Source: Desulfobaccales bacterium (GTDB lineage Bacteria; Desulfobacterota; Desulfobaccia; Desulfobaccales; 0-14-0-80-60-11). Taken from it: a stretch of DNA of 64,000 nucleotides. Every line of letters begins with the position of its first letter. Position 1 is the stretch's first letter. The notes beneath the pieces are model-generated. The model ran no database searches, had not been told where the DNA came from, and was given only the letters and a program-made list of their open reading frames with translations. The translations under genes and the position numbers were made by a program. Positions 1 to 64,000 of the stretch are shown here, piece by piece. The DNA lies in contig JBBFLF010000002.1 in the NCBI GenBank assembly GCA_037481655.1, positions 1,856 through 65,855 on the forward strand, given 5' to 3'.

Positions 1-411
1 GTCGGAGAGCAGCTTGACAATGATGATGGTGCTGGAGAAGGTGAGGGCCACGGCCACATACAGGGCTTCGAGGGCGGCCAGACCCAGCGCCAGGGCGATG
101 AAGAAGCCGAAGACGGAGGTGAACAGCACCTGGCCCAGTCCGGTGGCCAGAGAGACCTTGCCCATGGTGCGAATGAGGTGCAGGTCCAGCTTAAGGCCCA
201 CGACAAAGAGCAACAGCGCAATGCCGATATGGGCCAGGAGCTCGATCTGGGCATGGCTGGCGATGAGGCCCAGGGCGGCAGGTCCCACCAGCAGGCCCGC
301 GGCCAAAAGGGAGACGATGAGGGGTTGCCTGAGCCCCAGACCCAGAACCCCCACGGCCGCGGCCACCAGCAGGATGGCGGTGATTTCATGAAAAATGGAC
401 GCAAAAACCAT
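1..411 (-). CDS. Cation:proton antiporter (CPA2, KefB/KefC-like), N-terminal part; runs off the left edge
   Basis: Not in the ORF track because it is open at the edge. Hand translation from ATG 411 gives MVFASIFHEITAILLVAAAVGVLGLGLRQPLIVSLLAAGLLVGP...ELLAHIGIALLLFVVGLKLD...ALTFSSTIIIVKLLSD, with typical CPA2 motifs (GxLxGP, FxxGLxLD, SSTxIxxKLL). Confidence 0.88.
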   Translation of the reverse strand, partial: MVFASIFHEITAILLVAAAVGVLGLGLRQPLIVSLLAAGLLVGPAALGLIASHAQIELLAHIGIALLLFVVGLKLDLHLIRTMGKVSLATGLGQVLFTSVFGFFIALALGLAALEALYVAVALTFSSTIIIVKLLSD

Positions 412-483
412 ACAATGGAGCTTACGCCATAAGGACTCCCCGGGGCAAGAAACAAGCTACCAGGCCCCCCTTGCGGCGGTGAG

Positions 484-2184
484 GTGAGGATGAAATTCCT
501 GCCGTCCCAGTTAATGTATTTTCTCCAGAGCCGGGAGGCCACCCAAAAGGTCCGCAGCCTCCTGAAGTTCATCGCCTTTTTGTCTGTCCTGGTGGTGATC
601 TACAGTATCCTCTTCCACTTTCTCATGGAGTATGAAGGGCGGGAGTATTCCTGGGTCACCGGGTTTTACTGGGTCCTGGTGGTCATGTCCACCCTGGGCT
701 TCGGGGACATCACCTTCACCTCGGATCTGGGCCGCATCTTCTCCATCATTGTGCTGCTGTCGGGGATCATCTTCCTCTTGGTGATGCTGCCGTTCACCTT
801 CATCACCTTTTTCTATGCCCCCTGGCTGGAGGCCCAGTCCAAGCTCCGGGTGCCCCGGGAGCTGCCGGAGGACGTCCAGGGGCATGTCATCTTCACCAGC
901 TTCGACCCTCTCACCATCAGCCTGGTGGAGCGCCTGCGCCATTACCAGCGGCCGTACGTCATCCTCACCCCCGATATCCAGCAGGCTTTGGAGCTCATCG
1001 ATCAAGGCTACCAGGTGGTGGGCGGGGAGCTGGATGACCCGGAGGTTTATCGACGCCTCAGGGTGGCCAAAGCCGCCATGGTGGTGGCCAACAATGACGA
1101 CATGAAAAACACCAACATCACCTTCACCGTGCGGGAGGTGTCGCCTGGCGTCCCCATTGTTACCAACGCCGATCTGGAAGAGTCCATCGACATCCTGCAG
1201 CTGGCAGGGAGCACCCATGTCTTTCAGTTTATGAAGATGCTGGGCCAGGCTTTGGCCCGGAGGGCCCTGGGAGTGAGCCCCCGGGCCAATGTCATCGGCC
1301 GCTTCGACCGCCTGCTCATCGCCGAGGCCGCCGCCCGGCTGACCCCGTGGGTGGGGCAGACCCTGGCGGAGAGCGGCATCCGCCCCACCACCGGGGTCAA
1401 TGTGGTGGGTCTGTGGGAGCGGGGCCGCTTTGAGTCCCCCCGCCCCGAGAGCGTCATCACTCCCACCTCAGTCCTGGTGCTGGCCGGCACCGAGGAGCAA
1501 TTGGCCCACTACGACGACTTCATGGCGGGGGTGGGGGAGGTGAGCGGGCCCATCCTGATCCTGGGGGGCGGCCGGGTGGGTCGGGCCGCGGCGGCGGCCC
1601 TGGAGGAGCGGGGCCTGGATTTTCGCATTGTGGAAAACAACCCGGAGTTCATTGAGAAAGACGAGCGTTACATCTTTGGCAGCGCCGCTGACCTGGACAC
1701 CCTCATCAGGGCGGGGATCCAGAAGACCCCTTCCATCTTCATCACCACCCACACGGATGACCTCAACATCTACCTCACCATTTACTGTCGGCGGCTGAGG
1801 CCGGAGGTGCAGATCATCAGCCGGGCCACCCTGGACCGCAACATCAGCATCCTCTACACCGCCGGGGCCAACCTGGTGATGTCCGCCGCTTCCCTGGCGG
1901 CCAACACCATCTTCAACCTCCTCATCAGCGAGAAGGTGCTCATGGTGAGTGAGGGCCTGAATATCTTCCGGGTCCGGACCCATCCCCTGCTGGCGGGACG
2001 CACGATCCGGGAGAGCCGCATCCGGGAGGACACTGGCTGCACCATCATCGCCCTAAAAACGGACGACACCCTGGAACTCAACCCCGACCCGGACCGGCAT
2101 CTCCGGATGCGGGACGAGCTCATCCTCATCGGCACCGCCGAGGCGGAAAAGCTGTTCATCACCCGCTATCCGGAGCGGGCCTGA
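484..2184 (+). CDS. Potassium channel protein, 2-TM pore plus two TrkA-N/TrkA-C (RCK) pairs
   Basis: Pore signature STLGFGDI between two hydrophobic helices, followed by Rossmann-like RCK domains (GGGRVG) and TrkA-C repeats. Start is GTG 484 or ATG 490. Confidence 0.88.
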   Translation: MRMKFLPSQLMYFLQSREATQKVRSLLKFIAFLSVLVVIYSILFHFLMEYEGREYSWVTGFYWVLVVMSTLGFGDITFTSDLGRIFSIIVLLSGIIFLLVMLPFTFITFFYAPWLEAQSKLRVPRELPEDVQGHVIFTSFDPLTISLVERLRHYQRPYVILTPDIQQALELIDQGYQVVGGELDDPEVYRRLRVAKAAMVVANNDDMKNTNITFTVREVSPGVPIVTNADLEESIDILQLAGSTHVFQFMKMLGQALARRALGVSPRANVIGRFDRLLIAEAAARLTPWVGQTLAESGIRPTTGVNVVGLWERGRFESPRPESVITPTSVLVLAGTEEQLAHYDDFMAGVGEVSGPILILGGGRVGRAAAAALEERGLDFRIVENNPEFIEKDERYIFGSAADLDTLIRAGIQKTPSIFITTHTDDLNIYLTIYCRRLRPEVQIISRATLDRNISILYTAGANLVMSAASLAANTIFNLLISEKVLMVSEGLNIFRVRTHPLLAGRTIRESRIREDTGCTIIALKTDDTLELNPDPDRHLRMRDELILIGTAEAEKLFITRYPERA

Positions 2185-2210
2185 GACGCCCTGGAAACGC
2201 GTGTTCTCCG

Positions 2211-2340
2211 GGAGAGGGGGCCAGGGAGCGGTGCCCCCTGCCCCCTCTCCCGGGCCCTCACCCCCAACCCCTTTAAGGGTGCTGGGAGGGGAGTCTGAGG
2301 GGAGGGCGGAGAGCCACTGCTCCCCCGGCCGTCCCCTGAG
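2211..2340 (+). repeat. Palindromic intergenic repeat (REP/MITE-like), copy 1
   Basis: Two GC-rich hairpins (GAGAGGGGGCCAGGG...CCCTGCCCCCTCTC and TGAGGGGAGGGCGG...CCGGCCGTCCCCTGA). Bases 2217-2269 are identical to 3726-3778 (53 bp). Confidence 0.85.
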
Positions 2341-2364
2341 CTGCCTTAAGAATAAGAGGTCGCA

Positions 2365-3603
2365 ATGATCAATCATCCCCGGGTAGTACGGCTCGAGGAT
2401 TATGAGCCATTGATCGGAGCCGAGGCGGTGGACCGCATCCTCGCCAAGGCAAAGAGGCTTCAGGACCTGCACGTGGTCAATGTCAATTCCACCTATTACG
2501 GCGGCGGGGTGGCGGAGCTTTTAGGCTCCATGACCATCCTCATGAACCAGGTGGGGATCAAGACCGGCTGGCGGGTCATCCAGGGCTCGCCTGACTTTTT
2601 CAGCATCACCAAGAAGATGCATAACGCCCTCCAAGGCGGGGAGATCAACCTCACGGAGCGGAAAAAGCAGATTTACGAGGAGGTGGTCTACGAGAATGCC
2701 CTGCGCAACCACCTGGAGCATGACGTGGTCATCATCCACGATCCCCAGCCCCTGCCCTTCATCCGCCACTACCGCAAGCGGGGCCCCTGGATCTGGCGCT
2801 GTCATGTGGACATGAGCGCCCCGCACCCGGGTCTGTGGGAGTACCTGACCCCCTTCGTGGAGAAATACGACGCAGTGATCTTCAGCATCCCGGAGTATGC
2901 CCAGAAGCTTACCACCCCGCAGCTCTTTTTCATGCCCGCCATCGACCCCTTCTCCATCAAGAACCAGCCCCTCCCGGAAGAGGAGATCCAGGAGCGCCTG
3001 GACCATTACCGTATCCCCACGGACCTGCCGCTGGTGGTGCAGGTGTCCCGCTTCGATCACTGGAAGGACCCTAAAGGCGTGGTGGAGGCCTTCCGCCTCG
3101 CCCGCCGGGAGGTGGACTGCACTCTGGTATTATTGGGCAATGTGGCCACCGACGACCCGGAGGGCCCGGAGATTTACGAATCGCTCCTGGAGAGCCAGGA
3201 GGAGCGCATCATCATCCTGTCGGTGCAGGACACCGCCCTGGTGAACGCCTTGCAGCGCCGGGCGGCGGTGGTGCTGCAGAAATCCTTGCGGGAGGGCTTC
3301 GGCCTCACCGTGGCCGAGGCCATGTGGAAGGGCACGCCGGTCATCGGCGGCAAGGTGGGGGGCATCCGCTACCAGATCGAGGACGGGGTCAACGGCTTTT
3401 TGGTGAATACCGTGGAGGAGGCGGCGGCCCGCATCGTGCAGCTCCTCAAAGACCCGGAGCTCCGCCGTCGCCTGGGGGAGGCCGGCCGGGAGACGGTGCG
3501 GCAGAAGTTTCTCCTGAGCCGCAAACTGGAGCAGTATCTGGACCTTTTCGCCGCCTTTGAGGCCAATTTCACCCTGAAACCCTTGCCGCCTATGACGTGG
3601 TAA
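2365..3603 (+). CDS. treT: Trehalose synthase-like glycosyltransferase (GT4, TreT family)
   Basis: NSTYYGGGVAELL, HDPQP, WRCHVD, QVSRFDHWKDPKGV and EGFGLTVAEAMWKG motifs; SD GAGG upstream. Confidence 0.8.
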   Translation: MINHPRVVRLEDYEPLIGAEAVDRILAKAKRLQDLHVVNVNSTYYGGGVAELLGSMTILMNQVGIKTGWRVIQGSPDFFSITKKMHNALQGGEINLTERKKQIYEEVVYENALRNHLEHDVVIIHDPQPLPFIRHYRKRGPWIWRCHVDMSAPHPGLWEYLTPFVEKYDAVIFSIPEYAQKLTTPQLFFMPAIDPFSIKNQPLPEEEIQERLDHYRIPTDLPLVVQVSRFDHWKDPKGVVEAFRLARREVDCTLVLLGNVATDDPEGPEIYESLLESQEERIIILSVQDTALVNALQRRAAVVLQKSLREGFGLTVAEAMWKGTPVIGGKVGGIRYQIEDGVNGFLVNTVEEAAARIVQLLKDPELRRRLGEAGRETVRQKFLLSRKLEQYLDLFAAFEANFTLKPLPPMTW

Positions 3604-3721
3604 GCGGATGGGCAGCGGCAAAGCGGCCCGGGGCAAGAGGGAGGGGCCTCCTAGAGAGGGGAAAACTTCAGGCCGACAAGGGGAAATACCCGGCAGCCTT
3701 AGATGTGCTAAGGCGAACGGG

Positions 3722-3850
3722 CGAAGGGGCCAGGGAGCGGTGCCCCCTGCCCCCTCTCCCGGGCCCTCACCCCCAACCACATATGGGGGGGTGGGGAGGG
3801 GAGCTCGAGGGGAGGGCGGGGGGTCGGTGGTCCCCCGGCCCTCCCCTCAA
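3722..3850 (+). repeat. Palindromic intergenic repeat, copy 2
   Basis: 53 bp identical to copy 1, same two-hairpin layout; lies between the convergent treT and alaS stops. Confidence 0.85.
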
Positions 3851-3855
3851 GAATC

Positions 3856-6494
<2,639 letters not shown>

Positions 6495-6498
<4 letters not shown>

Positions 6499-7547
6499 GG
6501 GGCCTCCTGCTCCAGGGGGAGCGGCGCCGCCGGCGGCGGGGAGGCCACCGGCGCCAGGCCGTGCAGGGCCCTCATCTGCCGCTCCAGCTCGGCGGTAAAC
6601 TCGGGGTGTTCCTTAAGATAGGCCTTGGCCTTTTCCCGGCCCTGGGCCAAACGGTCGTTATTGTAGCTGTACCAGGCGCCGCTTTTGGCAATGAGGCCGG
6701 CATCCACCGCCATGTCCAAAATCTCCCCCTCCCGGGAGAGGCCCTGGCCGAAGAGGATGTCGAACTCCGCCTCCCTAAAGGGCGGGGCCAGCTTGTTTTT
6801 CACCACCTTCACCCGGGTGCGGTAGCCGATGGTCTCGTCCCCCTCCTTGATGGCGCCCAGGCGGCGGATGTCCAGACGCAGGGAGGCGTAGAACTTGAGG
6901 GCGTTGCCGCCGGTGGTGGTCTCCGGGTTGCCGAAGAGCACCCCGATCTTCTGGCGGATCTGGTTGATGAAGATCATGGTGGTCTGGGTCTTGCTGATGG
7001 CCGCGGTGAGCTTGCGCAGGGCCTGGCTCATGAGCCGGGCCTGGGAGCCCATCTGGGCGTCCCCCATGTCGCCCTCCAGCTCGCTTCGGGGCACCAGGGC
7101 GGCCACCGAGTCCACCACCACCACGTCCACGGCGTTGGAACGCACCAGGATCTCGGCGATCTCCAGGGCCTGCTCGCCGGAGTCGGGCTGGGAGATGAGG
7201 AGGTCCTCGGTCTTGACCCCCAGCTTGCGGGCATACTGCACATCCAGGGCGTGTTCGGCGTCGATGAAGGCGGCCACGCCCCCCAGCCGCTGGGCCTCGG
7301 CGATGGCGTGCAGGGCCAGGGTGGTCTTGCCGGAGGATTCCGGCCCGAAGATCTCGATCACCCGGCCCCGGGGGAAGCCGCCGATCCCCAGGGCCAGATC
7401 CAGGCCCAGGGAGCCGGAGGGGATCACCGGCACCTCGATCTTCTCGTCTTCACCCAGGCGCATGATGGCGCCCTTGCCGTAATGCTTTTCGATCTGACCC
7501 AGGGCCTGGGCCAGGGCCTTGGCTTTGTCCGCAGTGTCGCTGGTCAT
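6495..7547 (-). CDS. recA: Recombinase A
   Basis: GPESSGKTT Walker [20 protein letters not shown]; ATGA overlap with alaS. Confidence 0.99.
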
Positions 7548-7617
7548 GGTGTCCTCAAGTGAAATGCGGTTTTTTTAATTTTTCTTCCCCTCGGGCTTAA
7601 TGCTTCGCTTCCCGGGG

Positions 7618-7806
7618 TTATGGCTGCCTGGGGGCCTCCGGGGCGGCCTCCAGGCATTGATCCACCAAGCTCATAACGGCCTGGATTTCCCGGCGGGAGC
7701 GCAAAAAGTCCAGAAGACAGTGCAGGAGCCAGGCTTCGTTTTCCAGCTCGGTGCATCTGAGCCGGCCGGAGGTCCGTCCGGGCTGTGCCGGCGGTGGCGC
7801 CGTCAT
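7618..7806 (-). CDS. Small hypothetical protein (62 aa)
   Basis: ATG overlaps the thpR stop (ATGA); fills the thpR-recA gap on the operon strand; amphipathic helical core ELENEAWLLHCLLDFLRSRREIQAVMSLVDQCLE. Confidence 0.5.
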   Translation of the reverse strand: MTAPPPAQPGRTSGRLRCTELENEAWLLHCLLDFLRSRREIQAVMSLVDQCLEAAPEAPRQP

Positions 7807-8372
7807 GCCCCGCCTCCCAAAGGGATCACCCTCAGGGGCAGATATGTGGCCCCCTGGGGGGAGAGCTTGCTGCGATAGAGGACAATCTCCCGCACCTCGA
7901 AGGGCTCGCTCTCAAAGGGCGGCAGGCCCGCCAGGCAGCGCACCAGGCCGTCCCGGCCCCTGGAGCTCTTCACCCGGCCCACGGTGAGGTGCGGCGCAAA
8001 GGGCCGGTCCTCCCGGGGGAAGCCCAGGCCCTCAAAGGCCGCCTCCAGTTGCCGCTGCAGAGCCGCAAGCGGCCCCAGTTCGCCGGTCACCCCCACCCAG
8101 ACCACCCGGGGGCTTCTGGGGCTGGGAAAGGCCCCGGCCCCGGCCAGCTGCAGGCGGAAAGGGGGCTGGGAGCGGGCGATGGGCAGGGCGGCCCGGGTGA
8201 TCTCCTCCACCTGGACTTCGCTCACCTCCCCGAAGAATTTCAGGGTGAGGTGCACATTGCCCACCGGCACCCAGCGCACTTCGGCGTCGCACTTTTTCAG
8301 CTCCGCCATCACCCGCTCCATGAGGGGCCGAAGACCGCAGGGCAGGTCGATGGCGAGAAAGGCCCGGATCAT
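7803..8372 (-). CDS. thpR: RNA 2',3'-cyclic phosphodiesterase (2H family)
   Basis: Two HxT motifs (HLTLKF, PHLTVGR); N-terminal RAFLAIDL. Confidence 0.95.
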   Translation of the reverse strand: MIRAFLAIDLPCGLRPLMERVMAELKKCDAEVRWVPVGNVHLTLKFFGEVSEVQVEEITRAALPIARSQPPFRLQLAGAGAFPSPRSPRVVWVGVTGELGPLAALQRQLEAAFEGLGFPREDRPFAPHLTVGRVKSSRGRDGLVRCLAGLPPFESEPFEVREIVLYRSKLSPQGATYLPLRVIPLGGGA

Positions 8373-8851
8373 GGGGCGAGCTCCTCCACGAGCCAGGTGA
8401 GGGCGGCCTCGGCGGTCTGCGCCTTGATCTGTTCCCGGCCGCCCTGAAAGGCAAACCGCCGGGCCTCCACCCTTTTGGGCCCCGCCACGGCGATGAACAC
8501 CGTGCCCACGGGTTTTTGGGGGGTGCCGCCGGTGGGCCCGGCAATGCCGGTGACCGCCACGCTCACCTGGGCGTGAAAGCGCTCCCGCACGCCGGTGGCC
8601 ATGGCGGTGGCAGTCTCGGCGCTCACCGCGCCGTGGGTTGCCAGGGTGGCCTCCGGCACGCGGAGAAGCTCCGCCTTGGCCTGGTTGCTGTAGGTCACCA
8701 CCCCGCCCAGAAAGTAGTCCGAGGCGCCGGGCACGTTGGTGATGCGGTGGCAGATGAGGCCGCCGGAGCAGGACTCCGCCACCGCCAGGGTCAGGCCCCG
8801 GGTCCTGAGCAGTTGCCCCAGCCTTTCTTCGAGCTGCTCGGTCATCGCCAT
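8369..8851 (-). CDS. pncC: Nicotinamide-nucleotide amidohydrolase (CinA C-terminal domain only)
   Basis: AESCSGG, PGASDYFLGGVVTYSN, HGAVS, TGIAGPTGG motifs. Confidence 0.93.
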   Translation of the reverse strand: MAMTEQLEERLGQLLRTRGLTLAVAESCSGGLICHRITNVPGASDYFLGGVVTYSNQAKAELLRVPEATLATHGAVSAETATAMATGVRERFHAQVSVAVTGIAGPTGGTPQKPVGTVFIAVAGPKRVEARRFAFQGGREQIKAQTAEAALTWLVEELAP

Positions 8852-8936
8852 CGTTGTCTCAGGCGGCGGTGTAACTTACCTTCTCTCTCCGCAAACCCGG
8901 TCCGCAGGTCTTTCCGCCAGGGAACCGAGGCCGGCA

Positions 8937-9383
8937 TCACCCGTTTCCATATCCCCCCAGCCACAGCAGCAGCCACGCCGCCAGACCGGCCAGGGCGCCC
9001 GCGGCCAGGTCGTCCGCCATCACCCCGAAGCTCCCGGGGAGGTGTTCCAGTGCCTTCAGGGGCCAGGGCTTGAGGATGTCCAGGAGCCGAAAGAGGAGAA
9101 AGCCCAGGAGGCCCGCGGGCCAGGAAGGCGCCAGCCACGCCAGGGCCAGAAGCTGGCCGGCGGCTTCATCGATGACGACGGCGGGGTGGTCACGGCGCCC
9201 CAGGGCTTCGGCGGCGCTGCCTGCGGACATGAGCCCGGCCAGGGTCAGCCCCAGCACGAGGAGGCTGTAAACCACCAGCCCGCGCGGGCGGAGCAGCCAC
9301 CACAGGGGCAACACCGCCAGGGAGCCCCAGGTGCCGGGAGCCAGAGGCAGGCGGCCCACCCCGCCCAGGGTGGCCAGCGCCAC
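8937..9383 (-). CDS. pgpA: Phosphatidylglycerophosphatase A
   Basis: APGTWGS, DHPAVVIDE, FRLLDILKPWP, GVMADD motifs. Confidence 0.95.
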   Translation of the reverse strand: MALATLGGVGRLPLAPGTWGSLAVLPLWWLLRPRGLVVYSLLVLGLTLAGLMSAGSAAEALGRRDHPAVVIDEAAGQLLALAWLAPSWPAGLLGFLLFRLLDILKPWPLKALEHLPGSFGVMADDLAAGALAGLAAWLLLWLGGYGNG

Positions 9384-9439
9384 GGTGAGAGCTGCTGTGG
9401 TCAGGAGGAGCTCCGCGCCTGATATTCCTTAACAGCTTA

Positions 9440-9468
9440 GAATTACCTGTCTTTAGGGGAATTGTCAA
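9440..9468 (-). promoter_or_regulatory. Possible sigma-70 promoter of the pgpA-pncC-thpR-recA-alaS operon
   Basis: Minus-strand TTGACA (9468-9463), 17 bp spacer, weak -10 TAATTC. Confidence 0.4.
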
Positions 9469-9513
9469 CTGTCGGGCCACCGGCTGGGGCAAAACACAAA
9501 GGAACTGTACGGG

Positions 9514-10680
9514 TCAGTCAGCCGGACGGCGGCTCTGCCGGCTCTCCCGCAGCCCGGCGCTCATCGGCACCGCCAGGGTGAGGACTCCCAGGGCCACCAC
9601 CCCTGGCCAGGCCGCCCGGGTGTAACAGAGGCCGCTTAAGGTGATGCCCCCGGCCCCGCCCAGGTAGTAAAGGAGCACGTAAAGGGAGTTGGCCCGCCCC
9701 CGGCTGGCCGCCAGCTTGCGGTTGAGGGCGCCGGCGGCGGCGGCGTGCAGGGCGAAAAAGCCGGTGCACAGCAGGAGCAGGGCCGCCACAATGGCTGGCC
9801 GGGCCGGGAGGAGGGTGAGGAGCAGGGCTGCGGCCATCAGCACACTTCCGCCGGCCATGGCCGGGCCGTTCCCCAGGCGGTCGCTCAGGCGCCCGGCCGT
9901 GGGGGCCACCACGATGCCGGTGAGGTAGGTGAGATACATCAGGGTGATGGCCTGGGTAGAAGAGAAAAAGGGCGGCCCGGCCAGATAAAAGGGGAGGTAA
10001 TTGAACACCGCGGCAAAAACCGACATGCCCGTGAGGGCGCACACATAGGGGGGCCGGAGGTCCCCCCGGGCCAAAAGGGCAAGATAGCCTTCACCTCCTT
10101 CTGGCGGGCGTTCCCCGGCTTCCTCTCCCGGCAGCCAGAAGACCGCGGCCAGGGTGGCGGCGGCCACCAGCCCCGCGGCGCTGACCAGGGCCCAGCGCCA
10201 ATGCAGAGGCGGGTGCAGCCAGCCCCCCAAGAGGCGTCCTCCCAGCCCGCCCGCCACCGTGGCCGCCACATAAGACCCCATGACCACGTTGAGGCGTTCC
10301 GGAGGCAGGGTGGTGGAGAGATAGGCGGCCAGGCAACTGGAAAGGGCGGGCAGGAACAGGCCCTGCACCAGCCGGGCGGCCACCAGCAGGGGGAAAGAGT
10401 GGGTCATCGCGCCCCAAAGCCCGGCCCCGGCCACCATGGCACCCCCCAGGGCCAGGAGCGTTTTGATGCCCGAGCGGTCCGCCAGCCAGCCGAAGGGAAG
10501 GTTGGCCGCCGCCAGCCCGGCGATTACCGCCGACACCGTCAGGGAGGCCAGGGTGGGGCTGACCCCGAACTCGGCCTGGAGGACCGGCAAGACCGGCTGG
10601 GTGATATAGATGTTGCTGAAGGCGGCCGCCACCAGGGCAAAGACCACCAGTTGCAGGCGCCGAGGACTGAGGGAAGCCAT
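9514..10680 (-). CDS. MFS transporter (YnfM-like)
   Basis: 12 predicted TM segments; IYITQPVLPVL and GWLADRSG (MFS motif A). Confidence 0.88.
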   Translation of the reverse strand: MASLSPRRLQLVVFALVAAAFSNIYITQPVLPVLQAEFGVSPTLASLTVSAVIAGLAAANLPFGWLADRSGIKTLLALGGAMVAGAGLWGAMTHSFPLLVAARLVQGLFLPALSSCLAAYLSTTLPPERLNVVMGSYVAATVAGGLGGRLLGGWLHPPLHWRWALVSAAGLVAAATLAAVFWLPGEEAGERPPEGGEGYLALLARGDLRPPYVCALTGMSVFAAVFNYLPFYLAGPPFFSSTQAITLMYLTYLTGIVVAPTAGRLSDRLGNGPAMAGGSVLMAAALLLTLLPARPAIVAALLLLCTGFFALHAAAAGALNRKLAASRGRANSLYVLLYYLGGAGGITLSGLCYTRAAWPGVVALGVLTLAVPMSAGLRESRQSRRPAD

Positions 10681-10796
10681 GTGGGGAATTATAACCCGGC
10701 CCGGCCGTCGGGGGGCTGGTTTCCTGCCGGTGCCGAGACCGCCCCAGGTCCCGGCGGCCCGTCCGGGAGCCCCGGGAGGGAGGTTGCGAAGCTTTT

Positions 10797-12134
10797 TCAG
10801 CCCTCCCTTCCCCTGCCCAGATACTCCCGCAACCAGGGGCCGCCCCGGTCCCGGAGAAGGGCGGCGACCTCTGCAAACCCGGCCGCCAGCAGCCGGTGAA
10901 TCTGTTCCCAGGTCGCCTCCCGGCCTGTGTCAGGGGCTCCAGGCGGGACCACCCGGGCCAGGATGGCCTCAGGGGCAGTCTGCCAGGTCTTCAGGGCCAA
11001 CAGAAGCGCCCTCAGATCCGCCCCGGTCACCCGGCCCCGGAAGACCTCCGGATCGGCCAGGGCGTCCCGGAGATAGTGGCCGGCGTCATCCATATCCACC
11101 CGGTGCAGGGCCGCCCGCCTCAGCAGGCAAGGGTAACAGTAACCGCAAGAGCCGCGGCCCAGCCTTCGCCAGCGGCTCGCCACCGGCCGGGCGCAGGAGA
11201 CGCTGAGAGGCGCCAGGCGGTCGAGCAGATCCGGGTTCCGGCAGCGGGCCAGCACTTCGCCTTTGGTGAGCCAGGCGTACGGATTGACCAGGGGATGCTC
11301 CAGCCCCATAGCTTGCCAGAGGCTTGCCAGACCCTGAAGGAAGCGGGGATGGGCGGTGCGGGTGCTGTAAGCGCCCAGGCGGTTCAAGGTCAGGGGGGGA
11401 TTGAGGGCGATCCAGCCGTTTTCCGGCACCACCACCGGCACCTCCGGCCCGAAACCTGCTGCCGCGGTCAGCCCCAGGGTGAGGTAAAGGAAGGAGCGGC
11501 TGCGCAGGGTCAGCTCCAGAGCCTCGGGGCATTGCAGGCGCACGGCCAGATGCTGCACATGGTCCGGCCCGAAATGCTCCGCCAGGGCGGTGGCCAGGGC
11601 CTGCTGCACCTGGGCCAGCTGGCCGTAGTCATAGTGGCTCACCAAAAGGAGCCGCTGGCCGTCTCTTAGGAGGTCGATGGCCCCGGCCAGGGAGTCCAGG
11701 CCGCCGGAGAAGAGCACCACTGCCTCGGCCACGAAGGAAGACTCCCGGCTCCCGGATACCGGCAGGGCCAACTCCGCTTCCCGGAACTCCAGGCGCCAGC
11801 GGTCTCCGGTGAGGAACTGGAGGAGCTCTTCCAGGGGGCGGCGCAGGCCGGCCCAGGCGGCGGAGGCCGGGAGCATCAAGGTGATGTCCCGGGTCCAGGC
11901 ATCCGGCGTGACGGAGCGGGGGAGGATTTTGTCCGCCGCCCAGACTGCCACGGCGGTGAGCAGGGCGGACCCCACTGCTTCCCCGGCGGTTCCCGCGGGG
12001 CGAGGCAAGGACCACAGGTTATGGTGCAGGGGCAGACCTGCCTCGCATCCCTGCTCCTCCAAATCCAGGATCAGGTCCGCCTTCCCGGGAGGCCGCCCCC
12101 GTTCCCCCGGAGCCCTAAAATAGATCCGGGTCAC
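10797..12134 (-). CDS. qatC: QueC-like protein of the Qat anti-phage family (QatC)
   Basis: PP-loop LFSGGLDS; QatC-type RSRSFLY, PENGWIALNPPL, STRTAHP, NPYAWLTKGE; Zn site SC...CGYCYPCLLRRAA. The likely start GTG 12134 overlaps the upstream stop (GTGA). The ORF track extends to 12236. Confidence 0.85.
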   Translation of the reverse strand: MTRIYFRAPGERGRPPGKADLILDLEEQGCEAGLPLHHNLWSLPRPAGTAGEAVGSALLTAVAVWAADKILPRSVTPDAWTRDITLMLPASAAWAGLRRPLEELLQFLTGDRWRLEFREAELALPVSGSRESSFVAEAVVLFSGGLDSLAGAIDLLRDGQRLLLVSHYDYGQLAQVQQALATALAEHFGPDHVQHLAVRLQCPEALELTLRSRSFLYLTLGLTAAAGFGPEVPVVVPENGWIALNPPLTLNRLGAYSTRTAHPRFLQGLASLWQAMGLEHPLVNPYAWLTKGEVLARCRNPDLLDRLAPLSVSCARPVASRWRRLGRGSCGYCYPCLLRRAALHRVDMDDAGHYLRDALADPEVFRGRVTGADLRALLLALKTWQTAPEAILARVVPPGAPDTGREATWEQIHRLLAAGFAEVAALLRDRGGPWLREYLGRGREG

Positions 12135-12766
12135 CGCGCTTTTAGGCCCTCCAGCAGCCGGGTGATCCACAGCCAGCCGGCCAGCTTGCGCCAGGCGCCC
12201 GTCGGCGGCGGCTCGGAGGCGGTGAGCCTCTGCCACAGGACGCGCCTTAGTCCCTCCCAGCCCTGCTCCAGACGGGCACTGTCCGGGGCCATGCTCTCCA
12301 GGGTCTCCCCCAAATCGAGATATAAGCGTACCGCCACCGCCTGGGCGAGAAAATCCCGCACCACCTCAGTGGCTGCCGTGGTGGAGCGAGTTAAGTGGGT
12401 GTGGAGGACGGTGATCAAGGCGCTGCGGCAGACGGCGCTCTCCAGGCTGCCCTTCTCCGGCAGCCAGGTCTCGGCCAGGGCCTGAGCCCGGGCCAGGACC
12501 GCCAGGGGAGATGGGGCCTCAGCCGCGGGCTGGCCGCGCCGCTCCTCCCAGAAAGCGCCCAATTCCTGGGCCACCTGCCGGGCCAAGCGGAAAAAGGGCG
12601 AAGCTCCCTCCGCTTCCGCCGCGGCCGTCACTGCCGCTACATACCGGTGCAGGACCTCCTGAGCGCTCACCACGTCGCCAGCCGTCGCCAGATAGCGGCC
12701 TGCTGCGGTTTTGGCCGCCCGCCAGAGACGGCCGGACGGGGGTTTCCGAGCAGTGGAGGTCCCCAT
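12131..12766 (-). CDS. qatB: QatB-like protein
   Basis: N-terminal MGTS; segments SLESAVCRSAL and DFLAQAVAVRLYLDLGE resemble QatB helices as I recall them; translationally coupled to qatC. Confidence 0.72.
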   Translation of the reverse strand: MGTSTARKPPSGRLWRAAKTAAGRYLATAGDVVSAQEVLHRYVAAVTAAAEAEGASPFFRLARQVAQELGAFWEERRGQPAAEAPSPLAVLARAQALAETWLPEKGSLESAVCRSALITVLHTHLTRSTTAATEVVRDFLAQAVAVRLYLDLGETLESMAPDSARLEQGWEGLRRVLWQRLTASEPPPTGAWRKLAGWLWITRLLEGLKAR

Positions 12767-12902
12767 GGGTCAAAAGGTAGGGGCAGTTTTTGGCCGGTCC
12801 CTCGGGCACCCCTCCCTCCCCCGTCATGAGATGGGGGAAACGGGGGGGGGAGAGGAGACGGGTCCTGCCAGCCTCGCTTTGCGGACATTTCTGATGGCCC
12901 CC

Positions 12903-12911
12903 ACTATAGCA
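12903..12911 (-). promoter_or_regulatory. Extended -10 promoter element upstream of qatB
   Basis: Minus strand TGCTATAGT (TGn + TATAGT) just after the radical SAM stop, about 137 bp upstream of the qatB ATG. Confidence 0.5.
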
Positions 12912-12914
12912 GGA

Positions 12915-14258
12915 TCAGGTTTCCTGGGCCAGCCGTTTCAGCCGGGTGTAGCGCTCCCAGGAAAAGGTGGGCCAGCAGGGGAAAAGGGAATTGTTATGGC
13001 ACAGGGGCTCCGCCCTGAGGTCATAGCGGGAGGCCGCCACCGCCTTGGGCCAGGCGGGGGTGCCGGGGAGAGGGGAGTAAGAGGCCAGGATGGGTTTCAC
13101 CCCCAGGCGCCGCAGGGTTCGGATGGAGGCCTCCATTTCGGCATCCTCCTGGCCAGGCAGGCCAAGGAGCAGATAGGCCCCGATTTCCCCCGGGGCATAG
13201 CCTGCCGCCACCAGATGGGCCACCGCCGCTTCCAGCTCTTCCTTAGCCAGCTTGCGGTCCGGCCGGGCCTCCCAGCGGGCCGCGGTCTCCACCCCGAGGC
13301 GGGGCTGGACAAACCCCGCCCGCTTGAGCGCCCGGGCCACCTCCGGGGTGAGGAAGCGGGCATGGAGGGCATTGGGGGTATGAAAGCGCAATTTCAGCCC
13401 CAGCCTTGCCACCTCCTCCAAAAAGGCTAGGGCATGCTCCTCAGGGCGACATAAGAAAGCATCGTCATATAGGGCCACGTCGGCCAAGCCCAGGGTGCGG
13501 TGCCAATACGCCAGTTCCGCTGCCGCCGCAGCAGGCGCTCGCGGTCGCCAGGGCCCGGCCAGCCGGGGAGAGGCGCAGTACTCACAGGCAAAGGGGCAGC
13601 CCCGGGAGGTGAGGAGGGGGATGAAACTGAGGCCGGAAGCCAGATGCAGGGCCGGCCAGGGGGGCTCCTCCCACGGGGCGGGAGGCCGGGGCGGCCCCAG
13701 CCCCAGGGTCGCAAGGGCGGCGGGCAACGTTTCCTCCCCCGGGCCGGGAAGAACCACATCTGCGCCGCTGACCCGACGGGCGTGCTCCGGACACAGGCTG
13801 GCGTAGATGCCCCCCAACAGCACCGGCGCCCGGGGGAAATACTCCCGCACCAGGCGGATGACGGCCGCCACCCCGGGGTACCAGTAGGTCATGAGGGAGG
13901 TCACCAGCACCGCATCCGGTGGAGCCAGCTCTTCCAGCCGGGACCGCACCTGGGCCTCGGGGGCGCCGTAGCGGCCATAGCGCCGGGGCACGTCCGCCAC
14001 CACCGGGGGCGTGGGCAGGATTTCCTTGGGATAGCGGCCGGTGCCGAAGGGACCGGGGCGGCGGGGCGCGGCCAGGCAGTCCAGATACTCCACCTCGTAG
14101 CCCAGACTCAGGAGCAGGCCTGCCAGGGTCAGCAATCCCAACGGCGCGGCAAAGAAATCATAGGCGGCGAAGTCGTAAATCCAGGGGTTGACCAGAAGCA
14201 GCCGGGGAGCCGGTCGGGGAGCCGGGGCCGGTGGCCGGGCGTCCATCAAGGTCACCAT
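12915..14258 (-). CDS. B12-binding-domain radical SAM protein
   Basis: N-terminal cobalamin-binding domain (LLVNPWIYDFAAYD...PLGL; GGIYASL) and CxxxCxxC motif RGCPFACEYC. Confidence 0.9.
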   Translation of the reverse strand: MVTLMDARPPAPAPRPAPRLLLVNPWIYDFAAYDFFAAPLGLLTLAGLLLSLGYEVEYLDCLAAPRRPGPFGTGRYPKEILPTPPVVADVPRRYGRYGAPEAQVRSRLEELAPPDAVLVTSLMTYWYPGVAAVIRLVREYFPRAPVLLGGIYASLCPEHARRVSGADVVLPGPGEETLPAALATLGLGPPRPPAPWEEPPWPALHLASGLSFIPLLTSRGCPFACEYCASPRLAGPWRPRAPAAAAAELAYWHRTLGLADVALYDDAFLCRPEEHALAFLEEVARLGLKLRFHTPNALHARFLTPEVARALKRAGFVQPRLGVETAARWEARPDRKLAKEELEAAVAHLVAAGYAPGEIGAYLLLGLPGQEDAEMEASIRTLRRLGVKPILASYSPLPGTPAWPKAVAASRYDLRAEPLCHNNSLFPCWPTFSWERYTRLKRLAQET

Positions 14259-14347
14259 GGGAGACGGGCAAAGATTCCCGGAAATCGCCCCTCAGCCTGG
14301 GTGCCGGAACCAATATTCCATGGACAGACTTGCGAGGCTGCGGGCTG

Positions 14348-15787
14348 TCAGCCGGGGGGTTGGGGTCGCTCCCGGGCAAATCCCAGGATATAGCTCCACA
14401 GACGCCGGGTGAGGGGAGTGGTGGGGGTGAGGGCAATCTCCACCACTGCGCCCTGAGCCGGCCCTCCCGGGTGGGCCCTCTTGAGGCCCGCCACCCAGAC
14501 CACCCGCCCCTCAAATAAGAGCAGGGGCAGATGGGGCCGGAGCCAGCGGGGGACATGCAGATCCGTGAGCACATCCTGGAGCTTGCGCACCCCCGGGGCG
14601 CCGGCGGGATGGAAGCGGTCCCCGGGCCGGGGCGGCCGCACCAGCAGGGGAAAGGCCACCTGGGCGGCCGGGAGGTGCGCCACCTCCGGGGGGAGCGGGC
14701 CGGAGCCCCTGGTGCTGGAAAGGACCCGGACCTCCCAGCGCCAGCCAGGAGGGGTGTCCAGCGCCCCCGGACCGGAGAGGCGCCCCTCCCAGGAGGTGGC
14801 CTGGGGCAAGGCCGGAAAAAAGTGCAGCTCCCCGCCGGCCCGGGCCGCGGTGCAACCCGCCAGGGCGAGGCTGCCGCCGCTTTTGCGGGCCCGGGCCAGG
14901 GCTACAAGGCTTTCCCGGTGCGTCTCCAAAAGCTCCCCCCCGCCGGCCGCGGCCGCCAGGTGCTGCAGCAGCCGGGCCTGGAGCGCTTCGGGGAGACTGC
15001 AGAGGGCTGCCGTGCTCACCGCCCAAAGGTCCGGGGCCGGCCGGCGCACCAGACGGGTGAAGGCCGCCTCGGTGTGGGTCTTCAGGAAGCGCTCGTCCTC
15101 CTGAAGCCGGGCCATGAGCCGCCACACCCCTTCCCGGAGGCGGGGGTTATAGTTAGCCTCCAGATGCGGCAGGAGCTCCTGGCGCACCCGGTTGCGGAGA
15201 TAAGCGGGGCTGAGATTGCTTATATCCTGCTGATAAGGGAGGCCTTCCTTTTCCAGCCAGGCCAGGAGCACGGCCTTGCCCACCGCCAAGAGCGGCCGGA
15301 TGAAGCCCTCGGGGGAGACGGGCCACATGCCGGCCAGGCCGCTGAGCCCCGCGCCTCGCATCAGGCGCAGGAAAAAGAGTTCCACCTGATCATCGGCGGT
15401 GTGGCCGACGGCCACTTGGTCATAACCCTCTTCCTGGCAAACCCGACGGAGATAAGCCCGGCGGAGCTCCCGGGCGGCCATCTGCACCGAGAGGCCCTGT
15501 CCGCGGGCGTGGGCGGCGGCATCTCCCCGGCCCTCGTGGTAAGGCAGGTCCAAATCAGCCGCCAGCCGGGCCACAAAGGCGGCGTCGGCATCCGCCGCCG
15601 CGCCCCGGAGGCCGTGATGGAAATGGGCCACGCCGAGGGTAAGGCCCAAATCCACCCTGAGGCGCCACAACAGATGGAGCAGGGCCACGGAATCCGGCCC
15701 CCCGGAGACCGCCACCAGGAGGCGCTCTCCCGCAGCACAGAGCCCTGCCCCGCGGAGATACTCCCTCACCCAGACCGGCAGATCCAC
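14348..15787 (-). CDS. tilS: tRNA(Ile)-lysidine synthetase
   Basis: VAVSGGPDS PP-loop, GHTADDQVE, RNRVR, C-terminal RPGDRF...KLQDVL. Start estimated at GTG 15787; the ORF track extends to 15907. Confidence 0.95.
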   Translation of the reverse strand: MDLPVWVREYLRGAGLCAAGERLLVAVSGGPDSVALLHLLWRLRVDLGLTLGVAHFHHGLRGAAADADAAFVARLAADLDLPYHEGRGDAAAHARGQGLSVQMAARELRRAYLRRVCQEEGYDQVAVGHTADDQVELFFLRLMRGAGLSGLAGMWPVSPEGFIRPLLAVGKAVLLAWLEKEGLPYQQDISNLSPAYLRNRVRQELLPHLEANYNPRLREGVWRLMARLQEDERFLKTHTEAAFTRLVRRPAPDLWAVSTAALCSLPEALQARLLQHLAAAAGGGELLETHRESLVALARARKSGGSLALAGCTAARAGGELHFFPALPQATSWEGRLSGPGALDTPPGWRWEVRVLSSTRGSGPLPPEVAHLPAAQVAFPLLVRPPRPGDRFHPAGAPGVRKLQDVLTDLHVPRWLRPHLPLLLFEGRVVWVAGLKRAHPGGPAQGAVVEIALTPTTPLTRRLWSYILGFARERPQPPG

Positions 15788-15816
15788 CGGGGCCGTCGGG
15801 TCAAGGAGCGGGAGAG

Positions 15817-16200
15817 CTAATCGCCGGGCCACAGACTTTGGACCGCCTGGAGGAGAGAGCTTTTGGAAAAAGGCTTGGAGAGGAAGAGGTCCACCAGCTC
15901 CGGCCACTCCCGGCGCTGAGCCGGGTCCGGCACCTCGGAGGACATGAGCACAATGCGGCAGTCGGGGGCCATCTCCTTTAGGCGCCGGGCCACTTCCAGG
16001 CCGGTGAGGCCCGGGAGATGGTAATCCACCAGAGCCAGGCGCAGGGGCACCCCGAGGGTCACGGCCTCCAGATCGGCCAAACCGTCCCAGGCAAGGACCT
16101 GGAAGCCCGCCTTAGTCAGGATGTGGGTGATGGCCTCCCGGGTGCCGGGGTCATCGTCCACCACCAGAATCCTGGCCTCCATCAGGTCTCCCTGTGCCAT
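15817..16200 (-). CDS. Single-domain response regulator (CheY-like)
   Basis: ILVVDDD, LVDYHLP (phospho-Asp), SKP. Confidence 0.9.
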   Translation of the reverse strand: MAQGDLMEARILVVDDDPGTREAITHILTKAGFQVLAWDGLADLEAVTLGVPLRLALVDYHLPGLTGLEVARRLKEMAPDCRIVLMSSEVPDPAQRREWPELVDLFLSKPFSKSSLLQAVQSLWPGD

Positions 16201-16236
16201 AAAAAGGTTGGCCCCGCGGATCGGCCTGACTGAGGC

Positions 16237-18021
16237 TCAGGCCGCCACCCCCGCCTGTCCGCCTTCTTCCGGGGCCGCCTTCAGGGCCACGTGAAAGGTG
16301 CTGCCCCGGCCAGGTTCGCTCTCCACCCAGATGCGCCCCTGATTGGCCTCCACCAGGGTGCGGCAGATATAGAGCCCCAGGCCGCTGCCGTTCCCCCGCT
16401 GGTGCCGGAATTTTTCAAACAACTCCGCCTGATCTTCGGGCCTGATGCCCCGGCCGGTGTCGCTGACCAGGAGTTCCACCCCGGGGCTGTCCCCGTCGAG
16501 ACGGCGGCCCGCCACCCGGATCTCCCCGCCCGCCGGGGTGGCGTTCAAGGCATTGATGAGCAGGTTGGCCAGCACCCGCTCCAGGGAGGGCTCATCCACC
16601 CACACGGGGGGCAGGTCCGGCGGCAGAGCGGCGTGAAGTGTGACGCCCTGGCGCTGGGCCAGGGGGGTGAAGTGATCCAGCAGCCGGCGCACCACCCCGG
16701 CCGCGGGCACGGCCTCGGGACTTAAAGCCAGGCGCCCGGATTCGGCCCGGCTGAGATACAGCACGTTGTGCAGGTGCAGGAGCAGACCCTCGCTGCGCTG
16801 GATGATGCCCTGGAGCTTCTGCTGCAAACCCGGAGGGAGGGGCTCGTCCTCCAACGCCTCGATGGTGAGGCGCAGGCCAGTCAAGGGGGCCTTGATGTCG
16901 TGCACGATCATGGAGAGGAAATCGGCGTTGGCGGCGATGCGGTCCCGCTCCGCCTGGAGCTGCCGGGTCTTTTCCGCCAGCGCCTGGGTCATGGCGTTGA
17001 AGGACTCCGCCAGCTCCCCCAGCTCATCCCGGCTGGTCACCGGAATGTCCCCGGGGAGCTCCTCAATGGCGGCCCGGCGGGTGCCCTCCGCCAGGTGGGC
17101 GATCTGGCGGCGCATGCCCAAAGACAACCAGGTGCTGAGGAGGGCGGCCAGCAGGATGCTCGCCCCGCCCACCCCGAAGATGGCCAGCTTCAGGCCCCTG
17201 AGGGCCTGGGCCAGCTCCCGGCGGTTCACCCCCACCACGATGACGTTTTCCCAGGATTTGCCCTCCTCCTCCAGGGGCAGGAAGGTGACGGTGTAGGACT
17301 CGCCCGCCAGGGCCAGGGTCTGCACCTGCTCCGGGGCCAAAGGCGCATGCGCGGCCTGCTCCCGGACGCGCTGCAGTGCCGCCAGCGACTCTTCCGGTAG
17401 ATCCTTGAAGGAATTCACCACCAGCCGGGGGCCGAAGAAGATGGCCACCTCCGCCCCCGGCCGGGAGAGGGACTCCACAAAGCCCTTGTCCACCAACAAA
17501 CCGGTGAGCACCACCCCCACCACCCGGTCCTGGAAGAGGATGGGGGCGGAGGCGGAAAGGGAGACGCTGTCCTGCCACTCCGTCATGCGGCTGGCCGCCT
17601 TGCCCTTGAGGCCCGCCCGGATGAGGGGATTGCTGGCGATGTTGACCCCGATGGCCCCCGGGTCATGGCCCCGCACCTGGATGACTCCCTGGGCGTCGGT
17701 GATGGTGAGGATGTGGAGCCCCGTGGCCCGCATCACCGGCATCACCAAGGGCCTGAGGCTGGCAAAATCCCCCTGGGCCAAAAGCTCGGCATAGGTCGGA
17801 TTGTCTGAGAGCAGGTGCGCCGCCTGCACCACCCGCTGGATCTTCCCCTGGTATTCCGCCAGCACCAGCCGGGCCACCAGATCCACCCGCTGGGCATGCC
17901 ACTGGAGGATCTGGCGGGTGGCCAGATATTGCATCACAAAGAGCAGGCTCACCAGGGCCACCACCAACGAAAAGAGGTTGACCCCCAGGAGCTTGAGCCC
18001 CACCTTGCTTTTGACCCACAT
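16237..18021 (-). CDS. Membrane sensor histidine kinase (Cache-like, HAMP, HisKA, HATPase)
   Basis: Two TMs, HAMP DELGELAESFNAM, H-box VHDIKAPLT, N-box NLLINA, DTGRG, GSGLGL. Start estimated at ATG 18021. Confidence 0.92.
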   Translation of the reverse strand: MWVKSKVGLKLLGVNLFSLVVALVSLLFVMQYLATRQILQWHAQRVDLVARLVLAEYQGKIQRVVQAAHLLSDNPTYAELLAQGDFASLRPLVMPVMRATGLHILTITDAQGVIQVRGHDPGAIGVNIASNPLIRAGLKGKAASRMTEWQDSVSLSASAPILFQDRVVGVVLTGLLVDKGFVESLSRPGAEVAIFFGPRLVVNSFKDLPEESLAALQRVREQAAHAPLAPEQVQTLALAGESYTVTFLPLEEEGKSWENVIVVGVNRRELAQALRGLKLAIFGVGGASILLAALLSTWLSLGMRRQIAHLAEGTRRAAIEELPGDIPVTSRDELGELAESFNAMTQALAEKTRQLQAERDRIAANADFLSMIVHDIKAPLTGLRLTIEALEDEPLPPGLQQKLQGIIQRSEGLLLHLHNVLYLSRAESGRLALSPEAVPAAGVVRRLLDHFTPLAQRQGVTLHAALPPDLPPVWVDEPSLERVLANLLINALNATPAGGEIRVAGRRLDGDSPGVELLVSDTGRGIRPEDQAELFEKFRHQRGNGSGLGLYICRTLVEANQGRIWVESEPGRGSTFHVALKAAPEEGGQAGVAA

Positions 18022-18226
18022 AGGACCAGACGGCGGTGAAAGTGATGGGTGCAGGGAGGGGAGGACCAGGGGCACCCCCACCCTCCCGATCCACTTCACG
18101 GGCTTGGGGGAGGAGGAGGCTAGCCCTGCCCTCTCTCCTGCACGCCAAGGCAACCAAACTCACCTTAACCTTAGCATATTCCACCACAAGGGGGAATATG
18201 AGGGCAACGGGGAGAGGGGGCGGGAG

Positions 18227-18260
18227 AAAGGGGCCCCGGAGAGCTCCCCGGGGCCCCTTT
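18227..18260 (-). terminator. Intrinsic terminator after cydB
   Basis: Inverted repeat AAAGGGGCCCCGG-N8-CCGGGGCCCCTTT immediately after the cydB stop. Confidence 0.75.
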
Positions 18261-18266
18261 GAGGGA

Positions 18267-19295
18267 TCAGTAGAGCTTCTCTTCCGGCTCGGCGGCGCTC
18301 ACCTTCTCCCTAAAAAGCAGGTGGGCCCAGGTCTGGTAGGCAATGACCAGGGGCACGAAGGTGAGGGCCACCCCCAGCATGATCTTCAGGGTGAAGGGGG
18401 AGGAGGCGGCGTTGTGCACCGTCAGGCTGAAGGCCGGGTCGAGGCTGGAGGGGATGAGGTTGGGGTAGAGCCCCACCACCCCGAAGAGGGTGACCCCGAG
18501 GATGGTGCCGGCGGAGGCGAACCAAGCCGGCCACCAGGCCTCCCGGCGCATCCACACGTAAGTGAGCAGCAGCGCCGCCACCGTGGCCAGGGGCAAAAGC
18601 AGGAGCACCGGATAGGCGAAGTAATTGTCCCACAGGCGGGTGACCCGGCGGCTGGCCAGCAAAAAGACCACCGCCAGAACCAGCACCCAGGGCCACAGGC
18701 TCCGGGCGGTGGCCGCGGCCCGCTGGTGCATTTCCCCTGCCGTCTTCACCGCCAGCCACAGAGCCCCGTGCAGGCAGAAGAGGAGCACAAACAGGAGTCC
18801 TCCCGCCAGGCCATAAGGGTTGAGCAGGGTGAAGAGCGTCCCCTGGAAATGCCCTTCGGCATCATAGGGGAGGCCCCGGAAGAGGTTGGCGAAGGCCACC
18901 CCCAAAAGCAGGGCGGGGAGGAGGCTCCCTACAAAGAGGCAGGTGTCCCATAGCCGCCGCCAGCGGGGATCCTCCACCTGATCCCGGAAGGCGAAGGTGA
19001 CGCCCCGCAAGATCAGGGCAAAGAGAATGAACATGAGGGGGGTGTAGAGGCCGCTGAACATGGCGGCGTAAGCCGTGGGGAAGGCGGCAAAGGTCACCCC
19101 GCCGGCGGCGATGAGCCAAACTTCGTTGCCGTCCCAGTGGGGTTCCGTCACCCGGTAGATGAGGCGGCGGTCCGCCTCGGTCTTGCCCAGTCCCGGCAGG
19201 AGAATCCCCAGGCCCAGGTCAAAGCCGTCCAGCACGAAGTACACCGCCCACAAAAGACCCCAAAGGAGAAACCAGATGGTCAGGAGCATGGTCAC
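18267..19295 (-). CDS. cydB: Cytochrome bd ubiquinol oxidase subunit II
   Basis: LDGFDLG, WDGNEVWL, AFPTAYAAMFSG motifs. Confidence 0.97.
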   Translation of the reverse strand: MTMLLTIWFLLWGLLWAVYFVLDGFDLGLGILLPGLGKTEADRRLIYRVTEPHWDGNEVWLIAAGGVTFAAFPTAYAAMFSGLYTPLMFILFALILRGVTFAFRDQVEDPRWRRLWDTCLFVGSLLPALLLGVAFANLFRGLPYDAEGHFQGTLFTLLNPYGLAGGLLFVLLFCLHGALWLAVKTAGEMHQRAAATARSLWPWVLVLAVVFLLASRRVTRLWDNYFAYPVLLLLPLATVAALLLTYVWMRREAWWPAWFASAGTILGVTLFGVVGLYPNLIPSSLDPAFSLTVHNAASSPFTLKIMLGVALTFVPLVIAYQTWAHLLFREKVSAAEPEEKLY

Positions 19296-20620
19296 TCACC
19301 TCCCCCCACGACTGCCGGCGCCGGCTCCGGACCGGCCTTGGCGAATTGGGCCATGAGATAAAAGGCAATGAGCCCCAACAAACCATATACCACCAAAAAG
19401 GCCGCCAAGGTCACCCCCACCTGGCTGGCGGCGATGGGGGAGACCGCGTCCTTGGTCTTCATCAGGCCGTAAACGATCCAGGGCTGGCGCCCCACCTCGG
19501 TGACGATCCAGCCGGCCTGCAAGGCGATGTAGGGCAGGGGGATGGCATAGAGCATCACCCGCAAGTATAAGGGGTTGACGATGAGCCGGTCCCGCAGCAG
19601 CCAGCCGATGCCGGTGAGGAGGACAAAGAGGAAGCCCAGGCCCACCATCACCCGGAAGGCCAAAAACGTCAGGAGCACCGGCGGCCGCTCCTCCTTGGGG
19701 AAGTCTTTGAGGCCCTTCACCACCGCCTGGGAGTCGTGAAAGGCGAGCAGGCTCAGAAGCCCGGGAATCCGGCCGATCTCCACCAAGTTGCGTTCGTTTT
19801 TCTCATCCGGGATGAGAAACAGGGTCTGGGGGGCGCCGGCCTGGGTCTCCCACAGGGCCTCCATGGCCGCCAGCTTGGTGGGCTGCAGCTTGGCCACCTC
19901 GGCGCCGTGGATATGGCCCTGCACCACTTCCGCCACCGAGAAGATGAGGGCGAAGATGAGGCCCAGCCGGAAGGATTTGGTGAAAAAGGAGACGTGCTGC
20001 TCCCGGAGGAGGTGATAGGCGCTCACGCCCATGACGAAGAAGCCGGAGAGGATGTAGGCGCCAGTTAAGGTGTGGAAGATGATCTGCCAGCCGAAGGGCT
20101 GGGTGATGATGGCCCAGAAATTCTCCAGCTCCGCCCGGCCGTTACGGATCACATAGCCCACCGGATGCTGCATCCAGGCGTTGGCGGTGAGGATCCAGAT
20201 GGCGGAAAGGTTGCTGGCCGCGGCCACCAGCCAGATGGTGAGGCAGTGCAGCCGGGGGGAGAGCCGGTCCCAGGTGAGGGCCCAGACCGCCACAAAGGTG
20301 GACTCCAGGAAAAAAGAGGTAGTGGCCTCGATGGCCAACAGCGACCCGAAGATGTCCCCCACGTATTTGGAGTAGCGGGACCAGTTGGTGCCGAACTGAA
20401 ACTCCAGGGTGATGCCCGTCACCACCCCCAAGGCGAAGTTCACCAGGAAGATCTTGCCCCAGAACCGGGCCTGACGCCGGTACTCCTCATTGCCGGTGCG
20501 CACATACTGCGTCTCCATGATGGCGATGAGGATGGAGAGCCCCAGGGTGAGAGGGACAAAGAGGAAATGGAAAAAGGTGGCCACGGCAAACTGCAATCGG
20601 GACAGCATCACCACATCCAT
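19292..20620 (-). CDS. cydA: Cytochrome bd ubiquinol oxidase subunit I
   Basis: SRLQFA...HFLFVP, GITLEFQFG, QPTKLAAME, EVGRQPW; short Q-loop type. Confidence 0.98.
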   Translation of the reverse strand: MDVVMLSRLQFAVATFFHFLFVPLTLGLSILIAIMETQYVRTGNEEYRRQARFWGKIFLVNFALGVVTGITLEFQFGTNWSRYSKYVGDIFGSLLAIEATTSFFLESTFVAVWALTWDRLSPRLHCLTIWLVAAASNLSAIWILTANAWMQHPVGYVIRNGRAELENFWAIITQPFGWQIIFHTLTGAYILSGFFVMGVSAYHLLREQHVSFFTKSFRLGLIFALIFSVAEVVQGHIHGAEVAKLQPTKLAAMEALWETQAGAPQTLFLIPDEKNERNLVEIGRIPGLLSLLAFHDSQAVVKGLKDFPKEERPPVLLTFLAFRVMVGLGFLFVLLTGIGWLLRDRLIVNPLYLRVMLYAIPLPYIALQAGWIVTEVGRQPWIVYGLMKTKDAVSPIAASQVGVTLAAFLVVYGLLGLIAFYLMAQFAKAGPEPAPAVVGGGE

Positions 20621-20812
20621 GGGCCGTTCACCCTCCTTTCACAGTGACTCGGGGAGGCATGGAACCAGACGCCTATCGTCATTCCATACTCCCCAAAATG
20701 AACAAATGTCAAGGAAATGAAACGGGCAGTTCCTTATTTACCCCCCGCCAAATAAAGCCTAATAAGATCGGCGAATATGGCCGTGGTGGACTTGCCCACC
20801 GACTTCCCAACC

Positions 20813-21058
20813 TCACCCGAGATGGGGCCAGGGTTCATTTTCCCGGATCTCCACCAGATAGCAGAAGTGGTCCCACTCCACCTCTTTGCGGGAGACGGGG
20901 CAGCGCAGCCTGACTTTGCGCTCGCTCACCCCGATGACCTCCCAGTCGCCGGCCCGGGGTCCGGCGGCCAAGGTGATTTTCTGGCCCACCTCCAGGGGAA
21001 AAGGGCGGAAAATGATGACCCGCTGGGAACGCACAGGAACAGGCTGGCTCATGGCCAC
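20813..21058 (-). CDS. Small conserved-looking hypothetical protein (81 aa)
   Basis: Beta-rich SH3-like pattern FRPFPLEVGQKI...GDWEVIGVSERKVRLRCP...EWDHFCY; starts 10 bp after the upstream gene's stop on the same strand. Confidence 0.65.
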   Translation of the reverse strand: MAMSQPVPVRSQRVIIFRPFPLEVGQKITLAAGPRAGDWEVIGVSERKVRLRCPVSRKEVEWDHFCYLVEIRENEPWPHLG

Positions 21059-21067
21059 CTCGTCAGC

Positions 21068-21874
21068 TCATGCGGGGGTGCCGAGGCGCTCCATCAGCCC
21101 CTCCACCAGAAAAAGGAGCGATTCCAGATCCAGATAGGCGCCGACGCTGCTATCGAACAGAAACCGGGCCTGGGCGGGAAAATCCTCCTCCGGCTCCCAG
21201 TACAGGAGGAGGATGGGCACCCGGGGCAGGGGTTCAAAGAGCAAGGCCACATCGGCATCCTCCCCCACACTCACCGGCCGGCCGCCCAGGTCCTCAGCCC
21301 GCTGGATGAGCAGCGCCAGGCGGCCAGCGAAATCCTCCGCCAATTGGCGCTGCAATCGTTCCAGGGTCTTGGTCTTGGAGACGGAGTTGGGCAGGCTCTG
21401 GAAACTGACCCAGGTGCCGGTGACAGGGGCCTCCCCGGGGGAGGCCAGGTAGTTGTAAATCAGGATGGCATCCCAGGGGTTTTCGTGGGCGCCCGGCGGG
21501 TAGAGGACCCGATCCTTAAAGACCTTGAGCATCTGACCGAAGAAGGGCAGGAAAACAAAGGGGCGGCCGTCTTCCTCGCCACAAGCCAGGCCGTGGGCCG
21601 CCGCCTGGCGGGGAAAGTCCAGGGGGGCCACCTTTTCCTCCAGGGCTTCTCGGGCGATGGCCAGGCTTTCCCGGCGGCGCCCCAGCCCGGCCTGCTGCTG
21701 GGCCTTGACCGCCGCCACCTGGGGCCGGGCGGCCTCCGGCAGATAGGGACACCGGGAGAGGTCCTCCCCTTCCTTGATGACCTGGGTGGCAAAGGCAAGG
21801 CAGGTGGGCTGGCCGCACTCCCCGCAGTTGGTGCGGGGGAGGAGTTTAAAGACGTCCAGGACGCTGAGGGGCAT
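21068..21874 (-). CDS. Fe-S-domain plus DUF3786 protein
   Basis: N-terminal LPRTNCGECGQPTCLAFA...CPY (putative 4Fe-4S domain as in AcsC/RnfB N-termini); C-terminal LPRVPILLLYW...FPAQARFLFD typical of DUF3786. Confidence 0.8.
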   Translation of the reverse strand: MPLSVLDVFKLLPRTNCGECGQPTCLAFATQVIKEGEDLSRCPYLPEAARPQVAAVKAQQQAGLGRRRESLAIAREALEEKVAPLDFPRQAAAHGLACGEEDGRPFVFLPFFGQMLKVFKDRVLYPPGAHENPWDAILIYNYLASPGEAPVTGTWVSFQSLPNSVSKTKTLERLQRQLAEDFAGRLALLIQRAEDLGGRPVSVGEDADVALLFEPLPRVPILLLYWEPEEDFPAQARFLFDSSVGAYLDLESLLFLVEGLMERLGTPA

Positions 21875-22265
21875 GAATCTCCCAGAAAGATTAATAATTA
21901 TTGGAAAGGAATATTTAATTATTCCATAATTCATTATAATTCGGACTGCAAGGGCTGGAGGGAAATTTTTCCTGGCCCCACAGAAATTCGGCTGGGAAGC
22001 CGAAGGAATGAAAGATTCGCCGGGATTCCATCCCGCCCGCTGGCCTTTTCCAAAATTTTTTCTAGAAACCGTTTTTCCCTTTCATTCCGGCAGGATTGTG
22101 ATATTGTAGAGGCGGTTTCGGCCAGGGGAAAAGGATGGGTGTCTGTGGAATTAAATGAACTATGGTTGGATAAATCTCCAGGGCGTGAGGGGGGTATGGT
22201 CCATGAACTGGAACAGCCGTGGGGGGGAGAAATACTGCGGCTCTAAAAAGCAAAATGTGGGGGGT

Positions 22266-23546
22266 GTGATCAGACTCCCGAGCCGCCGGGTCTGGCTCTG
22301 GGCCCTGGCGGCCTGGGGTTTGCTGGCCGGAAACCTGGCCCAGGCGGCCGGGTTCGCCCTGGTGCAGCAGGGCACTGCGGCCATGGCCCAGGGCAACGCC
22401 TTCGTGGCCGAGGCCAATGACCCCTCGGCCATCTATTACAATCCCGCCGGCCTCAATCAGCTCACCCGGCCGGAGATTTACCTGGCCACCATCTTCAACA
22501 GCCCGGACCGGGAATACCATGCCCCCGGGGGGGGCTTCTCCCAGACGAATCACCGGCTGTATCATGCCGCCGCCACCTATGCCGTGTGGCCGGTGCACGA
22601 GCGGGTGGCTTTGGGGGTGGGGGTCTTTGCCCCCTTCGGGCTGGGCACCGCCTGGCACCCCCAGTGGCCCGGCCGCTATCTCACCACGCTTTCTCGCCTC
22701 AAGACCTACAACCTCAACCCGGCCATCTCGGTGAAGCTGACCCCCACCTTCTCCGCCGCCCTGGGGTTCAATGCCCTCTACGCCAAAGCGGAGCTCAAGC
22801 GCGCCTTGTCCCTGGCCCTGGGGGGCTTCACCCTGCCGGACGGGGAGGCCGCCTTCGACGGCGACGCCACCGGAGTGGGGTTCAATGCCGGGCTGCTCTA
22901 TGAGCCCTGGCGGGGAATCAAGCTGGGGGCGGCCTACCGCAGCAAGGTGGAGCTGAAATTCAAAGGCGACCTGGCCCTCACCCTGCCCCGGCCCCTGCCG
23001 GCCGTGCCCCGCATCGGCGGCACCGCCCGCCTGGATCTGCCCCCCTCCCTCACCCTGGGCGTGTCCATCAGCCGCTTTGAGCCCTGGACCTTCAACTTCG
23101 ACGCCACCTGGACCGGCTGGTCCACCTACGACCGCCTGCAGATCAATCTGAACGAGCTTATCCTCACGAACGGCGTGCCCACCCGCAGCATCGTCTCCCG
23201 CAAGGACTGGCACGACGCCTGGGCCTTCCGCTTCGGGGTCAACTGCCGGGTGCGGCAGAATATGACCCTGAGGGCGGGGTACATTTATGACCTGACGCCG
23301 GTGCCGGATGACACCTTTGACCCCCAGGTGCCGGACAATGACCGCCACATCTTCACCCTGGGCGGGGACCTCACCATCTCCCGTTTCACCCTGGGGCTGG
23401 CCTACAACTACATCTACACCGAAAGCCGGGAGAAGAAAAATCTCCTGGCCATCAACGACCGGGTGCTGCCTGCGGCCTTTCAGGCCAACGGCACCTACAA
23501 AAGCGACGTCCATTCCCTGGGGCTGAGCCTGTCAGCGAAGTTTTAG
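22266..23546 (+). CDS. fadL: Outer-membrane long-chain fatty-acid transport porin (FadL/OmpP1 family)
   Basis: Signal peptide; AGFAL...QGNAFVAEANDPSAIYYNPAGL; APFGLGT; C-terminal F. Start estimated at GTG 22266; the ORF is open from 22155. Confidence 0.9.
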   Translation: MIRLPSRRVWLWALAAWGLLAGNLAQAAGFALVQQGTAAMAQGNAFVAEANDPSAIYYNPAGLNQLTRPEIYLATIFNSPDREYHAPGGGFSQTNHRLYHAAATYAVWPVHERVALGVGVFAPFGLGTAWHPQWPGRYLTTLSRLKTYNLNPAISVKLTPTFSAALGFNALYAKAELKRALSLALGGFTLPDGEAAFDGDATGVGFNAGLLYEPWRGIKLGAAYRSKVELKFKGDLALTLPRPLPAVPRIGGTARLDLPPSLTLGVSISRFEPWTFNFDATWTGWSTYDRLQINLNELILTNGVPTRSIVSRKDWHDAWAFRFGVNCRVRQNMTLRAGYIYDLTPVPDDTFDPQVPDNDRHIFTLGGDLTISRFTLGLAYNYIYTESREKKNLLAINDRVLPAAFQANGTYKSDVHSLGLSLSAKF

Positions 23547-23695
23547 AGCCCCAAGGGGAGGCGAAAAGGCGACGGTCGGGCTTCCCCCTGGCGAGGGGCG
23601 GGGCCGTCGGGGCTCGATTTTCTGGGCCGGGCAAACCGGGGTGTGGGTAGGGTCGGATCACGACCCTATCCGACCCCGCCGGCCGTGGCCGGTGG

Positions 23696-24826
23696 TCAGC
23701 TCAGGGCGATGTGCCTGATGGCCAGGCTCTGGAGGAGATCAACCTGCACCTGGATCCCCAGGCCGGGGCCAGTGAGGGGCGTGGCCAGGCCCTCCTCGCC
23801 GAAGCTGACCGGGGGTATTACCGGGTCCCGGGCCAGAAGATAGGGAGCCAGGGAGCCCTCCAAATAAGCCAACGGGCCGGCGCTGACGGCAAAGTGCCGG
23901 CCGGCGGCCGCCAGGATGCTGGTCTCCCCCACCTGACAGCCCAGCATCACGCCGATCCCGGCTTGCCGGGCCAGGCGGGCCAGCCGCCGGCTGGGCCCGA
24001 AGCCGCCGCATTTGGATAGGCGCAGGTTGAAGATTCGGCAGGCCCTGGCTTCGATGAGGTGGGTGGCGTCGGCCTCGGTGCACAGGGACTCATCGGCGAT
24101 CACCGGAACCGGAAGGGCCGCCTGCACCCGGGCCAGGCCGGCAATATCGTGTTTGGCCACCGGCTGCTCCACGGCGCTGAGGCGGAAAGGCAGTAATTCC
24201 TGCAGGCGGGCGAGGGCCTCCTCCGCCTCCCAGGCGCCGTTGGCGTCCACCCTGAGGTCCACCTCCCAGCCCAGCTCCCGGCGCACCTGGGCCAGGACCT
24301 CGGCGTCCGTCTCCTCCCCCACCTTCACCTTGAGGAAGCGCATGCGCCGCGCCTTCACCAGCTCCAGGAGGCGGGTGAGGCGCTCCCCGGGTCCCAGAGG
24401 CAACACGGCGCTGTAATACAGGGGGGTGGACTCCGGCAGGGGTCCCCACAGGCGGGCGAGGGGCACTCCCCAGGTGCGGGCGCCGGCATCCAGGAGGGCG
24501 GTTTCCAGGGCGCAGGCCGCGGCGGGGTGGCTGGCCGTCGCCGGCCCCAGGCGCTCGGCCAGACCGCCAAAGAGAGCCGAGGGACTGCCCCAGGCGGACC
24601 CCACCAAGCCGGGCCCCAGGGAGCCCTCCAGCAGGGCCAAAGAGGCGCTCAGGGATTCCCCGGTGACAAAGTCCCGGGGGATCCCTTCGCCAAAGCCGGT
24701 GACCCCGCCCATGGTGGTGACCCGCACCACCAGGCTGTCGGAATGCTGATAGGAGGCCAGCTTATGCCTGAAGGGGAACCGAAACGGCAACCTCAGGTGC
24801 CAGATATCCAGCCTCTCGATGATCAT
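23696..24826 (-). CDS. Enolase-superfamily enzyme (muconate-lactonizing / dipeptide-epimerase subgroup)
   Basis: KVKVG (KxK), metal ligands DAN / EQP / DES, RLSKCGG, GCQVGET. Confidence 0.85.
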   Translation of the reverse strand: MIIERLDIWHLRLPFRFPFRHKLASYQHSDSLVVRVTTMGGVTGFGEGIPRDFVTGESLSASLALLEGSLGPGLVGSAWGSPSALFGGLAERLGPATASHPAAACALETALLDAGARTWGVPLARLWGPLPESTPLYYSAVLPLGPGERLTRLLELVKARRMRFLKVKVGEETDAEVLAQVRRELGWEVDLRVDANGAWEAEEALARLQELLPFRLSAVEQPVAKHDIAGLARVQAALPVPVIADESLCTEADATHLIEARACRIFNLRLSKCGGFGPSRRLARLARQAGIGVMLGCQVGETSILAAAGRHFAVSAGPLAYLEGSLAPYLLARDPVIPPVSFGEEGLATPLTGPGLGIQVQVDLLQSLAIRHIALS

Positions 24827-25757
24827 GCGCGGCCTCAAGCTCTGCGGCAATCATGGCGCCGAATTTCTTCCATTGATACCACAGGGGCGGCTCTGCCAAA
24901 ACCGCTTTTTCCAGGATCGCCAGGCAGCGGGGACTCACCTGGGCCGCCTCCGCCGTGCCGGCCTCTGCTACTGGCGTGAGCCTTAAGGTATAGCGGCGGC
25001 CCCCCAGCCGGTGCACCAGGCCCATGACCACCGGCGCTCCGGAGCGCTTCTTGAGGAGTTCCAGGGTCTTGTCGCCGGGCAGACGGCTGTGGAGGAAGGT
25101 GACCTGCCCATGCTCCTGGGGCCGCCACTCGTCGAACTCGTCCGCCTCGGTGATGAGGATGCGGCCGGCCTTGAGGGCTTTCACCGCAGCCAGAAAGACG
25201 TTGCCGCTGGTGGCGTCGATGATGTCCATGCCCACCGCCTGGGCCCGCTGAAACAGGGTCTCCTTGAGGTGGTTGGTCTGGAAGCGGCAGATCATGGAGA
25301 CCGGATAGCCCTTCACCGCCAGGCAGCCGGGCAGAAACTCCACCGCCCCGAAGTGGCCGGTGACCAGGATGACCCCTTTGCCCTGGGCTAAGGCGGAGGT
25401 GAGCTCGGCTTCGCCGTCCAGGGAGATGCGTCGATCCAGGAAGCGCAGCAGGCGGGGGAAATGTGAATACGCGAGGAAGAGCTTTTCGTGGTAGTGATCG
25501 ATGATACCCTGGAAGATGCGGCGGATCAGCTTGCGGCCCCTACCCCGGCCGGAGTCTCTTCCCAGGACATGTTGGGCAGTGCGGCGGATCAGCCGCCTCT
25601 CTTTGGCATTGCACCAAAAATAGATGGTGCCCAAAAGGCCCAGATACCAGCGGGACAGGCGAAAGGGCAGGAGACGGAAGAGGAAAATATTCCCCCGGGC
25701 CTGGCAGAACTTGCTGAGACTGGTGAAACGCAGGCAGGACAGGATGTGGGACAACAT
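24762..25757 (-). CDS. Lysophospholipid / lipid A-type acyltransferase (LpxL/HtrB-like)
   Basis: GKGVILVTGHFGAVE (H-x4-E) motif; strong SD AGGAGG before ATG 25757. Confidence 0.82.
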   Translation of the reverse strand: MLSHILSCLRFTSLSKFCQARGNIFLFRLLPFRLSRWYLGLLGTIYFWCNAKERRLIRRTAQHVLGRDSGRGRGRKLIRRIFQGIIDHYHEKLFLAYSHFPRLLRFLDRRISLDGEAELTSALAQGKGVILVTGHFGAVEFLPGCLAVKGYPVSMICRFQTNHLKETLFQRAQAVGMDIIDATSGNVFLAAVKALKAGRILITEADEFDEWRPQEHGQVTFLHSRLPGDKTLELLKKRSGAPVVMGLVHRLGGRRYTLRLTPVAEAGTAEAAQVSPRCLAILEKAVLAEPPLWYQWKKFGAMIAAELEAAHDHREAGYLAPEVAVSVPLQA

Positions 25758-26103
25758 GGCAGGGTCCTCCTTTCTGATGGCCCCCCGACTCCGGTGAGGA
25801 ATAGTCTCTCCTCCCCTCCTCCCACCCGGAGGCAGAAGCCGGCACCCCCTCATGGAGAGGTGCAAATCTCATGCCCTCAGCTCTCAGGAAATGCCGCATA
25901 TGAAGAGAAAAAATTGCCGACGTGCCGCGGTAGCACCCCGAAAATGCCAGGGAAATGCTGATTAATATTTAAGGTTTTTCCTTAGATAAAAAGATGTTAA
26001 GCTAAAGTCAAGATAAAAATGCACTCTTTGAGTATTTTGCGGCGCGTCTAGGGCCCGCGGGGGCCCGGCCGGGGGAGGCAGGGGAGAAAAACCTTTCGCA
26101 GTG

Positions 26104-26112
26104 TGGTATGCT
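26104..26112 (+). promoter_or_regulatory. Extended -10 element upstream of the V4R/PAS kinase
   Basis: TGGTATGCT about 90 bp upstream of ATG 26204. Confidence 0.4.
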
Positions 26113-26203
26113 AAACGAAAAAATTCTCGTCGGCCGGCTTCCCAGCCACCCATACCCTCCTCCCTGCCCAGGGTGGCTGGCCAGGGAGTAGGGCATCGGT
26201 CGG

Positions 26204-28537
26204 ATGATGGACAAGCATCACAGCTGCCTCAATACCCGGGCGATCATTGAGTTTTTCCAGGAACATCTGCCGGACCGGGTGTCGGAGGTGATCTCCGGCT
26301 TGGGACCGGAGATCGACCGACTGCCCCAGCCGTTGGATTTCCTGATGGAAATCAACAACTGGGTCCACAGTCGGGTGGTCATCCAGATGTTTGCCAATGC
26401 CCGGCGGATCACCGGCGACCCGGATATTGCTTACAAGATCGGCTTTGAGTCCGCCTCCCGGAAAAAGCTGGGCTACGTACAGCGCATTATCCTTTTGGCT
26501 TATAAGAATCCCCGGCGTTCCCTGAGGCGGATCCAGAAAATCAATGACAAATTCAACCGCAACAAGACCATCGAAATTGTGCGGACGACCCGGGACAGCG
26601 CCACTATCCGCCTGCATTGGTTTCCTGAGATCCCGGGAGTGATGGATTTCTGCCGTTTTAATCAGGGAATCTATGCCGGCATCCCCACTATCTGGAATCT
26701 GCCCCCAGCTATCGTGGAAGAGACGGAATGTTATTTTAAAGGGGCACCGTATTGCGAATATAATATTCAATGGGTCAAGAAATTTTCTCTCAAGGAGACC
26801 CTGCTCAATTTTCTGGTGCCCTGGCGGGTGCTGCGATACACCATCGAAGAGCTGGAAAAAGACAAGGAGCTGCTCCGGAGCAAGTTTGAGGAAGTCCATC
26901 GTCTCAATCTGCAACTCCGGGAAAAAATCGACGAACTCCTGGCATTGCAGGAAGAGCTCAAAAAGAGCGAGGCCAAGTTCCGCAACCTCCTGGACTATGT
27001 CCCGGGGATGGCCATCCAGGGCTATGATGCCCAAGGCACCATCCTCTACTGGAACAAGGCCAGCGAGGAGATCTATGGCTACTCCGCCGAGGAGGCGGTG
27101 GGCCGGAAGGTGGAGGAGCTCATCGTCCCGCCTGAACTTCAGGAGTGGTTCCGCCAAGGCCTGAAGCGGGGGGCTAGGGCCGTGAAGAGCGGGGAATTCA
27201 TGCCCGCCGGCGAGCAGTATTTCTGCCGCAAGGATGGCGACCGGATGCCGGTGCACTCCATCCACACCGTGGTCTGCCTGGAGCAGAGTGAGCCCCTGCT
27301 CTTCCGCATCGATGTGGACTTGAGGGAGCGCAAGCGGGTGGAAGAGGAGCTGCGCCAATACCGGGACCACCTGGAGAAGCTGGTGAAGGAGCGCACTGCC
27401 GAGCTCATGGAGGTCAACCTCAGCCTGCAGCAGGAGATCCAGGAGCACCAGCGCACCGAGCAGGCGCTTCGGGCCAGCGAGGAGCGCTTCCGCACCATCT
27501 ACGAGGATGCCCCCATCGGTATCGGGCTGGCGGACCTGACGGGCCATCTTCTCACCGGCAACCCGGCCCTGGCGCAAGCCCTGGGCTACAGCCTCACAGA
27601 ATTGCGGGGGCTTCACCTGCCCGCCCTCAGTCATCCGGATGAAGCCGCCATCGAGGAGACCCTGTTTCGGGAACTGGCCCGGGGCAAGCGCCCCTTCTAT
27701 GAACGGGAGGGGCGTTGCCGGCGCCGGGACGGCACCTACCTGTGGTTTTGGAGCCATGTCTCCCCCATCCGGGACATTCACGGCCAGACCCAATTTGTCC
27801 TCATCATGCTCAAGGATATCACCCGGGAAAAGCAGATCCAGGACGAAATCCGGGACTATCAGGAGCAGTTGCGCTCCCTGGCCTCGGAGCTCTCCCTCAC
27901 CGAGGAGCGGGAACGCCGACGCCTGGCCGTGGACCTCCACGACAATATCGGCCAGATCCTGGCCCTGGCCCAGATCAAGCTGGGGGAGGTGCAGCGAAAG
28001 GCCCGCTCCCGGGAGCTGGAGCGGGTGGTCCAGGAAGTGCGCTCCCTTTTGGGCCAGGCCATTCAGTACTCCCGCTCCCTCACCAGTGAGTTGGGCCTGC
28101 CGGTGCTCTACGACCTGGGGCTGGAGGCGGCGGTGGAGTGGCTGGCGGACCAATTCCAGGAGCAACACGGCCTTTCGGTCACCGTCCGGCGGGATGATTT
28201 TCCCAAACCCCTGGGGGAGGCGGCCAGCGTGCTGGTTTTCCGGGTGCTCCGGGAGTTGCTCACCAATGTGGTGAAGCACGCCCGGGCCACCCAGGTGGAC
28301 ATCGCCATCAGCCGGGAAGGGGAACACCTGGCGGTGCAGGTGAGCGATAACGGGCAGGGCTTCAATCCTCAGGACGGCCTGCCCCGGGTCGGCCGCACCT
28401 CGGGATACGGCCTGTTCAGCATCCGGGAACGCCTGGGGCACCTGGGGGGGTATCTGGACATCAAATCCGCGCCGGGCGAAGGCACCACCGTCACCCTGGT
28501 GGTGCCCCTGGAGCCCCGGGAGATGGCGGCCCATTGA
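26204..28537 (+). CDS. Soluble sensor histidine kinase: V4R-like N-terminus, two PAS domains, HisKA_3, HATPase
   Basis: V4R-like CRFNQG...EETECYFKGAPYCEY; PAS-like YWNKASEEIYGY and GNPALAQALGY; ERRRLAVDLHDNIGQ; DNGQGF. Confidence 0.88.
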   Translation: MMDKHHSCLNTRAIIEFFQEHLPDRVSEVISGLGPEIDRLPQPLDFLMEINNWVHSRVVIQMFANARRITGDPDIAYKIGFESASRKKLGYVQRIILLAYKNPRRSLRRIQKINDKFNRNKTIEIVRTTRDSATIRLHWFPEIPGVMDFCRFNQGIYAGIPTIWNLPPAIVEETECYFKGAPYCEYNIQWVKKFSLKETLLNFLVPWRVLRYTIEELEKDKELLRSKFEEVHRLNLQLREKIDELLALQEELKKSEAKFRNLLDYVPGMAIQGYDAQGTILYWNKASEEIYGYSAEEAVGRKVEELIVPPELQEWFRQGLKRGARAVKSGEFMPAGEQYFCRKDGDRMPVHSIHTVVCLEQSEPLLFRIDVDLRERKRVEEELRQYRDHLEKLVKERTAELMEVNLSLQQEIQEHQRTEQALRASEERFRTIYEDAPIGIGLADLTGHLLTGNPALAQALGYSLTELRGLHLPALSHPDEAAIEETLFRELARGKRPFYEREGRCRRRDGTYLWFWSHVSPIRDIHGQTQFVLIMLKDITREKQIQDEIRDYQEQLRSLASELSLTEERERRRLAVDLHDNIGQILALAQIKLGEVQRKARSRELERVVQEVRSLLGQAIQYSRSLTSELGLPVLYDLGLEAAVEWLADQFQEQHGLSVTVRRDDFPKPLGEAASVLVFRVLRELLTNVVKHARATQVDIAISREGEHLAVQVSDNGQGFNPQDGLPRVGRTSGYGLFSIRERLGHLGGYLDIKSAPGEGTTVTLVVPLEPREMAAH

Positions 28538-28585
28538 GGGGAGACAGCTGCCACAGTTCTTCGATCGTGGCAAAGGGACTTTTAC

Positions 28586-28754
28586 GAGGGGAGCCAGGGG
28601 GCAGCAGACCGCCTGCCCTTCTCTCAAACTTTCCTCTCCACCCCCTTTAATCCTGGGGAGGTCGAGGGCCAGATCCCGGTTGCACAAATAAAATTTAAGA
28701 GATGGGCGAGAGGTTTGGTAGAGAGGGGAGGGTCCACGACCCTACCCTTCTCTC
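28586..28754 (-). repeat. Degenerate reverse-strand copy of the palindromic intergenic repeat, with an internal insert
   Basis: Both halves align by eye to the reverse complement of copy 1 (GGGGGCAGCAG...GCCCTTCTCTCAAACTTTCCTCTCCACCCCCTTTAA and GAGAGGGGAGGG...CCCTTCTCTC). Confidence 0.55.
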
Positions 28755-28788
28755 ACGCTCAATGCCAAAGCCTTAAGCTCGAGGGAGG

Positions 28789-29439
28789 ATGATGGAGGAG
28801 AGAGTGGTGATTCCGGGCCCGGAGGTGACTTTGGAAGGCCGCTTCCAGGCCGGCCGGAGGGTGGGCGGCGTGGTGGTGGCCCACCCCCACCCCCTGTATG
28901 GGGGCACGATGGACAACAATGTGGTCTGGACCGTCCGCCAGGCCTTCGGGGCCCGGGGGGCTTCCACTCTCCGTTTCAATTTCCGGGGGGTGGGGGAGAG
29001 CACCGGCACCTACGGTCAGGGGGAGGGGGAGATCGACGATCTGCGGGCGGCTTTGGACTACCTCCATCAGCATGCCACCGCGCCCTATCTGGTGGTGGGC
29101 TACTCCTTCGGCGCGGCGGTGGCGGCCCAGGCCTTCCTTCGGGGCCTCAAGGGCGCCGCCGCCCTCCTCATCTCGCCCCCCATCGCCCTCATGAAGCTGG
29201 ATTTCCTCTCCCAGGTCCCGGGTCTGGAAGGCATTGTGGTGGGGGAATGGGATGACTTCTGCCCCTTGGCCGCCCTCTACGGCCTGATGGCGGGGCGCGC
29301 CGTGCCGGTGCCCATCGCGGTGGTGCCCCAGGCGGACCACTTTTTTGGCGGCCGGGAAGAGGCCTTGTTTCACCTGCTCCGGGACTTTCCCCTGCCCGGC
29401 TGGCCGGAAGCCGGCGCCCGCCCGGGGGCGGTGCATTAA
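28789..29439 (+). CDS. Alpha/beta-fold hydrolase (COG2945-like)
   Basis: HPHPLYGGTMDN, RFNFRGVGES, GYSFG nucleophile elbow, GEWDDF, ADHFF. Confidence 0.9.
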   Translation: MMEERVVIPGPEVTLEGRFQAGRRVGGVVVAHPHPLYGGTMDNNVVWTVRQAFGARGASTLRFNFRGVGESTGTYGQGEGEIDDLRAALDYLHQHATAPYLVVGYSFGAAVAAQAFLRGLKGAAALLISPPIALMKLDFLSQVPGLEGIVVGEWDDFCPLAALYGLMAGRAVPVPIAVVPQADHFFGGREEALFHLLRDFPLPGWPEAGARPGAVH

Positions 29440-29498
29440 CCGGCCGGGGCACCCCCAATCCCCATGCCAGACTCCAGCCCTGCAGGGAAGATGACTCC

Positions 29499-30653
29499 AT
29501 GACGCCCCCGTCTGTCGGCTCTGCCCCTTTCACCCCGCCCCGGGTGCTCATCGCGGCCTGGGAGCCGGCCTGTCTGCTCCCCATCTTCGGGGAGGCCGCC
29601 CTCACCCGGCTGGTGCGTCTGGCGGCTTCGGAGGGCTGTGCGGTCACGGTCCTCCTCACCCCGGAGTTGCGCGGGGCTTTAAGCCGCCGGCCCCGGGACG
29701 CCGGCATCGTGGTCTGGCGCCTGACCCCCCGGGAGGAGTTGCCGGAGGCCGCGGCCCAGGTGGGCGGGCATCCCCAGGAGCCCGTCCTGCTCCTGCCGGG
29801 CCACAGCGTCTGGGACCGCCGCAGTTTCCGCCGGGCGCTGGCCGGCGTGCCCGGTTCCTTAAGCGCCTTTCGCCTGGCGGCCGCCCAGGTGCCGGTGGCG
29901 TTGGAGGAATGGCGGGAGAAAGGCGTGCCCACTATAGAGGGCGGCCTCCCGGTGCTGCTGTCCCGGCCCGAGGACGCCCCGGCGGCGGAGGCGCGCCTGG
30001 TGGCGGCCCTGGCCGCCGCCACCCAGGAGAGCGACGGTTTTCTGGCCCGCTGGGTGGACCGGCCCCTGTCCCGGCGCCTCAGCCCCCGACTGGCGGCCTG
30101 GGGCGTGCCTCCCAACGCCGTCACCCTGGCGGGGGTGAGTATCGGCCTGGCGGGGGCTTTTTTGCTCGCCCTGGCGGTGTATCCGGCGCAGGTGGCGGGA
30201 GCGTTGCTCTTCTGGGCCGCGGTGGTGCTGGATGGGGTGGACGGCGAGGTGGCCCGCCTGAGCCTCAAGGAGAGCCGCTTCGGGCACTATCTGGACATCA
30301 TCACCGATAATCTGGTGCATGTGGGGGTGTTTGTGGGCCTTGCCGTGGGCTTGTATCGCCAGGCCCCCGACGCCCGCCACCTTTATGCCCTGGGCCTGCT
30401 GCTCATCGGCTTCGGCCTCTGTGCCCTGGCGGTGTATATGGTCCTGGGGCGGCAGGATCAGGCCGCAGAAGGCACCCCGGCAGAGCGCCTCATCACCGCC
30501 CTCAACAGCCGGGATTTCGCCTACTTAATCCTGCTTCTGGCTGTGGCGAACCGCCTGCACTGGTTTTTGTGGGGGGCGGCGGTGGGCACGTATGTCTTTG
30601 CCGGCCTGTTATTTACCCTCGGCCGCCGAGCCGACCGGGCCGGCCGCGCCTGA
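29499..30653 (+). CDS. CDP-alcohol phosphatidyltransferase with a degenerate N-terminal nucleotidyltransferase-like domain
   Basis: Signature DGVDGEVARLSLKESRFGHYLDIITD (DxxDGxxAR...GxxxDxxxD); PNAVT; N-terminal soluble region. Confidence 0.88.
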   Translation: MTPPSVGSAPFTPPRVLIAAWEPACLLPIFGEAALTRLVRLAASEGCAVTVLLTPELRGALSRRPRDAGIVVWRLTPREELPEAAAQVGGHPQEPVLLLPGHSVWDRRSFRRALAGVPGSLSAFRLAAAQVPVALEEWREKGVPTIEGGLPVLLSRPEDAPAAEARLVAALAAATQESDGFLARWVDRPLSRRLSPRLAAWGVPPNAVTLAGVSIGLAGAFLLALAVYPAQVAGALLFWAAVVLDGVDGEVARLSLKESRFGHYLDIITDNLVHVGVFVGLAVGLYRQAPDARHLYALGLLLIGFGLCALAVYMVLGRQDQAAEGTPAERLITALNSRDFAYLILLLAVANRLHWFLWGAAVGTYVFAGLLFTLGRRADRAGRA

Positions 30654-30793
30654 CGTGAACCGTTAGGGGCCCTTGGGCCTACGGGAAATAAAACCTCAGG
30701 AGTGGGGTAATGGAGGGTGGGGGTCTCCGATCCCTGTCCTTCTTCCAAAAGTAAGTGGAAACTGTATCATCATCATGGTAATGGGGGAATTCC

Positions 30794-31522
30794 TTGTCCA
30801 AAATTGACCCTTCTGTCTCTACGGTGGATTTAAGCCGGGTGAGAGGCGTGCTTTTCGACCTGGGGGGCACCCTGGACGGCGACGGCGAACATTGGCTGAA
30901 CCGCTTCTGGCTGCTGTATCAGAAGCACTTCCCGGAGCTGGGTTTTGAGGCGGTGAAGGCCGCCTTCTATCAGGCGGAAGAAGCCTGCCTCACCGACCCC
31001 CGGGTGGCTTCCTTCACTTTGCCCCGCCTGGTGGCCTACCACGTGGAGCGACAATTGGCCGCCCTGGGCTATCAGCCGGAGGCCGGGGAGAAGCTGGCCT
31101 GGGAATTCTTGGAAGGCTGCCGCCGGGTGATCCGGCGCAACGCCTATGTGCTCCGGGACCTGGCCCAGGACTACCGCCTGGGGGTGGTGACTAACGGCTA
31201 CGGTAACGCCTCCCTGCTCCTGGCCGGGGAGGCCATCGCCATCTGGTTTGCCGTCATTGTGGATTCTGCCCGGGTGGGGGTGCGCAAGCCCGACCCGGAG
31301 ATCTTCCGTCTGGCGGCCCGGGAGCTGGGCTTCCCGCCGGCGGAGGTGGTCTATGTGGGGGACTCCTACACCCAGGATATCCGGCCGGCCAAGGGGGAAG
31401 GCTTCATCACCGTGTGGCTCCGGAATGATCCCATGAACGCACCCCTGCCGCCGGATGCCGACCCCTCCCTGGCGGATTTTGTCATCCGCAGCCTGCCGGA
31501 ACTGGCGGGGCTCCTGCCGTGA
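30794..31522 (+). CDS. HAD-superfamily hydrolase (subfamily IA)
   Basis: FDLGGTLD motif I, VVTNG, RKPDPEIF, YVGDSYTQDI; TTG start. Confidence 0.88.
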   Translation: MSKIDPSVSTVDLSRVRGVLFDLGGTLDGDGEHWLNRFWLLYQKHFPELGFEAVKAAFYQAEEACLTDPRVASFTLPRLVAYHVERQLAALGYQPEAGEKLAWEFLEGCRRVIRRNAYVLRDLAQDYRLGVVTNGYGNASLLLAGEAIAIWFAVIVDSARVGVRKPDPEIFRLAARELGFPPAEVVYVGDSYTQDIRPAKGEGFITVWLRNDPMNAPLPPDADPSLADFVIRSLPELAGLLP

Positions 31523-32214
31523 AGGCGGGCATCATCGCCGCCGGGCTGGGAAGCCGCCTGGCCCAGGGGGGGATCACCGTGCCCAAGCCATTGGTGGAGG
31601 TGGCCGGCGACACCCTCATCGGCCGGGTCATCCGGGAGGCGGCGGCAGCCGGCGCTTCTGCCGTGGCCGTCATCACCACCCCCATCTACCCCCAGGTGGC
31701 GGCCTATCTCCGGGAGCGCCCGTGGCCGGTGCCGGTGGCGGTGCTGGAATGGGAAAGCCCCCATTCCCTGGCCAGCCTCCTGGCCTTGCGGCCCTATCTG
31801 GATGAGCCTTTTCTCCTCTCCACCGTGGATGCGGTACTGGCTTCGGGCGCTATGGCCGCCTTTGCCGCCCAGGCCCAGGGCCGTCCCGGCCTCGGCGCCC
31901 TGGGACTTACGCAGGACATTGATGACGAAAAGCCCCTGTATGTCAGCCTGGGGGAGAACGGGCGCATCCTGAGCCTCGGTCAGCGACCCAGCCCCTGGAT
32001 CACCGCCGGCTGTTATTACTTTGCGCCCCGGGTCTTTGACTATGAAACGGCGGCCCGGGAGCGGGGCTTGGGGGCCCTGCGCCAGTTTCTGGCCTTTCTG
32101 GTGGAGGCGGGGGAGATTTTGTGGGGGGTGGATGTGGGCCCGGCGGTGGATGTGGACCATCCCGAGGATATCGTCCGGGCGGAGGCTTTCCTGGCCGGGG
32201 GCCCAAAGGGCTGA
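31519..32214 (+). CDS. Nucleotidyltransferase (NTP_transferase; candidate CTP:inositol-phosphate cytidylyltransferase)
   Basis: IIAAGLGSRL...PKPLV, STVD, DVDHPED; GTGA overlap with the HAD stop. Confidence 0.87.
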   Translation: MKAGIIAAGLGSRLAQGGITVPKPLVEVAGDTLIGRVIREAAAAGASAVAVITTPIYPQVAAYLRERPWPVPVAVLEWESPHSLASLLALRPYLDEPFLLSTVDAVLASGAMAAFAAQAQGRPGLGALGLTQDIDDEKPLYVSLGENGRILSLGQRPSPWITAGCYYFAPRVFDYETAARERGLGALRQFLAFLVEAGEILWGVDVGPAVDVDHPEDIVRAEAFLAGGPKG

Positions 32215-32478
32215 GTGAGTGCCCCAAAATCACCCTTTCCTGGTGACAAGGGGCATCCTTCCTGATAAAAATCTCCATTTGTGGCCGGCAAGAGTATCAA
32301 GACAGGGGGCCCATTCCGGAGGAGCCGGCCTCCGGGGAACGGAAATCCCCTTCAATATAGGGATATTTTCCATTTTTCTCCATTGACCATGTGTTGGGAG
32401 AGAAGGTGGGATGAGGGGAAAGGAGGCCACCGCTCTTTGGCCCCTCTTTGGATTACATAAAAGCGGAGATGCCTCATC

Positions 32479-33309
32479 GTGGCCGGCCTCGCTCCTCCCC
32501 TGATCTACGGCATTTACCGGGAAAAAGCCCTGTCCCCGGGCAAGGTGGAGGCAGATGCCGCCATCTTGGAGGCCGTCCTAAGGGGCCTGGAAGCCCTGGG
32601 TTGCCAGGTGGCCACCCTGAGGGCCGACGCCTTGCCGGATGCTCCGCCGCCGGCCACCGGCTTCCTGCACCTGGCCCAGGGACCGGCCGCCCTGGCGCGG
32701 CTTTCTGCCTGGGAAGCCCAAGGGGCGCGGCTCATCAATCCGCCGCAGGCCGTCCGGCGCTGCTGGCGGCGCTCTCTGCCGGAGATCATGGCCCAGGCGG
32801 GGGTGCCCTACCCCCAGACCCGGTTATACACAACTGGCGAGGCCGAGGCACTCTTTGCCCAGGACTTCCCCGGCCCGGGCTGGCTGAAGCGGGCCGAGAT
32901 CCACGCCGAGGGGCCCGGCGACGTGGTGCAGGTGCATTCCCGGGAAGAGGCCTTGGCCGTGCTTGGGGATTTCCGCCGCCGGGGCATTGACGCCCTGGTG
33001 TGGCAGGAGCACCTCCCCGGCCGGGAGGTGAAGTTTTACGGCGTGGGGCCGGGCCGGTTCTTCTGGGCTGCCGCCCCAGGCGACCCCAAGCCCCTGTCCC
33101 CGGAGGCGGCGGCCCCGCTGGCTGACTTAGCGGCCCGGGCGGCCCAGGCGGTGGGGCTTAGCGTCTTCGGCGGCGACCTCATTCTGCGCCCTGACGGCCG
33201 CCCGGTGCTCATCGACCTCAACGACTGGCCCAGCTTTTCCCGCTGCCGGGAGGCTGCGGCCCGGGAGATAGTGCGATATGTCTGCGACGCCTTTCACCTC
33301 GACGCGTGA
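32479..33309 (+). CDS. ATP-grasp-fold protein of unknown function
   Basis: RLINPPQAV, GWLKRAE, WQEHLPGREVKFYGV, FGGDLI...LIDLNDWPSF (RimK/GshB-like ATP-grasp pattern). Confidence 0.75.
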   Translation: MAGLAPPLIYGIYREKALSPGKVEADAAILEAVLRGLEALGCQVATLRADALPDAPPPATGFLHLAQGPAALARLSAWEAQGARLINPPQAVRRCWRRSLPEIMAQAGVPYPQTRLYTTGEAEALFAQDFPGPGWLKRAEIHAEGPGDVVQVHSREEALAVLGDFRRRGIDALVWQEHLPGREVKFYGVGPGRFFWAAAPGDPKPLSPEAAAPLADLAARAAQAVGLSVFGGDLILRPDGRPVLIDLNDWPSFSRCREAAAREIVRYVCDAFHLDA

Positions 33310-34621
33310 CGAGCGGCCCCGCTCCCGGGAGCTCTTCCGGGCGGAGCTGCCCTTTTTGTCCCCCGGCTTCCAGAATGTGGCCCTGCTGGCCGAACTGGTG
33401 CTGGACCGGGGCGAGGGCCGCTACCTCTATGACCTGGACGGCAACCGCTACCTGGATTTCATGGCGGGTATCGGGGTCTGCTCCTTGGGCTACAGCCACC
33501 CCGCCTGGGTGGCGGCCATGACCGAGCAGATCCGGAAACTCACGGTGGGCAGTTTCGCCACCGTCAACCGGGGAAAATTCCTCAGGCGCCTGGCGGAGGT
33601 GGCCCCGGGGGACCTGAGCCAGACCATGCTCTACTCCGGCGGCGCCGAGGCGGTGGAGGCCGCCATCCGCCTGGCCAAGTCCTTCACCAAGAAATTCGAG
33701 GTGCTGGCCTTCTGGGGCGGCTTCCACGGCAAGACCGGCGGGGTGCTGGGCCTCATGGGGAGCACCTTCAAACACGGCTGGGGGCCCCTCCATCCGGGCC
33801 TATATCTGACGCCTTACGCCTACTGCGAGCGCTGCGCCTTCAAGCTCACCTACCCTTCCTGCGGCCTGCACTGCCTGGAGTTTGCCCGGGAGGTCATCCG
33901 CCTTAACACCACCGGCTCGCTGGCCGCCATCCTGGTGGAGCCCATCCAGGGCACCGCTGGCAACGTGGTGCCGCCGCCGGAGTTTCTCCCCGGGGTGCAG
34001 GAGATCTGCCGGGAGCACGACGCTCTTCTCATCGCCGACGAGATGCTCACCGGCTTCGGGCGCACCGGCCGGCTCTTCGGCTGCGAGCACGACGGGGTGG
34101 TGCCCGATGTCATCACCATCGGCAAGGGCATGGGGAGCGGCTTTCCGGTGAGCGGGCTCATCTCCACCCCCGGCATCATGCGGGCGGAGCCCTACTCCAA
34201 GCCCTCCGCCGCCTCCTCCAGCTACGGCGGCAACCCCCTGGCCGGCACCGCCGCCTGGATCACCCTGGAGACCCTGCTCAATGAAAACATTGTGGAGAAC
34301 GCCGCCCGGGTGGGGGATTATCTCCTGAAACGCCTGCTGGAGCTCCGGGAAAAATACCCCTTCATCGGCCGGGTGCAGGGCAAGGGCCTGATGATCGGGG
34401 TGGAATTCGTGCGCCACCGGGACCGGGACAAGACCCTGCTCCCCGGCAAGGTGATGGAGCAGGTCTTCAAGGAATCCCTCCGGCGCGGCCTCATCAGCAT
34501 GAATTACACCGCCCAGTACCGCATCAACCCGCCCCTCACCCTCACCGAGGCCGAGGCCGAGGAGGGCGTGGGGATACTGGACGAAGTCTGCGCCTGGCTC
34601 GCCCAGCAGAGCCAGCTTTAA
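33278..34621 (+). CDS. Class-III PLP-dependent aminotransferase
   Basis: GEGRYLYDLDGNRYLDF, SGGAEAVE, FHGKT, EPIQG, ADEMLTGFGRTG, IGKGMG (PLP lysine), GGNPL. Confidence 0.93.
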   Translation: MSATPFTSTRDERPRSRELFRAELPFLSPGFQNVALLAELVLDRGEGRYLYDLDGNRYLDFMAGIGVCSLGYSHPAWVAAMTEQIRKLTVGSFATVNRGKFLRRLAEVAPGDLSQTMLYSGGAEAVEAAIRLAKSFTKKFEVLAFWGGFHGKTGGVLGLMGSTFKHGWGPLHPGLYLTPYAYCERCAFKLTYPSCGLHCLEFAREVIRLNTTGSLAAILVEPIQGTAGNVVPPPEFLPGVQEICREHDALLIADEMLTGFGRTGRLFGCEHDGVVPDVITIGKGMGSGFPVSGLISTPGIMRAEPYSKPSAASSSYGGNPLAGTAAWITLETLLNENIVENAARVGDYLLKRLLELREKYPFIGRVQGKGLMIGVEFVRHRDRDKTLLPGKVMEQVFKESLRRGLISMNYTAQYRINPPLTLTEAEAEEGVGILDEVCAWLAQQSQL

Positions 34622-34628
34622 GGATTGC

Positions 34629-34815
34629 TGAGGGGAAGGCCGGGGGAGCGGCGGCTCCCCCGCCCAGGTAAGCCTTAAGGACTTGGGAGAGGGGGCTAGG
34701 GGTTGCGAACCCCTGCCCCCTCTCCCCAACCCTCTCCCCCAACCCCTTATGGGGGGTGGGGAGAGGAGTTTGAGGGGAGGGCGGGGGCCTATGGCCTCCC
34801 GGCCCTCCCCTCAAC
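34629..34815 (+). repeat. Palindromic intergenic repeat, copy 3 (34685-34815), preceded by an inverted half copy (34629-34665)
   Basis: GAGAGGGGGCTAGGGG...CCCCTGCCCCCTCTC...CCCCCAACC...TATGGGGGGTGGGGAG...TGAGGGGAGGGCGG...CCGGCCCTCCCCTCA matches copy 2. Confidence 0.8.
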
Positions 34816-34832
34816 AACTCGGATAAAGTAAC

Positions 34833-35870
34833 ATGGACTCCTCTAAAAAAAGTCCCTTCATTGGCGGGCTAATCGGCTTCGGCAAGGTGGCGGAGAAGGC
34901 CCACCTGCCAGCGCTGCAGGGCCTGCCGGGGTTCCGCCTGGGGGCGGTGGCCGAGCCCCTGCCGGCGCGTCGGGAGCTGGCCCGGGAGCTCCTGCCGGGG
35001 GTGCGGGTCTATGAGAGCCAGGCCGCCCTGCTGGCGGGCGAATCCTCCCTGGATTTTGTGGCCGTCTGTTCCCCACCCGCCAGTCACGTGGAGCTGGTCC
35101 GGGAGGCCCTTACGGCCGGCTGCCATGTGTTGTGCGAAAAGCCCCTGACGCTGGATCTCGCGGCCCTGGCCGGGCTGGAAAAGTTGTCCCAAGCCCACAA
35201 GCGGGCCCTGGTGACGGTGCACAATTGGAAGTATGCCCCCCTTTACCGGGCGGCCCAGGGGGCGCTTACGGACGGCCTCATCGGGGAGGTGCAGGAAATC
35301 ACCTGGGAGGTGCACCGCACCTCCACGAGCGGCGGCGGCCTCACGGACTGGCGCCACTCCGGTGCCGCGGCCGCCGGCGGGATTTTGGTGGACCACGGCT
35401 GGCATGCCTTTTATCTCCTCCTGGGTTTGGCGGGGGAGTTACCGGCAGTCCTGCGGGCGCATCTGACCCCGGCCCCGGCAAACCCCCAGGGGGTGGAGCA
35501 TGAGGCCGAGGTGGAGCTGCGCTTTCCCCGGGCCCGGGCGCGCCTTTTCCTCACCTGGCGGGCGAAAGTGCGGCTGAACCGCGGCCGCCTCCTGGGCACC
35601 GCCGGGGAGCTCCTCCTGGAGGATGACCGCCTGCTCCGGCGCCGTGATGGCCAAGTGGAGCTCGTGGCCGCCTTTCCCGAGAAACTGAGCGGCGGCTCCC
35701 ATCACCCGGAATGGACCCGGGGCTCCTGGGAGGAGTTCGCCGCGGAAATCCGGGACCCGGCCCTCCGGGGCCACAACCTCGCCGAGGCGGGCCACTGCGC
35801 CCGCCTCATCAGCCTGGCCTACCGCTCCCACGCCGCCGGCGGCGCCTGGCTTCCTTACCCTCCCGGATGA
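34833..35870 (+). CDS. Gfo/Idh/MocA-family oxidoreductase (inositol-dehydrogenase-like)
   Basis: LIGFGKVA Rossmann motif, CSPPASH, HVLCEKPL, GGILVDHGWH. Confidence 0.9.
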   Translation: MDSSKKSPFIGGLIGFGKVAEKAHLPALQGLPGFRLGAVAEPLPARRELARELLPGVRVYESQAALLAGESSLDFVAVCSPPASHVELVREALTAGCHVLCEKPLTLDLAALAGLEKLSQAHKRALVTVHNWKYAPLYRAAQGALTDGLIGEVQEITWEVHRTSTSGGGLTDWRHSGAAAAGGILVDHGWHAFYLLLGLAGELPAVLRAHLTPAPANPQGVEHEAEVELRFPRARARLFLTWRAKVRLNRGRLLGTAGELLLEDDRLLRRRDGQVELVAAFPEKLSGGSHHPEWTRGSWEEFAAEIRDPALRGHNLAEAGHCARLISLAYRSHAAGGAWLPYPPG

Positions 35871-36862
35871 AACGGCGCCCCGACCCGCACCTTCTGGCCG
35901 GGGCTTTGGGAGCCCTGGTGCTGGCCCTGCTGCTGTATCGCCTGGGCTGGGCCGAGGTGCTGGCGGAGCTGAAGCGGGTGGGCTGGGGCTGGGTCCTCAT
36001 CCTGGGCCAGGAAATCCTCCCCATCCTGGCCAACACCGGGGGCTGGCACTACACCTTCCTGAAAGAGGAGCGCCGGGTGCCCTTCGGGCGGTTGCTCCGC
36101 CTGCGCCTGGCCGGGGACGGCTTCAACTACCTCATCCCCAGCGCCACCGTGGGCGGGGAGCTGTTGCGCATCCACCTGCTGCGCCGGGAGATGGCCCTGG
36201 CGGCCTCGGCGGCCTCGGTCACGGTGGCCAAATTCACCCAGATGCTGGGACAGGCCCTGTTCATCGGCCTGGGGCTGCTGCTGGCGGCCCCCTTTGCCCC
36301 GTTGCGGCCGGGCCTGCTGCCGGTCCTCTGGGCCCTGCTTGTGGGCTGCCTCCTCTTGTTAGGGGTGGTGCTTTTGGGACTGAGATGGGGAGTCTTCTCC
36401 CGGCTCACCGGCCTGGTGGTGAGGTGGCTCCCCAGCCGCTTTAAGGGCTTACTGCCGGTGGACCAGGCCGCGGCTCTGGACCGGGACATTGCCGCTTTTC
36501 TGGGGAAGGATCAGCCCGCCTTCTGGCTCTCCGTGCTTCTCTTTGGCCTGGCCTGGGCGTTGGGCACGGTGGAAGTGCTCCTCATCTGCCATTTCCTGGG
36601 GGTGCCGGTGAGCCTGGCCACTGCGGTGACCATCGAGACCCTAAGCGTCTTCATTGACGGGGTGCTCTTTTTCGTGCCCGGGAAACTGGGAACTCAGGAG
36701 GGGGGCAAGGTGCTGATCTTCCTGAGCTTGGGGCTTCCCCCCGTTTCAGGGCTGGCCTTTGGCCTCATCCGGCGTCTCCGGGAGCTTACCTGGGCCGGCC
36801 TGGGGGTGGCCTGCCTCCTGACCTTCCGGGCAGAGGGGGCCCCATCAGGTTCGGGAAATTAA
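35867..36862 (+). CDS. UPF0104 / lysylphosphatidylglycerol-synthase TM-region membrane protein (HpnL-like)
   Basis: Multi-TM; NYLIPSATVGGE, FFVPGKLGTQEGG, LIRRLREL; ATGA overlap with the oxidoreductase stop. Confidence 0.82.
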   Translation: MKRRPDPHLLAGALGALVLALLLYRLGWAEVLAELKRVGWGWVLILGQEILPILANTGGWHYTFLKEERRVPFGRLLRLRLAGDGFNYLIPSATVGGELLRIHLLRREMALAASAASVTVAKFTQMLGQALFIGLGLLLAAPFAPLRPGLLPVLWALLVGCLLLLGVVLLGLRWGVFSRLTGLVVRWLPSRFKGLLPVDQAAALDRDIAAFLGKDQPAFWLSVLLFGLAWALGTVEVLLICHFLGVPVSLATAVTIETLSVFIDGVLFFVPGKLGTQEGGKVLIFLSLGLPPVSGLAFGLIRRLRELTWAGLGVACLLTFRAEGAPSGSGN

Positions 36863-36897
36863 TGTCCTCCCGCCTGGCCTTTCCCCCGCCCGCCAAC

Positions 36898-36929
36898 AAA
36901 AAAAACCAGGGTCATCCCCTGGTCTTTTT
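36898..36929. terminator. Bidirectional intrinsic terminator
   Basis: A8-CCAGGG-loop-CCCTGG-TCTTTTT between two convergent genes. Confidence 0.75.
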
Positions 36930-36966
36930 CCTCAGCCTCGATGGGGAAGCGATTCCCCGCGGCCCT

Positions 36967-38070
36967 CTACCGCTCCCGGATTCCTTGGATGAACTCCTCC
37001 ACCCGGCGGGCGGCCTCGTCATCGGGCATGGGCTCGGGCGGATGTTTCATGGTGTAGGCGGAAATACTGGTGAGGGGGCCGGCAATGCCCCGGTCCCGGG
37101 CCAGCTTGGCGCAGCGCACCGCGTCGATCATGCAGCCGCCGCTGTTGGGGGAGTCCTCCACCGACAGGCGCATCTCCAGGTGCATGGGGAAACCCCCAAA
37201 CCCCCGGGCCTCGATCCGCAAAAAAGCCACCTTGTTGTCCTGCTGCCAGGGCACATAATCCGAAGGGCCCACGTGCAGGTTGTTGGGCTCGAAGTCGGGG
37301 GGCAGAAGCGAGCTCACCGCTTCGGTCTTGGAGCGTTTTTTGGTGGCCAGCCGGTCCCGGTTCAGCATGTTGAGAAAGTCGGTGTTGCCCCCCACGTTGA
37401 GCTGGTAGGAGCGGTCCACCGTCAGGCCCCGCTTCTGGAAGAGGTGCACCAAAGTGCGGTGCAGGATGGTGGCCCCCAGTTGGCTTTTCACGTCATCCCC
37501 CACCACCGGGATGCCCGCGGCGGTGAAGCGGGCGGCCCAGTCGGGGTCGGAGACAATGAAGGTGGGCATGCAGTTGATGAAGCTGACCCCGGCCTCCAGG
37601 CAGCACTGGGCGTAGTAGCGGGCCGCCTCCTCGGAACCCACGGGCATGTAGTTGAGGAGCACCTCGGCGCCGGTGTCCCGAAGCACCTTAGCCACATCCA
37701 CCGGCGGGGCGTCGGCCACCACAAAGGTCTGCTCCGGCGGATATGTGGCCATATGGGGGGAGACGCCGTCCAGGACCGGGGCCATCTGCACCAGGACCGG
37801 AATCTCCGGCAGATCCGGAATGATGCGGTAGCAGCAGTTGGGCGGGGCAAAGATGGCCTCGGACACCGGCCGCCCCACCTTGCGGGCGTCGATGTCGAAG
37901 GCGGCCACGATTTCCAGATCCCCCGGCCGGTAGCCGCCGATCTCCGGATGCATCAGCCCCAAGGGCCAAGCGGCCTCCGGGTTGTGCCTGCGGCGATAGT
38001 ACTCAATCCCCTGCACCAGGGCACTGGCGCAGTTCCCCACTCCCGCGAGCGCGATCCTGATCTTTCCCAC
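36967..38070 (-). CDS. ino1: myo-Inositol-1-phosphate synthase
   Basis: AGVGNCASALVQG, NYMPVGS, GDDVKSQLGATI, QLNVGGNTDFLNM, SKTEAV, DSPNSGG. Confidence 0.96.
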   Translation of the reverse strand: MGKIRIALAGVGNCASALVQGIEYYRRRHNPEAAWPLGLMHPEIGGYRPGDLEIVAAFDIDARKVGRPVSEAIFAPPNCCYRIIPDLPEIPVLVQMAPVLDGVSPHMATYPPEQTFVVADAPPVDVAKVLRDTGAEVLLNYMPVGSEEAARYYAQCCLEAGVSFINCMPTFIVSDPDWAARFTAAGIPVVGDDVKSQLGATILHRTLVHLFQKRGLTVDRSYQLNVGGNTDFLNMLNRDRLATKKRSKTEAVSSLLPPDFEPNNLHVGPSDYVPWQQDNKVAFLRIEARGFGGFPMHLEMRLSVEDSPNSGGCMIDAVRCAKLARDRGIAGPLTSISAYTMKHPPEPMPDDEAARRVEEFIQGIRER

Positions 38071-38265
38071 GTCCCCGTCTTCTCACCCGCATAATGAGCC
38101 GGCCGCCAACTACACGGGCCGGTCCACAACATTTCCCAATATTACCCAAAAAACTTGCACATGCAAATCTTATTGTCTGCTCAGACAGGAAATCGCCCCA
38201 CGGCGGGCGAGAAGGGCCAGGCGAAGGGGGCCGGTCCCGGGCCCTTTGCCTGAGGAGGGGGCAGA

Positions 38266-38970
38266 TCAGGCCAAGATCTCCAGATCAATGATGCCCGACG
38301 GGGCGGGGCCGGAATGGTTGGCCGGGAATTCCTGCTCTGAAGCGGCAGTGGTGATGACCGGGGCAGGAGGCTCCGCCAGGTCCATGGCGCGGCCCAGGGC
38401 CTCCAGGAGCTCGGTGCAGGCGGCCACCATTTCCTTGATGCGCAGCAACGCCTTCAGGTTGAGGGAGGTGAGGTGGGCCTCCGTTTCCACCCGGTCGCGG
38501 CGGTGGGGCCGGCCCAGAACGCGGTCCACCCGCCGCAATGCCGCGCTCCCCGAATCCGGGAAGAGGAGATAGTCCGCCACCTCCAGGCGGAAGGCCACGG
38601 GCGGCAGGGGGGTTTCCTGGTAGCCCAGGAGGATGACCGGGGGCGGTGGCAGGCAGTTCTGGGCGGCCTGGATCACGGCCAGCCTCTCCTGCCATCCTGC
38701 GTCCAGCTCCACCAGGAGGAGGTCCAGGGCCTGGCGGGCCAGATGCGGTAAGGCCTCCTCCGCCCGGGCGGTGACCAGCACCCGGTAGTCCCGGAACTCC
38801 AGGGCCGTCAGCAGGCCGTCCAGGGGGGCGGAGGGAGTGGCCAGCACCAGGATGGTGGGCGGGGCCAGCTTTTTTGCCTGGGGCACGGTCTTCTGGCGGC
38901 GGCCTGTGGCCGAGTGAAAGGAGCTTTGCCTGAAGGAGAGGTCGGGGCGGGTCTGTCTGTTCATGGTCAT
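38266..38970 (-). CDS. Pseudo-receiver-domain protein
   Basis: Receiver-like fold, but the acidic pocket (ILVLATP), phospho-Asp (LLVEL) and KP (FP) positions are substituted. Confidence 0.55.
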   Translation of the reverse strand: MTMNRQTRPDLSFRQSSFHSATGRRQKTVPQAKKLAPPTILVLATPSAPLDGLLTALEFRDYRVLVTARAEEALPHLARQALDLLLVELDAGWQERLAVIQAAQNCLPPPPVILLGYQETPLPPVAFRLEVADYLLFPDSGSAALRRVDRVLGRPHRRDRVETEAHLTSLNLKALLRIKEMVAACTELLEALGRAMDLAEPPAPVITTAASEQEFPANHSGPAPSGIIDLEILA

Positions 38971-39092
38971 CCTCCCTGGGAAGGGCGCTTGGCCTTCCTG
39001 GATCTTCGCCTGAACCTGTGGGCCATTGACACCGCAACTCACCGCTTACCCTGGCCCAGGGTGAGTCAGCCTGACGGAGGAGTCCGAGGGAT

Positions 39093-39563
39093 TCAGGTTC
39101 CTGGCCGGCCAGGGGCGGCCGGGGCCAGATGGGAGGAGAGATATTGCTCTCCCGCCATGATCCGGCGAATCGCCTCGATGAGTTCGGTATCCGTATCCTC
39201 CTTGAGCAGATAGCCGTCAGCTCCGGCTTCCAGAGCTTCCTTCAGATAGGCCGGATTGCGGTGCATGGTGAGGATGAGGACCTTGATCTCCGGGCAGAGC
39301 TCCTTGACCCGGCGGGTGGCCTCCAGACCCGACATCCGGGGCATGGTGATGTCCATCAGGATCACATGGGGCCGGCAATATTGCAGGATTTCCAGGAGCG
39401 CGGCGCCATCCTCCACCTCACCGATGACCTTGAGGCCGTCGGTGCTCTCCAGGCACTGCTTGACCATGGCCCGGAAGAGGTCGTGATCCTCCGCCAACAC
39501 GATGAGGCAGGGGCAGGGACTTAGCACCTCTGCCAAGGGCGGGGAACAGTCGTTGCGGTGCAT
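39093..39563 (-). CDS. NarL-type receiver domain without HTH
   Basis: LAEDH, LMDITMP, LTMH, GYLLKED; ends before an HTH; SD GGAGAAGGA. Confidence 0.85.
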   Translation of the reverse strand: MHRNDCSPPLAEVLSPCPCLIVLAEDHDLFRAMVKQCLESTDGLKVIGEVEDGAALLEILQYCRPHVILMDITMPRMSGLEATRRVKELCPEIKVLILTMHRNPAYLKEALEAGADGYLLKEDTDTELIEAIRRIMAGEQYLSSHLAPAAPGRPGT

Positions 39564-40001
39564 GATTCCTTCTCCCGGGGCTCCTGCCCCGCTGCGGCTA
39601 TTCCCGCTCGTAGCCAATATGCCTCTGCCCCCTGCAAGTCAAGCCACTGGGAAATAGTAGTGCTTTAGTGCTCCGTGTGAGCTCAAAAAGTCCCAGATTC
39701 TGAACCTAGAGACTCCTGTCCTCCGAAATGGGGAAAGCTCTTGAAGCGCGCCCCTCTTCCCCTGAGAAACTTCCACGGTGGCTCTACTCTACCCCCTTAG
39801 TAACGGGGAGGCTATGACCAAGAATGACCAATCAGGGATGGATAAAAGTATTTATGGAAATTTGCGTGGGCGGGGTGAGGACAGTGATTGGGGAGATAGG
39901 TGAGATGCCAGGAAGTGTCCACCTGAAACAAGGCCGAGTCCGATCGCGAGGCAGGAGAAGGGTGGCTCCTTGCCGCCTCCATCCGCGGCCGGGGAGGTAG
40001 C

Positions 40002-40649
40002 TCAGGTAGTGTAGCCCTTTTCCACCGCGTAGCGCACCAGGTCGGTGATCCGCTTCAGCTTCAGTTTGCGCAGGATGTTGTTGCGGTGGTTGTGCACCGT
40101 GCGCTGGCTGATGAAGAGGAGATCGGCGATCTCCTTGCTGGATTTGCCTTCGGCGATGAGTTTCAGCACCTGCTTTTCCCTGAGGGACAGGACCTCTTCG
40201 GCGCTGCGGCGGCGCCCCTGGAATTCCTCAGCCAGCATTTCCTGGATTTCCGGGGCCATGCGGGGGGAGAAATATTTTTTCCCCTGCCGCAAGGCCTTGA
40301 TCGCCGCCTGCAACTCCTCCACGGCATCTTCTTTGACCAGGAAGCCCTCGGCGCCGGCCTTGAAGGCGTGGTAGAGATACTCCCGCTCCTTGTGCATGGT
40401 GAGGACCAGGACCTTGGCGGCGGGGCAGGAGGATTTGATCTCATAGAGGGCCTCCACGCCCCGGAGGCGGGGCATGGACAGGTCCAGGACGATGAGATGG
40501 GGGGTGAGGCGCTTCAGGAGCTGCAACAGTTCCAGGCCGTCACCGGCCTCCCCCACCACCTCCACGCCCGGAATCTCCTCCAACAGACGCCGTACGCCCT
40601 GGCGGAACATGGCGTGATCGTCGGCCAGCAGGATGCGGAAGGGAATCAC
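40002..40649 (-). CDS. NarL/LuxR-family response regulator
   Basis: LADDH, LDLSMP, LTMH, HTH LSLREKQVLKLIAEGKSSKEIA; GTG start overlaps the kinase stop. Confidence 0.95.
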   Translation of the reverse strand: MIPFRILLADDHAMFRQGVRRLLEEIPGVEVVGEAGDGLELLQLLKRLTPHLIVLDLSMPRLRGVEALYEIKSSCPAAKVLVLTMHKEREYLYHAFKAGAEGFLVKEDAVEELQAAIKALRQGKKYFSPRMAPEIQEMLAEEFQGRRRSAEEVLSLREKQVLKLIAEGKSSKEIADLLFISQRTVHNHRNNILRKLKLKRITDLVRYAVEKGYTT

Positions 40650-43600
40650 GTCTTTTTCTCTCCGGCCGGGAGGGGCAAGCGGAAGCGGAGGCATGTCCCT
40701 TGGCCCGGGATGCTCTCCAGGCTCAGCTCCCCCCCCAGCAGGTGCAGGCGTTCGGCCATGGCGGCGAGGCCCAGCCCCCGGGCCGTGGCCGGCGCCTCCG
40801 GGGGTGTCGGGCAGCCCACGCCGTTATCCCTCACCTCCCCCACCAGCTCTGTCCCCTGGCGGGCCAGGTGGAGCCAGACCCGGGTGGCCCGGGCATGCTT
40901 GTGAATGTTGCTCAGGGCTTCCTGGAAGACCCGGTAGAGATGGAGCTGGGCCTCCGGGAAGAGGAGATGGTCCACCGGCTGGAAATGGCTCTCCAGGCGC
41001 AGATCCTCATGGTGGGCCTGAAATTCCTGGGCCAGATGCCGCAAGGCGGCGGTGAGGCCCAAGTCCTCCAGGAGGGCCGGACTCAGATCCCGGGAGAGGC
41101 GGCGAATATTCTCCACCAGGGTATCGATATAGGCCAGGGTGCCCCGGCAATCCGCCTGGACTTCATGGTCACCCAGTTTCCGGGCCAGCGCCTGGACCTG
41201 CATCTTCAGCACCATGAGGGATTGGCCCACTTCATCGTGCAGCTCCCGGGACAGGCGGCGCCGCTCCTCCTCCTGGGCGCTGAGGAGGCGGGTGGTGAGG
41301 TGCCGGAGCTGCTGCTCCGCTTCCCTCAGGGGGCTGATGTCCCGGGCGAGGGTGGAGTAAAACTGCTCCCGCCCGGCCTCATCTTTATGCACCAGGATCA
41401 CCTGGGAGAGGGGGATTTCCCGGCCGTTTCGGGTGAGCAAAGCGGTCTCGCCCTGCCAGACCCCTCGCTTCCGGGCCGCCGGCAGGCCTTCGGTGAGGAT
41501 CTTTTCCCGGGCCCAAGGGGGGTGGCAGGCGGAGATATGCAGATCTGTAATATCCTCTCCCGGTTCCAGTTCCAACAGACGCCGACCCGCTTCGTTGATG
41601 TACTGAACCTTCCCGGACGTGTCGCTGATGCCCACGAAATCCGGGGTGGCCTCCAGGATGGCGGTGAGACGGCGCTGGCCTTCCCGGGCCCGCACCTCCT
41701 GGGTGACATCATGCAGGGAAAAGACCAGGAAGTCCACCTCACCCGTCTCATCCAGGATGGGCGCCAGGATCCAGTCCCAGTAGGTCACCCCCAGCTCCGG
41801 GCGGTCGGGGAAGACAAAGGGCTTGGCGGTGGCCACATAGGGGGTTTTCCTTTCCACCACCTCCCTGAAGATGGCTTCATTTTCCGGATGAGGATAGAAC
41901 TCGAAATGGTTGTGGCCCGCGAAGGAGTCCACCGGGCGGCCGCAGGCCCGGGCGTAGGCCTCATTGACCCGGAGGAAATTGAACTCCCGGTTCAGGAAGA
42001 CCAGGGGCGTGAGGGTGTGTTGAAAAAAGGCCTCCAGGATGCGGGATTGTTCCCGGACTTCCTCCTCCGCCTGTTTGCGGGCGGTGATGTCGATGCCCAT
42101 CTCCAGGACCAGGGGCGCACCGTCCACGTCGGCGAAGGGATAATCGTAAATCTGGTAGGTTCGGCCGTCGCTGCAGGTCCATTCCCAGATATGGGGGGTG
42201 CCGGTCTCAAACACCCGGGTGGTGGGGCAGTCCGCGCAGGGTCGGTCCCGGCCCCAGAGGATCTGATGGCAGGTCCGCCCCTGGGGGTCCCCGAAGTGCT
42301 CCCGGAAATAGCGGTTGGCGAAGACCACCCGATGCTCCGGGGTCTGCAAGAAGATATACGCCGGCAGGTGGTCCAGGAGCTCAAAGAGGCGGCGCCTCTC
42401 GGTCTCCAGGGCCGCCTGGGCCTGGCGCAGGGTGGAGATATCCTGCCCCACCACGATGATCTCCGCCGGCTGGCCGGCGGGGTCCCGCACCAGATTGGCG
42501 TTCCACAGCAGCAGCCGCTCCCCGCCGTTTTGCTGGAGAAGGGGCATCTCCAGCTCTCGGAGGGCCTCACCGGCCACCAGGCGGGCCAGATGCCGGCGGG
42601 CGAGCTCCTGCACCCGGCTGGGGAGGAGCAGGGAGATGGCGTCCTGGGTGAGGGCCTCCTCCCGGCGCCAGCCGCTCAGGCGCTCCGCTTCCTGGTTGAA
42701 CTCCAGGATGCGGCCGAGGGGGCAGAGGGTCATGACAAAGCTGGCCGCCCCCTGAAACAGGGCCTGGTAGCGGGCCGCGGCCTCCTGCAGCCGGGCCTCG
42801 GCCTGCCGGCGCTGGTCCATCTCCTGCTTCAGCCAGGCCACGGCCGCCTCCAGCTCCGCGGTGCGGGCCGCCACCCGCTCCTGCAGGAGCTGCTCCTCCT
42901 GCTTGAGGGGAGTAATATCCTCGGCCAGGACAAAGAAGCCGTGGATGGCGCCGTTCTCGCCCCGATGGGGCCGATAGCGCACCTGAAAATGCCGCGGCAG
43001 GCTCTCCGGCCCCGGGCGGGAAATCTGGAAGTCCACGTCCTCCCCCGCCAAGGCCCGGAGCATCTGGGGCTCCTCCTGCTGATGCCGTTTTTCTCCCAGG
43101 ATCTCCTTGACCGGGCGTCCCACGATCTCTTCCGCCGGCTGGCCCAGATATCGGGCGAGGGCGCGGTTCACCAGGCGGTAGCGCTGCCCGGCATCCACAT
43201 AGGCGATGAAGGCCGGCAGGCTGTCGGCCATGAGCTCCAGCATCTCCTGGCGATGCCTGAGCTCCTCCTCCTGGCGGGCCTTGACCAGGGCGATGGCCGC
43301 CAGCTCGGCGAAGGCCTCCGCCAGGCGGCAGTCCTCCGGGGTAAAGCCCCCGGGCTTGTTGGCCAAGCCCAGCAGCCCCACAGTGTGACCGCCGAAGGTC
43401 AAGGGCGCGAAAAGGACATTCTCCAGCTCCACGTGCCCGGGAGGGAGGAATTGGCGGTGCTTGCTCAGGGAAAAGTGGTTGTCATAGACCGCCCGGCCTT
43501 GGGCGTAGGCTGCCTGGCGCAAGCCCCGGATCGGCATGGGCAGGCTGGGGTCCACGGTGCAGGGCCGACCGCCGGCCTCCAGGAAGACGAGCTCGTTGGC

Positions 43601-43807
43601 GCGTCCGTCGGCGGTGGTGAGGGAGATGTAGCCGCCTTCCGCTCCCAACAGGTCCCGACAGTGCTGGAAAATGGTGCGGGCCACGCCCGCAAAGGTGTCC
43701 TGGCTGAGAATGGCCCGGGCTGCGGCCAGCAGGCCGGCCAGTTCCCGTTCCCGGGACTGCGGCCCCTCACCGGCCCGGTCTGAGAAAGGCTGATGGGAAG
43801 AGTTCAT
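40646..43807 (-). CDS. Cytoplasmic GAF plus multi-PAS sensor histidine kinase (HisKA_3)
   Basis: N-terminal GAF, about five PAS/PAC repeats, ERRRLSRELHDEVGQ, EALSNIHKHA, DNGVG, RGLGL. Confidence 0.92.
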   Translation of the reverse strand: MNSSHQPFSDRAGEGPQSRERELAGLLAAARAILSQDTFAGVARTIFQHCRDLLGAEGGYISLTTADGRANELVFLEAGGRPCTVDPSLPMPIRGLRQAAYAQGRAVYDNHFSLSKHRQFLPPGHVELENVLFAPLTFGGHTVGLLGLANKPGGFTPEDCRLAEAFAELAAIALVKARQEEELRHRQEMLELMADSLPAFIAYVDAGQRYRLVNRALARYLGQPAEEIVGRPVKEILGEKRHQQEEPQMLRALAGEDVDFQISRPGPESLPRHFQVRYRPHRGENGAIHGFFVLAEDITPLKQEEQLLQERVAARTAELEAAVAWLKQEMDQRRQAEARLQEAAARYQALFQGAASFVMTLCPLGRILEFNQEAERLSGWRREEALTQDAISLLLPSRVQELARRHLARLVAGEALRELEMPLLQQNGGERLLLWNANLVRDPAGQPAEIIVVGQDISTLRQAQAALETERRRLFELLDHLPAYIFLQTPEHRVVFANRYFREHFGDPQGRTCHQILWGRDRPCADCPTTRVFETGTPHIWEWTCSDGRTYQIYDYPFADVDGAPLVLEMGIDITARKQAEEEVREQSRILEAFFQHTLTPLVFLNREFNFLRVNEAYARACGRPVDSFAGHNHFEFYPHPENEAIFREVVERKTPYVATAKPFVFPDRPELGVTYWDWILAPILDETGEVDFLVFSLHDVTQEVRAREGQRRLTAILEATPDFVGISDTSGKVQYINEAGRRLLELEPGEDITDLHISACHPPWAREKILTEGLPAARKRGVWQGETALLTRNGREIPLSQVILVHKDEAGREQFYSTLARDISPLREAEQQLRHLTTRLLSAQEEERRRLSRELHDEVGQSLMVLKMQVQALARKLGDHEVQADCRGTLAYIDTLVENIRRLSRDLSPALLEDLGLTAALRHLAQEFQAHHEDLRLESHFQPVDHLLFPEAQLHLYRVFQEALSNIHKHARATRVWLHLARQGTELVGEVRDNGVGCPTPPEAPATARGLGLAAMAERLHLLGGELSLESIPGQGTCLRFRLPLPAGEKKT

Positions 43808-44176
43808 GCCTGACGCAGGCAGTACATGGGAATGGGCCCCAGGGGATTTTTATCCCTTTAACGGCATTATATTACCATAAGGCCCCAAAATTAAAGGTGG
43901 GTGGCGGAAAACTGCCGCGGATTTGCCACCAGCCCGGCGTAAAGCCAGACAAGTGTGAGAGGTGTAATCCCTAGGATGGGAGAATCAACCAGAACTAAAC
44001 CTCCTCTCTTTAATCGGCCCCTCCCTTTTTCCTGATTAATTTTCCGCCCGAGAGTCAGGCGCCTTTGCCGAATCCGCTCTCTGACCGTCCTGCTCCTCCC
44101 CCCTTTTTTGCTTGCCTCGGGAAACCTCTTGCCGCTCCCGTCCTGCCTCGCCGTCCCTCATCCCCCGTCCTTCACG

Positions 44177-44241
44177 GCCGCCCTTCCCCGCCGCCCTTCC
44201 CCGCCGCCCTTCCCCGCCGCTCTGCCCCGCCGCTCTCCCCC
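44177..44241. repeat. 13-bp tandem repeat, 5 copies (3 perfect GCCGCCCTTCCCC, 2 degenerate)
   Basis: Read directly: units start at 44177, 44190, 44203, 44216 and 44229. Confidence 0.9.
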
Positions 44242-44303
44242 GCCCTGCCCTACACTGCCGCCCTGTGGCCTTCGTGGTCCTCCTCTATGTCCCTCGCCCG
44301 CCG

Positions 44304-44600
44304 TCAGGGCCGGGCTGGGGGAGCCTCCGCCTCCCGGGGCCGGGAGGGCTTTTTCACCGCCTGTTTCAGGTGCAGGCGCACCCCCTGATTGGTGAGGTGC
44401 TCTTCGGTGAGGAGGCGCTTGATGGTGTCGATGATGTCCAGATCCGCGGCGGTGTATTCCCGGCGCCGGGACGGGGTGCGTTCCGGGCGCAGGAATTCCG
44501 GAAAGCACTTTTCCCAGTATCGCAGGGTGGACTTGCGCACCCCCGTCAACTTGGAGACCTGGTCGATATTGAGCATGATATTGCGCCGGCTGACCTCCAT
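44304..44600 (-). CDS. MerR-family HTH regulator (DNA-binding domain only)
   Basis: NIDQVSKLTGVRKSTLRYWE...RREYT. Confidence 0.88.
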   Translation of the reverse strand: MEVSRRNIMLNIDQVSKLTGVRKSTLRYWEKCFPEFLRPERTPSRRREYTAADLDIIDTIKRLLTEEHLTNQGVRLHLKQAVKKPSRPREAEAPPARP

Positions 44601-44822
44601 GACTGGCACCTTCCTGAGCGAATGTCCTGGAGCACGTAAAGATTCCTGAGCCTTCTGCACTACTTTTCGAACTACTGGGCAAATCCCTTTAATTTGTGAC
44701 CGGTGGGCAGGGCCGGGGGAAAATGGCTCCCCTTCCGCTTTCGGGCCAACTTCGACCACGTCGCCCCGGCATTTTTGTGCTATGGTACGACAAACTCCGA
44801 CCTGAGTTCATGGGAGGGCGCC

Positions 44823-47800
44823 ATGGGTGCCGGTGGGAGAGGGCCAGGCCTGAGGGGCCTCCTGGGGATCACCCTGGGGGTGGTGTGGATGCTCATGGTG
44901 GGGGGCCCGGCGGCTGCCGGAACGCAGCCGGCACGCCCAGGGGGGCCTCCCGGCTTCGACCCGGAGAGGGAATTCACTGTGGTGGCCATCCAGCCGGAGG
45001 CGGCCAAAGGGGAGGTGCGCCTGGTCTTCAGCCACCCGGTCCCCAAAGAAGTATTGCAGGCGCACCTGAAGTTTCTCCCCCGCCTGAAGGTGGATTGGGG
45101 CGAAAGCCGCCTCAGTCCCGAGGGCGTCCTCACCCTCAAGGGCAGCTTCCGTTACGGGCGGCGCTATGCCGTGCACCTGCCGGAGGGCCTGGAGGTGGGC
45201 GGGCGGCGCTACCGGCAGACAGTGAGCCAGTTCTTTCTCCCAGATCGCCCCCCCTTCCTCGAATTCGTGGATGACAAAACCGTCCTGGAGAGGCAGAGCC
45301 GGCAGCTCTTCCATGTCCGGGCGGAAAATGCCGGGCCCCTGGAGGTGGAGGCGCTGACGGTGCCGCCCCTGCTGCTCGCCCCTGCCCTGGCCGCCCAGGC
45401 GCGGGGCCGGCCGCCGACTGAGCTTGCTGAGGAGCTGGGCGCCGCCCTGCAGGAACTCGGGCCCCTGGCGAAGCAGCGTCCCTTTGCCCTCTTCGCCGGC
45501 GAGGCGATGCTGGAAAAACAGCTCTTCGGGGTCACCCTGGACAAGAACCGCCTCCAGGCGGTCTCCCTGCCTCTCACCTTCCGGCGGCAGCATCAGGAAG
45601 GGGGCCTGGTCTATCTCCGGGTTAAGAACGCCGGGCCGGGCGACTCCGCCACTTCGCCCCGTCTCTTTCGCCTCACCGACCTGGGCCTCACCTACAAGCG
45701 GGGCCAGGGGGGGCTCTTGGTCTGGGCCACCTCCCTTAAGGAGGGCCGGCCGCTGGCCGGGGTCCAGGTGCTGGCCTGCACCCGGGACTTCCAGGTGTTT
45801 CCCCTGGGAGAGACGGGCCCCGACGGCGTCCTGGTCTTCCCGGGCCGGGAGCTGGCGGGCCTCAGTCTGGCGCGGCAAGGCGCCTTCGCCCGGGTCAGCC
45901 GCCGGGTGGATCCAGGGGAGGTGGCCTTTCTCTTGGCGGGCAAAGAAAAGGATTGCACCTATGTGGAGGTGCGCCCTCGGGGGGATATGAAGCCGGCCGA
46001 GGTATGGCAGGAGCCCCTCAACGGCATGGTCCCTCCGCAACGGGGGCATCTCTTCACCGAGCGGGGCGTGTATCGCCCCGGGGAGACGGTCTATTTCAAA
46101 GGCACGGTGCGGGAATGGCGGGAGGGCCGCATCGTCGCCCCGGCCGGGGGCCGGGTGACGGTGAGCGCGGTCAATCCCAAGGGCGAGAGCCTCCTGGACA
46201 CGGAGCTTACCCTGTCGGAATTCGGTACCGCCGCGGGTGAGTTCCGCCTGCCGGGCCACAGCCCCTTGGGCACCTACACCCTGACCATGCGCTTCGGCGC
46301 CGAGGCGGCAGAGAGCCCAGGGGAGGAGGAGCCTGACAACGGGAACCACCCCCGGCGGCCCCGGGAGGAGGCCAAAACCACTTTTGAGGTGCAGGAGTTC
46401 ACTCCGCCCCGCCATTTCGTGGAGCTGGATTTCTCCCGGCACACCCGGGAGCTCCCGGAATATGTGGGCGTGACGGCCAAAAGGGAGTTCGTCCAGATCA
46501 GGATCAGCGGCCATTATTATGCCGGCGGGCCGGTGAAAAACGGGCAGGTGCGCTGGAAGATCTCCCGGGCCAAAACCTCCTTCCCCCAGGCGGAGCGGCC
46601 GGGATTCACCTTCGGCTATGACGAGGGGCGGCGGGAGGAGCTCATCGAGGCGGGGCAGGCCCTCCTGGATGAACACGGCCGGGCCGAGATTTCCTTTCCT
46701 CTGGACCAGGCGGTGCTCACCGGACGCCAAGGATTGCTGGTGATGGCCACGGTGCTGGACTTCGACGGCCGGGCCGCCTCCCACAGCCGCACCTTCCAGG
46801 TGGAGCCGGAGGTGCTATTGGGCCTCAAGCCCCCTGCCGGCCCCGTGCGGGTAGGGGGGGAGCTCAGGGTCGGGGTCATGGCGCTGCGTCAGGGGCGGCC
46901 GCTGGCTGAGGGCACCCTGCAGGCCGAGATCTTCACCGAAGGCTGGAGCTATGTGGCCAAGCGCAATGAGCAGGGGGATCTCTACTGGGATGACCAGCAG
47001 GTCTGGCGGCGGCTGAGCCAACAGAGCCTCCGCCTCGTCAAGGGGGAAGCGGTCTTCGCCACCGGAGTGGCCCACGGGGGACAATACCTGATATCGGTGA
47101 GCTATCGGGATCCCGCTGGCCGCACCTATGCCGCGGCGCTGCCGGTGTCGGTGGAATGGGCCTTCGACGATGAAGGCCGGCGCAAACGGCCGGTTCCTTA
47201 TCATCCCCTGACCCTGGCCGCCGACCGGGCCGCCTATGAGCCCGGCCAGACGGCAAGACTCTTCCTGAGCTCCTCCCGGCCGGTGAGCCACTATCTGGTC
47301 ACCGTGGAGCGGCAGGGGGTCATGCAGCACCGGGTGGTGGCCGCCAGCGGCCCTTCCCAGGAGCTGGAGCTCCCCATTTTGCCGGACTTTGCCCCCAATG
47401 TTTACGTGTCCGTCCTGGGCCTTAGTCCCCGGGGGGACTTCCCCCTGTATTCCGGCGCCTATGACGCCGAGGCCCCGGGCTGCCTCTGGGCCAATGTGAA
47501 CCTGCCGGTGCGCCTGCAGGTGGAGGGGCTCAAGGTGGCCATCGCGGCGGAGCGCCCGGAGCTCAAGGCCGAACCCGGCCAGAGCTTCACTCTGGACCTG
47601 CAGGTCACGGGGGCGAAGGGGAAGGGCGCGGAGGCCGAAGTGGCGCTGGCCGTGGTGGATGAGGCGGTTTTAGCCCTCACCGCCTACAAAACCCCCACCC
47701 TGGAGTCCCTCCTGCGCTTCGATCTGCCGCTGAGGGTCAGCACCGGGGATCTCAGGGCCCTGCTCCTGCACCAGACCCCCTTCCGGCTGGCCCGAAGCGA

Positions 47801-49931
47801 ACCTTTGACCGGCGGCGGCGGCCTGCAGGAGGACCTGGTGGCCAAGCTCCGGAAGGATTTCAAGGCCGTGGCCTACTTCAACCCGGCAGTGCGCACCGAC
47901 CCGCAAGGGCGGGCAAAAGTGTCTTTTACTTTGCCGGACAATCTCACCACTTTCCGGGTTTATGCAGTGGCCCTGGATCGGGGCAGCCGCTTCGCCAGCG
48001 CCGAGCGCGCGCTTGTGGTCAGCAAGGATTTCTATCTGGAACCCGGCCTGCCCGGGTTTTTCACCGTGGGCGACACCTTCCGCTTCCTGGTGAATGCCGT
48101 CAATCACACGCCCACAGCCGGGGAGGTGAGCCTGAGCGCCGTGGCGGAGGGGGGCCTGTTTCTCAAGGCCGAGGAGCCCCGCGCTCCCCTCCCCCCCAAA
48201 GACAGCCGCAAGCTGGCGGTGAGCGGCCAGGCGGCGGAGGCCGGCCCGGCGGCCGCGCGGTTCGCCGCCCGTTTCGACGGCCGGGCGGATGCGGTGGAGC
48301 TGCCGCTGAGGGTGCGCTCCGGCTTCCTCACCGGCACCGAGGTGCATTTCGGGTCCCTGACCGGCACCACCGAGGTGGCGGTGCCGCTGCCGCCGGAGAT
48401 GGCCGCCGCCCCGGAGGCGAAAAAGCTGGCCGGGGAGACCAGGGCGGTCCTCACCCTCACCGGCTCCCCCTTCTTGCGCCTGCGGCCGGCCTTGCAGTAT
48501 CTCTTCACTTACCCTTATGGCTGCGCCGAGCAGACCGCCTCCGGCGTTTTGGGCCTGGCGGCCTTGAGAAACCCGGTGCGCCAGGGGATGCTGGACCGCC
48601 CCTCTCCCGAGGAGCTGGACCGCTTTCTGGAGAAAGGCATCAGCCGGCTCCTCACCATGCAGACCACCAACGGCGGCTTTGCTTACTGGCCGGGACAGCG
48701 GGAGGCCCATCCCTGGGCCAGCCTCTATGCCACCGCGGCGCTGGCTGTGGCCCAGCGGCAGGGGGTCCCGGTGCCTGCCGAAGGGCTGGAGCGGGCCCAT
48801 GAGTATCTGAAGGCCCGGCTGCGGGAAGGCCGCACCCCGCCGGAATACAAGGCCTTCGGCGCCTATCTCTTGAGCCTGGGCGGGGCCTTGGACCGCAAAC
48901 TCTATACCCAGACGGCCCCAGAAGAGCCCCGCCTCTCCCGGGAGGGCAAGTTGCTCCTCATCCTGGCCGCGGCTCAGGCCAAACTGAAGCCGGCCAAGGA
49001 ACTCAGCGCCGCTCTCCGCCCCCTGATGCTGCCCCGGGCGGAAAAAGAGCTCTGGCAGGATGAATTCCATGCCCGCTTCCGGCCGCAGGCCCTGGCGGTG
49101 CTGGCCGGCCAGGTGCTCCTGCCGGGGGACCCGACGGTCCGGGAGGCGGCCCATCAGCTTTTGGCAGGGATGGACCGCCAGGGACGCTGGACCTCCACCA
49201 GCGACACCGGCTGGTGCCTGCTGGCCCTGGCGGAATACTTCAAGGGCCTGACTTTTGCCCAGGAACCCGCCGAGATCAGCGTCAGCCAGCCGGGGGGGTC
49301 GCCGCAGCGGCTGCGGGTCGATCCCAAGAGTTTCCGCACCGTGGCCCTGAATCCGGAGCTGCTGCTGCGGTCCCCTCGCGTAACCCTCGCCGGGCCGCCG
49401 GGCACCACCTGGCTTTATGAGCTGGCCCTCACGTATCCCCGGGTGGACGCCAGCGTCAGCGGGGAGGCCGCCGGGTTCAAGGTGAAGAAGACCATCGCCA
49501 ACACCGATGGCTCGCCGCAGATCCGGGTGGGGGACCTGGTGAAGGTCACGGTGGAGCTGGAAACCGACCTGCCCGGCCTGCAGTATGTGGTGCTGGATGA
49601 CCCTCTGCCCGCGGGCCTGGTGGCCATCAACACCGCCTTCAAAACTGAAGAGCCCCTCCCCGAAGGGGAGGACCAGGAGTCGGAAGACGACTTCGACTAT
49701 CTGGACCCGGTGGGCCGGATGCGGTTCCGCCCCAGCTTCTTTGAGATCCGCCAGGACCGGGTGCTGGCCTTCCGGGACTGGCTCTGGCGGGGCCCCCAGG
49801 TCTTTGAATATTATGCCCGGGCGGTGTGCGAAGGCTCCTTTGTGGTGCCCGGCACGCAGGTGTCGGCCATGTATGCCCCCAAGGTTCGGGGCTCCTCCCC
49901 TCAGTCCCGCCTGGAGGTCAAGGGGCGCTGA
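44823..49931 (+). CDS. yfhM: Bacterial alpha-2-macroglobulin (MG2 domains, thioester domain)
   Basis: FTERGVYRPGETV, LPDNLTTFRV, thioester YPYGCAEQ, DDPLPAGL. Start estimated at ATG 44823. Confidence 0.93.
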   Translation: MGAGGRGPGLRGLLGITLGVVWMLMVGGPAAAGTQPARPGGPPGFDPEREFTVVAIQPEAAKGEVRLVFSHPVPKEVLQAHLKFLPRLKVDWGESRLSPEGVLTLKGSFRYGRRYAVHLPEGLEVGGRRYRQTVSQFFLPDRPPFLEFVDDKTVLERQSRQLFHVRAENAGPLEVEALTVPPLLLAPALAAQARGRPPTELAEELGAALQELGPLAKQRPFALFAGEAMLEKQLFGVTLDKNRLQAVSLPLTFRRQHQEGGLVYLRVKNAGPGDSATSPRLFRLTDLGLTYKRGQGGLLVWATSLKEGRPLAGVQVLACTRDFQVFPLGETGPDGVLVFPGRELAGLSLARQGAFARVSRRVDPGEVAFLLAGKEKDCTYVEVRPRGDMKPAEVWQEPLNGMVPPQRGHLFTERGVYRPGETVYFKGTVREWREGRIVAPAGGRVTVSAVNPKGESLLDTELTLSEFGTAAGEFRLPGHSPLGTYTLTMRFGAEAAESPGEEEPDNGNHPRRPREEAKTTFEVQEFTPPRHFVELDFSRHTRELPEYVGVTAKREFVQIRISGHYYAGGPVKNGQVRWKISRAKTSFPQAERPGFTFGYDEGRREELIEAGQALLDEHGRAEISFPLDQAVLTGRQGLLVMATVLDFDGRAASHSRTFQVEPEVLLGLKPPAGPVRVGGELRVGVMALRQGRPLAEGTLQAEIFTEGWSYVAKRNEQGDLYWDDQQVWRRLSQQSLRLVKGEAVFATGVAHGGQYLISVSYRDPAGRTYAAALPVSVEWAFDDEGRRKRPVPYHPLTLAADRAAYEPGQTARLFLSSSRPVSHYLVTVERQGVMQHRVVAASGPSQELELPILPDFAPNVYVSVLGLSPRGDFPLYSGAYDAEAPGCLWANVNLPVRLQVEGLKVAIAAERPELKAEPGQSFTLDLQVTGAKGKGAEAEVALAVVDEAVLALTAYKTPTLESLLRFDLPLRVSTGDLRALLLHQTPFRLARSEPLTGGGGLQEDLVAKLRKDFKAVAYFNPAVRTDPQGRAKVSFTLPDNLTTFRVYAVALDRGSRFASAERALVVSKDFYLEPGLPGFFTVGDTFRFLVNAVNHTPTAGEVSLSAVAEGGLFLKAEEPRAPLPPKDSRKLAVSGQAAEAGPAAARFAARFDGRADAVELPLRVRSGFLTGTEVHFGSLTGTTEVAVPLPPEMAAAPEAKKLAGETRAVLTLTGSPFLRLRPALQYLFTYPYGCAEQTASGVLGLAALRNPVRQGMLDRPSPEELDRFLEKGISRLLTMQTTNGGFAYWPGQREAHPWASLYATAALAVAQRQGVPVPAEGLERAHEYLKARLREGRTPPEYKAFGAYLLSLGGALDRKLYTQTAPEEPRLSREGKLLLILAAAQAKLKPAKELSAALRPLMLPRAEKELWQDEFHARFRPQALAVLAGQVLLPGDPTVREAAHQLLAGMDRQGRWTSTSDTGWCLLALAEYFKGLTFAQEPAEISVSQPGGSPQRLRVDPKSFRTVALNPELLLRSPRVTLAGPPGTTWLYELALTYPRVDASVSGEAAGFKVKKTIANTDGSPQIRVGDLVKVTVELETDLPGLQYVVLDDPLPAGLVAINTAFKTEEPLPEGEDQESEDDFDYLDPVGRMRFRPSFFEIRQDRVLAFRDWLWRGPQVFEYYARAVCEGSFVVPGTQVSAMYAPKVRGSSPQSRLEVKGR

Positions 49932-52297
49932 TGTCCGGCCCGGTTCGCCGTCGCCTGAGGGCCTGCCTGCTCCTGCTACTTCTGGGAGGGGGGGCGCTGG
50001 CCGCGGGGCAGGTGGAGCGGCTAAGCCGCATTGATCCGGCCCGTCTTGCCCCTGCCCCCGGCCCCCTCGTCCTGGACCGTCACGGCCGCATCTTACGCCT
50101 GGGACTGGATGCCCAGGGTCGCAAGGTCATCCTCCTGCCCCCCGGCCCCTTGCCGCCGCTGGTGGTGCAGGCCTTTGTGGCGGCGGAGGACCGGCGCTTC
50201 TGGCAGCACCCCGGGGTGGATTTTGTGGCCGCAGGGCGGGCGTTGCTGAGCAATCTCACCCATGGCCGCATCGTCTCCGGGGCCTCCACCCTCACCATGC
50301 AGCTTTGCCGTCAGCTCGAGCCCGGGCCCCGCACCTATGGCCGCAAGCTGACGGAAATGGCCCGGGCCGTGCGATTGGAAGCCGCCTTCCCCAAGGAGGA
50401 GATCCTGCGCCATTTTCTGAATCGCGTGCCCTTGGGGGGCAACCTGGTGGGGGTGGAGACCGCCGCCCGGGCGTATTTCGGCTGTGCGGCGGCGGAACTC
50501 ACCCCGGCCCAGGCCGCCGCCTTGGCTGCCCTGGCAAAGGCGCCCACCCGGCTCCATCCCCGGAAGGCCCCCGCGGCCCTCCTCTCCCGGCGGCAGCGGG
50601 TTTTGCAGGTCATGGGATTCTTGGGGTATTTAACCCCCCACCAGGTGGCGCTGGCTCACCATGAACCCCTGTCTCTTGCTCCCGGAGCCCCCGCCCTGCC
50701 TTTTGCCGCGCCACACTTCGTCAATCTGGTACTGGCCTCCGCCCCTTTGCCCTCCCATGGCCTGGTAACTACCACCCTGGACCTGGACCTGCAGTCCCGG
50801 GCCGAGGCCATCCTCACCTCCCACCGGGAACGCCTCCGGAGGCATGGCGCCCGCCAGGCAGCCCTGGTGGCCCTGGATAATCGCTCAGGCGAAATCCTGG
50901 CCCTGGTGGGCTCCCTGGAATACAGCCGCCGTGAGCAAGGCCTGGTCAACGGCGCCAGCGCCCAACGCTCCCCCGGCTCGGCCCTCAAGCCCTTCCTTTA
51001 TGCCCTGGCCCTGGACCTGGGACTCACCCCGGCCACCCTGCTCCCGGATGTGGAGCGCCGTTACCGCATCCCCGGGGGCGAATTCCAGCCCTTGAACTTC
51101 GACCGCACCGCCCACGGACCCGTCTCCTTCCGGGAGGCCCTGGGCAATTCCCTTAACCTGTCGGCAGTGCGCCTCCTTTCCCATCTAGGTCCCGAGTGTT
51201 TTTACGCCACCCTGGAGAAACTGGAGCTCATCTCTCCTGCGGCGCCGGGCCCGGAGCACTATGGCCTGGGTCTGGTGGTGGGCAATGTGGAGGTGAGTCT
51301 CCTGGCCCTGGCCCAGGCCTACGCCACCTTAGCCAACGGCGGGCTTTTTCGCCCCCTCCGTCTCCTGAAGGACAGCCCGGAACCCCCGCCCCGGCGGGTC
51401 TTCTCCGCCCAGGCCGCCTACATCATCAGCGACATCCTGACCGATCCGGTGGCCCGGGGCCGGGTCTTTGGGGCCTCCCAGGCCATGAATCCCCCCTTCC
51501 CCCTCGCCCTCAAGACCGGCACTAGCAGCCGCTACCGGGACTGCTGGGCGGTGGGCTATACCCGGGACCATACCCTGGCGGTGTGGGTGGGGAACTTCGA
51601 CGGCCACCCCACCCGGGAGGCCAGCGGAGCTCAGGTGGCCGCCCCCATCCTGGCGGCCTTGGCCGCGGAACTCTACCGCCACCGGCCCCCAGAGCCCCTG
51701 CCCCGGCCTGCGGGACTGGTGGCCATGGATATCTGCGCCTTTTCCGGCCAGCGCCCCGGGCCGGCCTGCCCGCACCGCACCCGGGAGCTGTTCATCGCCG
51801 GGGCCGAGCCCGGCGAGATCTGCACCCTGCACCACCCCGGGGAGCCCTGGCACCGCTTGACCCCGGAGTACGCCGGCTGGCTCAAGGGCCGCCACCTCAA
51901 AGCCAGCGCCGGCCGCTTCCGCCTGGCCGGGTTTCCCGCCGACCTGGAGCGCCTATTCCATCCCACCCCCATATCCACGACCCAGACTTGGCCCTCGCCG
52001 GCAAAGGGAGCAATTTCCATGCCAGATCGGCACACCACGGGGGGCGGGGTGTCCATTGTCCGGCCGCTGGCAGGGGAGCGGTATGTGCTGCCTCCAGGGT
52101 CGGCGTCCTTAAGCCTCACCGCCGCCGCGGAGGTGCAAGCCCCCCTGCCGGCGGTCAGCTGGTACCTCAACGGCCGGGAGCTGGCCCGGGTGGGGCCGCC
52201 CTATGAGGTGGAACTCCAGCTTCCCCGGGGCCGGCATCGCCTGGCGGCCCTGGACCCCCTAGGGTTTGGCGATGAGGTGGAGGTGAGGGTGGAATGA
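49931..52297 (+). CDS. pbpC: Penicillin-binding protein 1C
   Basis: Transglycosylase EDRRF, GASTLTMQ, RKLTE; transpeptidase SALK, SLN, KTGT; C-terminal BiPBP_C-like domain; TGATG overlap with the alpha-2-macroglobulin stop. Confidence 0.93.
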   Translation: MSGPVRRRLRACLLLLLLGGGALAAGQVERLSRIDPARLAPAPGPLVLDRHGRILRLGLDAQGRKVILLPPGPLPPLVVQAFVAAEDRRFWQHPGVDFVAAGRALLSNLTHGRIVSGASTLTMQLCRQLEPGPRTYGRKLTEMARAVRLEAAFPKEEILRHFLNRVPLGGNLVGVETAARAYFGCAAAELTPAQAAALAALAKAPTRLHPRKAPAALLSRRQRVLQVMGFLGYLTPHQVALAHHEPLSLAPGAPALPFAAPHFVNLVLASAPLPSHGLVTTTLDLDLQSRAEAILTSHRERLRRHGARQAALVALDNRSGEILALVGSLEYSRREQGLVNGASAQRSPGSALKPFLYALALDLGLTPATLLPDVERRYRIPGGEFQPLNFDRTAHGPVSFREALGNSLNLSAVRLLSHLGPECFYATLEKLELISPAAPGPEHYGLGLVVGNVEVSLLALAQAYATLANGGLFRPLRLLKDSPEPPPRRVFSAQAAYIISDILTDPVARGRVFGASQAMNPPFPLALKTGTSSRYRDCWAVGYTRDHTLAVWVGNFDGHPTREASGAQVAAPILAALAAELYRHRPPEPLPRPAGLVAMDICAFSGQRPGPACPHRTRELFIAGAEPGEICTLHHPGEPWHRLTPEYAGWLKGRHLKASAGRFRLAGFPADLERLFHPTPISTTQTWPSPAKGAISMPDRHTTGGGVSIVRPLAGERYVLPPGSASLSLTAAAEVQAPLPAVSWYLNGRELARVGPPYEVELQLPRGRHRLAALDPLGFGDEVEVRVE

Positions 52298-52385
52298 GGC
52301 GGCAGATGGGAAAAGGAGCCCACGCAGCGCAATTGACTCGTTTCAAAACTCATGGTGCGGTTATGCAGGAGAGACGCTTCCTTTA

Positions 52386-53597
52386 CTAAGATTCACCTTT
52401 CTCAATTTTCCTGCCCTCACCATCCGGCGCCGCCAGGCCGGATTCTATGAGATAACGATTGACAAAGATTTTATTTCTTAAATATACACAGGCCATAAAT
52501 TTTGTACATTGAGCGTCGGAATCTGCTTCTTTTATTATCACTCTTTTATGTAAAACCTGGCGTTTTAAGTAGTCAATTGTGTCAGCCTTGTCTTTTATTT
52601 TTACTCCTCGGAACCCCACTTTTCTGCCGTCATTTAATAAAATCGTGTTTTCATCAATGATGCGCACCACCCTGGGCAGGTCCTGCTGCCGGTAATCTGC
52701 CGCCAGGGCGTTCTGCTCCGGGAAAGCGTTCTGAATGGCGGGCACATAATCGATTTTCGGGAGCGGGGAAGGCTCTTTCCGGGTGATCAGGGTGACCCGC
52801 TCCTCAAAGGGCAGGCGGTGGGCCAGGCCCAGCTTCTCCCGGATGAGGGGGAGGAAGGTGTCGCTGATCTCATAGCCGATGGCATTGCGCCCCTGCTCCA
52901 GGGCCACCCTGGCCGTGGTGCCGCTCCCCAGGAAGGGGTCCAGCACCGTGTCGCCTACGAAGGTGAACATGCGGATGAGCCGGCGGGGCAGCTCCTCCGG
53001 GAACATGGCCTCATGTCCCACCTGCCTGGCGCCCCCGAAGTGCCAATGCCCGGCGAAGTACTCCTTCCACTCTTCTTTGCTTAACCGGGAAGCCTCCTTC
53101 ACCTCCCGGCTCACCTTCTTCCCCGGGCCCGGCTTCTTGAAGATGAGGATAAATTCGTAATCGATCTCCACCAGGCCGTTGGGGGGATAAGGGTAGGAGC
53201 CCATGACCGGCGCGCCGCCGGTAGTGTTCATGGTGGTCTTTTTCTGCCAGATGATGCTCCCCAGGAAATCGAAACCCAGGCGCTCCCCCTGAACGATGAT
53301 CTCGGCGTGCAGCGGGATGACCTTGTAGCGCCCGTAAATGGCGGCCCGGGCGAACTGATCCCCCACATTGACGGTAAGCCGCCCCCCGGGCCGCAGCACC
53401 CGGAAGCACTCCCCCCAGACCCGGTACAGATCCTGCAAATATTCATGCAGGCTCTGCCCGTAGCCGATCTGGCCGGGGACACCGTAGTCCTTGAGGTGCC
53501 AATAAGGGGGGGAGGTGACCACCAGGTCAACGCTGGCGTCGGCCGCCTCTGGCATGGAGCGGCTGTCCCCCAGAATGATTTTGGCCCAGGTATCCAT
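52386..53597 (-). CDS. Beta-class site-specific DNA methyltransferase (N4C/N6A) fused to an SNase-like C-terminal domain
   Basis: VVTSPPY (motif IV) precedes VLDPFLGSGTT (motif I); HEAMFPEEL; the tail RVVRIIDENTILL...VYL...FVNRYLIESGLA follows the thermonuclease pattern. Confidence 0.87.
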   Translation of the reverse strand: MDTWAKIILGDSRSMPEAADASVDLVVTSPPYWHLKDYGVPGQIGYGQSLHEYLQDLYRVWGECFRVLRPGGRLTVNVGDQFARAAIYGRYKVIPLHAEIIVQGERLGFDFLGSIIWQKKTTMNTTGGAPVMGSYPYPPNGLVEIDYEFILIFKKPGPGKKVSREVKEASRLSKEEWKEYFAGHWHFGGARQVGHEAMFPEELPRRLIRMFTFVGDTVLDPFLGSGTTARVALEQGRNAIGYEISDTFLPLIREKLGLAHRLPFEERVTLITRKEPSPLPKIDYVPAIQNAFPEQNALAADYRQQDLPRVVRIIDENTILLNDGRKVGFRGVKIKDKADTIDYLKRQVLHKRVIIKEADSDAQCTKFMACVYLRNKIFVNRYLIESGLAAPDGEGRKIEKGES

Positions 53598-53787
53598 GGT
53601 TTTAGGGGGTGGTTCGTGAAGGAGGGGGCCAAGGGGAGCTGACCCTGGACCGCCCTTTCCATCCCTCATAGGGTGCCACAGAATCTCTGCGTTTACAGAT
53701 TATTGCCTTTGAGGCTCAAGCCCTTGAGGGGGGAGGCGGGTGAAGGAAGGGCTAAGGAAACACTGCTCACTGCGTTTCGCCCTTGCC

Positions 53788-54369
53788 TCATTTCGCCAGC
53801 CACCTCAGGGCCTGGCGCAGCAGCTCCTCCAGGGTTGAGGCCCCCTGGGCGGCGGCCGTCTCCAGGGCCTTGTCCGCCTGGGCCCGGGTATAACCCAGGT
53901 TGAGGAGGGCGGAGAGCGCATCCTCCCGGGCCTGATCCGGGGCGGGGCGGGGGCGTCCTTTCGGGACCGGCCGGGTTTTGTCTTTCAGCTCCAGGACGAT
54001 GCGCTCGGCGGTCTTTTTCCCCACCCCGGGGATGGCCGCCAGCCGCCTAACGTCACCCGCGGCCAGGGCCTGGCGGAACTCCTCCGGCCCCACGCCGCTC
54101 AAGATATTCAGGGCCATGCGGGCCCCCACCCGGGGGATGCCCAGGAGCTGCAGGAACAGGTCCTTTTCCTCCGGGTCGGCAAAGCCGTACAGGTTCAGGG
54201 CCTCCTCCTGCAGGCGGGTGTGGATATGCAACGAGACCGCGGCCGGGGGTTCGGGCAGGGCGTAAAAGGTGGTGAGGGAAATGAAGACCTGATAGCCCAC
54301 GCCGCCCACCTGCACGAGAATTTGGCCGGGGGTCTTCTCCAGGAGGCGGCCTTCCAGAAAGCCGATCAT
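53788..54369 (-). CDS. ruvA: Holliday junction branch migration protein RuvA
   Basis: MIGFLEG, VGGVGY, LYGF, IPGVGKKTAERIVLELKDK, ALLNLGY. Confidence 0.97.
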   Translation of the reverse strand: MIGFLEGRLLEKTPGQILVQVGGVGYQVFISLTTFYALPEPPAAVSLHIHTRLQEEALNLYGFADPEEKDLFLQLLGIPRVGARMALNILSGVGPEEFRQALAAGDVRRLAAIPGVGKKTAERIVLELKDKTRPVPKGRPRPAPDQAREDALSALLNLGYTRAQADKALETAAAQGASTLEELLRQALRWLAK

Positions 54370-54857
54370 GGGGCGATCAGGGGGAGGCGCAGGTGGAAGA
54401 GGTGGCAGAGGCCCACCGCCAGGGCATCGGCGGCGTGCTGGCCGCTGACCTTCAGGCCCAAAAGCTGCTCCACCATGAGCTGCACCTGGGACTTGCTGGC
54501 CTGGCCGTAGCCCACCACCGCCTTTTTCACCACCAGGGCCGGATAGACCTGCACCGGCACCCCCATCTGGGCGGCGGCCAGGAGGATCACTCCCCGGACC
54601 TGTCCCAAGGTGAAGGCGCTTTTGACGTTGCGGGCCAGAAAGAGGTCCTCCAGGGCCAGGGTGTGGGGGCGGTGGCGCTGCAGGATCTCCAGCAGGGCGT
54701 CATAAATTTGACGCAGGCGCTCCGGCAGGGGGGCCCGGCCCCGCGGGGCAATCTGGCCGTGGGCCACATGGGCCACTTGCTGGCGCCCGCCGGCTACCAC
54801 GCCAAAGCCGGTGGCCTGGGAGCCGGGGTCCACCCCCACCACCACCTGGGGCGTCAC
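54366..54857 (-). CDS. ruvC: Crossover junction endodeoxyribonuclease RuvC
   Basis: [32 protein letters not shown]. Confidence 0.97.
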
Positions 54858-55600
54858 ATCAGGGCCTCCATGATCTTGTCCGGGATGTCGAAGTTAGCGA
54901 AGACATTGCTGACATCGTCGTGGTCCTCCAGCATCTCCACCAGCTTGAGGACCTTCTGGGCCCGCTCCTCCTCGGTGATGGACACGGTGGTCTTGGGCCG
55001 GAGCTGAATTTCCGCCAAGACCGGTTTGAAGCCCTTGGCCTCCAGGGCTTCCTTGACCTCCACGAAATTGGCCGGGTCGGTGAGCACCTCCAGCTGACTG
55101 CCGGAATTCTGCAGGTCCTCGGCGCCGCACTCGAGGGCGGCCTCCAGGAGGGCGTCCTCATCCACCCCCTCAAAGACGATGACCCCTTTTTTGTCGAACA
55201 TCCAGGCCACACAGCCCGGCTCGCCCAGGCTGCCGCCAAACTTGGCGAAGAGGTGCCGGACGTCGGCCACGGTGCGGTTTTTGTTGTCGGTGAGGCTCTC
55301 CACGATGAGAGCCACCCCCTCGGGGCCGTAGCCCTCGTAGTAGACCTCCTCCAGGGCGCTGCCGCCGCCCTCTTCGCCGGTGCCCTTGCGGATGGCCCGG
55401 ATGATGTTCTCCTTGGGCATGTTCTCTTCCTTGGCGGCGGCGATGGCGGCTCTGAGCCTCGGGTTGCCGCTGGGATCCCCGCCCCCCAGGCGGGCGGCCA
55501 CGGTGATCTCCTTGGCCAGCTTGCTAAAGATCTTCCCCCGCTTGGCGTCCACCGCGCCTTTTTTGCGTTTGATGGTGCTCCACTTGGAATGACCGGACAT
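54854..55600 (-). CDS. yebC: YebC/PmpR-family protein
   Basis: [41 protein letters not shown]. Confidence 0.97.
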
Positions 55601-55617
55601 GGTCGCCCCACCTCCTT

Positions 55618-56247
55618 TCAGCCATGCTGCTCCGGGTTCTGGTCCGGCGGCCCTGAAGCTCCCCGTTTTTTGAGGCCCACCAGGTAAAGTTCCCGGCTGG
55701 CCGCCCGGGAGCCGGGCGGTTTGGCCCGGTGGACCTCGGCAAAGACCTGCCGCACCTCCGCCACCAGCGCCGGGAGCTCCGGCCCCTCGAAGACCTTGAC
55801 CAGGAAATGGCCGCCCGGCCGCAAAAGCTCCCGGGCCGCGGCCAGGGCTGCCCGGGCCAGGGCCAGGGAGCGGCTTTCGTCCACCTCCCGGATGCCGCTG
55901 GTTAAGGGCGCCAGGTCACTCACCACCAGGTCGAAGACCGCCGCCTTTTCCCGGAGGGCTGCCAAGTCTAGACTTTGCACATCCCCGGCCAGAAAGTCTA
56001 GGGGTGGCTTCAGGGGCACCGCCGGCGGGTTCAGGTCCACCCCCAGCACCAGCCCCTCCGGGCCCACCCGCTCGCCCAGGTATTGCAGCCAGGACCCGGG
56101 GCTGCAGCCCAGATCCAGCACCCGCTGCCCCCGGCGTACCAGATGATATTTGGCATCCAGGGCCTTGAGTTTGAAGACGGCCCGGGAAACGTACCCGGCT
56201 TCCCGGGCTTGGCGCCGGTAGGGGTCCGGCACTCCGGGGCGCGGCAT
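55618..56247 (-). CDS. rlmE: 23S rRNA Um2552 methyltransferase
   Basis: [32 protein letters not shown]. Confidence 0.93.
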
Positions 56248-56334
56248 GGCCGTTCATATCCTATCTCATGGGATTAATTGACATTTACCATGCTGAGCCC
56301 GGCTTGGCAATGAAAAAGCCCACAGCGCCTTTCC

Positions 56335-56348
56335 GTCAAAAAATTGAC
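56335..56348. promoter_or_regulatory. Palindromic enhancer-like site (FleQ/FlrA-type box)
   Basis: GTCAAAAAATTGAC inverted repeat about 95 bp upstream of the sigma-54 promoter; one mismatch to the FleQ consensus GTCaNTAAAtTGAC as I recall it. Confidence 0.55.
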
Positions 56349-56441
56349 TCACCGCCTCTTCTTTGACGCCGGCCAAAGTCTGGGTGAACGGAACTGGCAG
56401 CAATATCAAAGAGATAGTCCTCAAACCCCCATGGCCGGTCT

Positions 56442-56457
56442 TGGCACGAGGCTTGCT
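56442..56457 (+). promoter_or_regulatory. Sigma-54 (-24/-12) promoter of the fliL operon
   Basis: TGGCACG-AGGC-TTGCT matches the consensus exactly, 35 bp before the fliL ATG. Confidence 0.85.
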
Positions 56458-56492
56458 CACCCTCAGGTGACCTCCTGACCGGTGAGGGAGAC

Positions 56493-56960
56493 ATGACCGA
56501 GGCGACCCCGAAAAAACCCCGACGTCTCAAACTCCTGCTCCTGGCCGCGGTGACCCTGTTGCTTCTGTCCGGCGGCGGCCTGGCCTATCTGATCCTGACC
56601 GACGACCCCTCGGCGGCCGGCCCCCCGGCCGGCGGCAAGGAGGAAGCCAAAGCCGGCCCCGGCGCCACCATGTCCCTGGAGCCCTTCCTCATCAATCTGG
56701 CGGACCAGGAGACCCGCCGCTACCTGAAGATCAAGGTGGAGCTGGGGGTGGACCAGGACAAGACCATCAAGGAGCTGGAAAAGGTCCTGCCCCGCATCCG
56801 GGACGCTTTTATCCTGCTTCTGGGGAGCAAAACCTACAAGGATGTGGCCACCCCTGAAGGCAAGCTGCGCCTGAAAGAGGAGATGCTGCAGCAGCTGGCC
56901 CAGATCCCCGGGGGGAAGAAGGTCAGGGAAGTTTTCTTCACCGAGTTTGTGGCCCAATAG
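56493..56960 (+). CDS. fliL: Flagellar basal-body protein FliL
   Basis: Single TM, LEPFLINL, RIRDAFI, EGKLRLKEE, EVFFTEFVAQ. Confidence 0.93.
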   Translation: MTEATPKKPRRLKLLLLAAVTLLLLSGGGLAYLILTDDPSAAGPPAGGKEEAKAGPGATMSLEPFLINLADQETRRYLKIKVELGVDQDKTIKELEKVLPRIRDAFILLLGSKTYKDVATPEGKLRLKEEMLQQLAQIPGGKKVREVFFTEFVAQ

Positions 56961-56970
56961 GAGGGGCGCG

Positions 56971-57951
56971 GTGAACAAGGTCCTGTCCCAGGAAGAGGTG
57001 GATGCCCTGCTCAAGGGGTTGGTGGACGGCGACATTGAGGCGGAGAGTGAACCCCGTCCCCTGCCGGAGGGGGTCATCCCCTACGACTTCACCTCCCAGG
57101 AGCGCATCATCCGGGGCCGCATGCCCACCATGGAGGTGATCAACGAGCATTTTGCCCGGGCCTTCCGCATCTCCTTGTCCATGATCCTGCGGCGCACCGT
57201 GGATTTGCAGACCAATTTTGTCCAGATGCAGAAATATGGGGAAGTCCTGCGCTCCCTCCCCATGCCCTGCAGCTTTCACATCTTCAAGATGGAGCCCTTA
57301 AGGGGACAATGCCTCCTGGTGGTGGACAGCAAGCTGGTCTTCACCCTGGTGGAATGCTTCCTGGGGGGCAACGCCCGGATGCGCTTCAAGATCGAGGGCC
57401 GGGATTTCACCACCATCGAACGCCGCCTTATCCAGAAGGTAGTGCTCATGGCCTTCCAGGACCTGGAGAAGGCCTGGCACCCGGTGCACCCCGTGAAGAT
57501 GCACCTGGTGCGGGTGGAGATCAACCCCATGTTCGTGGGGGTGGCCACCCCCAACGACATCATGGTGGTGAGCCGCTTCCAGGTGGAGATGGAGCAGGCG
57601 GACGGCTACCTCACCCTGTGCATCCCCTACGCCACCATCGAGCCCATCAAAGGCCGGCTGTACTCCGGTTTCCAGAGCGAGCAGCTGGAGATGGACAACC
57701 GCTGGACCCAGCGCATCCAGGAAGAGCTCAAGGACATGCCGGTGGAGGTGGTGGTGGAACTGGCCTCCACCACCATGCGGGCTCGGGACATCCTCAATCT
57801 GACGGCGGGCGACATTATCGTCTTTGAGAAGAAGATCACGGAGCCGCTGGTGGGCAAGGTGGCGGGCATCCCTAAGTTCACCGGCTTTGCCGGCCAGTTT
57901 CAAAAGGCCCGGGCCCTGAAAATTCAGCGACTCCTCTATCCCCATGCCTGA
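56971..57951 (+). CDS. fliM: Flagellar motor switch protein FliM
   Basis: [14 protein letters not shown]...[15 protein letters not shown], SpoA domain; GTG start. Confidence 0.96.
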
Positions 57952-57970
57952 GCGGGAGGACCCCTGCATC

Positions 57971-58378
57971 ATGGCCCATGATCCGAAAACCCAGTCTGCC
58001 AGTGATTTTGATTGGGACACCGCCCTGGATGAGCCGATGACCGCAACGGTGCCACAGCCATCGGCGGCAGCCCCGGCAGGAACCGACCCCCAGCGGCCCG
58101 AGGACAACCCCGGTGAGTCTCCCAACCTGGCCCTGCTCCTGGATATTCCTTTGGAAATCACCGCCGAGTTGGGCCGCACCCGCATGATCATCAACGACCT
58201 CCTGCAACTGGGCCAGGGCTCGGTCATCGAACTCAACAAGCTGGCGGGGGAGCCCCTGGAGATCCTGGTGAACCAAAAACTCATCGCCCGGGGGGAAGTG
58301 GTGGTGGTCAATGAAAAATTCGGCATCCGGCTGACGGACATCATCAGTCCGGTGGACCGCATCAAGCAGCTGGGATGA
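57971..58378 (+). CDS. fliN: Flagellar motor switch protein FliN
   Basis: [42 protein letters not shown]; alternative start at 57944. Confidence 0.95.
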
Positions 58379-58758
58379 GCATGGGCGAAGGGCTCTGGAA
58401 TCTGGCGGCCGCGAGGACAGGGCAGATGGCGGGACTGGCGGTCCTGTCGGACGCCTCTAGCTCTCTGGCGGGGGAGCTCCTCCGGGTCCTGGGGGTACTC
58501 CTGGGCCTGCTGGGCCTGTTGGTGGCGGGCCTGCACCTGCTGCGCCGCTTCCGTCTCGCTCCCGTCTCCCGGGCGCCGTATATCCAGGTGCTCTCCACCC
58601 ACTACCTGGCGGCCCGTCAGGCCCTGTGGGTGGTGGCGGTGGGGCGCCAACGGTTTCTCTTGGCCTCCAGCCCCGAACGGGTGGAGCTGCTCACCGCCCT
58701 GCCTGACGGGGAGGCGCCGGACCCCGGTGAGCCAGTTCCCCAGGAGGACAGGGCATGA
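58375..58758 (+). CDS. fliO: Flagellar biosynthesis protein FliO/FliZ
   Basis: TM followed by IQVLSTHYL...LWVVAVG..FLL; located between fliN and fliP. Confidence 0.8.
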
Positions 58759-59483
58759 GGTACCTCACGGCAGGCCTGGGGGGGGTGATTCTGGCCTTGT
58801 GGCCGGGGAGCGGCGGGGCCGCAGGCTGGGGTCTGGAGCAGGCCTTGGCGCCCCAAGGCCTCAGCCTCTCCCTGAAACTGCTCTTTCTCCTCACCGCCCT
58901 CTCCCTGGCCCCGGCCCTCCTCATCATGGTCACCTCCTTCACCCGCCTGGTGGTGGTCTTCGCCTTCCTGCGCCACGCCCTGGGCACCCAGCAGCTGCCG
59001 CCCAACCAGATCCTCATCGCCCTGGCCCTCTTCCTCACTCTCTTCATCATGGCGCCGGTGTGGCAGGAGGTGCAGGAGCAGGCCCTGAGCCCGTACATCG
59101 AGGGCCGGATCCAGGGGGAGGAGGCGCTGAGTCGGGGTCTGGAGCCCCTGCGTCGCTTCATGTTCAAGCAGACCCGGGAAAAGGACCTGGCATTGTTCGT
59201 CAGCCTGATGAACCGGCCCAAACCCCAGAATTTCGCCGAAGTGCCCACCACCGCGGTCATCCCGGCCTTCATGATCAGCGAACTGCGGACGGCCTTTGAG
59301 ATCGGCTTTCTCTTGTTTTTGCCCTTTCTCGTCATTGACATGGTGGTGGCCTCGGTGCTCCTGTCCATGGGCATGATGATGCTGCCGCCGGTGATGGTCT
59401 CCCTGGTCTTCAAGGTGCTGCTCTTTGTCCTGGTGGACGGTTGGAATCTGGTGGTGGGTTCCCTGGTGCGGAGTTTCCACTGA
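58755..59483 (+). CDS. fliP: Flagellar export protein FliP
   Basis: [32 protein letters not shown]. Confidence 0.97.
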
Positions 59484-59502
59484 CCCTGGGGGAGGAAAAA
59501 GG

Positions 59503-59772
59503 ATGAGCCCGGAATTGGTCTTGGAACTGAGCCGTCAGGCGGTCAAGGTGACCCTCCTGGTGAGTCTGCCCATCCTGGGCGTCGGCTTGGTGGTGGGGAT
59601 TCTGGTGAGCCTCTTCCAGGCGGCCACCCAGATCCAGGAGATGACCCTCACCTTTGTCCCCAAGATCGTCAGCATCTTTGTGGGCCTGCTGCTGTTGCTC
59701 CCCTGGATCATGAACCAGCTCATGGGCTTTACCATGGAGCTGGTGGGCAACCTGCCCCGCTATATCCGCTGA
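59503..59772 (+). CDS. fliQ: Flagellar export protein FliQ
   Basis: SLFQAATQIQEMTLTFVPK. Confidence 0.96.
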   Translation: MSPELVLELSRQAVKVTLLVSLPILGVGLVVGILVSLFQAATQIQEMTLTFVPKIVSIFVGLLLLLPWIMNQLMGFTMELVGNLPRYIR

Positions 59773-59783
59773 GAGGTGGGGGA

Positions 59784-60560
59784 ATGGACGGGCTTCTGGG
59801 TCTGTGGCAGCCCTTTCTCTTGGTGACCCTGCGCACCAGCTGCCTGCTCGTCTTTTGGCCGGTCTGGGACCACCGCCTCCTCCCCCTGCCGGTGAAGGCG
59901 GCCTCCCTGCTGGCCCTGTCCTTCTGCCTGACGCCGGTGGTGGCTCCGCATGTGCCGGGGTGGCCTAGTTCTCTCGCGGGTCTGCTCTTCCTGGTGGGGC
60001 GGGAGGTGTTCCTGGGGTTCTGTCTCGGGCTCACCCTGCGTTTTCTCTTAAGCGGGGTCCAGATGGCGGGCAACCTGGTCTCCCTGCAGATGGGCTTCGG
60101 CATGATCACCCTCATCGATCCCCAGAGCCCCGCCCAGAATACCATCGTGGGCGAGCTCCTGGTCAAGATCGCCGTGCTGCTCTTTTTGGTGGGGGATGGG
60201 CACCATTTCCTGCTGCGCCTGCTGGTGCGGAGTTTCACCGAGGTCCCCCTGGCTGGTGACCCGGCCCTGCCCGGGGGGCTCCTTCCCTGGCTGGCGGGCC
60301 TGGGCCGGTTAATGTGGCAGGTGAGCGTAAAACTGGCGGCGCCCCTCATGGCCCTTTTCTTTCTGGTGCAGGTGGCCCTGGGGCTGGTGTCCCGGGCGGT
60401 GCCCCAGGTGCAGGTGATGCTTTTGAGCTTTCCCCTCACCATTGCCCTGGGGCTTGTCACCTTGTCTTTGTTGCTCACTTTGCTGGGGCCCTTCCTGACG
60501 GAGCAGTTCCGGGCCTTGGAGCTGCCGGTGGCCCAGGGCTTGCGGGCCTTTTCCGGGTAA
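59784..60560 (+). CDS. fliR: Flagellar export protein FliR
   Basis: QMAGNLVSLQMG, RAVPQVQV..FP. Confidence 0.93.
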   Translation: MDGLLGLWQPFLLVTLRTSCLLVFWPVWDHRLLPLPVKAASLLALSFCLTPVVAPHVPGWPSSLAGLLFLVGREVFLGFCLGLTLRFLLSGVQMAGNLVSLQMGFGMITLIDPQSPAQNTIVGELLVKIAVLLFLVGDGHHFLLRLLVRSFTEVPLAGDPALPGGLLPWLAGLGRLMWQVSVKLAAPLMALFFLVQVALGLVSRAVPQVQVMLLSFPLTIALGLVTLSLLLTLLGPFLTEQFRALELPVAQGLRAFSG

Positions 60561-60563
60561 ACC

Positions 60564-61649
60564 ATGGCTGAGGACTCCTACCAGGACCGGACCGAGCAAC
60601 CCACTCCCAAGCGGCGCCAGGAGGCCCGCCGCCGGGGCCACATTGCCCGCAGCCGGGACCTGAGCACCGCCCTGGTCCTCTTCACCGGCCTGGGGCTACT
60701 GGTGGTCTGGGGTCCCTGGGCGGCGGCCCGCCAGAAGGTGTGGCTCAGCACCTGGCTGGCCACCTTGCAGCCGGGATGGGGGCAGCCCGGGGAAGTGTGG
60801 CGCCTCTTTCAGGGGCTCAGTCTCGCTCTGGCCGGACTGCTGGCCCCGGTGCTGCTGGGCCTCATGGTGGCTTCCCTCGCCGCCGCCGCGCTCCAGGGAG
60901 GCTTCCTCTTTGCCCCCCAGCGCCTGGCCCCGGATCTTTCCCGGCTGCTCCTGCTGCCCGGGCTGAAGCGGCTCTTCTCCGGGCAATCCTTCCTTGAATT
61001 GGCCAAGGCCCTGCTCAAGGTGGCCCTGATCGGCGTCATCGCTTATCTCACCGTGGCCCCCCTGTTCCCCCGGGTGCCGGAGCTGCTCTTCTCCGACCCG
61101 GCCCGCCTGCCGGAATTTCTGGCCTCCGCCGGTTTCAAGGTGGGCTGGCGCATCCTTCTGGGCCTCCTGGTCCTGGGGATTCTCGACTACCTCCTGCAGC
61201 GCTACCGCTTCGAGAAAAATCTTCGCATGACCAAGCAGGAAGTGAAGGAGGAGATGCGCCAGACCGAGGGCGACCCCCGCATCAAGGCCCGGATGCGCAG
61301 CCTCATGCGCCAGATGGCCACCCGGCGGATGATGGCGGAGGTCCCCCGGGCGGATGTGGTCATCACCAACCCCACCCACGTGGCGGTGGCCCTGAAATAC
61401 GACGGGGCCACCATGATCGCCCCCCAGGTGGTGGCCAAGGGGCAGGGGTTTGTGGCCCTGAAGATCATGGCCCTGGCCCAGGAGGCCGGCGTGCCTCTGG
61501 TGGAGAACGTGGCGCTGGCCCGGACCCTCTATAAATCCGTGGAGCTGGGGGCCTTCATCCCCACCAGCCTCTACCGGGCGGTGGCCGAAGTGTTGGCATA
61601 TGTCTATAGCCTGCGGGGCCGCCGGCCTCACCAGGGAGGCGCCCGATGA
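60564..61649 (+). CDS. flhB: Flagellar export protein FlhB
   Basis: RTEQPTPKR, KQEVKEE...EGDP, autocleavage motif NPTH. Confidence 0.97.
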   Translation: MAEDSYQDRTEQPTPKRRQEARRRGHIARSRDLSTALVLFTGLGLLVVWGPWAAARQKVWLSTWLATLQPGWGQPGEVWRLFQGLSLALAGLLAPVLLGLMVASLAAAALQGGFLFAPQRLAPDLSRLLLLPGLKRLFSGQSFLELAKALLKVALIGVIAYLTVAPLFPRVPELLFSDPARLPEFLASAGFKVGWRILLGLLVLGILDYLLQRYRFEKNLRMTKQEVKEEMRQTEGDPRIKARMRSLMRQMATRRMMAEVPRADVVITNPTHVAVALKYDGATMIAPQVVAKGQGFVALKIMALAQEAGVPLVENVALARTLYKSVELGAFIPTSLYRAVAEVLAYVYSLRGRRPHQGGAR

Positions 61650-63745
61650 CCCCCACGGCCGCCGGTCAGGTTCAGGCTTTTCCCAAGGTAGGCCTCCACA
61701 AGGGCGAGCTCTTCGTGGCCTTGGGGGTGATCATCACCCTCCTGGTGATGATCTTTCCCTTGCCCCGCACCCTTTTGGATCTGCTCCTGAGCTTCAACCT
61801 GACCTTTTCTTTGATGGTGCTCCTCTTATCCCTTTACACCATCAAGCCCATCGAGTTCTTCATCTTCCCGTCGCTGTTGCTGGTCACCACCCTCTTTCGC
61901 CTCTCTTTGGGGGTGGCCTCCACCCGCCTCATCCTGCTGCATGGCGGCGAGGGTCTGGAGGCCGCCGGGGTGGTCATCCGCTCCTTCGGCAGTTTCGTGG
62001 TGGGGGGCAATTATGTGGTGGGCGGCATCATCTTCATCATCCTGGTGATTATCAACTTCATCGTCATCATCAAAGGCTCCACCCGCATCGCCGAGGTGGC
62101 GGCCCGCTTCACCCTGGACGCCATGCCCGGCAAGCAGATGAGCATCGATGCGGATCTCAACGCCGGCTACATCGACGATCAGGAGGCCCGCCGCCGCCGG
62201 GCCAACCTGGCCCGGGAGGGGGAATTTTACGGCGCCATGGACGGAGCCTCCAAGTTTGTGCGGGGCGAGGCCATGGCCGCCCTGCTGATCATGGTCATCA
62301 ACATCGTGGGCGGCCTCATCATCGGAGTGGCCCAGCACGGGCTCACCCTGGCCGAGGCGGCCCAGACCTACACCCTCCTCACCATCGGCGAAGGCCTGGT
62401 GAACCAGATTCCCGCTCTCTTTGTCTCCACCGCCGCGGGTCTGGTGGTGAGCAAGGCGGCGTCGGAAGCCAGCCTGGGGGAGGAATACGCCGCCCAGTTC
62501 GTCCTGAAGCCCCAGGCCATGAGCGTGGCCGCCGGCATCATCTTTCTCGTGGGCCTCATTCCCGGCCTGCCGCATCTGCCCTTCCTCATCCTGGCGGTGG
62601 TGACCGGCGGCCTCTCCTACGTGGCCTGGAAGGTGCGGGAAAAAGAGGCGGAGGAGGCGGCCCGGCAAACCGCAGTTAAGCCGCCCCCCAAGAGTGACCC
62701 CCTGGAGTCCCTCCCTACCCTGGATCTCTTGGAGCTGGAAATCGGCTACGGCCTTATCCCCCTGGTGGATGAGAGCCAGGGCGGCGAACTCCTGGAGCGG
62801 GTGCGGGCCCTGCGCCGCCAGTTCGCCCAGGAGATGGGGGTGGTGATTCCTCCCATTCACATCCGGGACAACCTGCAGTTCAAACCGGGCAAGTATGCGG
62901 TGTTCCTCAAAGGCGTGGAGGTGGCCCAGGGCGAGATCATGGTGGGCTACTACCTGGCCCTCAGCCCTGGTGAGACTGTCCGCCCCCTGGAGGGCATCCC
63001 CACCCGGGAGCCCACCTTCCAGCTCCCGGCCCTGTGGATTCCCGCCTCCCGCAAGGAGGAGGCCCAGCATCTGGGCTATACCGTGGTGAATGGGGCCAGC
63101 GTCATCATCACCCACCTGGGGGAGATCATCCGGCGCCACTGCGATGAGCTGTTAGGCCGCCAGGAGGTGCAGCACCTGCTGGACAAGCTGGCCAAGACCC
63201 ATCCCAAGGTGGTGGAGGAGCTGGTCCCGGGCCTGCTCTCTTTGGGCACCATCCAGAAGGTGCTCCAGAACCTGGTGCGGGAACGGGTCTCCATCCGGGA
63301 CCTCCTCACCATCATGGAGACCCTGGCGGACTATGGCAGTTACACCAAAGATCCCGAGATCCTGACGGAATATGTGCGGCAGCGCCTGAGCCGGGCGCTG
63401 ATGAAGGCCCTGGAGACCCCGGACCGCCGGCTGGCCGTGTACACCCTGGACCCCTTTGTGGAGGATTTGATCAAAGACAGTCTGCAACGCACGGAGTTCG
63501 GGGTCTATTCGGCCCTGGCGCCGGAGACCGCGGAAGAAATCCTCGCCGCCTGCCGCCGGGCGGTGGAGCGCTGCGCCTTGGAGAATCTGCCGCCGGTGCT
63601 GGTCTGTTCCCCCGGGGTGCGGCGGCACCTGGCCCGCCTGCTGGAGCGCTCCCTGCCCCAGATGCAGGTCGTGTCCACCCACGAGCTGAACACTGATCTG
63701 CCCATCCAGTCCCTGGGAGTGGTGAGTGTGGGCCATGGAGCTTAG
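61646..63745 (+). CDS. flhA: Flagellar export protein FlhA
   Basis: AEVAARFTLDAMPGKQMSIDADL, FYGAMDGASKFVRG, TIGEGL, ERVSIRDL. Confidence 0.98.
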   Translation: MTPTAAGQVQAFPKVGLHKGELFVALGVIITLLVMIFPLPRTLLDLLLSFNLTFSLMVLLLSLYTIKPIEFFIFPSLLLVTTLFRLSLGVASTRLILLHGGEGLEAAGVVIRSFGSFVVGGNYVVGGIIFIILVIINFIVIIKGSTRIAEVAARFTLDAMPGKQMSIDADLNAGYIDDQEARRRRANLAREGEFYGAMDGASKFVRGEAMAALLIMVINIVGGLIIGVAQHGLTLAEAAQTYTLLTIGEGLVNQIPALFVSTAAGLVVSKAASEASLGEEYAAQFVLKPQAMSVAAGIIFLVGLIPGLPHLPFLILAVVTGGLSYVAWKVREKEAEEAARQTAVKPPPKSDPLESLPTLDLLELEIGYGLIPLVDESQGGELLERVRALRRQFAQEMGVVIPPIHIRDNLQFKPGKYAVFLKGVEVAQGEIMVGYYLALSPGETVRPLEGIPTREPTFQLPALWIPASRKEEAQHLGYTVVNGASVIITHLGEIIRRHCDELLGRQEVQHLLDKLAKTHPKVVEELVPGLLSLGTIQKVLQNLVRERVSIRDLLTIMETLADYGSYTKDPEILTEYVRQRLSRALMKALETPDRRLAVYTLDPFVEDLIKDSLQRTEFGVYSALAPETAEEILAACRRAVERCALENLPPVLVCSPGVRRHLARLLERSLPQMQVVSTHELNTDLPIQSLGVVSVGHGA

Positions 63746-64000
63746 AACCTTTGTGGGCCCGGATCTGCAGGAGACCCTGGCCCGGGTGAAACGGGAGCTG
63801 GGGCCGGAGGCCATCATCCTCTCCACCCAGTCCCGGCGCCCGGCCCGAGGGGGAAGCGACCGCCGGCACCGGGAAGTCGAGGTGGTGGCGGGCCTGCCCG
63901 GAGTGGGCATCCCGGGGACGGGGAGCCCGCCTGCGGGGCCCGACTCCCCGGAGGGCTTTTCCCCGCTTTTGGCGGCCCTGCATCAGGAGCTCCGGGAGGT
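63735..64000 (+). CDS. flhF: Flagellar biosynthesis GTPase FlhF, N-terminal part (truncated by the window edge)
   Basis: Hand translation MELRTFVGPDLQETLARVKRELGPEAIILST...VEVVA, the typical FlhF N-terminus; overlaps the end of flhA. Confidence 0.85.
   Translation, partial: MELRTFVGPDLQETLARVKRELGPEAIILSTQSRRPARGGSDRRHREVEVVAGLPGVGIPGTGSPPAGPDSPEGFSPLLAALHQELRE

What the first reader, a model, noticed from the sequence alone, without database searches (positions are those of the whole stretch)
10797..12766. Orphan qatB-qatC pair with no qatA ATPase or qatD TatD nuclease
Seen: a coupled (GTGA) two-gene unit. QatC has an intact PP-loop and Zn-site; the partner begins MGTS. Flanks are an MFS transporter and a radical SAM gene, with no mobile element and host-like high GC. 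Known: the Qat anti-phage system is normally qatABCD, and QueC-like defence proteins have been reported (from memory) to attach a 7-deazaguanine base to the N-terminal Gly of a partner protein. Inference: this may be a minimal, domesticated protein-deazaguanylation module with a different effector or a non-defence role.
Basis: partly seen in the sequence, partly recalled or inferred. Interest (0 to 1): 0.8.

Follow-up and report, generated by a model that had tools for sequence, protein, structure and literature searches.

The report
Vertically inherited QatBC-only gene pair
This is a real QatB-QatC pair (an enzyme thought to tag the first glycine of its partner protein) that lacks the usual QatA and QatD genes. 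The same stripped-down pair is inherited vertically across a whole lineage of sulfate-reducer/syntroph-type bacteria, so it is a natural minimal variant of a known anti-phage system, not a broken copy.

Summary
qatB (12131-12766, minus strand; starts MGTS) and qatC (10797-12134, minus strand) overlap by GTGA.

- **QatC:** passes the curated QatC model and matches solved QatC structures. All catalytic motifs are intact.
- **QatB:** divergent and below curated cut-offs. Profile, fold and motif evidence still identify it as QatB.
- **QatA/QatD:** absent from the 64-kb window.

In a survey of 80 species genomes, QatC splits into two groups. The canonical group (36 loci, many phyla) is almost always qatABCD. 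A monophyletic clade of 44 Desulfobaccales/Syntrophobacterales-type loci includes this window's relatives. It never has qatA or an adjacent qatD.

In that clade the pair sits behind a conserved sensor kinase, response regulator, tilS and B12-radical-SAM block. It co-diverges with tilS and is under purifying selection. Both genes stay intact even where they have been separated.

The radical SAM gene is the tightest neighbour, but its family is widespread without qatBC, so it is probably not a dedicated partner.

The mechanism is inferred from published work on canonical systems: ATP-dependent N-terminal conjugation on QatB Gly2. The role, defence or domesticated, is unresolved.

This is a new variant of a known kind, of moderate interest.

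The parts
12131..12766 (-). qatB: 211 aa, divergent short-tail QatB. The N-terminus is MGTSTARKPPSGRLW, followed by an all-helical domain.
   Evidence: ORF. NCBIfam QatB scores 25 bits, below the 100-bit cut-off. 25 of 26 clade members hit NCBIfam QatB and 13 of 26 hit PADLOC QatB. hhalign against canonical QatB gives probability 92.5%, E 4.9e-7. The AF2 model (pLDDT 87) has QatB chains 9y02_A and 9y01_A as its top two PDB matches.
12755..12766 (-). MGTS N-terminal motif of QatB. Gly2 is the presumed acceptor after Met removal.
   Evidence: Invariant in 26 of 26 clade members. The same motif is essential in canonical QatB (PMC13279940, PMC13639016).
10797..12134 (-). qatC: 445 aa QueC-family PP-loop ATPase with the QatC-specific N- and C-terminal extensions.
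   Evidence: PADLOC 1.2e-99. NF041925 scores 332 bits, above the 280-bit cut-off. PDB QatC matches at 2e-58.
12131..12134 (-). GTGA overlap of the qatB stop and the qatC start (translational coupling).
   Evidence: Read directly from the sequence.
11691..11708 (-). PP-loop SGGLDS (QatC residues 143-148), the ATP pyrophosphate-binding motif.
   Evidence: Sequence. Invariant in alignment A4, which includes canonical QatC. The equivalent S156/S161 are essential in P. aeruginosa (PMC13279940).
11346..11363 (-). T258-R-T260-A-H-P, the QatC-specific substrate-site threonines and HP motif.
   Evidence: Invariant T258, R259, T260, H262, P263 in A4. They correspond to the essential T278/T280 (PMC13279940).
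11127..11195 (-). Zn-site cysteines C314, C330, C333 and C336, in the pattern C(x)15CGYCYPCLLRR.
   Evidence: Invariant in A4. Matches the C...CGxCxxC..RR pattern of the QatC cluster (PMC13329287).
12903..12911 (-). TGCTATAGT, a conserved extended -10-like motif 4 nt after the rSAM stop. It is a candidate own promoter for qatBC (inference).
   Evidence: It is the only conserved block of the rSAM-qatB spacer in four close relatives. A TGnTAnnGT motif sits at the same place in 19 of 30 clade loci (window included) with rSAM and qatB. The consensus promoter scan did not call it.
12915..14258 (-). B12-binding radical SAM gene (447 aa, unknown subfamily). It is the conserved upstream neighbour and probably not a dedicated Qat component.
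   Evidence: Pfam B12-binding plus Radical_SAM. All NCBIfam hits fall below their cut-offs. It lies directly upstream of qatB in 23 of 25 clade loci. The family is broad and had no qatB or qatC neighbour in any of 81 other loci.
14348..15907 (-). tilS (tRNA-Ile lysidine synthetase), conserved context upstream of the rSAM gene. The true start is probably about 25 codons inside this longest ORF.
   Evidence: TIGR02432 scores 159 bits, above the 93.6-bit cut-off. It lies upstream of the rSAM in 20 of 23 loci.
9514..10680 (-). MFS transporter downstream of qatC. This is context only and is not conserved outside the closest relatives.
   Evidence: In more distant clade members it is replaced by cNMP-binding/ion-channel or RNase H genes.

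Best explanation
The locus is a functional, natural two-gene QatBC module. It belongs to a distinct, monophyletic QatC/QatB clade restricted, in this sample, to Desulfobaccales/Syntrophobacterales-type Thermodesulfobacteriota. On a midpoint-rooted tree, that clade descends from within the canonical qatABCD systems and has lost qatA and qatD.

The pair became fixed next to a housekeeping block (sensor kinase, response regulator, tilS, B12-radical SAM). It has been inherited vertically since then.

**Mechanism (inferred from canonical systems, not shown here)**
1. QatB and QatC form a complex.
2. After removal of Met1, the free amine of QatB Gly2 enters the QatC PP-loop active site.
3. QatC uses ATP to adenylate a carboxylate substrate. 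This is 7-carboxy-7-deazaguanine or a related, still unidentified molecule.
4. QatC transfers that substrate onto Gly2.
5. The modified QatBC complex is the active unit.

The most economical role is the QatBC-core type of phage defence shown for truncated E. coli and P. aeruginosa operons. How the modification restricts phage is unknown even for canonical systems.

**Shown here:** gene identity, motif integrity, absence of qatA/qatD from the window and from 44 related loci, clade monophyly, synteny, co-divergence and purifying selection.

**Inferred:** complex formation, chemistry and biological role.
For: **Identity**
- QatC.
- QatB.
- Catalytic and Zn residues, the QatB-binding loop (LNPPLTLNRLG.YSTRT.HP) and the MGTS motif are invariant across the clade.

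**No QatA or QatD**
- Window.
- None of 44 clade loci has QatA or an adjacent QatD. By contrast, 35 of 36 canonical loci have QatA (the other lacks upstream flank) and 35 of 36 have QatD.

**Clade structure**
- Monophyletic in 29 of 30 NJ bootstraps. It is nested among canonical QatC, with a qatABC (no D) locus as sister.

**Vertical inheritance**
- Gene order is identical in relatives at 74-79% QatC identity.
- The upstream block is kept at 55-64% identity while the downstream genes differ.
- Pairwise QatC identity tracks tilS (Spearman 0.70) and the HK (0.63) over 23 loci.
- All four loci sampled through the rSAM rather than through QatC carry qatB.
- No clade member was found in IMG/VR viral contigs.

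**Selection**
- NG86 dN/dS is 0.34-0.47 for QatC and 0.37-0.53 for QatB, against 0.33-0.36 for tilS.
- qatB and qatC are both intact although about 385 kb apart in one genome.

**Literature**
- QatBC alone defends against lambda-vir and P1 (PMC13279940, PMC13434339).
- The QatB tail sits in the QatC active site, and an NDG-modified GTSKAY peptide was detected (PMC13376578, PMC13639016).
Against: - No experiment exists on this clade.
- QatB is below every curated cut-off (25 bits against 100). It also lacks the 30-90-residue disordered tail of canonical QatB. In the model only about 12 residues precede the first helix, so the geometry of tail insertion may differ.
- A model of a natural QatB-QatC fusion did not dock the N-terminus. 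Residues 1-6 had pLDDT below 50 and pTM was 0.55, but the QatC alignment was shallow.
- Lineage-wide vertical inheritance in a housekeeping neighbourhood is atypical for defence systems.
- The rest of the source genome could not be searched for qatA or qatD.
- dS estimates in a genome with 80-90% GC3 are rough.
- The tree is a midpoint-rooted NJ tree, so the direction (loss versus ancestral minimal state) is not secure.
Confidence: 0.7

Rival explanations
1. Domesticated, non-defence role. The QatB-QatC conjugation pair has been recruited for a cellular function in this lineage, for example regulation or a stress response, possibly tied to the tilS-rSAM operon. It no longer acts as an anti-phage system.
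For: - Core-like, vertically inherited distribution with co-divergence with tilS.
- No defence island or mobile element nearby.
- None in viral contigs.
- Both genes stay intact when unlinked.
- A conserved promoter-like motif is present.
- QatA and QatD, which broaden the phage range in canonical systems (PMC13279940), have been lost.
Against: - No positive evidence for any cellular target or phenotype.
- Experimentally, QatBC alone is a defence unit.
- All residues needed for defence in canonical systems are retained.
- Vertical inheritance does not exclude immunity.
Confidence: 0.3
2. Three-gene system. The B12-binding radical SAM enzyme replaces QatA/QatD as the functional partner of QatBC. 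It could, for example, further modify the QatB N-terminal adduct or make its substrate.
For: - The rSAM lies directly upstream of qatB in 23 of 25 loci. This linkage is tighter than qatB-qatC adjacency.
- The rSAM-qatB-qatC trio persists in a basal subclade that lacks tilS, HK and RR upstream, with only 13-24 nt spacers (L049, L054, L058).
- qatB stays with the rSAM when qatC has moved about 385 kb away.
Against: - The rSAM family is large: 600 clusters at 50% identity with E<=1e-30.
- In 81 loci of 38-50% identical homologues, none has qatB, qatC or tilS beside it.
- In many loci the rSAM is translationally coupled to tilS.
- It is more conserved than QatB or QatC.
- A conserved promoter-like motif separates it from qatB in the main subclade.
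- Canonical qatABCD loci never have it.
Confidence: 0.15
3. Split canonical system. qatA and qatD exist elsewhere in the genome and work in trans with this qatBC.
For: - Only 64 kb of the genome could be examined.
- Weak TatD-like genes (E about 1e-19 to 1e-20 against the QatD profile) lie 5-7 kb away on the opposite strand in 4 of 44 clade loci.
- qatB and qatC themselves can be unlinked.
Against: - None of 44 loci has QatA within 10 kb, whereas canonical systems are contiguous in every locus with enough flank.
- True QatD scores 1e-38 to 1e-130 and abuts qatC, so the weak hits look like housekeeping TatD.
- Clade QatB has lost the long linker, so it has diverged from the canonical partner architecture.
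Confidence: 0.07
4. Decaying remnant of a qatABCD operon with no function.
For: Two of the four canonical genes are missing. Some Desulfobaccales loci have insertions between qatB and qatC, and one locus (L055) has only a partial QatC match.
Against: - ORFs are intact and dN/dS is below 1, similar to tilS.
- Catalytic motifs are invariant over sequences only 47-60% identical.
- The clade is old enough that an unselected remnant would have vanished.
Confidence: 0.03

Closest known systems
Canonical qatABCD anti-phage system (E. coli, P. aeruginosa, A. baumannii; Gao et al. 2020; PMC13279940, PMC13376578, PMC13639016, PMC13434339)
   Same: - QatC has a PP-loop, the T-x-T/HP substrate site, a Cys4 Zn site and N- and C-terminal extensions (about 35-40% identity).
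- QatB has the MGTS N-terminus and the same helical fold.
- qatB is upstream of qatC, with overlapping stop and start codons.
   Different: - No QatA (KAP NTPase) and no QatD (TatD nuclease).
- QatB is about 70 residues shorter and lacks the disordered linker.
- It sits on the chromosome in a housekeeping context and is inherited vertically. Canonical systems are patchy, often on plasmids or islands, and spread by HGT (PMC13434339).
Engineered QatBC-only truncations of P. aeruginosa and E. coli operons (PMC13279940; PMC13434339)
   Same: The same two components. They show that the pair can be an autonomous unit, protecting against lambda-vir and P1.
   Different: - Those are laboratory deletions of four-gene operons.
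- This is a naturally evolved, lineage-wide two-gene form with a remodelled QatB.
- A published survey seeded on QatD listed seven natural forms, and none was qatBC-only (PMC13434339).
Type IV CBASS Cap9-CdnD deazaguanylation (bioRxiv 10.1101/2025.04.06.647259)
   Same: A QueC-family enzyme is paired with a protein substrate that has an N-terminal Met-Gly. The proposed ATP-dependent transfer of a carboxylated base onto the Gly2 amine is the same.
   Different: - Cap9 is a minimal QueC (about 185 aa) that keeps the Tyr/Asp CDG-recognition residues. QatC replaces them with threonines.
- No CD-NTase, Cap10 or effector gene lies next to this pair.
Canonical QueC (7-cyano-7-deazaguanine synthase, PF06508/TIGR00364)
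   Same: Rossmann-like PP-loop core, the SGGxDS motif and a Zn-binding cysteine cluster.
   Different: - Only the PP-loop region matches: TIGR00364 scores 24 bits against a cut-off of 150.
- E. coli QatC cannot complement a queC deletion (PMC13329287).
- No queD or queE lies in the window.

Membership tests
QatC (NCBIfam NF041925 / PADLOC PDLC02214) | Full-length match above the curated cut-off | tested here: met
   332.4 bits against a cut-off of 280; PADLOC E 1.2e-99.
QatC | SGGxDS PP-loop, T-x-T plus HP substrate-site motif, C...CGxCxxC..RR Zn site, ExG and P(x)4TK motifs (PMC13279940, PMC13329287) | tested here: met
   All are present and invariant in alignment A4: S143-S148, E238/G240, T258/T260/H262/P263, K291, C314/C330/C333/C336, R339/R340.
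QatB (NCBIfam NF041924 / Pfam PF28083 / PADLOC QatB) | Match above the curated cut-off | tested here: not met
   25 bits against a cut-off of 100, and no PADLOC hit for the window protein. However, 25 of 26 clade members hit NF041924 as the only consistent family and 13 of 26 hit PADLOC QatB. PF28083 is recorded for several homologues.
QatB | Conserved N-terminal MGTS motif with Gly2 | tested here: met
   M1, G2, T3 and S4 are invariant in 26 of 26 members.
QatB | All-helical QatB fold | tested here: met
   The AF2 model has pLDDT 87. The Foldseek top two matches are QatB chains 9y02_A and 9y01_A (probability 1.00, TM about 0.5), and the next hit has E 0.3. hhalign gives 92.5%.
QatB | Long (30-90 aa) disordered N-terminal tail between MGTS and the helical domain | tested here: not met
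   The first helix starts at residue 13. Clade residues 10-155 align to canonical 63-220.
qatABCD system (as called by PADLOC/DefenseFinder-type rules) | QatA KAP-family NTPase encoded in the operon | tested here: not met
   No tblastn hit in the window (best E 0.9) and none in 44 clade loci. The whole genome could not be tested.
qatABCD system | QatD TatD-family nuclease encoded in the operon | tested here: not met
   No hit in the window (best E 0.3). No adjacent QatD in any of 44 clade loci.
qatABCD system | Anti-phage activity | not testable with these tools
   Needs a phage challenge of cells expressing the pair.
QatBC core complex | QatC-dependent modification of QatB Gly2 and 1:1 complex formation | not testable with these tools
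   The QatC loop that binds QatB is conserved. The natural fusion protein P0075 shows functional linkage. The fusion model was uninformative.
Canonical QueC | Equivalog-level match (TIGR00364 / NF008317) | tested here: not met
   24 bits against 150, and 21 bits against 378. Only the PP-loop aligns.
Type IV CBASS (Cap9) | Adjacent CD-NTase substrate and Cap10 TGT-like gene | tested here: not met
   The neighbours are an rSAM and an MFS transporter, and the partner is QatB-like.

The most novel reading that the evidence does not exclude
A protein N-terminal nucleobase-conjugation pair (QatB-QatC) has been domesticated as a core, vertically inherited cellular function in Desulfobaccales/Syntrophobacterales. 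It has shed its ATPase and nuclease partners. It may be wired to the tilS/B12-radical-SAM operon, so the modification of QatB would serve a housekeeping or regulatory purpose (or a constitutive, lineage-fixed immunity) rather than a mobile defence module.
Probability: 0.25. Interest if true: 0.85.

Novelty: new variant of a known kind. Interest (0 to 1): 0.55.

Why it matters
The Qat mechanism is still open. The first substrate of QatC, and how modified QatB stops phage, are both unknown. In vitro reconstitution has failed.

A naturally minimal clade could help in three ways:
- It gives independent evolutionary support that QatBC is the functional core. The clade has a short-tail QatB, no QatA or QatD, and hundreds of diverged but motif-conserved sequences.
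- It offers simpler proteins for reconstitution and structure work. Some come from hot environments.
- It is a test case for whether a 'defence' protein-modification system can become a fixed chromosomal function.

Rule-based tools that require all four genes will miss this clade. The window's QatB falls below the curated QatB cut-offs. A published survey seeded on QatD did not list a qatBC-only form.

Tried and rejected
1. **QatB by simple searches.** phmmer against the PDB, Pfam (local copy) and PADLOC found nothing for the window protein. Profile and fold methods were needed.
2. **rSAM as a dedicated Qat partner.** The tight linkage made this attractive, but the family is broad and otherwise never sits beside qatBC. 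It was downgraded to a rival.
3. **Complex model from the natural fusion P0075.** The first alignment (A5) misplaced the QatB sequences onto QatC. A corrected shallow alignment (A7) gave pLDDT 74 and pTM 0.55, with the N-terminus and active-site loops at low confidence. The result is uninformative. The tool returns no coordinates, so distances could not be measured.
4. **Riboswitch or other RNA upstream of qatB.** No Rfam match, including no preQ1 riboswitch. The spacer hairpin is no more stable than shuffles (z -0.72).
5. **Consensus promoter/terminator scan.** It found no promoter and only chance-level terminators.
6. **queD in the window.** None found. A PTPS/QueD-family gene lies 2-5 kb from qatC in more distant clade members only.
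7. **QatA/QatD by PADLOC summary.** Only 25 of 50 families are displayed, so tblastn with canonical proteins served as the direct test.
8. **TatD-like weak hits in four clade loci.** Judged to be housekeeping TatD because of their score, distance and strand.
Full report
**1. What is in the sequence**

On the minus strand, a 211-aa ORF (12131-12766) begins MGTSTARKPP. A QueC-like ORF ends at 10797. The junction reads GCG CGG TGA, with a GTG at 12134-12132 overlapping the TGA at 12133-12131. That start matches the database gene call and every homologue.

GC is 0.68-0.70, against about 0.66 for the window. The neighbours in order are alaS, recA, thpR, cinA, pgpA, MFS, qatC, qatB, a B12-binding radical SAM gene, tilS, a single-domain response regulator, a dCache/HAMP histidine kinase and cydBA. 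None is a mobile-element or known defence gene.

**2. Identity of the two proteins**

QatC is unambiguous:
- PADLOC QatC E 1.2e-99.
- NCBIfam NF041925 scores 332 bits against a cut-off of 280.
- It matches solved QatC chains 9zee_B (2e-58) and 9vlk_A.
- It carries all motifs described for the family. These are SGGLDS, ExG, TRT-HP in place of the Tyr/Asp of QueC and Cap9, P(x)4TK, and the Cys4 Zn site followed by RR (PMC13279940, PMC13329287).
- Canonical QueC models match only the PP-loop: 24 bits against a cut-off of 150.

QatB is divergent:
- It scores only 25 bits against NF041924 (cut-off 100). It gets no PADLOC, Pfam or PDB phmmer hit.
- The 25 homologues recovered (36-98% identity) share an invariant N-terminus, MGTS.AR..P....WR.AK..A.RYL.
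- 25 of 26 members hit NCBIfam QatB as the only consistent family, and 13 of 26 hit PADLOC QatB.
- A profile-profile comparison with three annotated plasmid QatB proteins gives 92.5% probability, E 4.9e-7.
- The best PDB profile hit is the QatB chain of an E. coli QatBC structure (9vll_A, E 0.019).
- An AF2 model (pLDDT 87, eight helices) finds the P. aeruginosa QatB chains 9y02_A and 9y01_A as its top two structural matches (probability 1.00). The next hit has E 0.3.

I accept it as QatB of a divergent subfamily. One real difference stands out. Canonical QatB has a 30-90-residue disordered tail between MGTS and the helical domain. Here the first helix starts at residue 13, and clade residues 10-155 align to canonical residues 63-220.

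**3. QatA and QatD**

tblastn with QatA and QatD from three annotated qatABCD plasmid loci finds nothing in the 64-kb window. The best E is 0.9 for QatA and 0.3 for QatD, while QatC hits at 1e-61 to 1e-65. A PADLOC scan of 51 window ORFs lists QatC and an unrelated type II methyltransferase, but no QatA or QatD among the families shown. The remainder of the genome is not available to me.

**4. Relatives and context**

A scan of one genome per GTDB species, using a QatC alignment, returned 80 loci with 10-kb flanks. I annotated all ORFs with my own profiles for QatA/B/D and with the window's neighbours. Two groups separate cleanly.

| Group | Loci | QatC identity to window | QatA | QatD |
|---|---|---|---|---|
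| Canonical (many phyla) | 36 | 31-45% | 35 of 36 (the other lacks upstream flank) | 35 of 36 (the exception, L052, is qatABC) |
| This clade (Desulfobaccales, Syntrophobacterales, Desulfobacca, 'Deltaproteobacteria'/Thermodesulfobacteriota MAGs) | 44 | 47-74% | 0 of 44 | 0 adjacent |

In the clade, four loci have weak TatD-like genes (about 1e-19 to 1e-20) 5-7 kb away on the other strand. True QatD scores 1e-38 to 1e-130 and abuts qatC.

In a neighbour-joining tree the clade is monophyletic in 29 of 30 bootstraps. With midpoint rooting it is nested inside canonical QatC, with the qatABC locus L052 as sister. This points to secondary loss of qatD and qatA. The rooting is not secure.

**5. Synteny, inheritance and selection**

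- Relatives at 74-79% QatC identity have exactly the window's gene order from cydAB to alaS.
- At 55-64% identity the upstream block HK-RR-tilS-rSAM-qatB-qatC is kept, but the downstream genes differ: a cNMP-binding protein and an ion channel replace MFS-pgpA.
- Across 23 loci with all five genes, pairwise QatC identity correlates with tilS (Spearman 0.70), HK (0.63), rSAM (0.77) and QatB (0.77). QatC (mean 60%) diverges about as fast as the essential tilS (56%).
- NG86 dN/dS is 0.34-0.47 for qatC, 0.37-0.53 for qatB, 0.33-0.36 for tilS and 0.20-0.26 for the rSAM. These values are rough in so GC3-rich a genome, but all indicate purifying selection.
- Four loci reached through the rSAM protein rather than through QatC all carry qatB downstream, and three carry qatC.
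- In one genome, HK-RR-tilS-rSAM-qatB lies about 385 kb from an intact qatC on the same 1.55-Mb contig.
- Of 34 clade loci with at least 1.5 kb upstream of qatC, 28 have qatB within the fetched flank and six do not. One of the six (L055) is only a partial QatC match.
- Several Desulfobaccales loci have 0.7-2.6 kb inserted between qatB and qatC.
- No clade member was found in IMG/VR. The five viral hits are all canonical-type. Canonical systems, by contrast, are common on plasmids next to restriction, Abi and integrase genes.

Together this describes a stable, vertically inherited chromosomal module rather than a mobile defence island.

**6. The radical SAM neighbour**

The rSAM is the tightest neighbour:
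- It lies directly upstream of qatB in 23 of 25 loci with enough flank.
- This includes a basal subclade (L049, L054, L058) where tilS, RR and HK are absent and the spacers are only 13-24 nt.
- qatB stays with it when qatC moves.

That made a three-gene system plausible, so I tested it:
- The family (LLINPWIYDFAAYD, MTYWYPG, GCPFxCxYCAS) is large. There are 600 clusters at 50% identity with E<=1e-30, and over 150 full-length clusters at 35-50% identity.
- In 81 loci of such homologues, none has qatB, qatC or tilS beside it.
- Their neighbours are heterogeneous: mnmE/jag, an MBL-fold hydrolase, dtd and others.
- In the clade the rSAM often overlaps tilS by 4 nt.

So it has a QatBC-independent function. 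Its linkage to qatB is lineage-specific and may reflect only the insertion site and shared transcription. I keep the triad as a minority rival.

**7. Regulation**

The 148-nt rSAM-qatB spacer has no Rfam match, and its hairpin is no better than shuffles. Its only conserved block is TGCTATAGT, 4 nt after the rSAM stop (12903-12911). A TGnTAnnGT motif sits at the same position in 19 of 30 clade loci (window included) that have both rSAM and qatB. It resembles an extended -10 element, which suggests qatBC has its own promoter in the main subclade. This is inference only.

**8. How it most likely works**

Published structures show the QatB N-terminus, starting at Gly2, inside the QatC active site. 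G2D and PP-loop mutants abolish defence. QatBC alone protects against lambda-vir and P1. An NDG-modified GTSKAY peptide was detected at low level. The first substrate of QatC is still regarded as unidentified, because Thr-x-Thr replaces the CDG-binding Tyr/Asp (PMC13279940, PMC13376578, PMC13639016, PMC13434339).

Every one of these sequence features is conserved here. A natural QatB-QatC fusion also exists in the clade (P0075).

I therefore infer ATP-dependent activation of a carboxylated 7-deazaguanine-like molecule and its transfer onto QatB Gly2. The modified complex would be the active unit. The short tether is a caveat. My fusion model did not resolve it.

**9. Novelty**

In the literature I could search:
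- QatBC sufficiency is known only from engineered truncations.
- One survey noted that only about 34% of QatC-cluster genes have qatA or qatD neighbours, without describing the remainder (PMC13329287).
- A survey seeded on QatD listed seven natural forms, none qatBC-only, and described Qat as HGT-driven (PMC13434339).
- No paper links QatB/QatC with a radical SAM gene.

NCBI already labels some of these proteins QatC. The finding is therefore a new variant of a known kind: a lineage-fixed, short-tail QatBC-only clade.

**10. Verdict**

- Interest is moderate (0.55).
- The most novel reading not excluded is a domesticated protein-nucleobase conjugation system (probability about 0.25).

Noticed in passing
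window 12903-12911 (minus strand); same position in L002, L003, L006, L014, L016, L018, L023-L029, L034, L037, L045, L050, L053, L057: A conserved TGnTAnnGT motif (TGCTATAGT in the window) lies 4-7 nt after the stop of the radical SAM gene. It is the only conserved part of the rSAM-qatB spacer. It looks like an extended -10 promoter.
   Followed up: partly
protein P0075 (679 aa; contig of 16.8 kb, JGI/ENA/Logan): A natural in-frame QatB-QatC fusion with a ~15-residue linker occurs in a clade member. It could be real or a frameshift or assembly artefact at the 4-nt overlap.
   Followed up: partly
L032 (qatC) and L094 (HK-RR-tilS-rSAM-qatB), both on contig CAVPIX010000010.1: qatB and qatC are about 385 kb apart on one 1.55-Mb contig and both are intact. 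In L028, L031 and L033, qatC also lacks an upstream qatB.
   Followed up: partly
L040, L042, L043, L030, L038, L021 (between qatB and qatC): In Desulfobaccales, 0.7-2.6 kb is inserted between qatB and qatC. In L043 the insert includes a second radical-SAM-like ORF (motif CKTRCHFC). The insert content was not characterised.
   Followed up: no
L052 (Candidatus Eiseniibacteriota MAG, contig CBDCYW010000010.1): This qatA-qatB-qatC locus has no detectable qatD. Its QatC is the immediate sister of the QatBC-only clade in 29 of 30 bootstraps. It may be an intermediate in stepwise loss.
   Followed up: partly
window 12915-14258 and loci L100-L180: The B12-binding radical SAM protein belongs to a large, well-conserved family of unknown function (about 440 aa). 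No curated NCBIfam model passes its cut-off. Its neighbours in other lineages include mnmE/jag, dtd and an MBL-fold hydrolase. That hints at an RNA- or tRNA-related housekeeping role.
   Followed up: partly
L006 13160-13540, L007 16553-16924, L009 13040-13417, L181 10421-10792: A PTPS/QueD-family gene lies 2-5 kb downstream of qatC (opposite strand) in more distant clade members. It is absent from the window (no tblastn hit).
   Followed up: partly
window 52386-53669 (minus strand): A 427-aa DNA methyltransferase (PADLOC MTase_II, E 8.9e-129) sits in a local low-GC pocket (0.585 at 52-53 kb) between pbpC and ruvA. No obvious restriction partner was seen among the ORFs of 100 aa or more from pbpC to ruvA.
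   Followed up: no
window 44703-49931 and 49826-52297 (plus strand): A 1742-aa alpha-2-macroglobulin-like protein is followed by an 823-aa PBP1C-type transglycosylase/transpeptidase, by sequence reading only. A 13-nt tandem repeat (CCGCCCTTCCCCG, 7.5 copies) lies just upstream at 44138-44265.
   Followed up: no
window 15817-16200 / 14348-15907; L007, L034, L094, L181, L182: A single-domain response regulator, tilS and the radical SAM gene are frequently linked by overlapping stop and start codons. This places an essential tRNA-modification gene in one apparent operon with a two-component system.
   Followed up: no

Follow-up and report, generated by a model that had tools for sequence, protein, structure and literature searches.

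In Bacteroides vulgatus and Prevotella, a gene set combining MIPS (Ino1), an NTP transferase, a CDP-alcohol transferase, a HAD hydrolase and a UPF0104 membrane protein has been described as a putative alternative inositol-lipid cluster that has yet to be confirmed (Heaver et al., 2022; PMC9246714). All five families are present in an eight-gene cluster at positions 29499–38070 of a 64,000-nt stretch of DNA from a Desulfobaccales bacterium (the window), and the likeness pointed out in the original prediction therefore holds, as does the placement of the cluster outside the Bacteroidetes: the nearest named relatives are Syntrophobacterales/Thermodesulfobacteriota MAGs. A literature search found no paper on the cluster. 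Gene calls, Pfam and NCBIfam recovered all eight genes with the families and orientations first proposed, the ATP-grasp enzyme being recognized from its structural model, and the same eight genes were called independently on an identical contig in public data (Logan SRR33387333). These are listed below with neighboring features.

24762..25865, minus strand: Lip_A_acyltrans (LpxL/PatA-type) acyltransferase (PF03279, E 1.7e-11), true start probably downstream of TTG
26204..28537, plus strand: PAS / HisKA_3 sensor kinase (Pfam)
28792..29439, plus strand: small alpha/beta-hydrolase (Pfam Hydrolase_4, Abhydrolase_6)
29499..30653, plus strand: CDP-alcohol (CDP-OH) transferase, CDP-OH_P_transf (PF01066, 48.9 bits against a cutoff of 22)
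30839..31522, plus strand: atypical HAD-IA hydrolase (Pfam, NCBIfam, translation, 72-member conservation analysis), alternative TTG start at 30794
31519..32214, plus strand: NTP transferase (Pfam NTP_transf_3 and NTP_transferase), its start overlapping the HAD stop by 4 nt
32243..32272, plus strand: promoter-like site GTGACA-18-AAAAAT (pattern scan and gap alignment, consensus match only)
32479..33309, plus strand: ATP-grasp enzyme (fold from AF2 model and Foldseek)
33278..34621, plus strand: class-III (omega) PLP aminotransferase, Aminotran_3 (AT3; Pfam E 1e-99)
34833..35870, plus strand: GFO_IDH_MocA NAD(P) oxidoreductase (GFO; Pfam)
35867..36862, plus strand: UPF0104 / LPG_synthase_TM integral membrane protein (PF03706, 111 bits against a cutoff of 33)
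36905..36923, plus strand: terminator-like hairpin followed by a T-run (pattern scan only)
36967..38070, minus strand: ino1 (MIPS), Inos-1-P_synth (PF01658, 120 bits), convergent on the other seven genes
40002-40649, minus strand: LuxR-type response regulator

The UPF0104 start implied by the original prediction lies 160 nt too far upstream. The promoter-like site is located in the 264-nt gap between the NTP transferase and ATP-grasp genes, of which the stretch GGTGACAAG...TTCCTGATAnAAATC is common to two related loci (L002 and L003) in the gap alignment, while the 104 nt separating the convergent UPF0104 and ino1 genes contain the hairpin. Directly upstream of the CDP-OH transferase gene, the alpha/beta-hydrolase is a clade-specific accessory gene, syntenic in L002, L003, L004, L007, and L082 (58–91% identity). 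The sensor kinase is syntenic with the cluster in L003, L004, L007, and L082 (69–92% identity) and is a possible regulator of it. The acyltransferase, which shares synteny with FadL, an MR/MLE enzyme and this PAS kinase in L004, L007, and L082 (61–76% identity), is a possible member of an extended cluster.

The cluster is real and tightly conserved in about 500 environmental bacterial species. Members of its ATP-grasp family are encoded in 495 species genomes from the Thermodesulfobacteriota, Verrucomicrobiota, Elusimicrobiota and others, most carriers being peat, soil, and digester MAGs; the name of the nearest MAG (HOT.CON) hints at a warm habitat. The conserved core consists of five colinear genes, HAD–NTP transferase–ATP-grasp–AT3–GFO, and this block keeps its order in 62–71 of the 80 loci, which span at least five phyla. 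Dozens of genomes show the same arrangement, with protein identities falling to about 40%, which is far beyond chance. MIPS and the transferases had originally been placed at the center with the ATP-grasp, AT3, and GFO genes as accompaniment, a view that is not upheld, since these genes form the conserved core together with HAD and the NTP transferase. The proposed co-inheritance of ino1 applies throughout the window's clade (L002–L009, L082), where it adjoins the cluster in all close relatives, but not family-wide: MIPS adjoins the core in 20 of 80 loci (chance expectation well under one) and in 10 of the 47 fully flanked ones. Besides the MIPS loci, 22 loci contain a second NTP transferase (E 1e-34 against IPCT/DIPPS), and either MIPS or such a strongly IPCT-like second cytidylyltransferase lies near the block in 29 of the 47 fully flanked loci, with neither in 18.

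Lipid-transport genes are likewise enriched in the neighborhood. A CDP-OH transferase is found within 10 kb of the block in 40 of the 47 fully flanked loci, UPF0104 lies directly 3' of GFO in 35 loci, and MMPL/TolC genes are present in 21. Chthoniobacterales loci have sphingolipid-type genes; they encode an Spt/BioF-like alpha-oxoamine synthase and a KDSR-like SDR, together with a GNAT-like protein and KdtA. Flanking their block, besides KdtA, are a Wzx-like flippase and an ABC transporter. Furthermore, the ATP-grasp profile retrieved 1534 cluster representatives, and among the best 150 of them the ATP-grasp enzyme is fused to the NTP transferase in seven, to both HAD and the NTP transferase in one (P0294), and to the CDP-OH transferase in one more (P0375). 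The GTDB loci L056, L073, and L076 add another three NTP–ATP-grasp fusions. These fusion proteins place HAD, NTP transferase, ATP-grasp, and CDP-OH transferase in one pathway.

We give an even chance to the reading that the cluster follows a Kennedy-type (CDP-alcohol) route to a membrane lipid whose inositol-phosphate head group is modified, that head group probably being a derivatized, aminated cyclitol. Every substrate, the step order, the kinase role of the ATP-grasp enzyme, and the lipid acceptor are what we infer in the following scheme. MIPS would convert glucose-6-phosphate to inositol-3-phosphate, whose phosphate would be removed or repositioned by HAD. GFO may then oxidize a ring hydroxyl to a ketone, which AT3 would aminate to an inosamine-type cyclitol. 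The ATP-grasp enzyme would re-phosphorylate this cyclitol, as ATP-grasp inositol-phosphate kinases do, allowing the NTP transferase to form a CDP-cyclitol. The DIPPS/AF2299-like CDP-alcohol transferase would pass the cyclitol-phosphate to a lipid alcohol, putatively diacyl- or dialkylglycerol in the window's organism and ceramide in Chthoniobacterales. UPF0104 may flip the product, and in relatives the MMPL/TolC pair may export it to the outer membrane. Six loci with MIPS, HAD, NTP transferase, ATP-grasp, and UPF0104 lack AT3 and GFO, which fits a separable dehydrogenase–aminotransferase pair plugging in at the free-cyclitol stage. Conversely, the 18 fully flanked loci with neither MIPS nor an IPCT-like gene weaken the scheme.

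The ATP-grasp enzyme belongs to an undescribed family, with no Pfam family above gathering score in any of 20 members, and an AF2 model (pLDDT 93.7) together with Foldseek establishes its fold. It is predicted to be a cyclitol kinase, the alternative being an amide- or ester-forming ligase. With the machinery and lipid fate unchanged, such a ligase would form an amide between a carboxylate, for example an amino acid, and the head-group amine, or an ester between the carboxylate and a ring hydroxyl in loci without AT3/GFO. This would yield an aminoacyl- or acyl-cyclitol lipid resembling lysyl-PG, flipped by an MprF-type UPF0104, and HAD would act like PIP or DIPP phosphatases, taking off a phosphate that the transferase product still bears. 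LysX, ArgX, and RimK lead the Foldseek matches (TM about 0.73), the ester-forming PsnB and then RimK lead the PDB profile matches, and weak NCBIfam matches are to RimK, MptN, and LysX. Consistent with a ligase are also the membership of the MprF flippase domain in UPF0104, the ATP-grasp–transferase fusion, and a HAD–transferase fusion reported in Prevotella veroralis (PMC9246714). However, maize ITPK1 follows at TM 0.72, so that LysX/RimK and ITPK1 score alike and neither sequence nor fold separates kinase from ligase. A local HMM match covers the Mg-site segment of ITPK4/ITPK1, and the Mg site keeps D-x-N as in ITPKs, not E-x-N. It is the NTP transferase to which the ATP-grasp enzyme is repeatedly fused, as is typical of kinase–nucleotidyltransferase pairs, and neither a carrier protein nor an amino-acid-supplying gene is conserved in the block. 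We thus regard the ligase as unlikely, if the most credible of the alternatives. The HAD protein is atypical as well: in its motif VLFDLGGTLD, motif I reads D-x-G-G-T, and the second Asp (Asp+2, the usual general acid) is replaced by an invariant Gly in 72 of 72 members, with motifs II–IV intact. Due to this missing general acid, its action as an ordinary alkyl-phosphate phosphatase is uncertain.

A less probable explanation, which we rate as quite unlikely, is that the five-gene core activates a non-inositol phospho-alcohol, such as an amino-polyol phosphate (obtained when a sugar-phosphate aldehyde is transaminated) or a derivative of a sugar acid or glycerate, and that MIPS and the IPCT-like genes constitute a separate, co-located inositol step. 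Most cores have no nearby MIPS, and precedent exists in the Caulobacter IPCT-like enzyme CpgD, which activates phosphoglycerate instead (PMC12275187). The core NTP transferase carries AAGLGSRL and PKPL signatures and matches the IPCT half of IPCT/DIPPS (NF041135) weakly over its full length (E 1.6e-10; 40.6 bits against an equivalog cutoff of 580). Verrucomicrobial loci have a separate, much better IPCT candidate beside it; the two are only 23% identical and coexist, so they perhaps have different substrates. Nevertheless, A. fulgidus IPCT remains the best solved relative of the core enzyme (2xme, E 8e-7), which is also, both in the window's clade and where AT3/GFO are lacking, the sole cytidylyltransferase beside MIPS and the transferase. 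Under the favored scheme it is predicted to be a CTP:cyclitol-phosphate cytidylyltransferase. AT3 reaches no NCBIfam equivalog cutoff; it has a DEMLTGFGRTG motif and the IGK lysine, and its PDB neighbors are GABA, ornithine, and putrescine aminotransferases and racemases. Class-III aminotransferases usually use aldehydes and omega-amines, favoring a non-inositol substrate, and known inosose aminotransferases are of the DegT/StsC class, not class III, which counts against the inosamine scheme. GFO keeps its catalytic motifs (EKP with K103, D187-x3-H191), in line with its role in the inosamine scheme; its N-domain resembles inositol 2-dehydrogenase TIGR04380 (E 1e-16, below cutoff), yet it is equally near aldose 1-dehydrogenases, its PDB neighbors including L-arabinose 1-dehydrogenase and inositol 2-dehydrogenase 4hkt.

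The closest solved structures of both transferases in the window are, weakly, archaeal IPCT/DIPPS. The CDP-OH transferase, of the IPCT/DIPPS and AF2299 type, has six TM helices and a complete motif (D245-x2-D248-G-x2-A-R...G262-x3-D266-x3-D270; alignment A2). Its N-domain of ~170 aa has a nucleotidyltransferase fold without the GxGxR signature (alignment A2), making it a pseudo-cytidylyltransferase, and its model matches IspD and IPCT folds in Foldseek. The closest PDB sequences are 4mnd (E 1e-14) and AF2299, and the top Foldseek match of the AF2 model (pLDDT 90.5) is 4mnd across 436 columns. A soluble solute of the di-myo-inositol-phosphate type, made by a split IPCT and DIPPS with HAD as DIPP phosphatase, would agree with these best matches, the presence of MIPS and a phosphatase, and the HOT.CON name. 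It is very improbable, as the best NCBIfam matches of the CDP-OH transferase (IPCT/DIPPS, AIP synthase, and PIP synthase) each fall under their own cutoff, the IPCT/DIPPS equivalog cutoffs all being missed by a wide margin, the dehydrogenase, aminotransferase, and ATP-grasp enzyme would be superfluous, the carriers come mostly from peat, soil, and digesters, and UPF0104, MMPL/TolC, ABC or Wzx-like transporters and sphingolipid-type genes are regular neighbors of the block. UPF0104 itself (E 5.5e-44 against TIGR03476 HpnL, below cutoff) is a predicted MprF-flippase-like, HpnL-like lipid flippase, and ino1 matches TIGR03450 (E 4e-132) with 441 bits against a cutoff of 638. Least probable of all is phospho-cyclitol decoration of an envelope glycan (LPS core, capsule or teichoic-like polymer) instead of a bulk membrane lipid, as the characterized CDP-OH_P_transf enzymes, to our knowledge, use lipid or small-molecule alcohols as acceptors, not glycans, and glycosyltransferases are not conserved in the block. 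It would accord with KdtA, the Wzx-like flippase and the ABC transporter around the Chthoniobacterales block, the syntenic Lip_A_acyltrans in the window's clade, and inositol detected in the Bacteroides capsule (PMC9246714).

The inositol-lipid interpretation first put forward is thus retained in part: IPCT and IPCT/DIPPS as best solved relatives and the lipid-export and sphingolipid context speak for it, but a plain inositol product does not follow. Plain phosphatidylinositol or di-myo-inositol phosphate is an unlikely end product because the core consists of HAD, NTP transferase, ATP-grasp, AT3, and GFO and MIPS is adjacent in only a minority of loci. For the aminated cyclitol lipid that we favor, precedents can be found in known pathways. 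NtdC, NtdA, and NtdB comprise a Gfo-type dehydrogenase, an aminotransferase and a HAD enzyme acting on a sugar phosphate, and thereby parallel the GFO/AT3/HAD trio. Similarly, the NTP–ATP-grasp and HAD–NTP–ATP-grasp fusions resemble the arrangement of HldE/GmhB, where a kinase is fused to a nucleotidyltransferase and a HAD phosphatase acts in between.

The cluster under study occupies positions 29499-38070 of the window (GC ~66%) and consists of seven co-directional genes and one convergent gene. Its gene set was derived from the list of open reading frames, a codon-position GC filter and Pfam/NCBIfam scans, and the same calls were obtained on the identical public contig, bearing out the original prediction of eight genes in this interval:

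29499-30653 (+), CDP-alcohol (CDP-OH) transferase
30839-31522 (+), HAD-IA hydrolase, with an alternative TTG start at 30794
31519-32214 (+), NTP transferase
32479-33309 (+), ATP-grasp protein
33278-34621 (+), class-III aminotransferase
34833-35870 (+), Gfo/Idh/MocA oxidoreductase (dehydrogenase)
35867-36862 (+), UPF0104/LPG_synthase_TM membrane protein
36967-38070 (-), myo-inositol-1-phosphate synthase (MIPS, ino1), convergent with the other seven

The motif FDLGGTLD that had been ascribed to the HAD protein is found in the translation of the HAD-IA hydrolase. The host had been described as non-Bacteroidetes, and several proteins indeed have Syntrophobacterales MAGs as their nearest named relatives, which makes the genome that of a Thermodesulfobacteriota-type organism rather than of Bacteroidota. 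A terminator-like hairpin lies between the convergent UPF0104 and ino1 genes. The clade of the window shows unusually long intergenic gaps inside the cluster, at 32215-32478 (264 nt), 34622-34832 (211 nt) and 30654-30838 (~185 nt); the same junctions in distant relatives are 4-nt overlaps. The gap between the aminotransferase and dehydrogenase genes contains C-rich and G-rich runs with the appearance of a long inverted repeat, while that between the NTP transferase and ATP-grasp genes carries a promoter-like motif common to the related loci L002 and L003. Alignment of the gaps revealed them to be clade-specific and poorly conserved except for one promoter-like stretch, and a search for riboswitches or other RNAs in the large gaps gave no Rfam match anywhere in the 64,000-nt window.

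The ATP-grasp protein was chosen as the probe for a search across genomes because no named family matched it. Homologues of the protein make up a tight family, in which 20 diverse sequences share 46 invariant positions; 495 species encode one when a single genome per GTDB species is scanned. Among the best 80 loci, compared by tblastn and all-against-all clustering of open reading frames, the genes follow the fixed order HAD, NTP transferase, ATP-grasp, aminotransferase, dehydrogenase. This order is kept in Thermodesulfobacteriota, Verrucomicrobiota (Chthoniobacterales), Elusimicrobiota, Acidobacteriota, Methylomirabilota and Polyangiales, and persists to about 35-40% identity. Among cultured carriers, Desulfoferrobacter suflitae DRH4 (L014) has the core, and a Desulfobacca acetoxidans-like genome (L082) has the full nine-gene arrangement. 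Neighbourhoods were counted in the 47 loci flanked on each side by 8 kb or more. The aminotransferase and dehydrogenase occur together in 44 of these 47 fully flanked loci, and a CDP-OH transferase of any of three sequence types in 40. A lipid-type transporter (UPF0104, MMPL, TolC, ABC or Wzx-like) is present in 39/47, UPF0104 itself, a predicted lipid flippase, in 22/47. MIPS is found in 10/47, where chance adjacency would be expected in well under one locus assuming one MIPS per genome. A second NTP transferase, strongly similar to IPCT (with DIPPS, an archaeal enzyme of di-myo-inositol phosphate, DIP), accompanies 19/47, and either MIPS or such an IPCT-like gene 29/47.

Six Thermodesulfobacteriota loci lack the aminotransferase and dehydrogenase and instead combine MIPS, HAD, NTP transferase, ATP-grasp and UPF0104 with TolC, MMPL and the CDP-OH transferase. 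These loci resemble a naturally pared-down pathway, and they therefore mark HAD–NTP–ATP-grasp as the most tightly kept unit, with the dehydrogenase and aminotransferase as a separable add-on. In all six (L011, L021, L027, L029, L038 and L075), UPF0104 directly follows HAD–NTP–ATP-grasp.

The strongest single result comes from gene fusions. A profile of the ATP-grasp family, searched against 1.84 billion protein cluster representatives, retrieved 1534 family members (E <= 1e-30 for 511). Among the best 150 of the 1534, Pfam confirmed seven fusions of an NTP transferase to ATP-grasp (representatives P0251, P0300, P0318, P0371, P0374, P0384 and P0386), one of HAD, NTP transferase and ATP-grasp (P0294, 802 aa) and one of ATP-grasp and a CDP-OH transferase (P0375, 700 aa). 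The NTP–ATP-grasp fusion also occurs in three GTDB loci (L056:9446-10843, L073:9482-10807 and L076:9341-10804). The HAD, NTP transferase, ATP-grasp and CDP-OH transferase therefore act in one pathway. A further representative, P0385 (391 aa), has a 107-aa N-terminal extension without assigned family. A transferase–HAD fusion has been described in Prevotella veroralis (Heaver et al. 2022, PMC9246714).

The CDP-OH transferase belongs to the CDP-alcohol phosphotransferase superfamily (PF01066, 48.9 bits against a gathering threshold of 22), and its motif D-x2-D-G-x2-A-R...G-x3-D-x3-D is complete and invariant in 30 homologues. Its best relatives in the PDB are the IPCT-DIPPS of A. fulgidus (4mnd, E 1e-14) and AF2299, and its AF2 model (pLDDT 90.5) superposes on 4mnd across 436 columns. 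The N-terminal domain of the model matches cytidylyltransferase folds, whereas its signature reads AAWEPACL instead of AAGxGxRL. Having lost GxGxR, this domain is a pseudo-cytidylyltransferase like that of AF2299. The fused active cytidylyltransferase of IPCT/DIPPS (GxGxR, catalytic Lys) is represented here by its fold and not by its signature. The IPCT/DIPPS equivalog cutoff (NF041135, 580 bits) is missed by both the transferase (70.9) and the NTP transferase (40.6), and the transferase scores 49.4 and 57.8 bits against the PIP synthase and AIP synthase models (NF045883, NF040950; cutoffs 170 and 180 bits). The separate NTP transferase retains the nucleotidyltransferase signature. Its best solved relative is IPCT, a weak match (2xme, E 8e-7), and it is 23% identical to a Verrucomicrobial enzyme that scores E 1e-34 against IPCT/DIPPS.

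The HAD protein departs from the HAD pattern at a catalytic position. Motif I reads D-x-G-G-T in 72/72 members, the Asp+2 being replaced by an invariant Gly, so that the phosphatase motif D-x-D-x-[TV] with its Asp+2 general acid/base is absent from all of them. Asp+2 as general acid defines HAD phosphatases and mutases. Motifs II-IV are intact, and D28, H33 and W34 are invariant after motif I; together, the protein at 30839-31522 and its 71 homologues share the N-terminal motif D-x-G-G-T-L-D-x-D-G-x-H-W. MIPS is recognized by Pfam Inos-1-P_synth (120 bits against a gathering score of 27) and aligns over positions 4-361 with TIGR03450 at E 4e-132, below the mycothiol-type cutoff of 638 of that model. 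The dehydrogenase carries EKP and DxxxH catalytic motifs, which are general to the Gfo/Idh/MocA family. It reaches 60.5 bits against the IolG model TIGR04380, in the N-domain only (equivalog cutoff 355), and is as close to inositol 2-dehydrogenase as to aldose 1-dehydrogenases. The aminotransferase is an ordinary member of class III whose neighbours are GABA, ornithine and putrescine transaminases, and the membrane protein contains the UPF0104/MprF flippase domain (PF03706, 111.3 bits against 33.4).

The ATP-grasp family passes no Pfam family in a scan of 20 members. We infer that it acts as a cyclitol kinase. It may alternatively be a ligase that decorates the head group, as ligases match it in fold and profile no worse than ITPK does. 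The AF2 model (pLDDT 93.7) resembles the ligases LysX, ArgX and RimK (Foldseek TM ~0.73) and maize ITPK1 (ZmITPK1, TM 0.72), and LysX/RimK and ITPK1 score alike across PDB profile searches, AF2 with Foldseek and the Pfam scan of 20 members. Membership of a RimK/LysX-type ligase family was not found, with Pfam RimK matching 3/20 members (best E 0.0036) and rimK_fam giving 32 bits against 143. The ITPK family (PF05770, Ins134_P3_kin) likewise gave E 0.16 and 11.9 bits against 23, and the ITPK4/ITPK1 HMM aligns only along the Mg-site segment GGD...IDLNDWPSF.

The surroundings of the core differ between lineages. In Thermodesulfobacteriota, UPF0104, TolC and MMPL follow the block, and a B12-radical-SAM gene precedes it in some loci. 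In Chthoniobacterales, the block sits inside a larger conserved region with an ABC transporter, a Wzx-like protein, an IPCT-like NTP transferase, two or three CDP-OH transferases, a GNAT-like protein and KdtA, together with a KDSR-like SDR (NF049977, E 1.6e-50) and an Spt/BioF/Kbl-type alpha-oxoamine synthase (E 1e-94 to 1e-103). This context points to a sphingolipid and outer-membrane setting. A region of ~18 kb around the core is common to Chthoniobacterales and 'Spartobacteria' MAGs (L036, L043, L047, L049, L053, L055, L057, L061, L062, L064, L072 and L078, about 1-18000 each). Its order is ABC, Wzx-like protein, KDSR-like SDR, IPCT-like NTP transferase, CDP-OH transferase (~400 aa), GNAT-like protein (369 aa), a 177-aa protein without assigned family, second CDP-OH transferase (~290 aa), core, a 228-aa protein likewise without assigned family, Spt/BioF-like alpha-oxoamine synthase and KdtA. 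The 369-aa GNAT-like protein is possibly a bacterial ceramide synthase, and the region suggests an undescribed inositol-type sphingolipid pathway in Verrucomicrobiota.

In the clade of the window, synteny also takes in, on the upstream side, an alpha/beta-hydrolase, a PAS/HisKA_3 kinase, an LpxL/PatA-type acyltransferase, an MR/MLE enzyme and FadL, and it persists in relatives of no more than 55-62% identity. Four of these genes are syntenic with the cluster in L004, L007 and L082 at 55-76% identity and may form part of an extended lipid-remodelling locus:

22155-23546 (+), FadL-type outer-membrane channel
23696-24850 (-), MR/MLE-family enzyme
24762-25865 (-), Lip_A_acyltrans acyltransferase
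26204-28537 (+), PAS/HisKA_3 kinase

Downstream of ino1 lies a regulatory block at 38266-43807 (-):

38266-38964 (-), 232-aa protein with receiver-like sequence and no Pfam match
39093-39563 (-), stand-alone receiver
40002-40649 (-), LuxR-type response regulator
40646-43807 (-), GAF/5xPAS/HisKA_3 kinase

Elsewhere, the window encodes a TreT-type trehalose synthase at 2356-3603 (+), cytochrome bd oxidase subunits I and II at 18267-20638 (-) and, at 44700-52297 (+), a bacterial alpha-2-macroglobulin (1743 aa) with an overlapping PBP1C-type transglycosylase/transpeptidase immediately after it, the A2M-PbpC pair that is classic for diderm bacteria. At 9514-14291 (-), an MFS transporter, a protein of 522 aa that includes a QueC-like segment, and a B12-binding radical SAM enzyme are encoded in one direction. 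The last of these (12915-14291) was rejected as the counterpart of the core-linked B12-radical-SAM gene of Syntrophobacteraceae, with 24% identity over part of the sequence.

Beyond the observed gene families, colinearity, fusions and context enrichment, we infer the substrates, the order of steps and the lipid acceptor. In the preferred scheme, MIPS would supply Ins3P, the HAD protein would free or reposition the phosphate, the dehydrogenase and aminotransferase would convert a ring CHOH to CHNH2, and the ATP-grasp protein would re-phosphorylate the cyclitol. The NTP transferase would then form a CDP-cyclitol, the DIPPS-like transferase would attach the cyclitol to a lipid and UPF0104 would flip the product. 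This scheme is preferred because it leaves no core enzyme without a role and explains the fusions. In the loci lacking aminotransferase and dehydrogenase, the HAD–ATP-grasp–NTP triad might shift the phosphate that MIPS places at D-3 to a different ring position, ahead of CDP activation; the resulting stereochemically defined CDP-inositol would explain how a Kennedy-type bacterial PI/IPC pathway works. The Kennedy-type logic proposed by Heaver et al. fits the cluster but needs extending. Tentatively, and with considerable doubt, the module could produce an unrecognised lipid class with an aminocyclitol (inosamine) phosphate head group, by a Kennedy-type route with a new bacterial ATP-grasp cyclitol kinase and a HAD variant without the canonical general acid. 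Inosamine phosphate (C6H14NO8P) has a calculated mass of 259.046 Da and inositol phosphate (C6H13O9P) one of 260.030 Da, so that such a head group would be shifted by -0.984 Da, plus any acyl or aminoacyl increment. The anchor would be a glycerolipid in Thermodesulfobacteriota and a sphingolipid in Chthoniobacterales, UPF0104 would flip the lipid and MMPL/TolC would export it to the outer membrane, with a simpler phosphate-moving version in loci without aminotransferase and dehydrogenase.

Alternatively, the core NTP transferase may activate something other than a cyclitol phosphate: MIPS is missing near most cores, the known inosose aminotransferases are not class III, and Caulobacter CpgD, an IPCT-like cytidylyltransferase supplying the CDP-activated unit for the CPG2 sphingolipid head group, uses phosphoglycerate (PMC12275187). 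A soluble DIP-type solute as product and the decoration of an envelope glycan are both less likely, the transporter and lipid context speaking against each. A plain PI or DIP cluster with unrelated neighbours was rejected because ATP-grasp, aminotransferase and dehydrogenase are colinear with HAD–NTP across phyla and fused to pathway enzymes. Synthesis of an aminopentanetetrol head group, known from lipids of Thermodesulfobacteria and Aquificae, was not supported, as such a route would need no MIPS, dehydrogenase or ATP-grasp protein; no biosynthetic literature on these lipids was found for comparison. Searches of the literature likewise returned nothing relevant on the module, on inosamine lipids or on an inositol kinase of the ATP-grasp type with a link to a cytidylyltransferase.

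Inositol lipids were for a long time regarded as rare in bacteria, and to our knowledge there has been no demonstration of the alternative, Kennedy-like route put forward for gut Bacteroidota. The module described here is related to it but larger, and it is widespread: its ATP-grasp family is encoded in 495 species genomes, the family profile retrieves 1534 protein cluster representatives, and the carriers are abundant, mostly uncultured lineages of soil, peat, sediment and digesters. Its conserved core is now defined, three of its enzymes are not known to have been connected with inositol lipids before, and each pathway step is now a concrete enzymatic hypothesis that can be tested. Should the aminated head group be real, the product would be a new class of zwitterionic or cationic lipid and a potential biomarker of the carrier lineages in environmental lipidomics, and the pathway would bring a function new to ATP-grasp enzymes and a catalytic variant new to HADs.

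The original prediction had likened the cluster to one of gut Bacteroidetes. The putative cluster of Bacteroides (Phocaeicola) vulgatus and Prevotella comprises MIPS, an NTP transferase, a CDP-alcohol phosphatidyltransferase and a HAD hydrolase, with an LPG-synthase-like (UPF0104) protein nearby; its proposed logic is Kennedy-like, joining CDP-inositol to a lipid alcohol, and the cluster itself is unconfirmed (Heaver et al. 2022, PMC9246714). MIPS, NTP transferase, CDP-alcohol transferase and HAD all lie within 29499-38070, the same gene set when compared by gene families. However, no ATP-grasp protein, aminotransferase or dehydrogenase is mentioned for the Bacteroides/Prevotella cluster (PMC9246714), whereas these belong to the conserved core here, and the carriers are environmental Thermodesulfobacteriota, Verrucomicrobiota and others rather than gut Bacteroidota.

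The best sequence and structure relatives of both transferases are A. fulgidus IPCT/DIPPS (4MND, 2XME) and AF2299 (4O6M). The two-domain architecture of a nucleotidyltransferase fold and a six-TM CDP-OH transferase is shared with IPCT/DIPPS, as is the presence of MIPS and a phosphatase. Unlike in IPCT/DIPPS, the N-domain lacks GxGxR (as in AF2299), the active NTP transferase is a separate gene, amination and ATP-grasp enzymes are added in a lipid-transport context, and scores fall far below equivalog cutoffs. In HldE-GmhB, HddA-GmhB-HddC and the Kennedy pathway, a kinase, a HAD phosphatase and an NTP transferase act sequentially to yield a nucleotide-activated alcohol or sugar. Such triads include fusions of kinase and nucleotidyltransferase, and analogous fusions are present here, a likeness claimed for the working principle only. 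In contrast to the HldE/HddA triads, the putative kinase has the fold of ATP-grasp enzymes and not that of ribokinase or GHMP kinases, Asp+2 is missing from the HAD, and the activated group would pass to a CDP-alcohol transferase, not a glycosyltransferase. HldE/GmhB and NtdC/NtdA/NtdB are functional precedents for the preferred scheme. As in NtdC/NtdA/NtdB (kanosamine) and the IolG-type and StsC-type enzymes (scyllo-inosamine), an EKP/DxxxH dehydrogenase followed by a PLP aminotransferase would turn a ring CHOH into CHNH2; the aminotransferase here is however class III, not of the DegT/StsC class, and no aminoglycoside or rhizopine genes lie nearby.

The CpgD/CPG2 pathway shares an IPCT-like cytidylyltransferase and, in the Chthoniobacterales loci, a sphingolipid context, but no counterparts of CpgA, CpgB or CpgC were identified here and the CDP-OH transferase family is found instead. 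UPF0104 resembles the MprF flippase domain and HpnL (PF03706, 111 bits), and its place at the end of the operon fits a modified-lipid flippase, although it has no aminoacyl-PG synthase domain as in MprF (NF033480, 20 bits against a cutoff of 600) and misses the HpnL model (151 bits against 196). The proteins of the cluster miss the equivalog or family cutoffs of IPCT/DIPPS, PIP/AIP synthase, IolG, RimK/LysX and ITPK. The cluster appears to work like a Kennedy/DIPPS-type head-group pathway with the putative Bacteroides gene set, and is rated as a predicted head-group module that is widespread and includes an ATP-grasp family not described before and a HAD of atypical motif.

Follow-up and report, generated by a model that had tools for sequence, protein, structure and literature searches.

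What do a class-III aminotransferase gene (AT3) and a Gfo/Idh/MocA dehydrogenase gene (GFO) contribute to a gene cluster that also carries a myo-inositol-1-phosphate synthase (MIPS, ino1) and enzymes of CDP-alcohol chemistry? We addressed this question in a window of 64,000 nt, the whole stretch of DNA that was analysed, from a Desulfobaccales bacterium (assembly GCA_037481655.1, JBBFLF010000002.1, positions 1,856 to 65,855, forward strand). An original prediction had read the gene pair as an add-on to an ino1 cluster, with an inosamine, possibly as part of an aminocyclitol lipid, as the product. The cluster contains the following features:

28789..29439, + strand: alpha/beta hydrolase, the first gene of the + strand run (Pfam Hydrolase_4, Abhydrolase_6 and Abhydrolase_1, 28-31 bits)
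29499..30653, + strand: membrane CDP-alcohol phosphotransferase (Pfam CDP-OH_P_transf, 48.9 bits)
30794..31522, + strand: HAD-IA phosphatase (Pfam Hydrolase, 60.8 bits; HAD_2)
31519..32214, + strand: NTP transferase, putative CTP:inositol(amine)-phosphate cytidylyltransferase (Pfam NTP_transf_3, 46.9 bits)
32479..33309, + strand: ATP-grasp protein, ITPK-like kinase or carboxylate-amine ligase, of a clade without family assignment
33278..34621, + strand: AT3, class-III (fold-type I) PLP aminotransferase, 447 aa (Pfam Aminotran_3, 334.5 bits, E = 1e-99)
34622..34832, no strand: G/C-rich structured spacer between AT3 and GFO, with imperfect palindromes
34833..35870, + strand: GFO, Gfo/Idh/MocA NAD-dependent dehydrogenase, 345 aa (GFO_IDH_MocA, 68.6 bits; C-terminal domain GFO_IDH_MocA_C3, 56.4 bits)
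35867..36862, + strand: flippase-like, HpnL-like membrane protein, 331 aa (Pfam LPG_synthase_TM, PF03706, 112 bits)
36967..38070, - strand: MIPS (ino1), convergent with the operon (Pfam Inos-1-P_synth, 120.4 bits)

The Pfam matches confirm the families that had been predicted for AT3 and GFO, and the rest of the cluster had also been read correctly, from the CDP-alcohol transferase, HAD, NTP transferase and ATP-grasp genes to the convergent MIPS. The HAD stop and the NTP transferase start overlap by 4 nt. The GFO stop codon (TGA, 35868-35870) shares nucleotides with the start codon (ATG, 35867-35869) of the flippase-like gene in an ATGA overlap, and therefore the predicted coupling of GFO to a membrane protein gene is literally true. 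The predicted adjacency of AT3 and GFO holds in that the two genes are neighbours in the window, except that the 211-bp palindromic spacer separates them (for example, 34770-34786 pairs with 34798-34814 at 94% complementarity). The spacer matched no Rfam family and is missing in many other loci, in which AT3 and GFO abut or overlap. A terminator-like hairpin (36905-36923) lies 3′ of the flippase-like gene. At the 5′ end of the run, membership of the alpha/beta hydrolase in the group is uncertain: the gene is retained in two loci of close relatives (L005 and L087), and an Abhydrolase gene also lies 3′ of the transferase in a third locus (L086).

The arrangement recurs in other bacteria. We compared about 80 AT3-seeded loci (81 in the counts), which cover at least nine phyla. 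GFO accompanies AT3 in 57 of the 81, with a gap of up to 300 bp in 33 of these 57 loci and of 300 to 1500 bp in 15. The gene order HAD, NTP transferase, ATP-grasp, AT3, GFO, with a CDP-alcohol transferase as the usual companion, is kept in Thermodesulfobacteriota, Binatia, Acidobacteriota, Methylomirabilota, Gemmatimonadota, Ignavibacteria/Bacteroidota, Elusimicrobia, Nitrospirae and Myxococcota, and two GFO-seeded look-ups, whose homologues are only 42-43% identical, returned the same order. For 51 loci, the sequence extends 7 kb or more on each side of AT3 ("full-flank" loci). HAD is present in 44 of them, GFO in 42, a CDP-alcohol transferase of one type or another also in 42, ATP-grasp in 38, NTP transferase in 36 and a gene for the flippase-like protein in 26; two different CDP-alcohol transferases are present in many loci. 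The pairing of AT3 with GFO, reciprocal and tight across these phyla, is thus beyond chance, as the predicted dehydrogenase-then-aminotransferase logic would have it, and the two genes belong to an uncharacterised module of eight to nine genes. The conserved core of this module consists of HAD, NTP transferase, ATP-grasp, AT3 and GFO. Its variable neighbour is ino1, mostly absent within 10 kb, and the description of the pair as an add-on to an ino1 cluster does not stand. In Binatia-type loci, which carry an extra GmhB-like HAD-IIIA gene, an F420-dependent LLM oxidoreductase lies directly 3′ of AT3 and GFO is farther off; this suggests that AT3 requires an oxidoreductase partner.

Which aminotransferase is AT3? 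Its source annotations ("4-aminobutyrate aminotransferase-like" or "aspartate aminotransferase family") and its best solved relatives, which include GabT enzymes at ~35% identity, would fit an ordinary GABA, ornithine or acetylornithine aminotransferase that lies by accident next to inositol genes and an unrelated sugar dehydrogenase. We consider this explanation extremely improbable. It is already contradicted by the synteny, which is kept in nine phyla or more while AT3 identity is 50-62%. AT3 also scores under every NCBIfam equivalog cut-off, and well under those for GabT (272.9 vs 506.65 bits), ArgD (273.2 vs 410 bits) and the ornithine (OAT) models. Moreover, all 69 orthologues share a signature that comprises the Schiff-base lysine K283, D254, R415 (the position of GabT R398), K152 in an FHGKT motif (the position of GabT R141, an arginine in GabT-type enzymes), GTAG replacing GEGG, and four cysteines at 183, 186, 195 and 199. 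The arginine for the donor α-carboxylate is retained, and that for the ω-carboxylate, as in GABA aminotransferase, has become an invariant lysine. True paralogues of AT3 that occur in these loci share only 32-33% identity with it and do not carry the signature. Judged by sequence, AT3 is an orthologue group of its own. To our knowledge, the known inosose aminotransferases are of the DegT class, not class III. Gene pairs of PF01408 with PF00202 are ~12 times rarer than pairs of PF01408 with DegT (PMC10949010).

In GFO, the catalytic residues, those of the EKP motif (E102-K103-P104) and of D187-x3-H191, do not vary among 38 homologues, and the AF2 model (pLDDT 92.2) has as structural neighbours GFOR, an Azotobacter vinelandii inositol dehydrogenase homologue solved with myo-inositol, glucuronide 3-dehydrogenase and, further, KanD2/GenD2 and scyllo-inositol dehydrogenase. 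Its best PDB matches reach 57-68 bits, and it scores 60.5 bits against the IolG model (cut-off, 355). GFO is therefore distant from any characterised inositol dehydrogenase, with generic sugar and cyclitol dehydrogenases as neighbours.

The three genes upstream of AT3 appear to form a unit for activation, and natural fusions among their domains were found. In 8 of 10 long homologues checked, the NTP transferase is N-terminal to ATP-grasp (seven two-domain proteins and one HAD-NTP-grasp triple); HAD is fused to both other domains in P0412 and to ATP-grasp in P0479. The best solved relatives of the NTP transferase, over its full length, are CTP:inositol-1-phosphate cytidylyltransferases (2xme, E = 7.9e-7; 4mnd, E = 2.1e-6). 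The ATP-grasp protein matched no Pfam family above threshold and belongs to a family of 621 clusters (50% identity, E ≤ 1e-10), whose profile has ITPK4 (7pup, E = 2.3e-5) as best solved match, over the motif D-L-N-D-W-P-S-F. The AF2 model (pLDDT 95.1) is matched equally by LysX/ArgX/RimK ligases and maize ITPK1 in Foldseek (TMq 0.70-0.75), which weakens the reading as a kinase; by its modelled fold, the protein may be either an ITPK-like kinase or a ligase.

Three independent pointers, namely MIPS neighbours, the relatives of the NTP transferase and those of the membrane transferase, indicate inositol phosphate. In 19 of 81 loci (14 of the 51 full-flank loci), a MIPS gene belonging to one of two distantly related types is found no more than 10 kb from AT3, the short type of the window (440.8 bits for TIGR03450, below the cut-off of 638) in 9 and the long NAD_binding_5 type in 10. 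The transferase has a ~190-aa cytoplasmic N-terminal extension and an interfacial helix in a DIPPS/AF2299-like architecture. Among solved structures, the Archaeoglobus fulgidus IPCT/DIPPS (4mnd, E = 1.1e-14) is its closest relative and AF2299 the next. The three NCBIfam models that match it best, all of them for enzymes that use inositol phosphate, are DIPPS (70.9 bits), archaetidylinositol-phosphate synthase (57.8 bits) and PIP synthase (49.4 bits), each below its cut-off. Both transferases resemble IPCT/DIPPS only weakly (E of 1e-6 for the NTP transferase and 1e-14 for the membrane transferase, with scores far under the NCBIfam cut-offs). The predicted link to inositol is real in these respects. 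Co-occurrence with ino1 is seen in a minority of loci: MIPS is missing within 10 kb in ~73-77% of AT3 loci, a figure for neighbourhoods and not whole genomes, and only 1 of 42 long metagenome loci seeded with MIPS contains the module.

Membrane genes recur around the module. The lipid-transport genes MlaE, MlaF and MlaD are inside its Ignavibacteria/Bacteroidota version, MlaC and OEP genes lie beside the Syntrophobacterales version, and other versions have YhdP, PagL and HpnN-like genes in their vicinity. Hopanoid genes are found within 10 kb in 21 of the 51 full-flank loci (HpnA, 509 bits; HpnH, 379; HpnK, 317, all above cut-off; also an HpnN-like gene and SHC). Neither these recurrent neighbours nor the ATP-grasp gene had been considered in the original prediction.

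We propose, with about even confidence, that the module makes a CDP-activated phospho-aminocyclitol from inositol phosphate and passes it to the membrane transferase, with AT3 and GFO as the amination step. GFO would oxidize a ring hydroxyl to a ketone with NAD+, and AT3 would convert the ketone to an amine by transamination, with an amino-acid donor held by R415; the resulting inosamine is our best reading of the product, one that we would trust about half the way. The ATP-grasp protein, possibly as a kinase, together with the HAD phosphatase and the NTP transferase would bring the phosphate to the right position and turn the product into a CDP-alcohol. The DIPPS-like transferase would join the phospho-aminocyclitol to an acceptor alcohol, and the MprF-type flippase-like protein would move the product, presumably a lipid, across the inner membrane. 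The cyclitol substrate and the order of these steps are what we infer from the gene content. The inosamine and aminocyclitol-lipid reading of the original prediction thus retains the linkage of the pair, the pointers to inositol and an AT3 that is no GabT, and loses the add-on status; the GABA or ornithine activity that was named as speaking against it is opposed by both the model scores and the active-site signature. In agreement with the statement that no characterised example was known, our literature search found no inosamine lipid and no description of this module in any paper found.

The module could also be real with a different target of amination: GFO and AT3 may act on a hexose phosphate or an acceptor polyol, such as a bacteriohopanepolyol side chain, and the inositol-phosphate machinery would then provide another building block of a composite molecule. 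We regard this as possible, if rather unlikely. GFOR, glucuronide 3-dehydrogenase and KanD2/GenD2, the fold neighbours of GFO, act on sugars, MIPS is missing from most neighbourhoods, and both the hopanoid genes and the HpnL-like protein fit a hopanoid acceptor. Furthermore, aminobacteriohopanetriol is made by HpnO, which has been described as a member of the aminotransferase family (PMC12583986). Against this, AT3 is far more tightly linked to the HAD, NTP transferase and ATP-grasp genes than to any hopanoid gene, and three separate enzymes point to inositol phosphate. Neighbourhood alone cannot decide, as both MIPS and hopanoid genes are missing from the surroundings in 22 of the 51 full-flank loci.

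The nature of the product raises a further alternative, since DIPPS-type enzymes make a soluble solute rather than a lipid: a compatible solute of the di-myo-inositol-phosphate (DIP) type, possibly aminated. MIPS, IPCT-like and DIPPS-like enzymes and a phosphatase (HAD in 44 of 51 loci) amount to the classical DIP gene set, and the A. fulgidus structures closest to the NTP transferase and membrane transferase, together with the DIPPS-like N-domain and interfacial helix of the latter, agree with it. Yet DIP is known from hyperthermophiles, and the hosts here are mostly mesophilic soil and sediment bacteria. Translational coupling of GFO to the flippase-like gene, the embedded or neighbouring Mla, OEP, YhdP, PagL and HpnN-like genes and the second CDP-alcohol transferase of many loci also argue for a membrane product, and we consider the solute improbable.

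How does the aminocyclitol module compare with known systems? ADP-heptose synthesis combines a kinase, a HAD phosphatase and a nucleotidyltransferase (HldE/GmhB), and the kanosamine route (NtdC/NtdA/NtdB) a Gfo-family dehydrogenase, an aminotransferase and a HAD phosphatase. The module resembles both in its combinations of enzyme classes, and its HAD-NTP-grasp fusions parallel the way in which the heptose enzymes are functionally coupled, as an analogy only; it differs in its kinase candidate (ATP-grasp vs ribokinase-like), its aminotransferase (class III vs DegT) and its substrate. The flippase-like protein shares the transmembrane domain of MprF, the lysyl-phosphatidylglycerol synthase and flippase, but not the aminoacyl-transfer synthase domain. 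It is also similar to HpnL, at 150.7 bits under the TIGR03476 cut-off of 195.65; the function of HpnL itself is not known (bioRxiv 10.1101/2025.07.29.667474).

Closer parallels are found among inositol pathways. With the IPCT/DIPPS CDP-inositol pathway (A. fulgidus 2xme and 4mnd), which provides the best solved relatives of two of its enzymes, the module shares MIPS, a cytidylyltransferase, a CDP-alcohol transferase with a cytoplasmic N-domain and a phosphatase. Unlike that pathway, it has its cytidylyltransferase as a separate gene, adds ATP-grasp, AT3, GFO and the flippase-like gene, is not hosted by hyperthermophiles and shows weak similarity (70.9 and 40.6 bits vs an equivalog cut-off of 580). 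The putative "alternative" inositol-lipid cluster of Bacteroides vulgatus and Prevotella, for which a Kennedy-like CDP-inositol route to lipid was proposed (Heaver et al. 2022, PMC9246714), is alike in gene types as described: MIPS, an NTP-transferase-domain protein, a CDP-alcohol phosphatidyltransferase and a HAD hydrolase, with a lysyl-PG-synthase-like gene near Bacteroides inositol-lipid clusters. That cluster, itself biochemically putative, has no dehydrogenase, aminotransferase or ATP-grasp gene. The amination step finds its parallel in the aminocyclitol branch of hygromycin A, of which the streptidine and rhizopine routes are analogues. Its proposed pathway runs from inositol through inosose to neo-inosamine-2 with Hyg18 (MIPS), Hyg25 (phosphatase), Hyg17 (a PF01408 inositol dehydrogenase) and Hyg8 (a PLP aminotransferase) (PMC10949010). 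The Hyg genes lie in an actinomycete antibiotic cluster, whereas the module resembles primary metabolism and belongs to Gram-negative environmental phyla. Its aminotransferase is of class III with its own signature, its dehydrogenase is not an orthologue of IolG or Hyg17 (60.5 bits vs 355), and its product, as proposed, would be CDP-activated and handed to a membrane transferase and a flippase-like protein.

In the gene cluster at 28789-38070, eight genes run in one direction and a ninth converges on them; families were assigned with Pfam and NCBIfam.

Genes of the cluster (window coordinates, strand, family and source of the assignment where one applies)
28789-29439, +, alpha/beta hydrolase (Pfam/NCBIfam)
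29499-30653, +, CDP-alcohol phosphotransferase with an N-terminal extension of ~190 aa (Pfam/NCBIfam)
30794-31522, +, HAD phosphatase (Pfam/NCBIfam)
31519-32214, +, NTP transferase (Pfam/NCBIfam)
32479-33309, +, ATP-grasp protein
33278-34621, +, class III aminotransferase, AT3 (Pfam, 334.5 bits)
34833-35870, +, Gfo/Idh/MocA dehydrogenase, GFO (Pfam)
35867-36862, +, LPG_synthase_TM, HpnL-like flippase-like membrane protein (Pfam)
36967-38070, -, myo-inositol-1-phosphate synthase, MIPS/ino1 (Pfam/NCBIfam)

The stop codon of GFO and the start codon of the membrane protein gene share the sequence ATGA, and a terminator-like hairpin lies 3′ of the latter gene. The gene map, the family assignments, and this overlap bear out the original prediction that an aminotransferase gene and a Gfo/Idh/MocA gene lie within the cluster and that the latter is coupled to a membrane protein gene. 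A 211-bp G/C-rich spacer (34622-34832) lies between AT3 and GFO and contains at least three imperfect palindromes, one of which pairs 34770-34786 with 34798-34814 at 94% complementarity; in many other loci, the two genes abut or overlap. An Rfam scan of the whole window, the AT3-GFO spacer included, returned no match, so this spacer corresponds to no known riboswitch or other known RNA. Genes for sensor kinases and response regulators border the cluster. The sensor kinase gene on its upstream side is itself closely preceded by two genes, one lipid A biosynthesis acyltransferase-like and one of the enolase superfamily (MR/MLE) (24762-25865 and 23696-24850, both on the - strand). The window also encodes cytochrome bd oxidase subunits I and II (18267-20620) and, downstream of a PAS/GAF sensor kinase, a very long open reading frame of 1742 aa (44703-49931, +).

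AT3 homologs of at least 58% identity are plentiful in metagenomes, where the source names are Syntrophobacterales, Deltaproteobacteria, and Binatia. When an alignment of AT3 orthologs was scanned against one genome per GTDB species, at least 80 loci with 50-96% identity were recovered. The phyla among the AT3 loci listed are Thermodesulfobacteriota, Binatia, Acidobacteriota, Methylomirabilota/Rokubacteria, Gemmatimonadota, Ignavibacteria/Bacteroidota, Elusimicrobia, Nitrospirae, and Myxococcota. The loci were compared by placing the window proteins with tblastn and by clustering all open reading frames. The order HAD, NTP transferase, ATP-grasp, AT3, GFO is kept across loci. Fifty-one loci extend at least 7 kb to either side of AT3 (full-flank loci); of these, 44 contain HAD, 42 GFO, 42 a CDP-alcohol transferase, 38 ATP-grasp, 36 NTP transferase, and 26 the flippase-like protein. 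Both AT3 and GFO are present in 57 loci; GFO begins no more than 300 bp from the end of AT3 in 33 of them and no more than 1.5 kb from it in another 15, where a CDP-alcohol transferase usually lies between the two. The same module was recovered from GFO homologs that are only 42-43% identical, and it is also found in the isolate Desulfoferrobacter suflitae and in one Binatia metagenome-assembled genome. The synteny and these additional look-ups identify the AT3/GFO pair as the core of a widespread module; the original prediction had taken the pair for a local addition to an ino1 cluster, and that part of it does not hold.

The composition of the module varies around this core. Some AT3 loci of Acidobacteria, Myxococcales, and Gemmatimonadota lack the usual HAD, NTP transferase, and ATP-grasp neighbors. 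Directly downstream of AT3, Binatia-type loci encode an F420-dependent LLM oxidoreductase (TIGR03619, 243 bits, above the cut-off) and a GmhB-like HAD-IIIA phosphatase, and GFO lies 2-7 kb from AT3 beside hopanoid genes, HpnH among them, and a TetR gene. This layout is consistent with a need of AT3 for some oxidoreductase partner. Many loci (L003, L013, L014, L023, L045, L054, L055, L078, and L086) have two different CDP-alcohol phosphotransferases; one of those in L003 (6404-7675, -; 423 aa) has an NTP-transferase-like N-domain and has no gene call in the source annotation. Additionally, 19 of the 51 full-flank loci have, adjacent to the CDP-alcohol transferase gene, a divergently oriented gene for a B12-binding radical SAM protein of ~443-486 aa. 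Its identification as HpnJ was ruled out (82.8 bits versus a cut-off of 577.6).

Loci with variant neighbors of AT3 (locus coordinates)
LLM oxidoreductase and GmhB-like phosphatase: L019, L025, L026, L028, L029, L046, L047, and others; e.g., L047 12147-13019 and L024 2454-2963
B12-binding radical SAM protein: L018-L053 (Binatia-type), e.g., L021 4832-6163 (-); L001 6238-7698; L085 16361-17719

AT3 belongs to PF00202 (334.5 bits versus a cut-off of 30.5, residues 40-436), and the Schiff-base lysine K283 and the aspartate D254 that contacts the pyridine nitrogen are invariant in all 71 aligned sequences. It scores at about half of the cut-off on every GabT, ArgD, OAT, and putrescine aminotransferase model, and thus falls short of GabT TIGR00700 (272.9 versus 506.65), ArgD TIGR00707 (273.2 versus 410.05), and OAT TIGR01885 (222.9 versus 378.4). 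In Escherichia coli GabT, R141 of the F/Y-H-G-R-T motif is the residue that binds the distal carboxylate of the substrate. The aligned GabT 3q8n reads YHGRT at this position; the AT3 motif is FHGKT, with a lysine in place of the arginine in 69 of 69 orthologs. All 69 also retain K283, D254, and R415, the arginine that holds the α-carboxylate of the amino acid cosubstrate, and have GTAG where the motif is otherwise GEGG. The same orthologs share four cysteines (C-x2-C-x8-C-x3-C; residues 183, 186, 195, and 199; window 33824-33874) that are missing from paralogs and from the aligned solved homologs 9wqz and 3q8n, and that could form a structural zinc site or an Fe-S site particular to the AT3 subfamily. 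Paralogs from these loci share only 32-33% identity with AT3 and do not have its signature features. Both the model scores and the active-site signature speak against a GABA- or ornithine-type enzyme; it is such an enzyme that, under the original prediction, would have counted against an inosamine product. On this sequence evidence, AT3 is a bona fide class III enzyme outside every characterized subfamily.

Its partner GFO falls within PF01408 with PF22725/PF02894 (68.6, 56.4, and 27.0 bits, all above cut-offs), and its catalytic residues E102-K103-P104 (EKP) and D187/H191 (D-x3-H) are invariant. The AlphaFold2 model of GFO (pLDDT 92) superposes on family members at a TMq of 0.8, and its neighbors include glucose-fructose oxidoreductase, an inositol dehydrogenase homolog solved with myo-inositol, scyllo-inositol dehydrogenase, glucuronide 3-dehydrogenase, and KanD2/GenD2. 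Because these neighbors mix inositol, glucose, glucuronide, and aminoglycoside dehydrogenases, the fold does not convey substrate specificity. GFO would fit as a secondary-alcohol dehydrogenase of cyclitols or sugars, and it is not an ortholog of IolG (TIGR04380, 60.5 bits versus a cut-off of 355).

The original prediction had proposed co-occurrence with ino1 clusters as a check. The outcome depends on the direction in which it is read. Within the 10-kb neighborhoods covered, MIPS is found at most 10 kb from AT3 in 19 of 81 loci and in 14 of the 51 full-flank loci. The MIPS proteins near AT3 are of two distantly related forms, the short actinobacterial/archaeal type, to which the MIPS of the window belongs, and a long type of ~454 aa with matches to each of the two MIPS domains in Pfam (NAD_binding_5, 359 bits; Inos-1-P_synth, 110 bits). 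Recruitment of two different types argues for a functional link between MIPS and the module. In the reverse direction, among 80 metagenome loci seeded with the MIPS of the window, the module occurs in only 1 of the 42 long loci, that of the 87%-identical relative. MIPS is therefore no predictor of the module, and the link is one-way.

The NTP transferase and the membrane transferase provide pointers to inositol that are independent of MIPS. In full-length alignment, the best solved relatives of the NTP transferase are entries of CTP:inositol-1-phosphate cytidylyltransferase (IPCT; 2xme and 4mnd). The best solved relative of the membrane transferase is the Archaeoglobus fulgidus IPCT/DIPPS, in which DIPPS denotes the membrane CDP-inositol transferase (E = 1.1e−14, interfacial helix included), and its top three NCBIfam matches, DIPPS, archaetidylinositol-phosphate synthase, and PIP synthase, all use inositol phosphate. 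None of these scores comes near its curated cut-off (40.6 and 70.9 bits versus 580 on the IPCT/DIPPS model NF041135), and they indicate family neighborhood, not membership. By family match, the window holds all four enzyme classes expected of an aminocyclitol pathway of the hygromycin A, streptidine, or rhizopine type, namely, MIPS, phosphatase, Gfo-type dehydrogenase, and aminotransferase, of which the last two would have to act on cyclitols.

The ATP-grasp protein could be either a ligase or a kinase. It has no Pfam family: scans of individual members gave only sub-threshold matches, with PF05770 in 3 of 41 members (E of at least 0.16). In a Foldseek search, its AlphaFold2 model (pLDDT 95) matched LysX/RimK ligases and ITPK1 kinases equally well. 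The best PDB match of the family profile is ITPK4 (E = 2.3e−5), over the C-terminal Mg/ATP motif D-x-N-x-x-P-S-F only. An exhaustive search (E ≤ 1e−10) yielded 621 homolog clusters at 50% identity, several of which contain long fusion proteins. Ten long homologs were checked: seven are fusions of NTP transferase and ATP-grasp domains, one combines HAD, NTP transferase, and ATP-grasp domains (P0412, 802 aa), one joins ATP-grasp to HAD (P0479), and in P0481 the ATP-grasp domain is fused to a PAS histidine kinase. The natural fusions (P0363, P0399, P0405, P0412, P0422, P0454, P0459, P0475, and P0479) tie the HAD, NTP transferase, and ATP-grasp activities together. Kinase, phosphatase, and nucleotidyltransferase are the logic of nucleotide-sugar activation, and the resemblance of the fusions to this logic modestly favors a kinase over a ligase.

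The product of such a pathway could be a soluble solute similar to di-myo-inositol-phosphate (DIP) or a molecule of the membrane or envelope. The classical DIP gene set has the same base genes as the module. The flippase-like protein has the MprF-type domain PF03706 (112 bits versus a cut-off of 33.4) and falls short of the HpnL model TIGR03476 (150.7 versus 195.65); the function of HpnL itself is unknown (bioRxiv 10.1101/2025.07.29.667474). In Ignavibacteria/Bacteroidota clusters, genes for MlaE, MlaF, and MlaD sit between those of the NTP transferase and the ATP-grasp protein, while MlaC and outer membrane efflux protein (OEP) genes adjoin the Thermodesulfobacteriota versions, and YhdP and PagL genes are also neighbors elsewhere. 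Of the 51 full-flank loci, 21 have hopanoid genes no more than 10 kb away, which encode HpnA, HpnH, and HpnK (above cut-offs), an HpnN-like RND transporter, and squalene-hopene cyclase; polyprenyl synthase and Dxr genes are also among the hopanoid-type neighbors.

Loci with envelope and hopanoid neighbors (locus coordinates)
Mla/OEP genes: L032, L057, L059, L061, L068, and L083 (about 4-9 kb in each); L001 13499-15720; L086 4082-6400
Hopanoid genes: L012, L013, L016, L017, L019, L025, L026, L028, L029, L046, L047, L049, L055, L062, L065, L069, L075, L079, L084, and others

A search for hopanoid genes within the window found none, so the hopanoid link comes from the other loci only. The acceptor of the module could be a hopanoid polyol. 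The translational coupling of GFO to the flippase-like gene, together with the Mla, envelope, and hopanoid neighbors, makes a product that resides in the membrane or envelope more likely than a soluble solute of the DIP type.

Given the synteny, the family neighborhoods, the active-site signatures, and the fusions, conversion of inositol to inosose and then to inosamine is the best reading of the chemistry, to which we give roughly even odds of being correct. The interpretation given in the original prediction is thus supported in part, with the qualifications that GFO is no IolG ortholog and that the pair is no local addition. We put forward more tentatively, as a possibility that is less likely than not, a previously unrecognized class of envelope molecules with a phospho-aminocyclitol (inosamine) head group on diacylglycerol, ceramide, or hopanoid polyol, made by a module of 8-9 genes that occurs in at least nine phyla, mostly in uncultured soil and sediment bacteria, and includes an ITPK-like ATP-grasp kinase and a class III aminotransferase subfamily with a four-cysteine metal site. 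There is a realistic chance that the head group defined by the module belongs to a new envelope class.

For a long time, inositol lipids were considered rare in bacteria, and the routes to them are only beginning to be elucidated. If our reading is true, inositol-lipid chemistry would extend to an amino-cyclitol head group, whose amine would alter membrane charge in a manner comparable to that of lysyl-PG. The lineages concerned (Binatia, Methylomirabilota, Acidobacteriota, Gemmatimonadota, Thermodesulfobacteriota, and Ignavibacteria) are dominant in soils and sediments, and they have many intact polar lipids that await identification. In addition, the module offers concrete candidates for the role of HpnL-like flippases, for bacterial ITPK-like kinases, and for a class III aminotransferase that acts on a cyclitol. 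We found no lipid data for Desulfoferrobacter suflitae in the literature; because strain DRH4 of this species is a cultured host, the prediction is open to direct testing.

Literature searches for inosamine or aminocyclitol lipids, bacterial CDP-inositol, and the four-enzyme combination gave no description of the module or of an inosamine lipid. The closest parallels concern its base genes and its amination step. The putative inositol-lipid cluster of Bacteroides vulgatus and Prevotella described by Heaver et al. has in common with the module the genes for MIPS, NTP transferase, CDP-alcohol transferase, HAD, and a lysyl-PG-synthase-like protein, and these authors proposed, without confirmation, an alternative CDP-inositol route to inositol lipids (PMC9246714). 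The amination step is paralleled by Hyg18, Hyg25, Hyg17, and Hyg8 of hygromycin A biosynthesis, in a study that counted 1,236 PF01408 genes near class III aminotransferase genes, none of them characterized (PMC10949010). Set beside these systems, the module would be a variant that joins the CDP-inositol pathway and inosamine chemistry.
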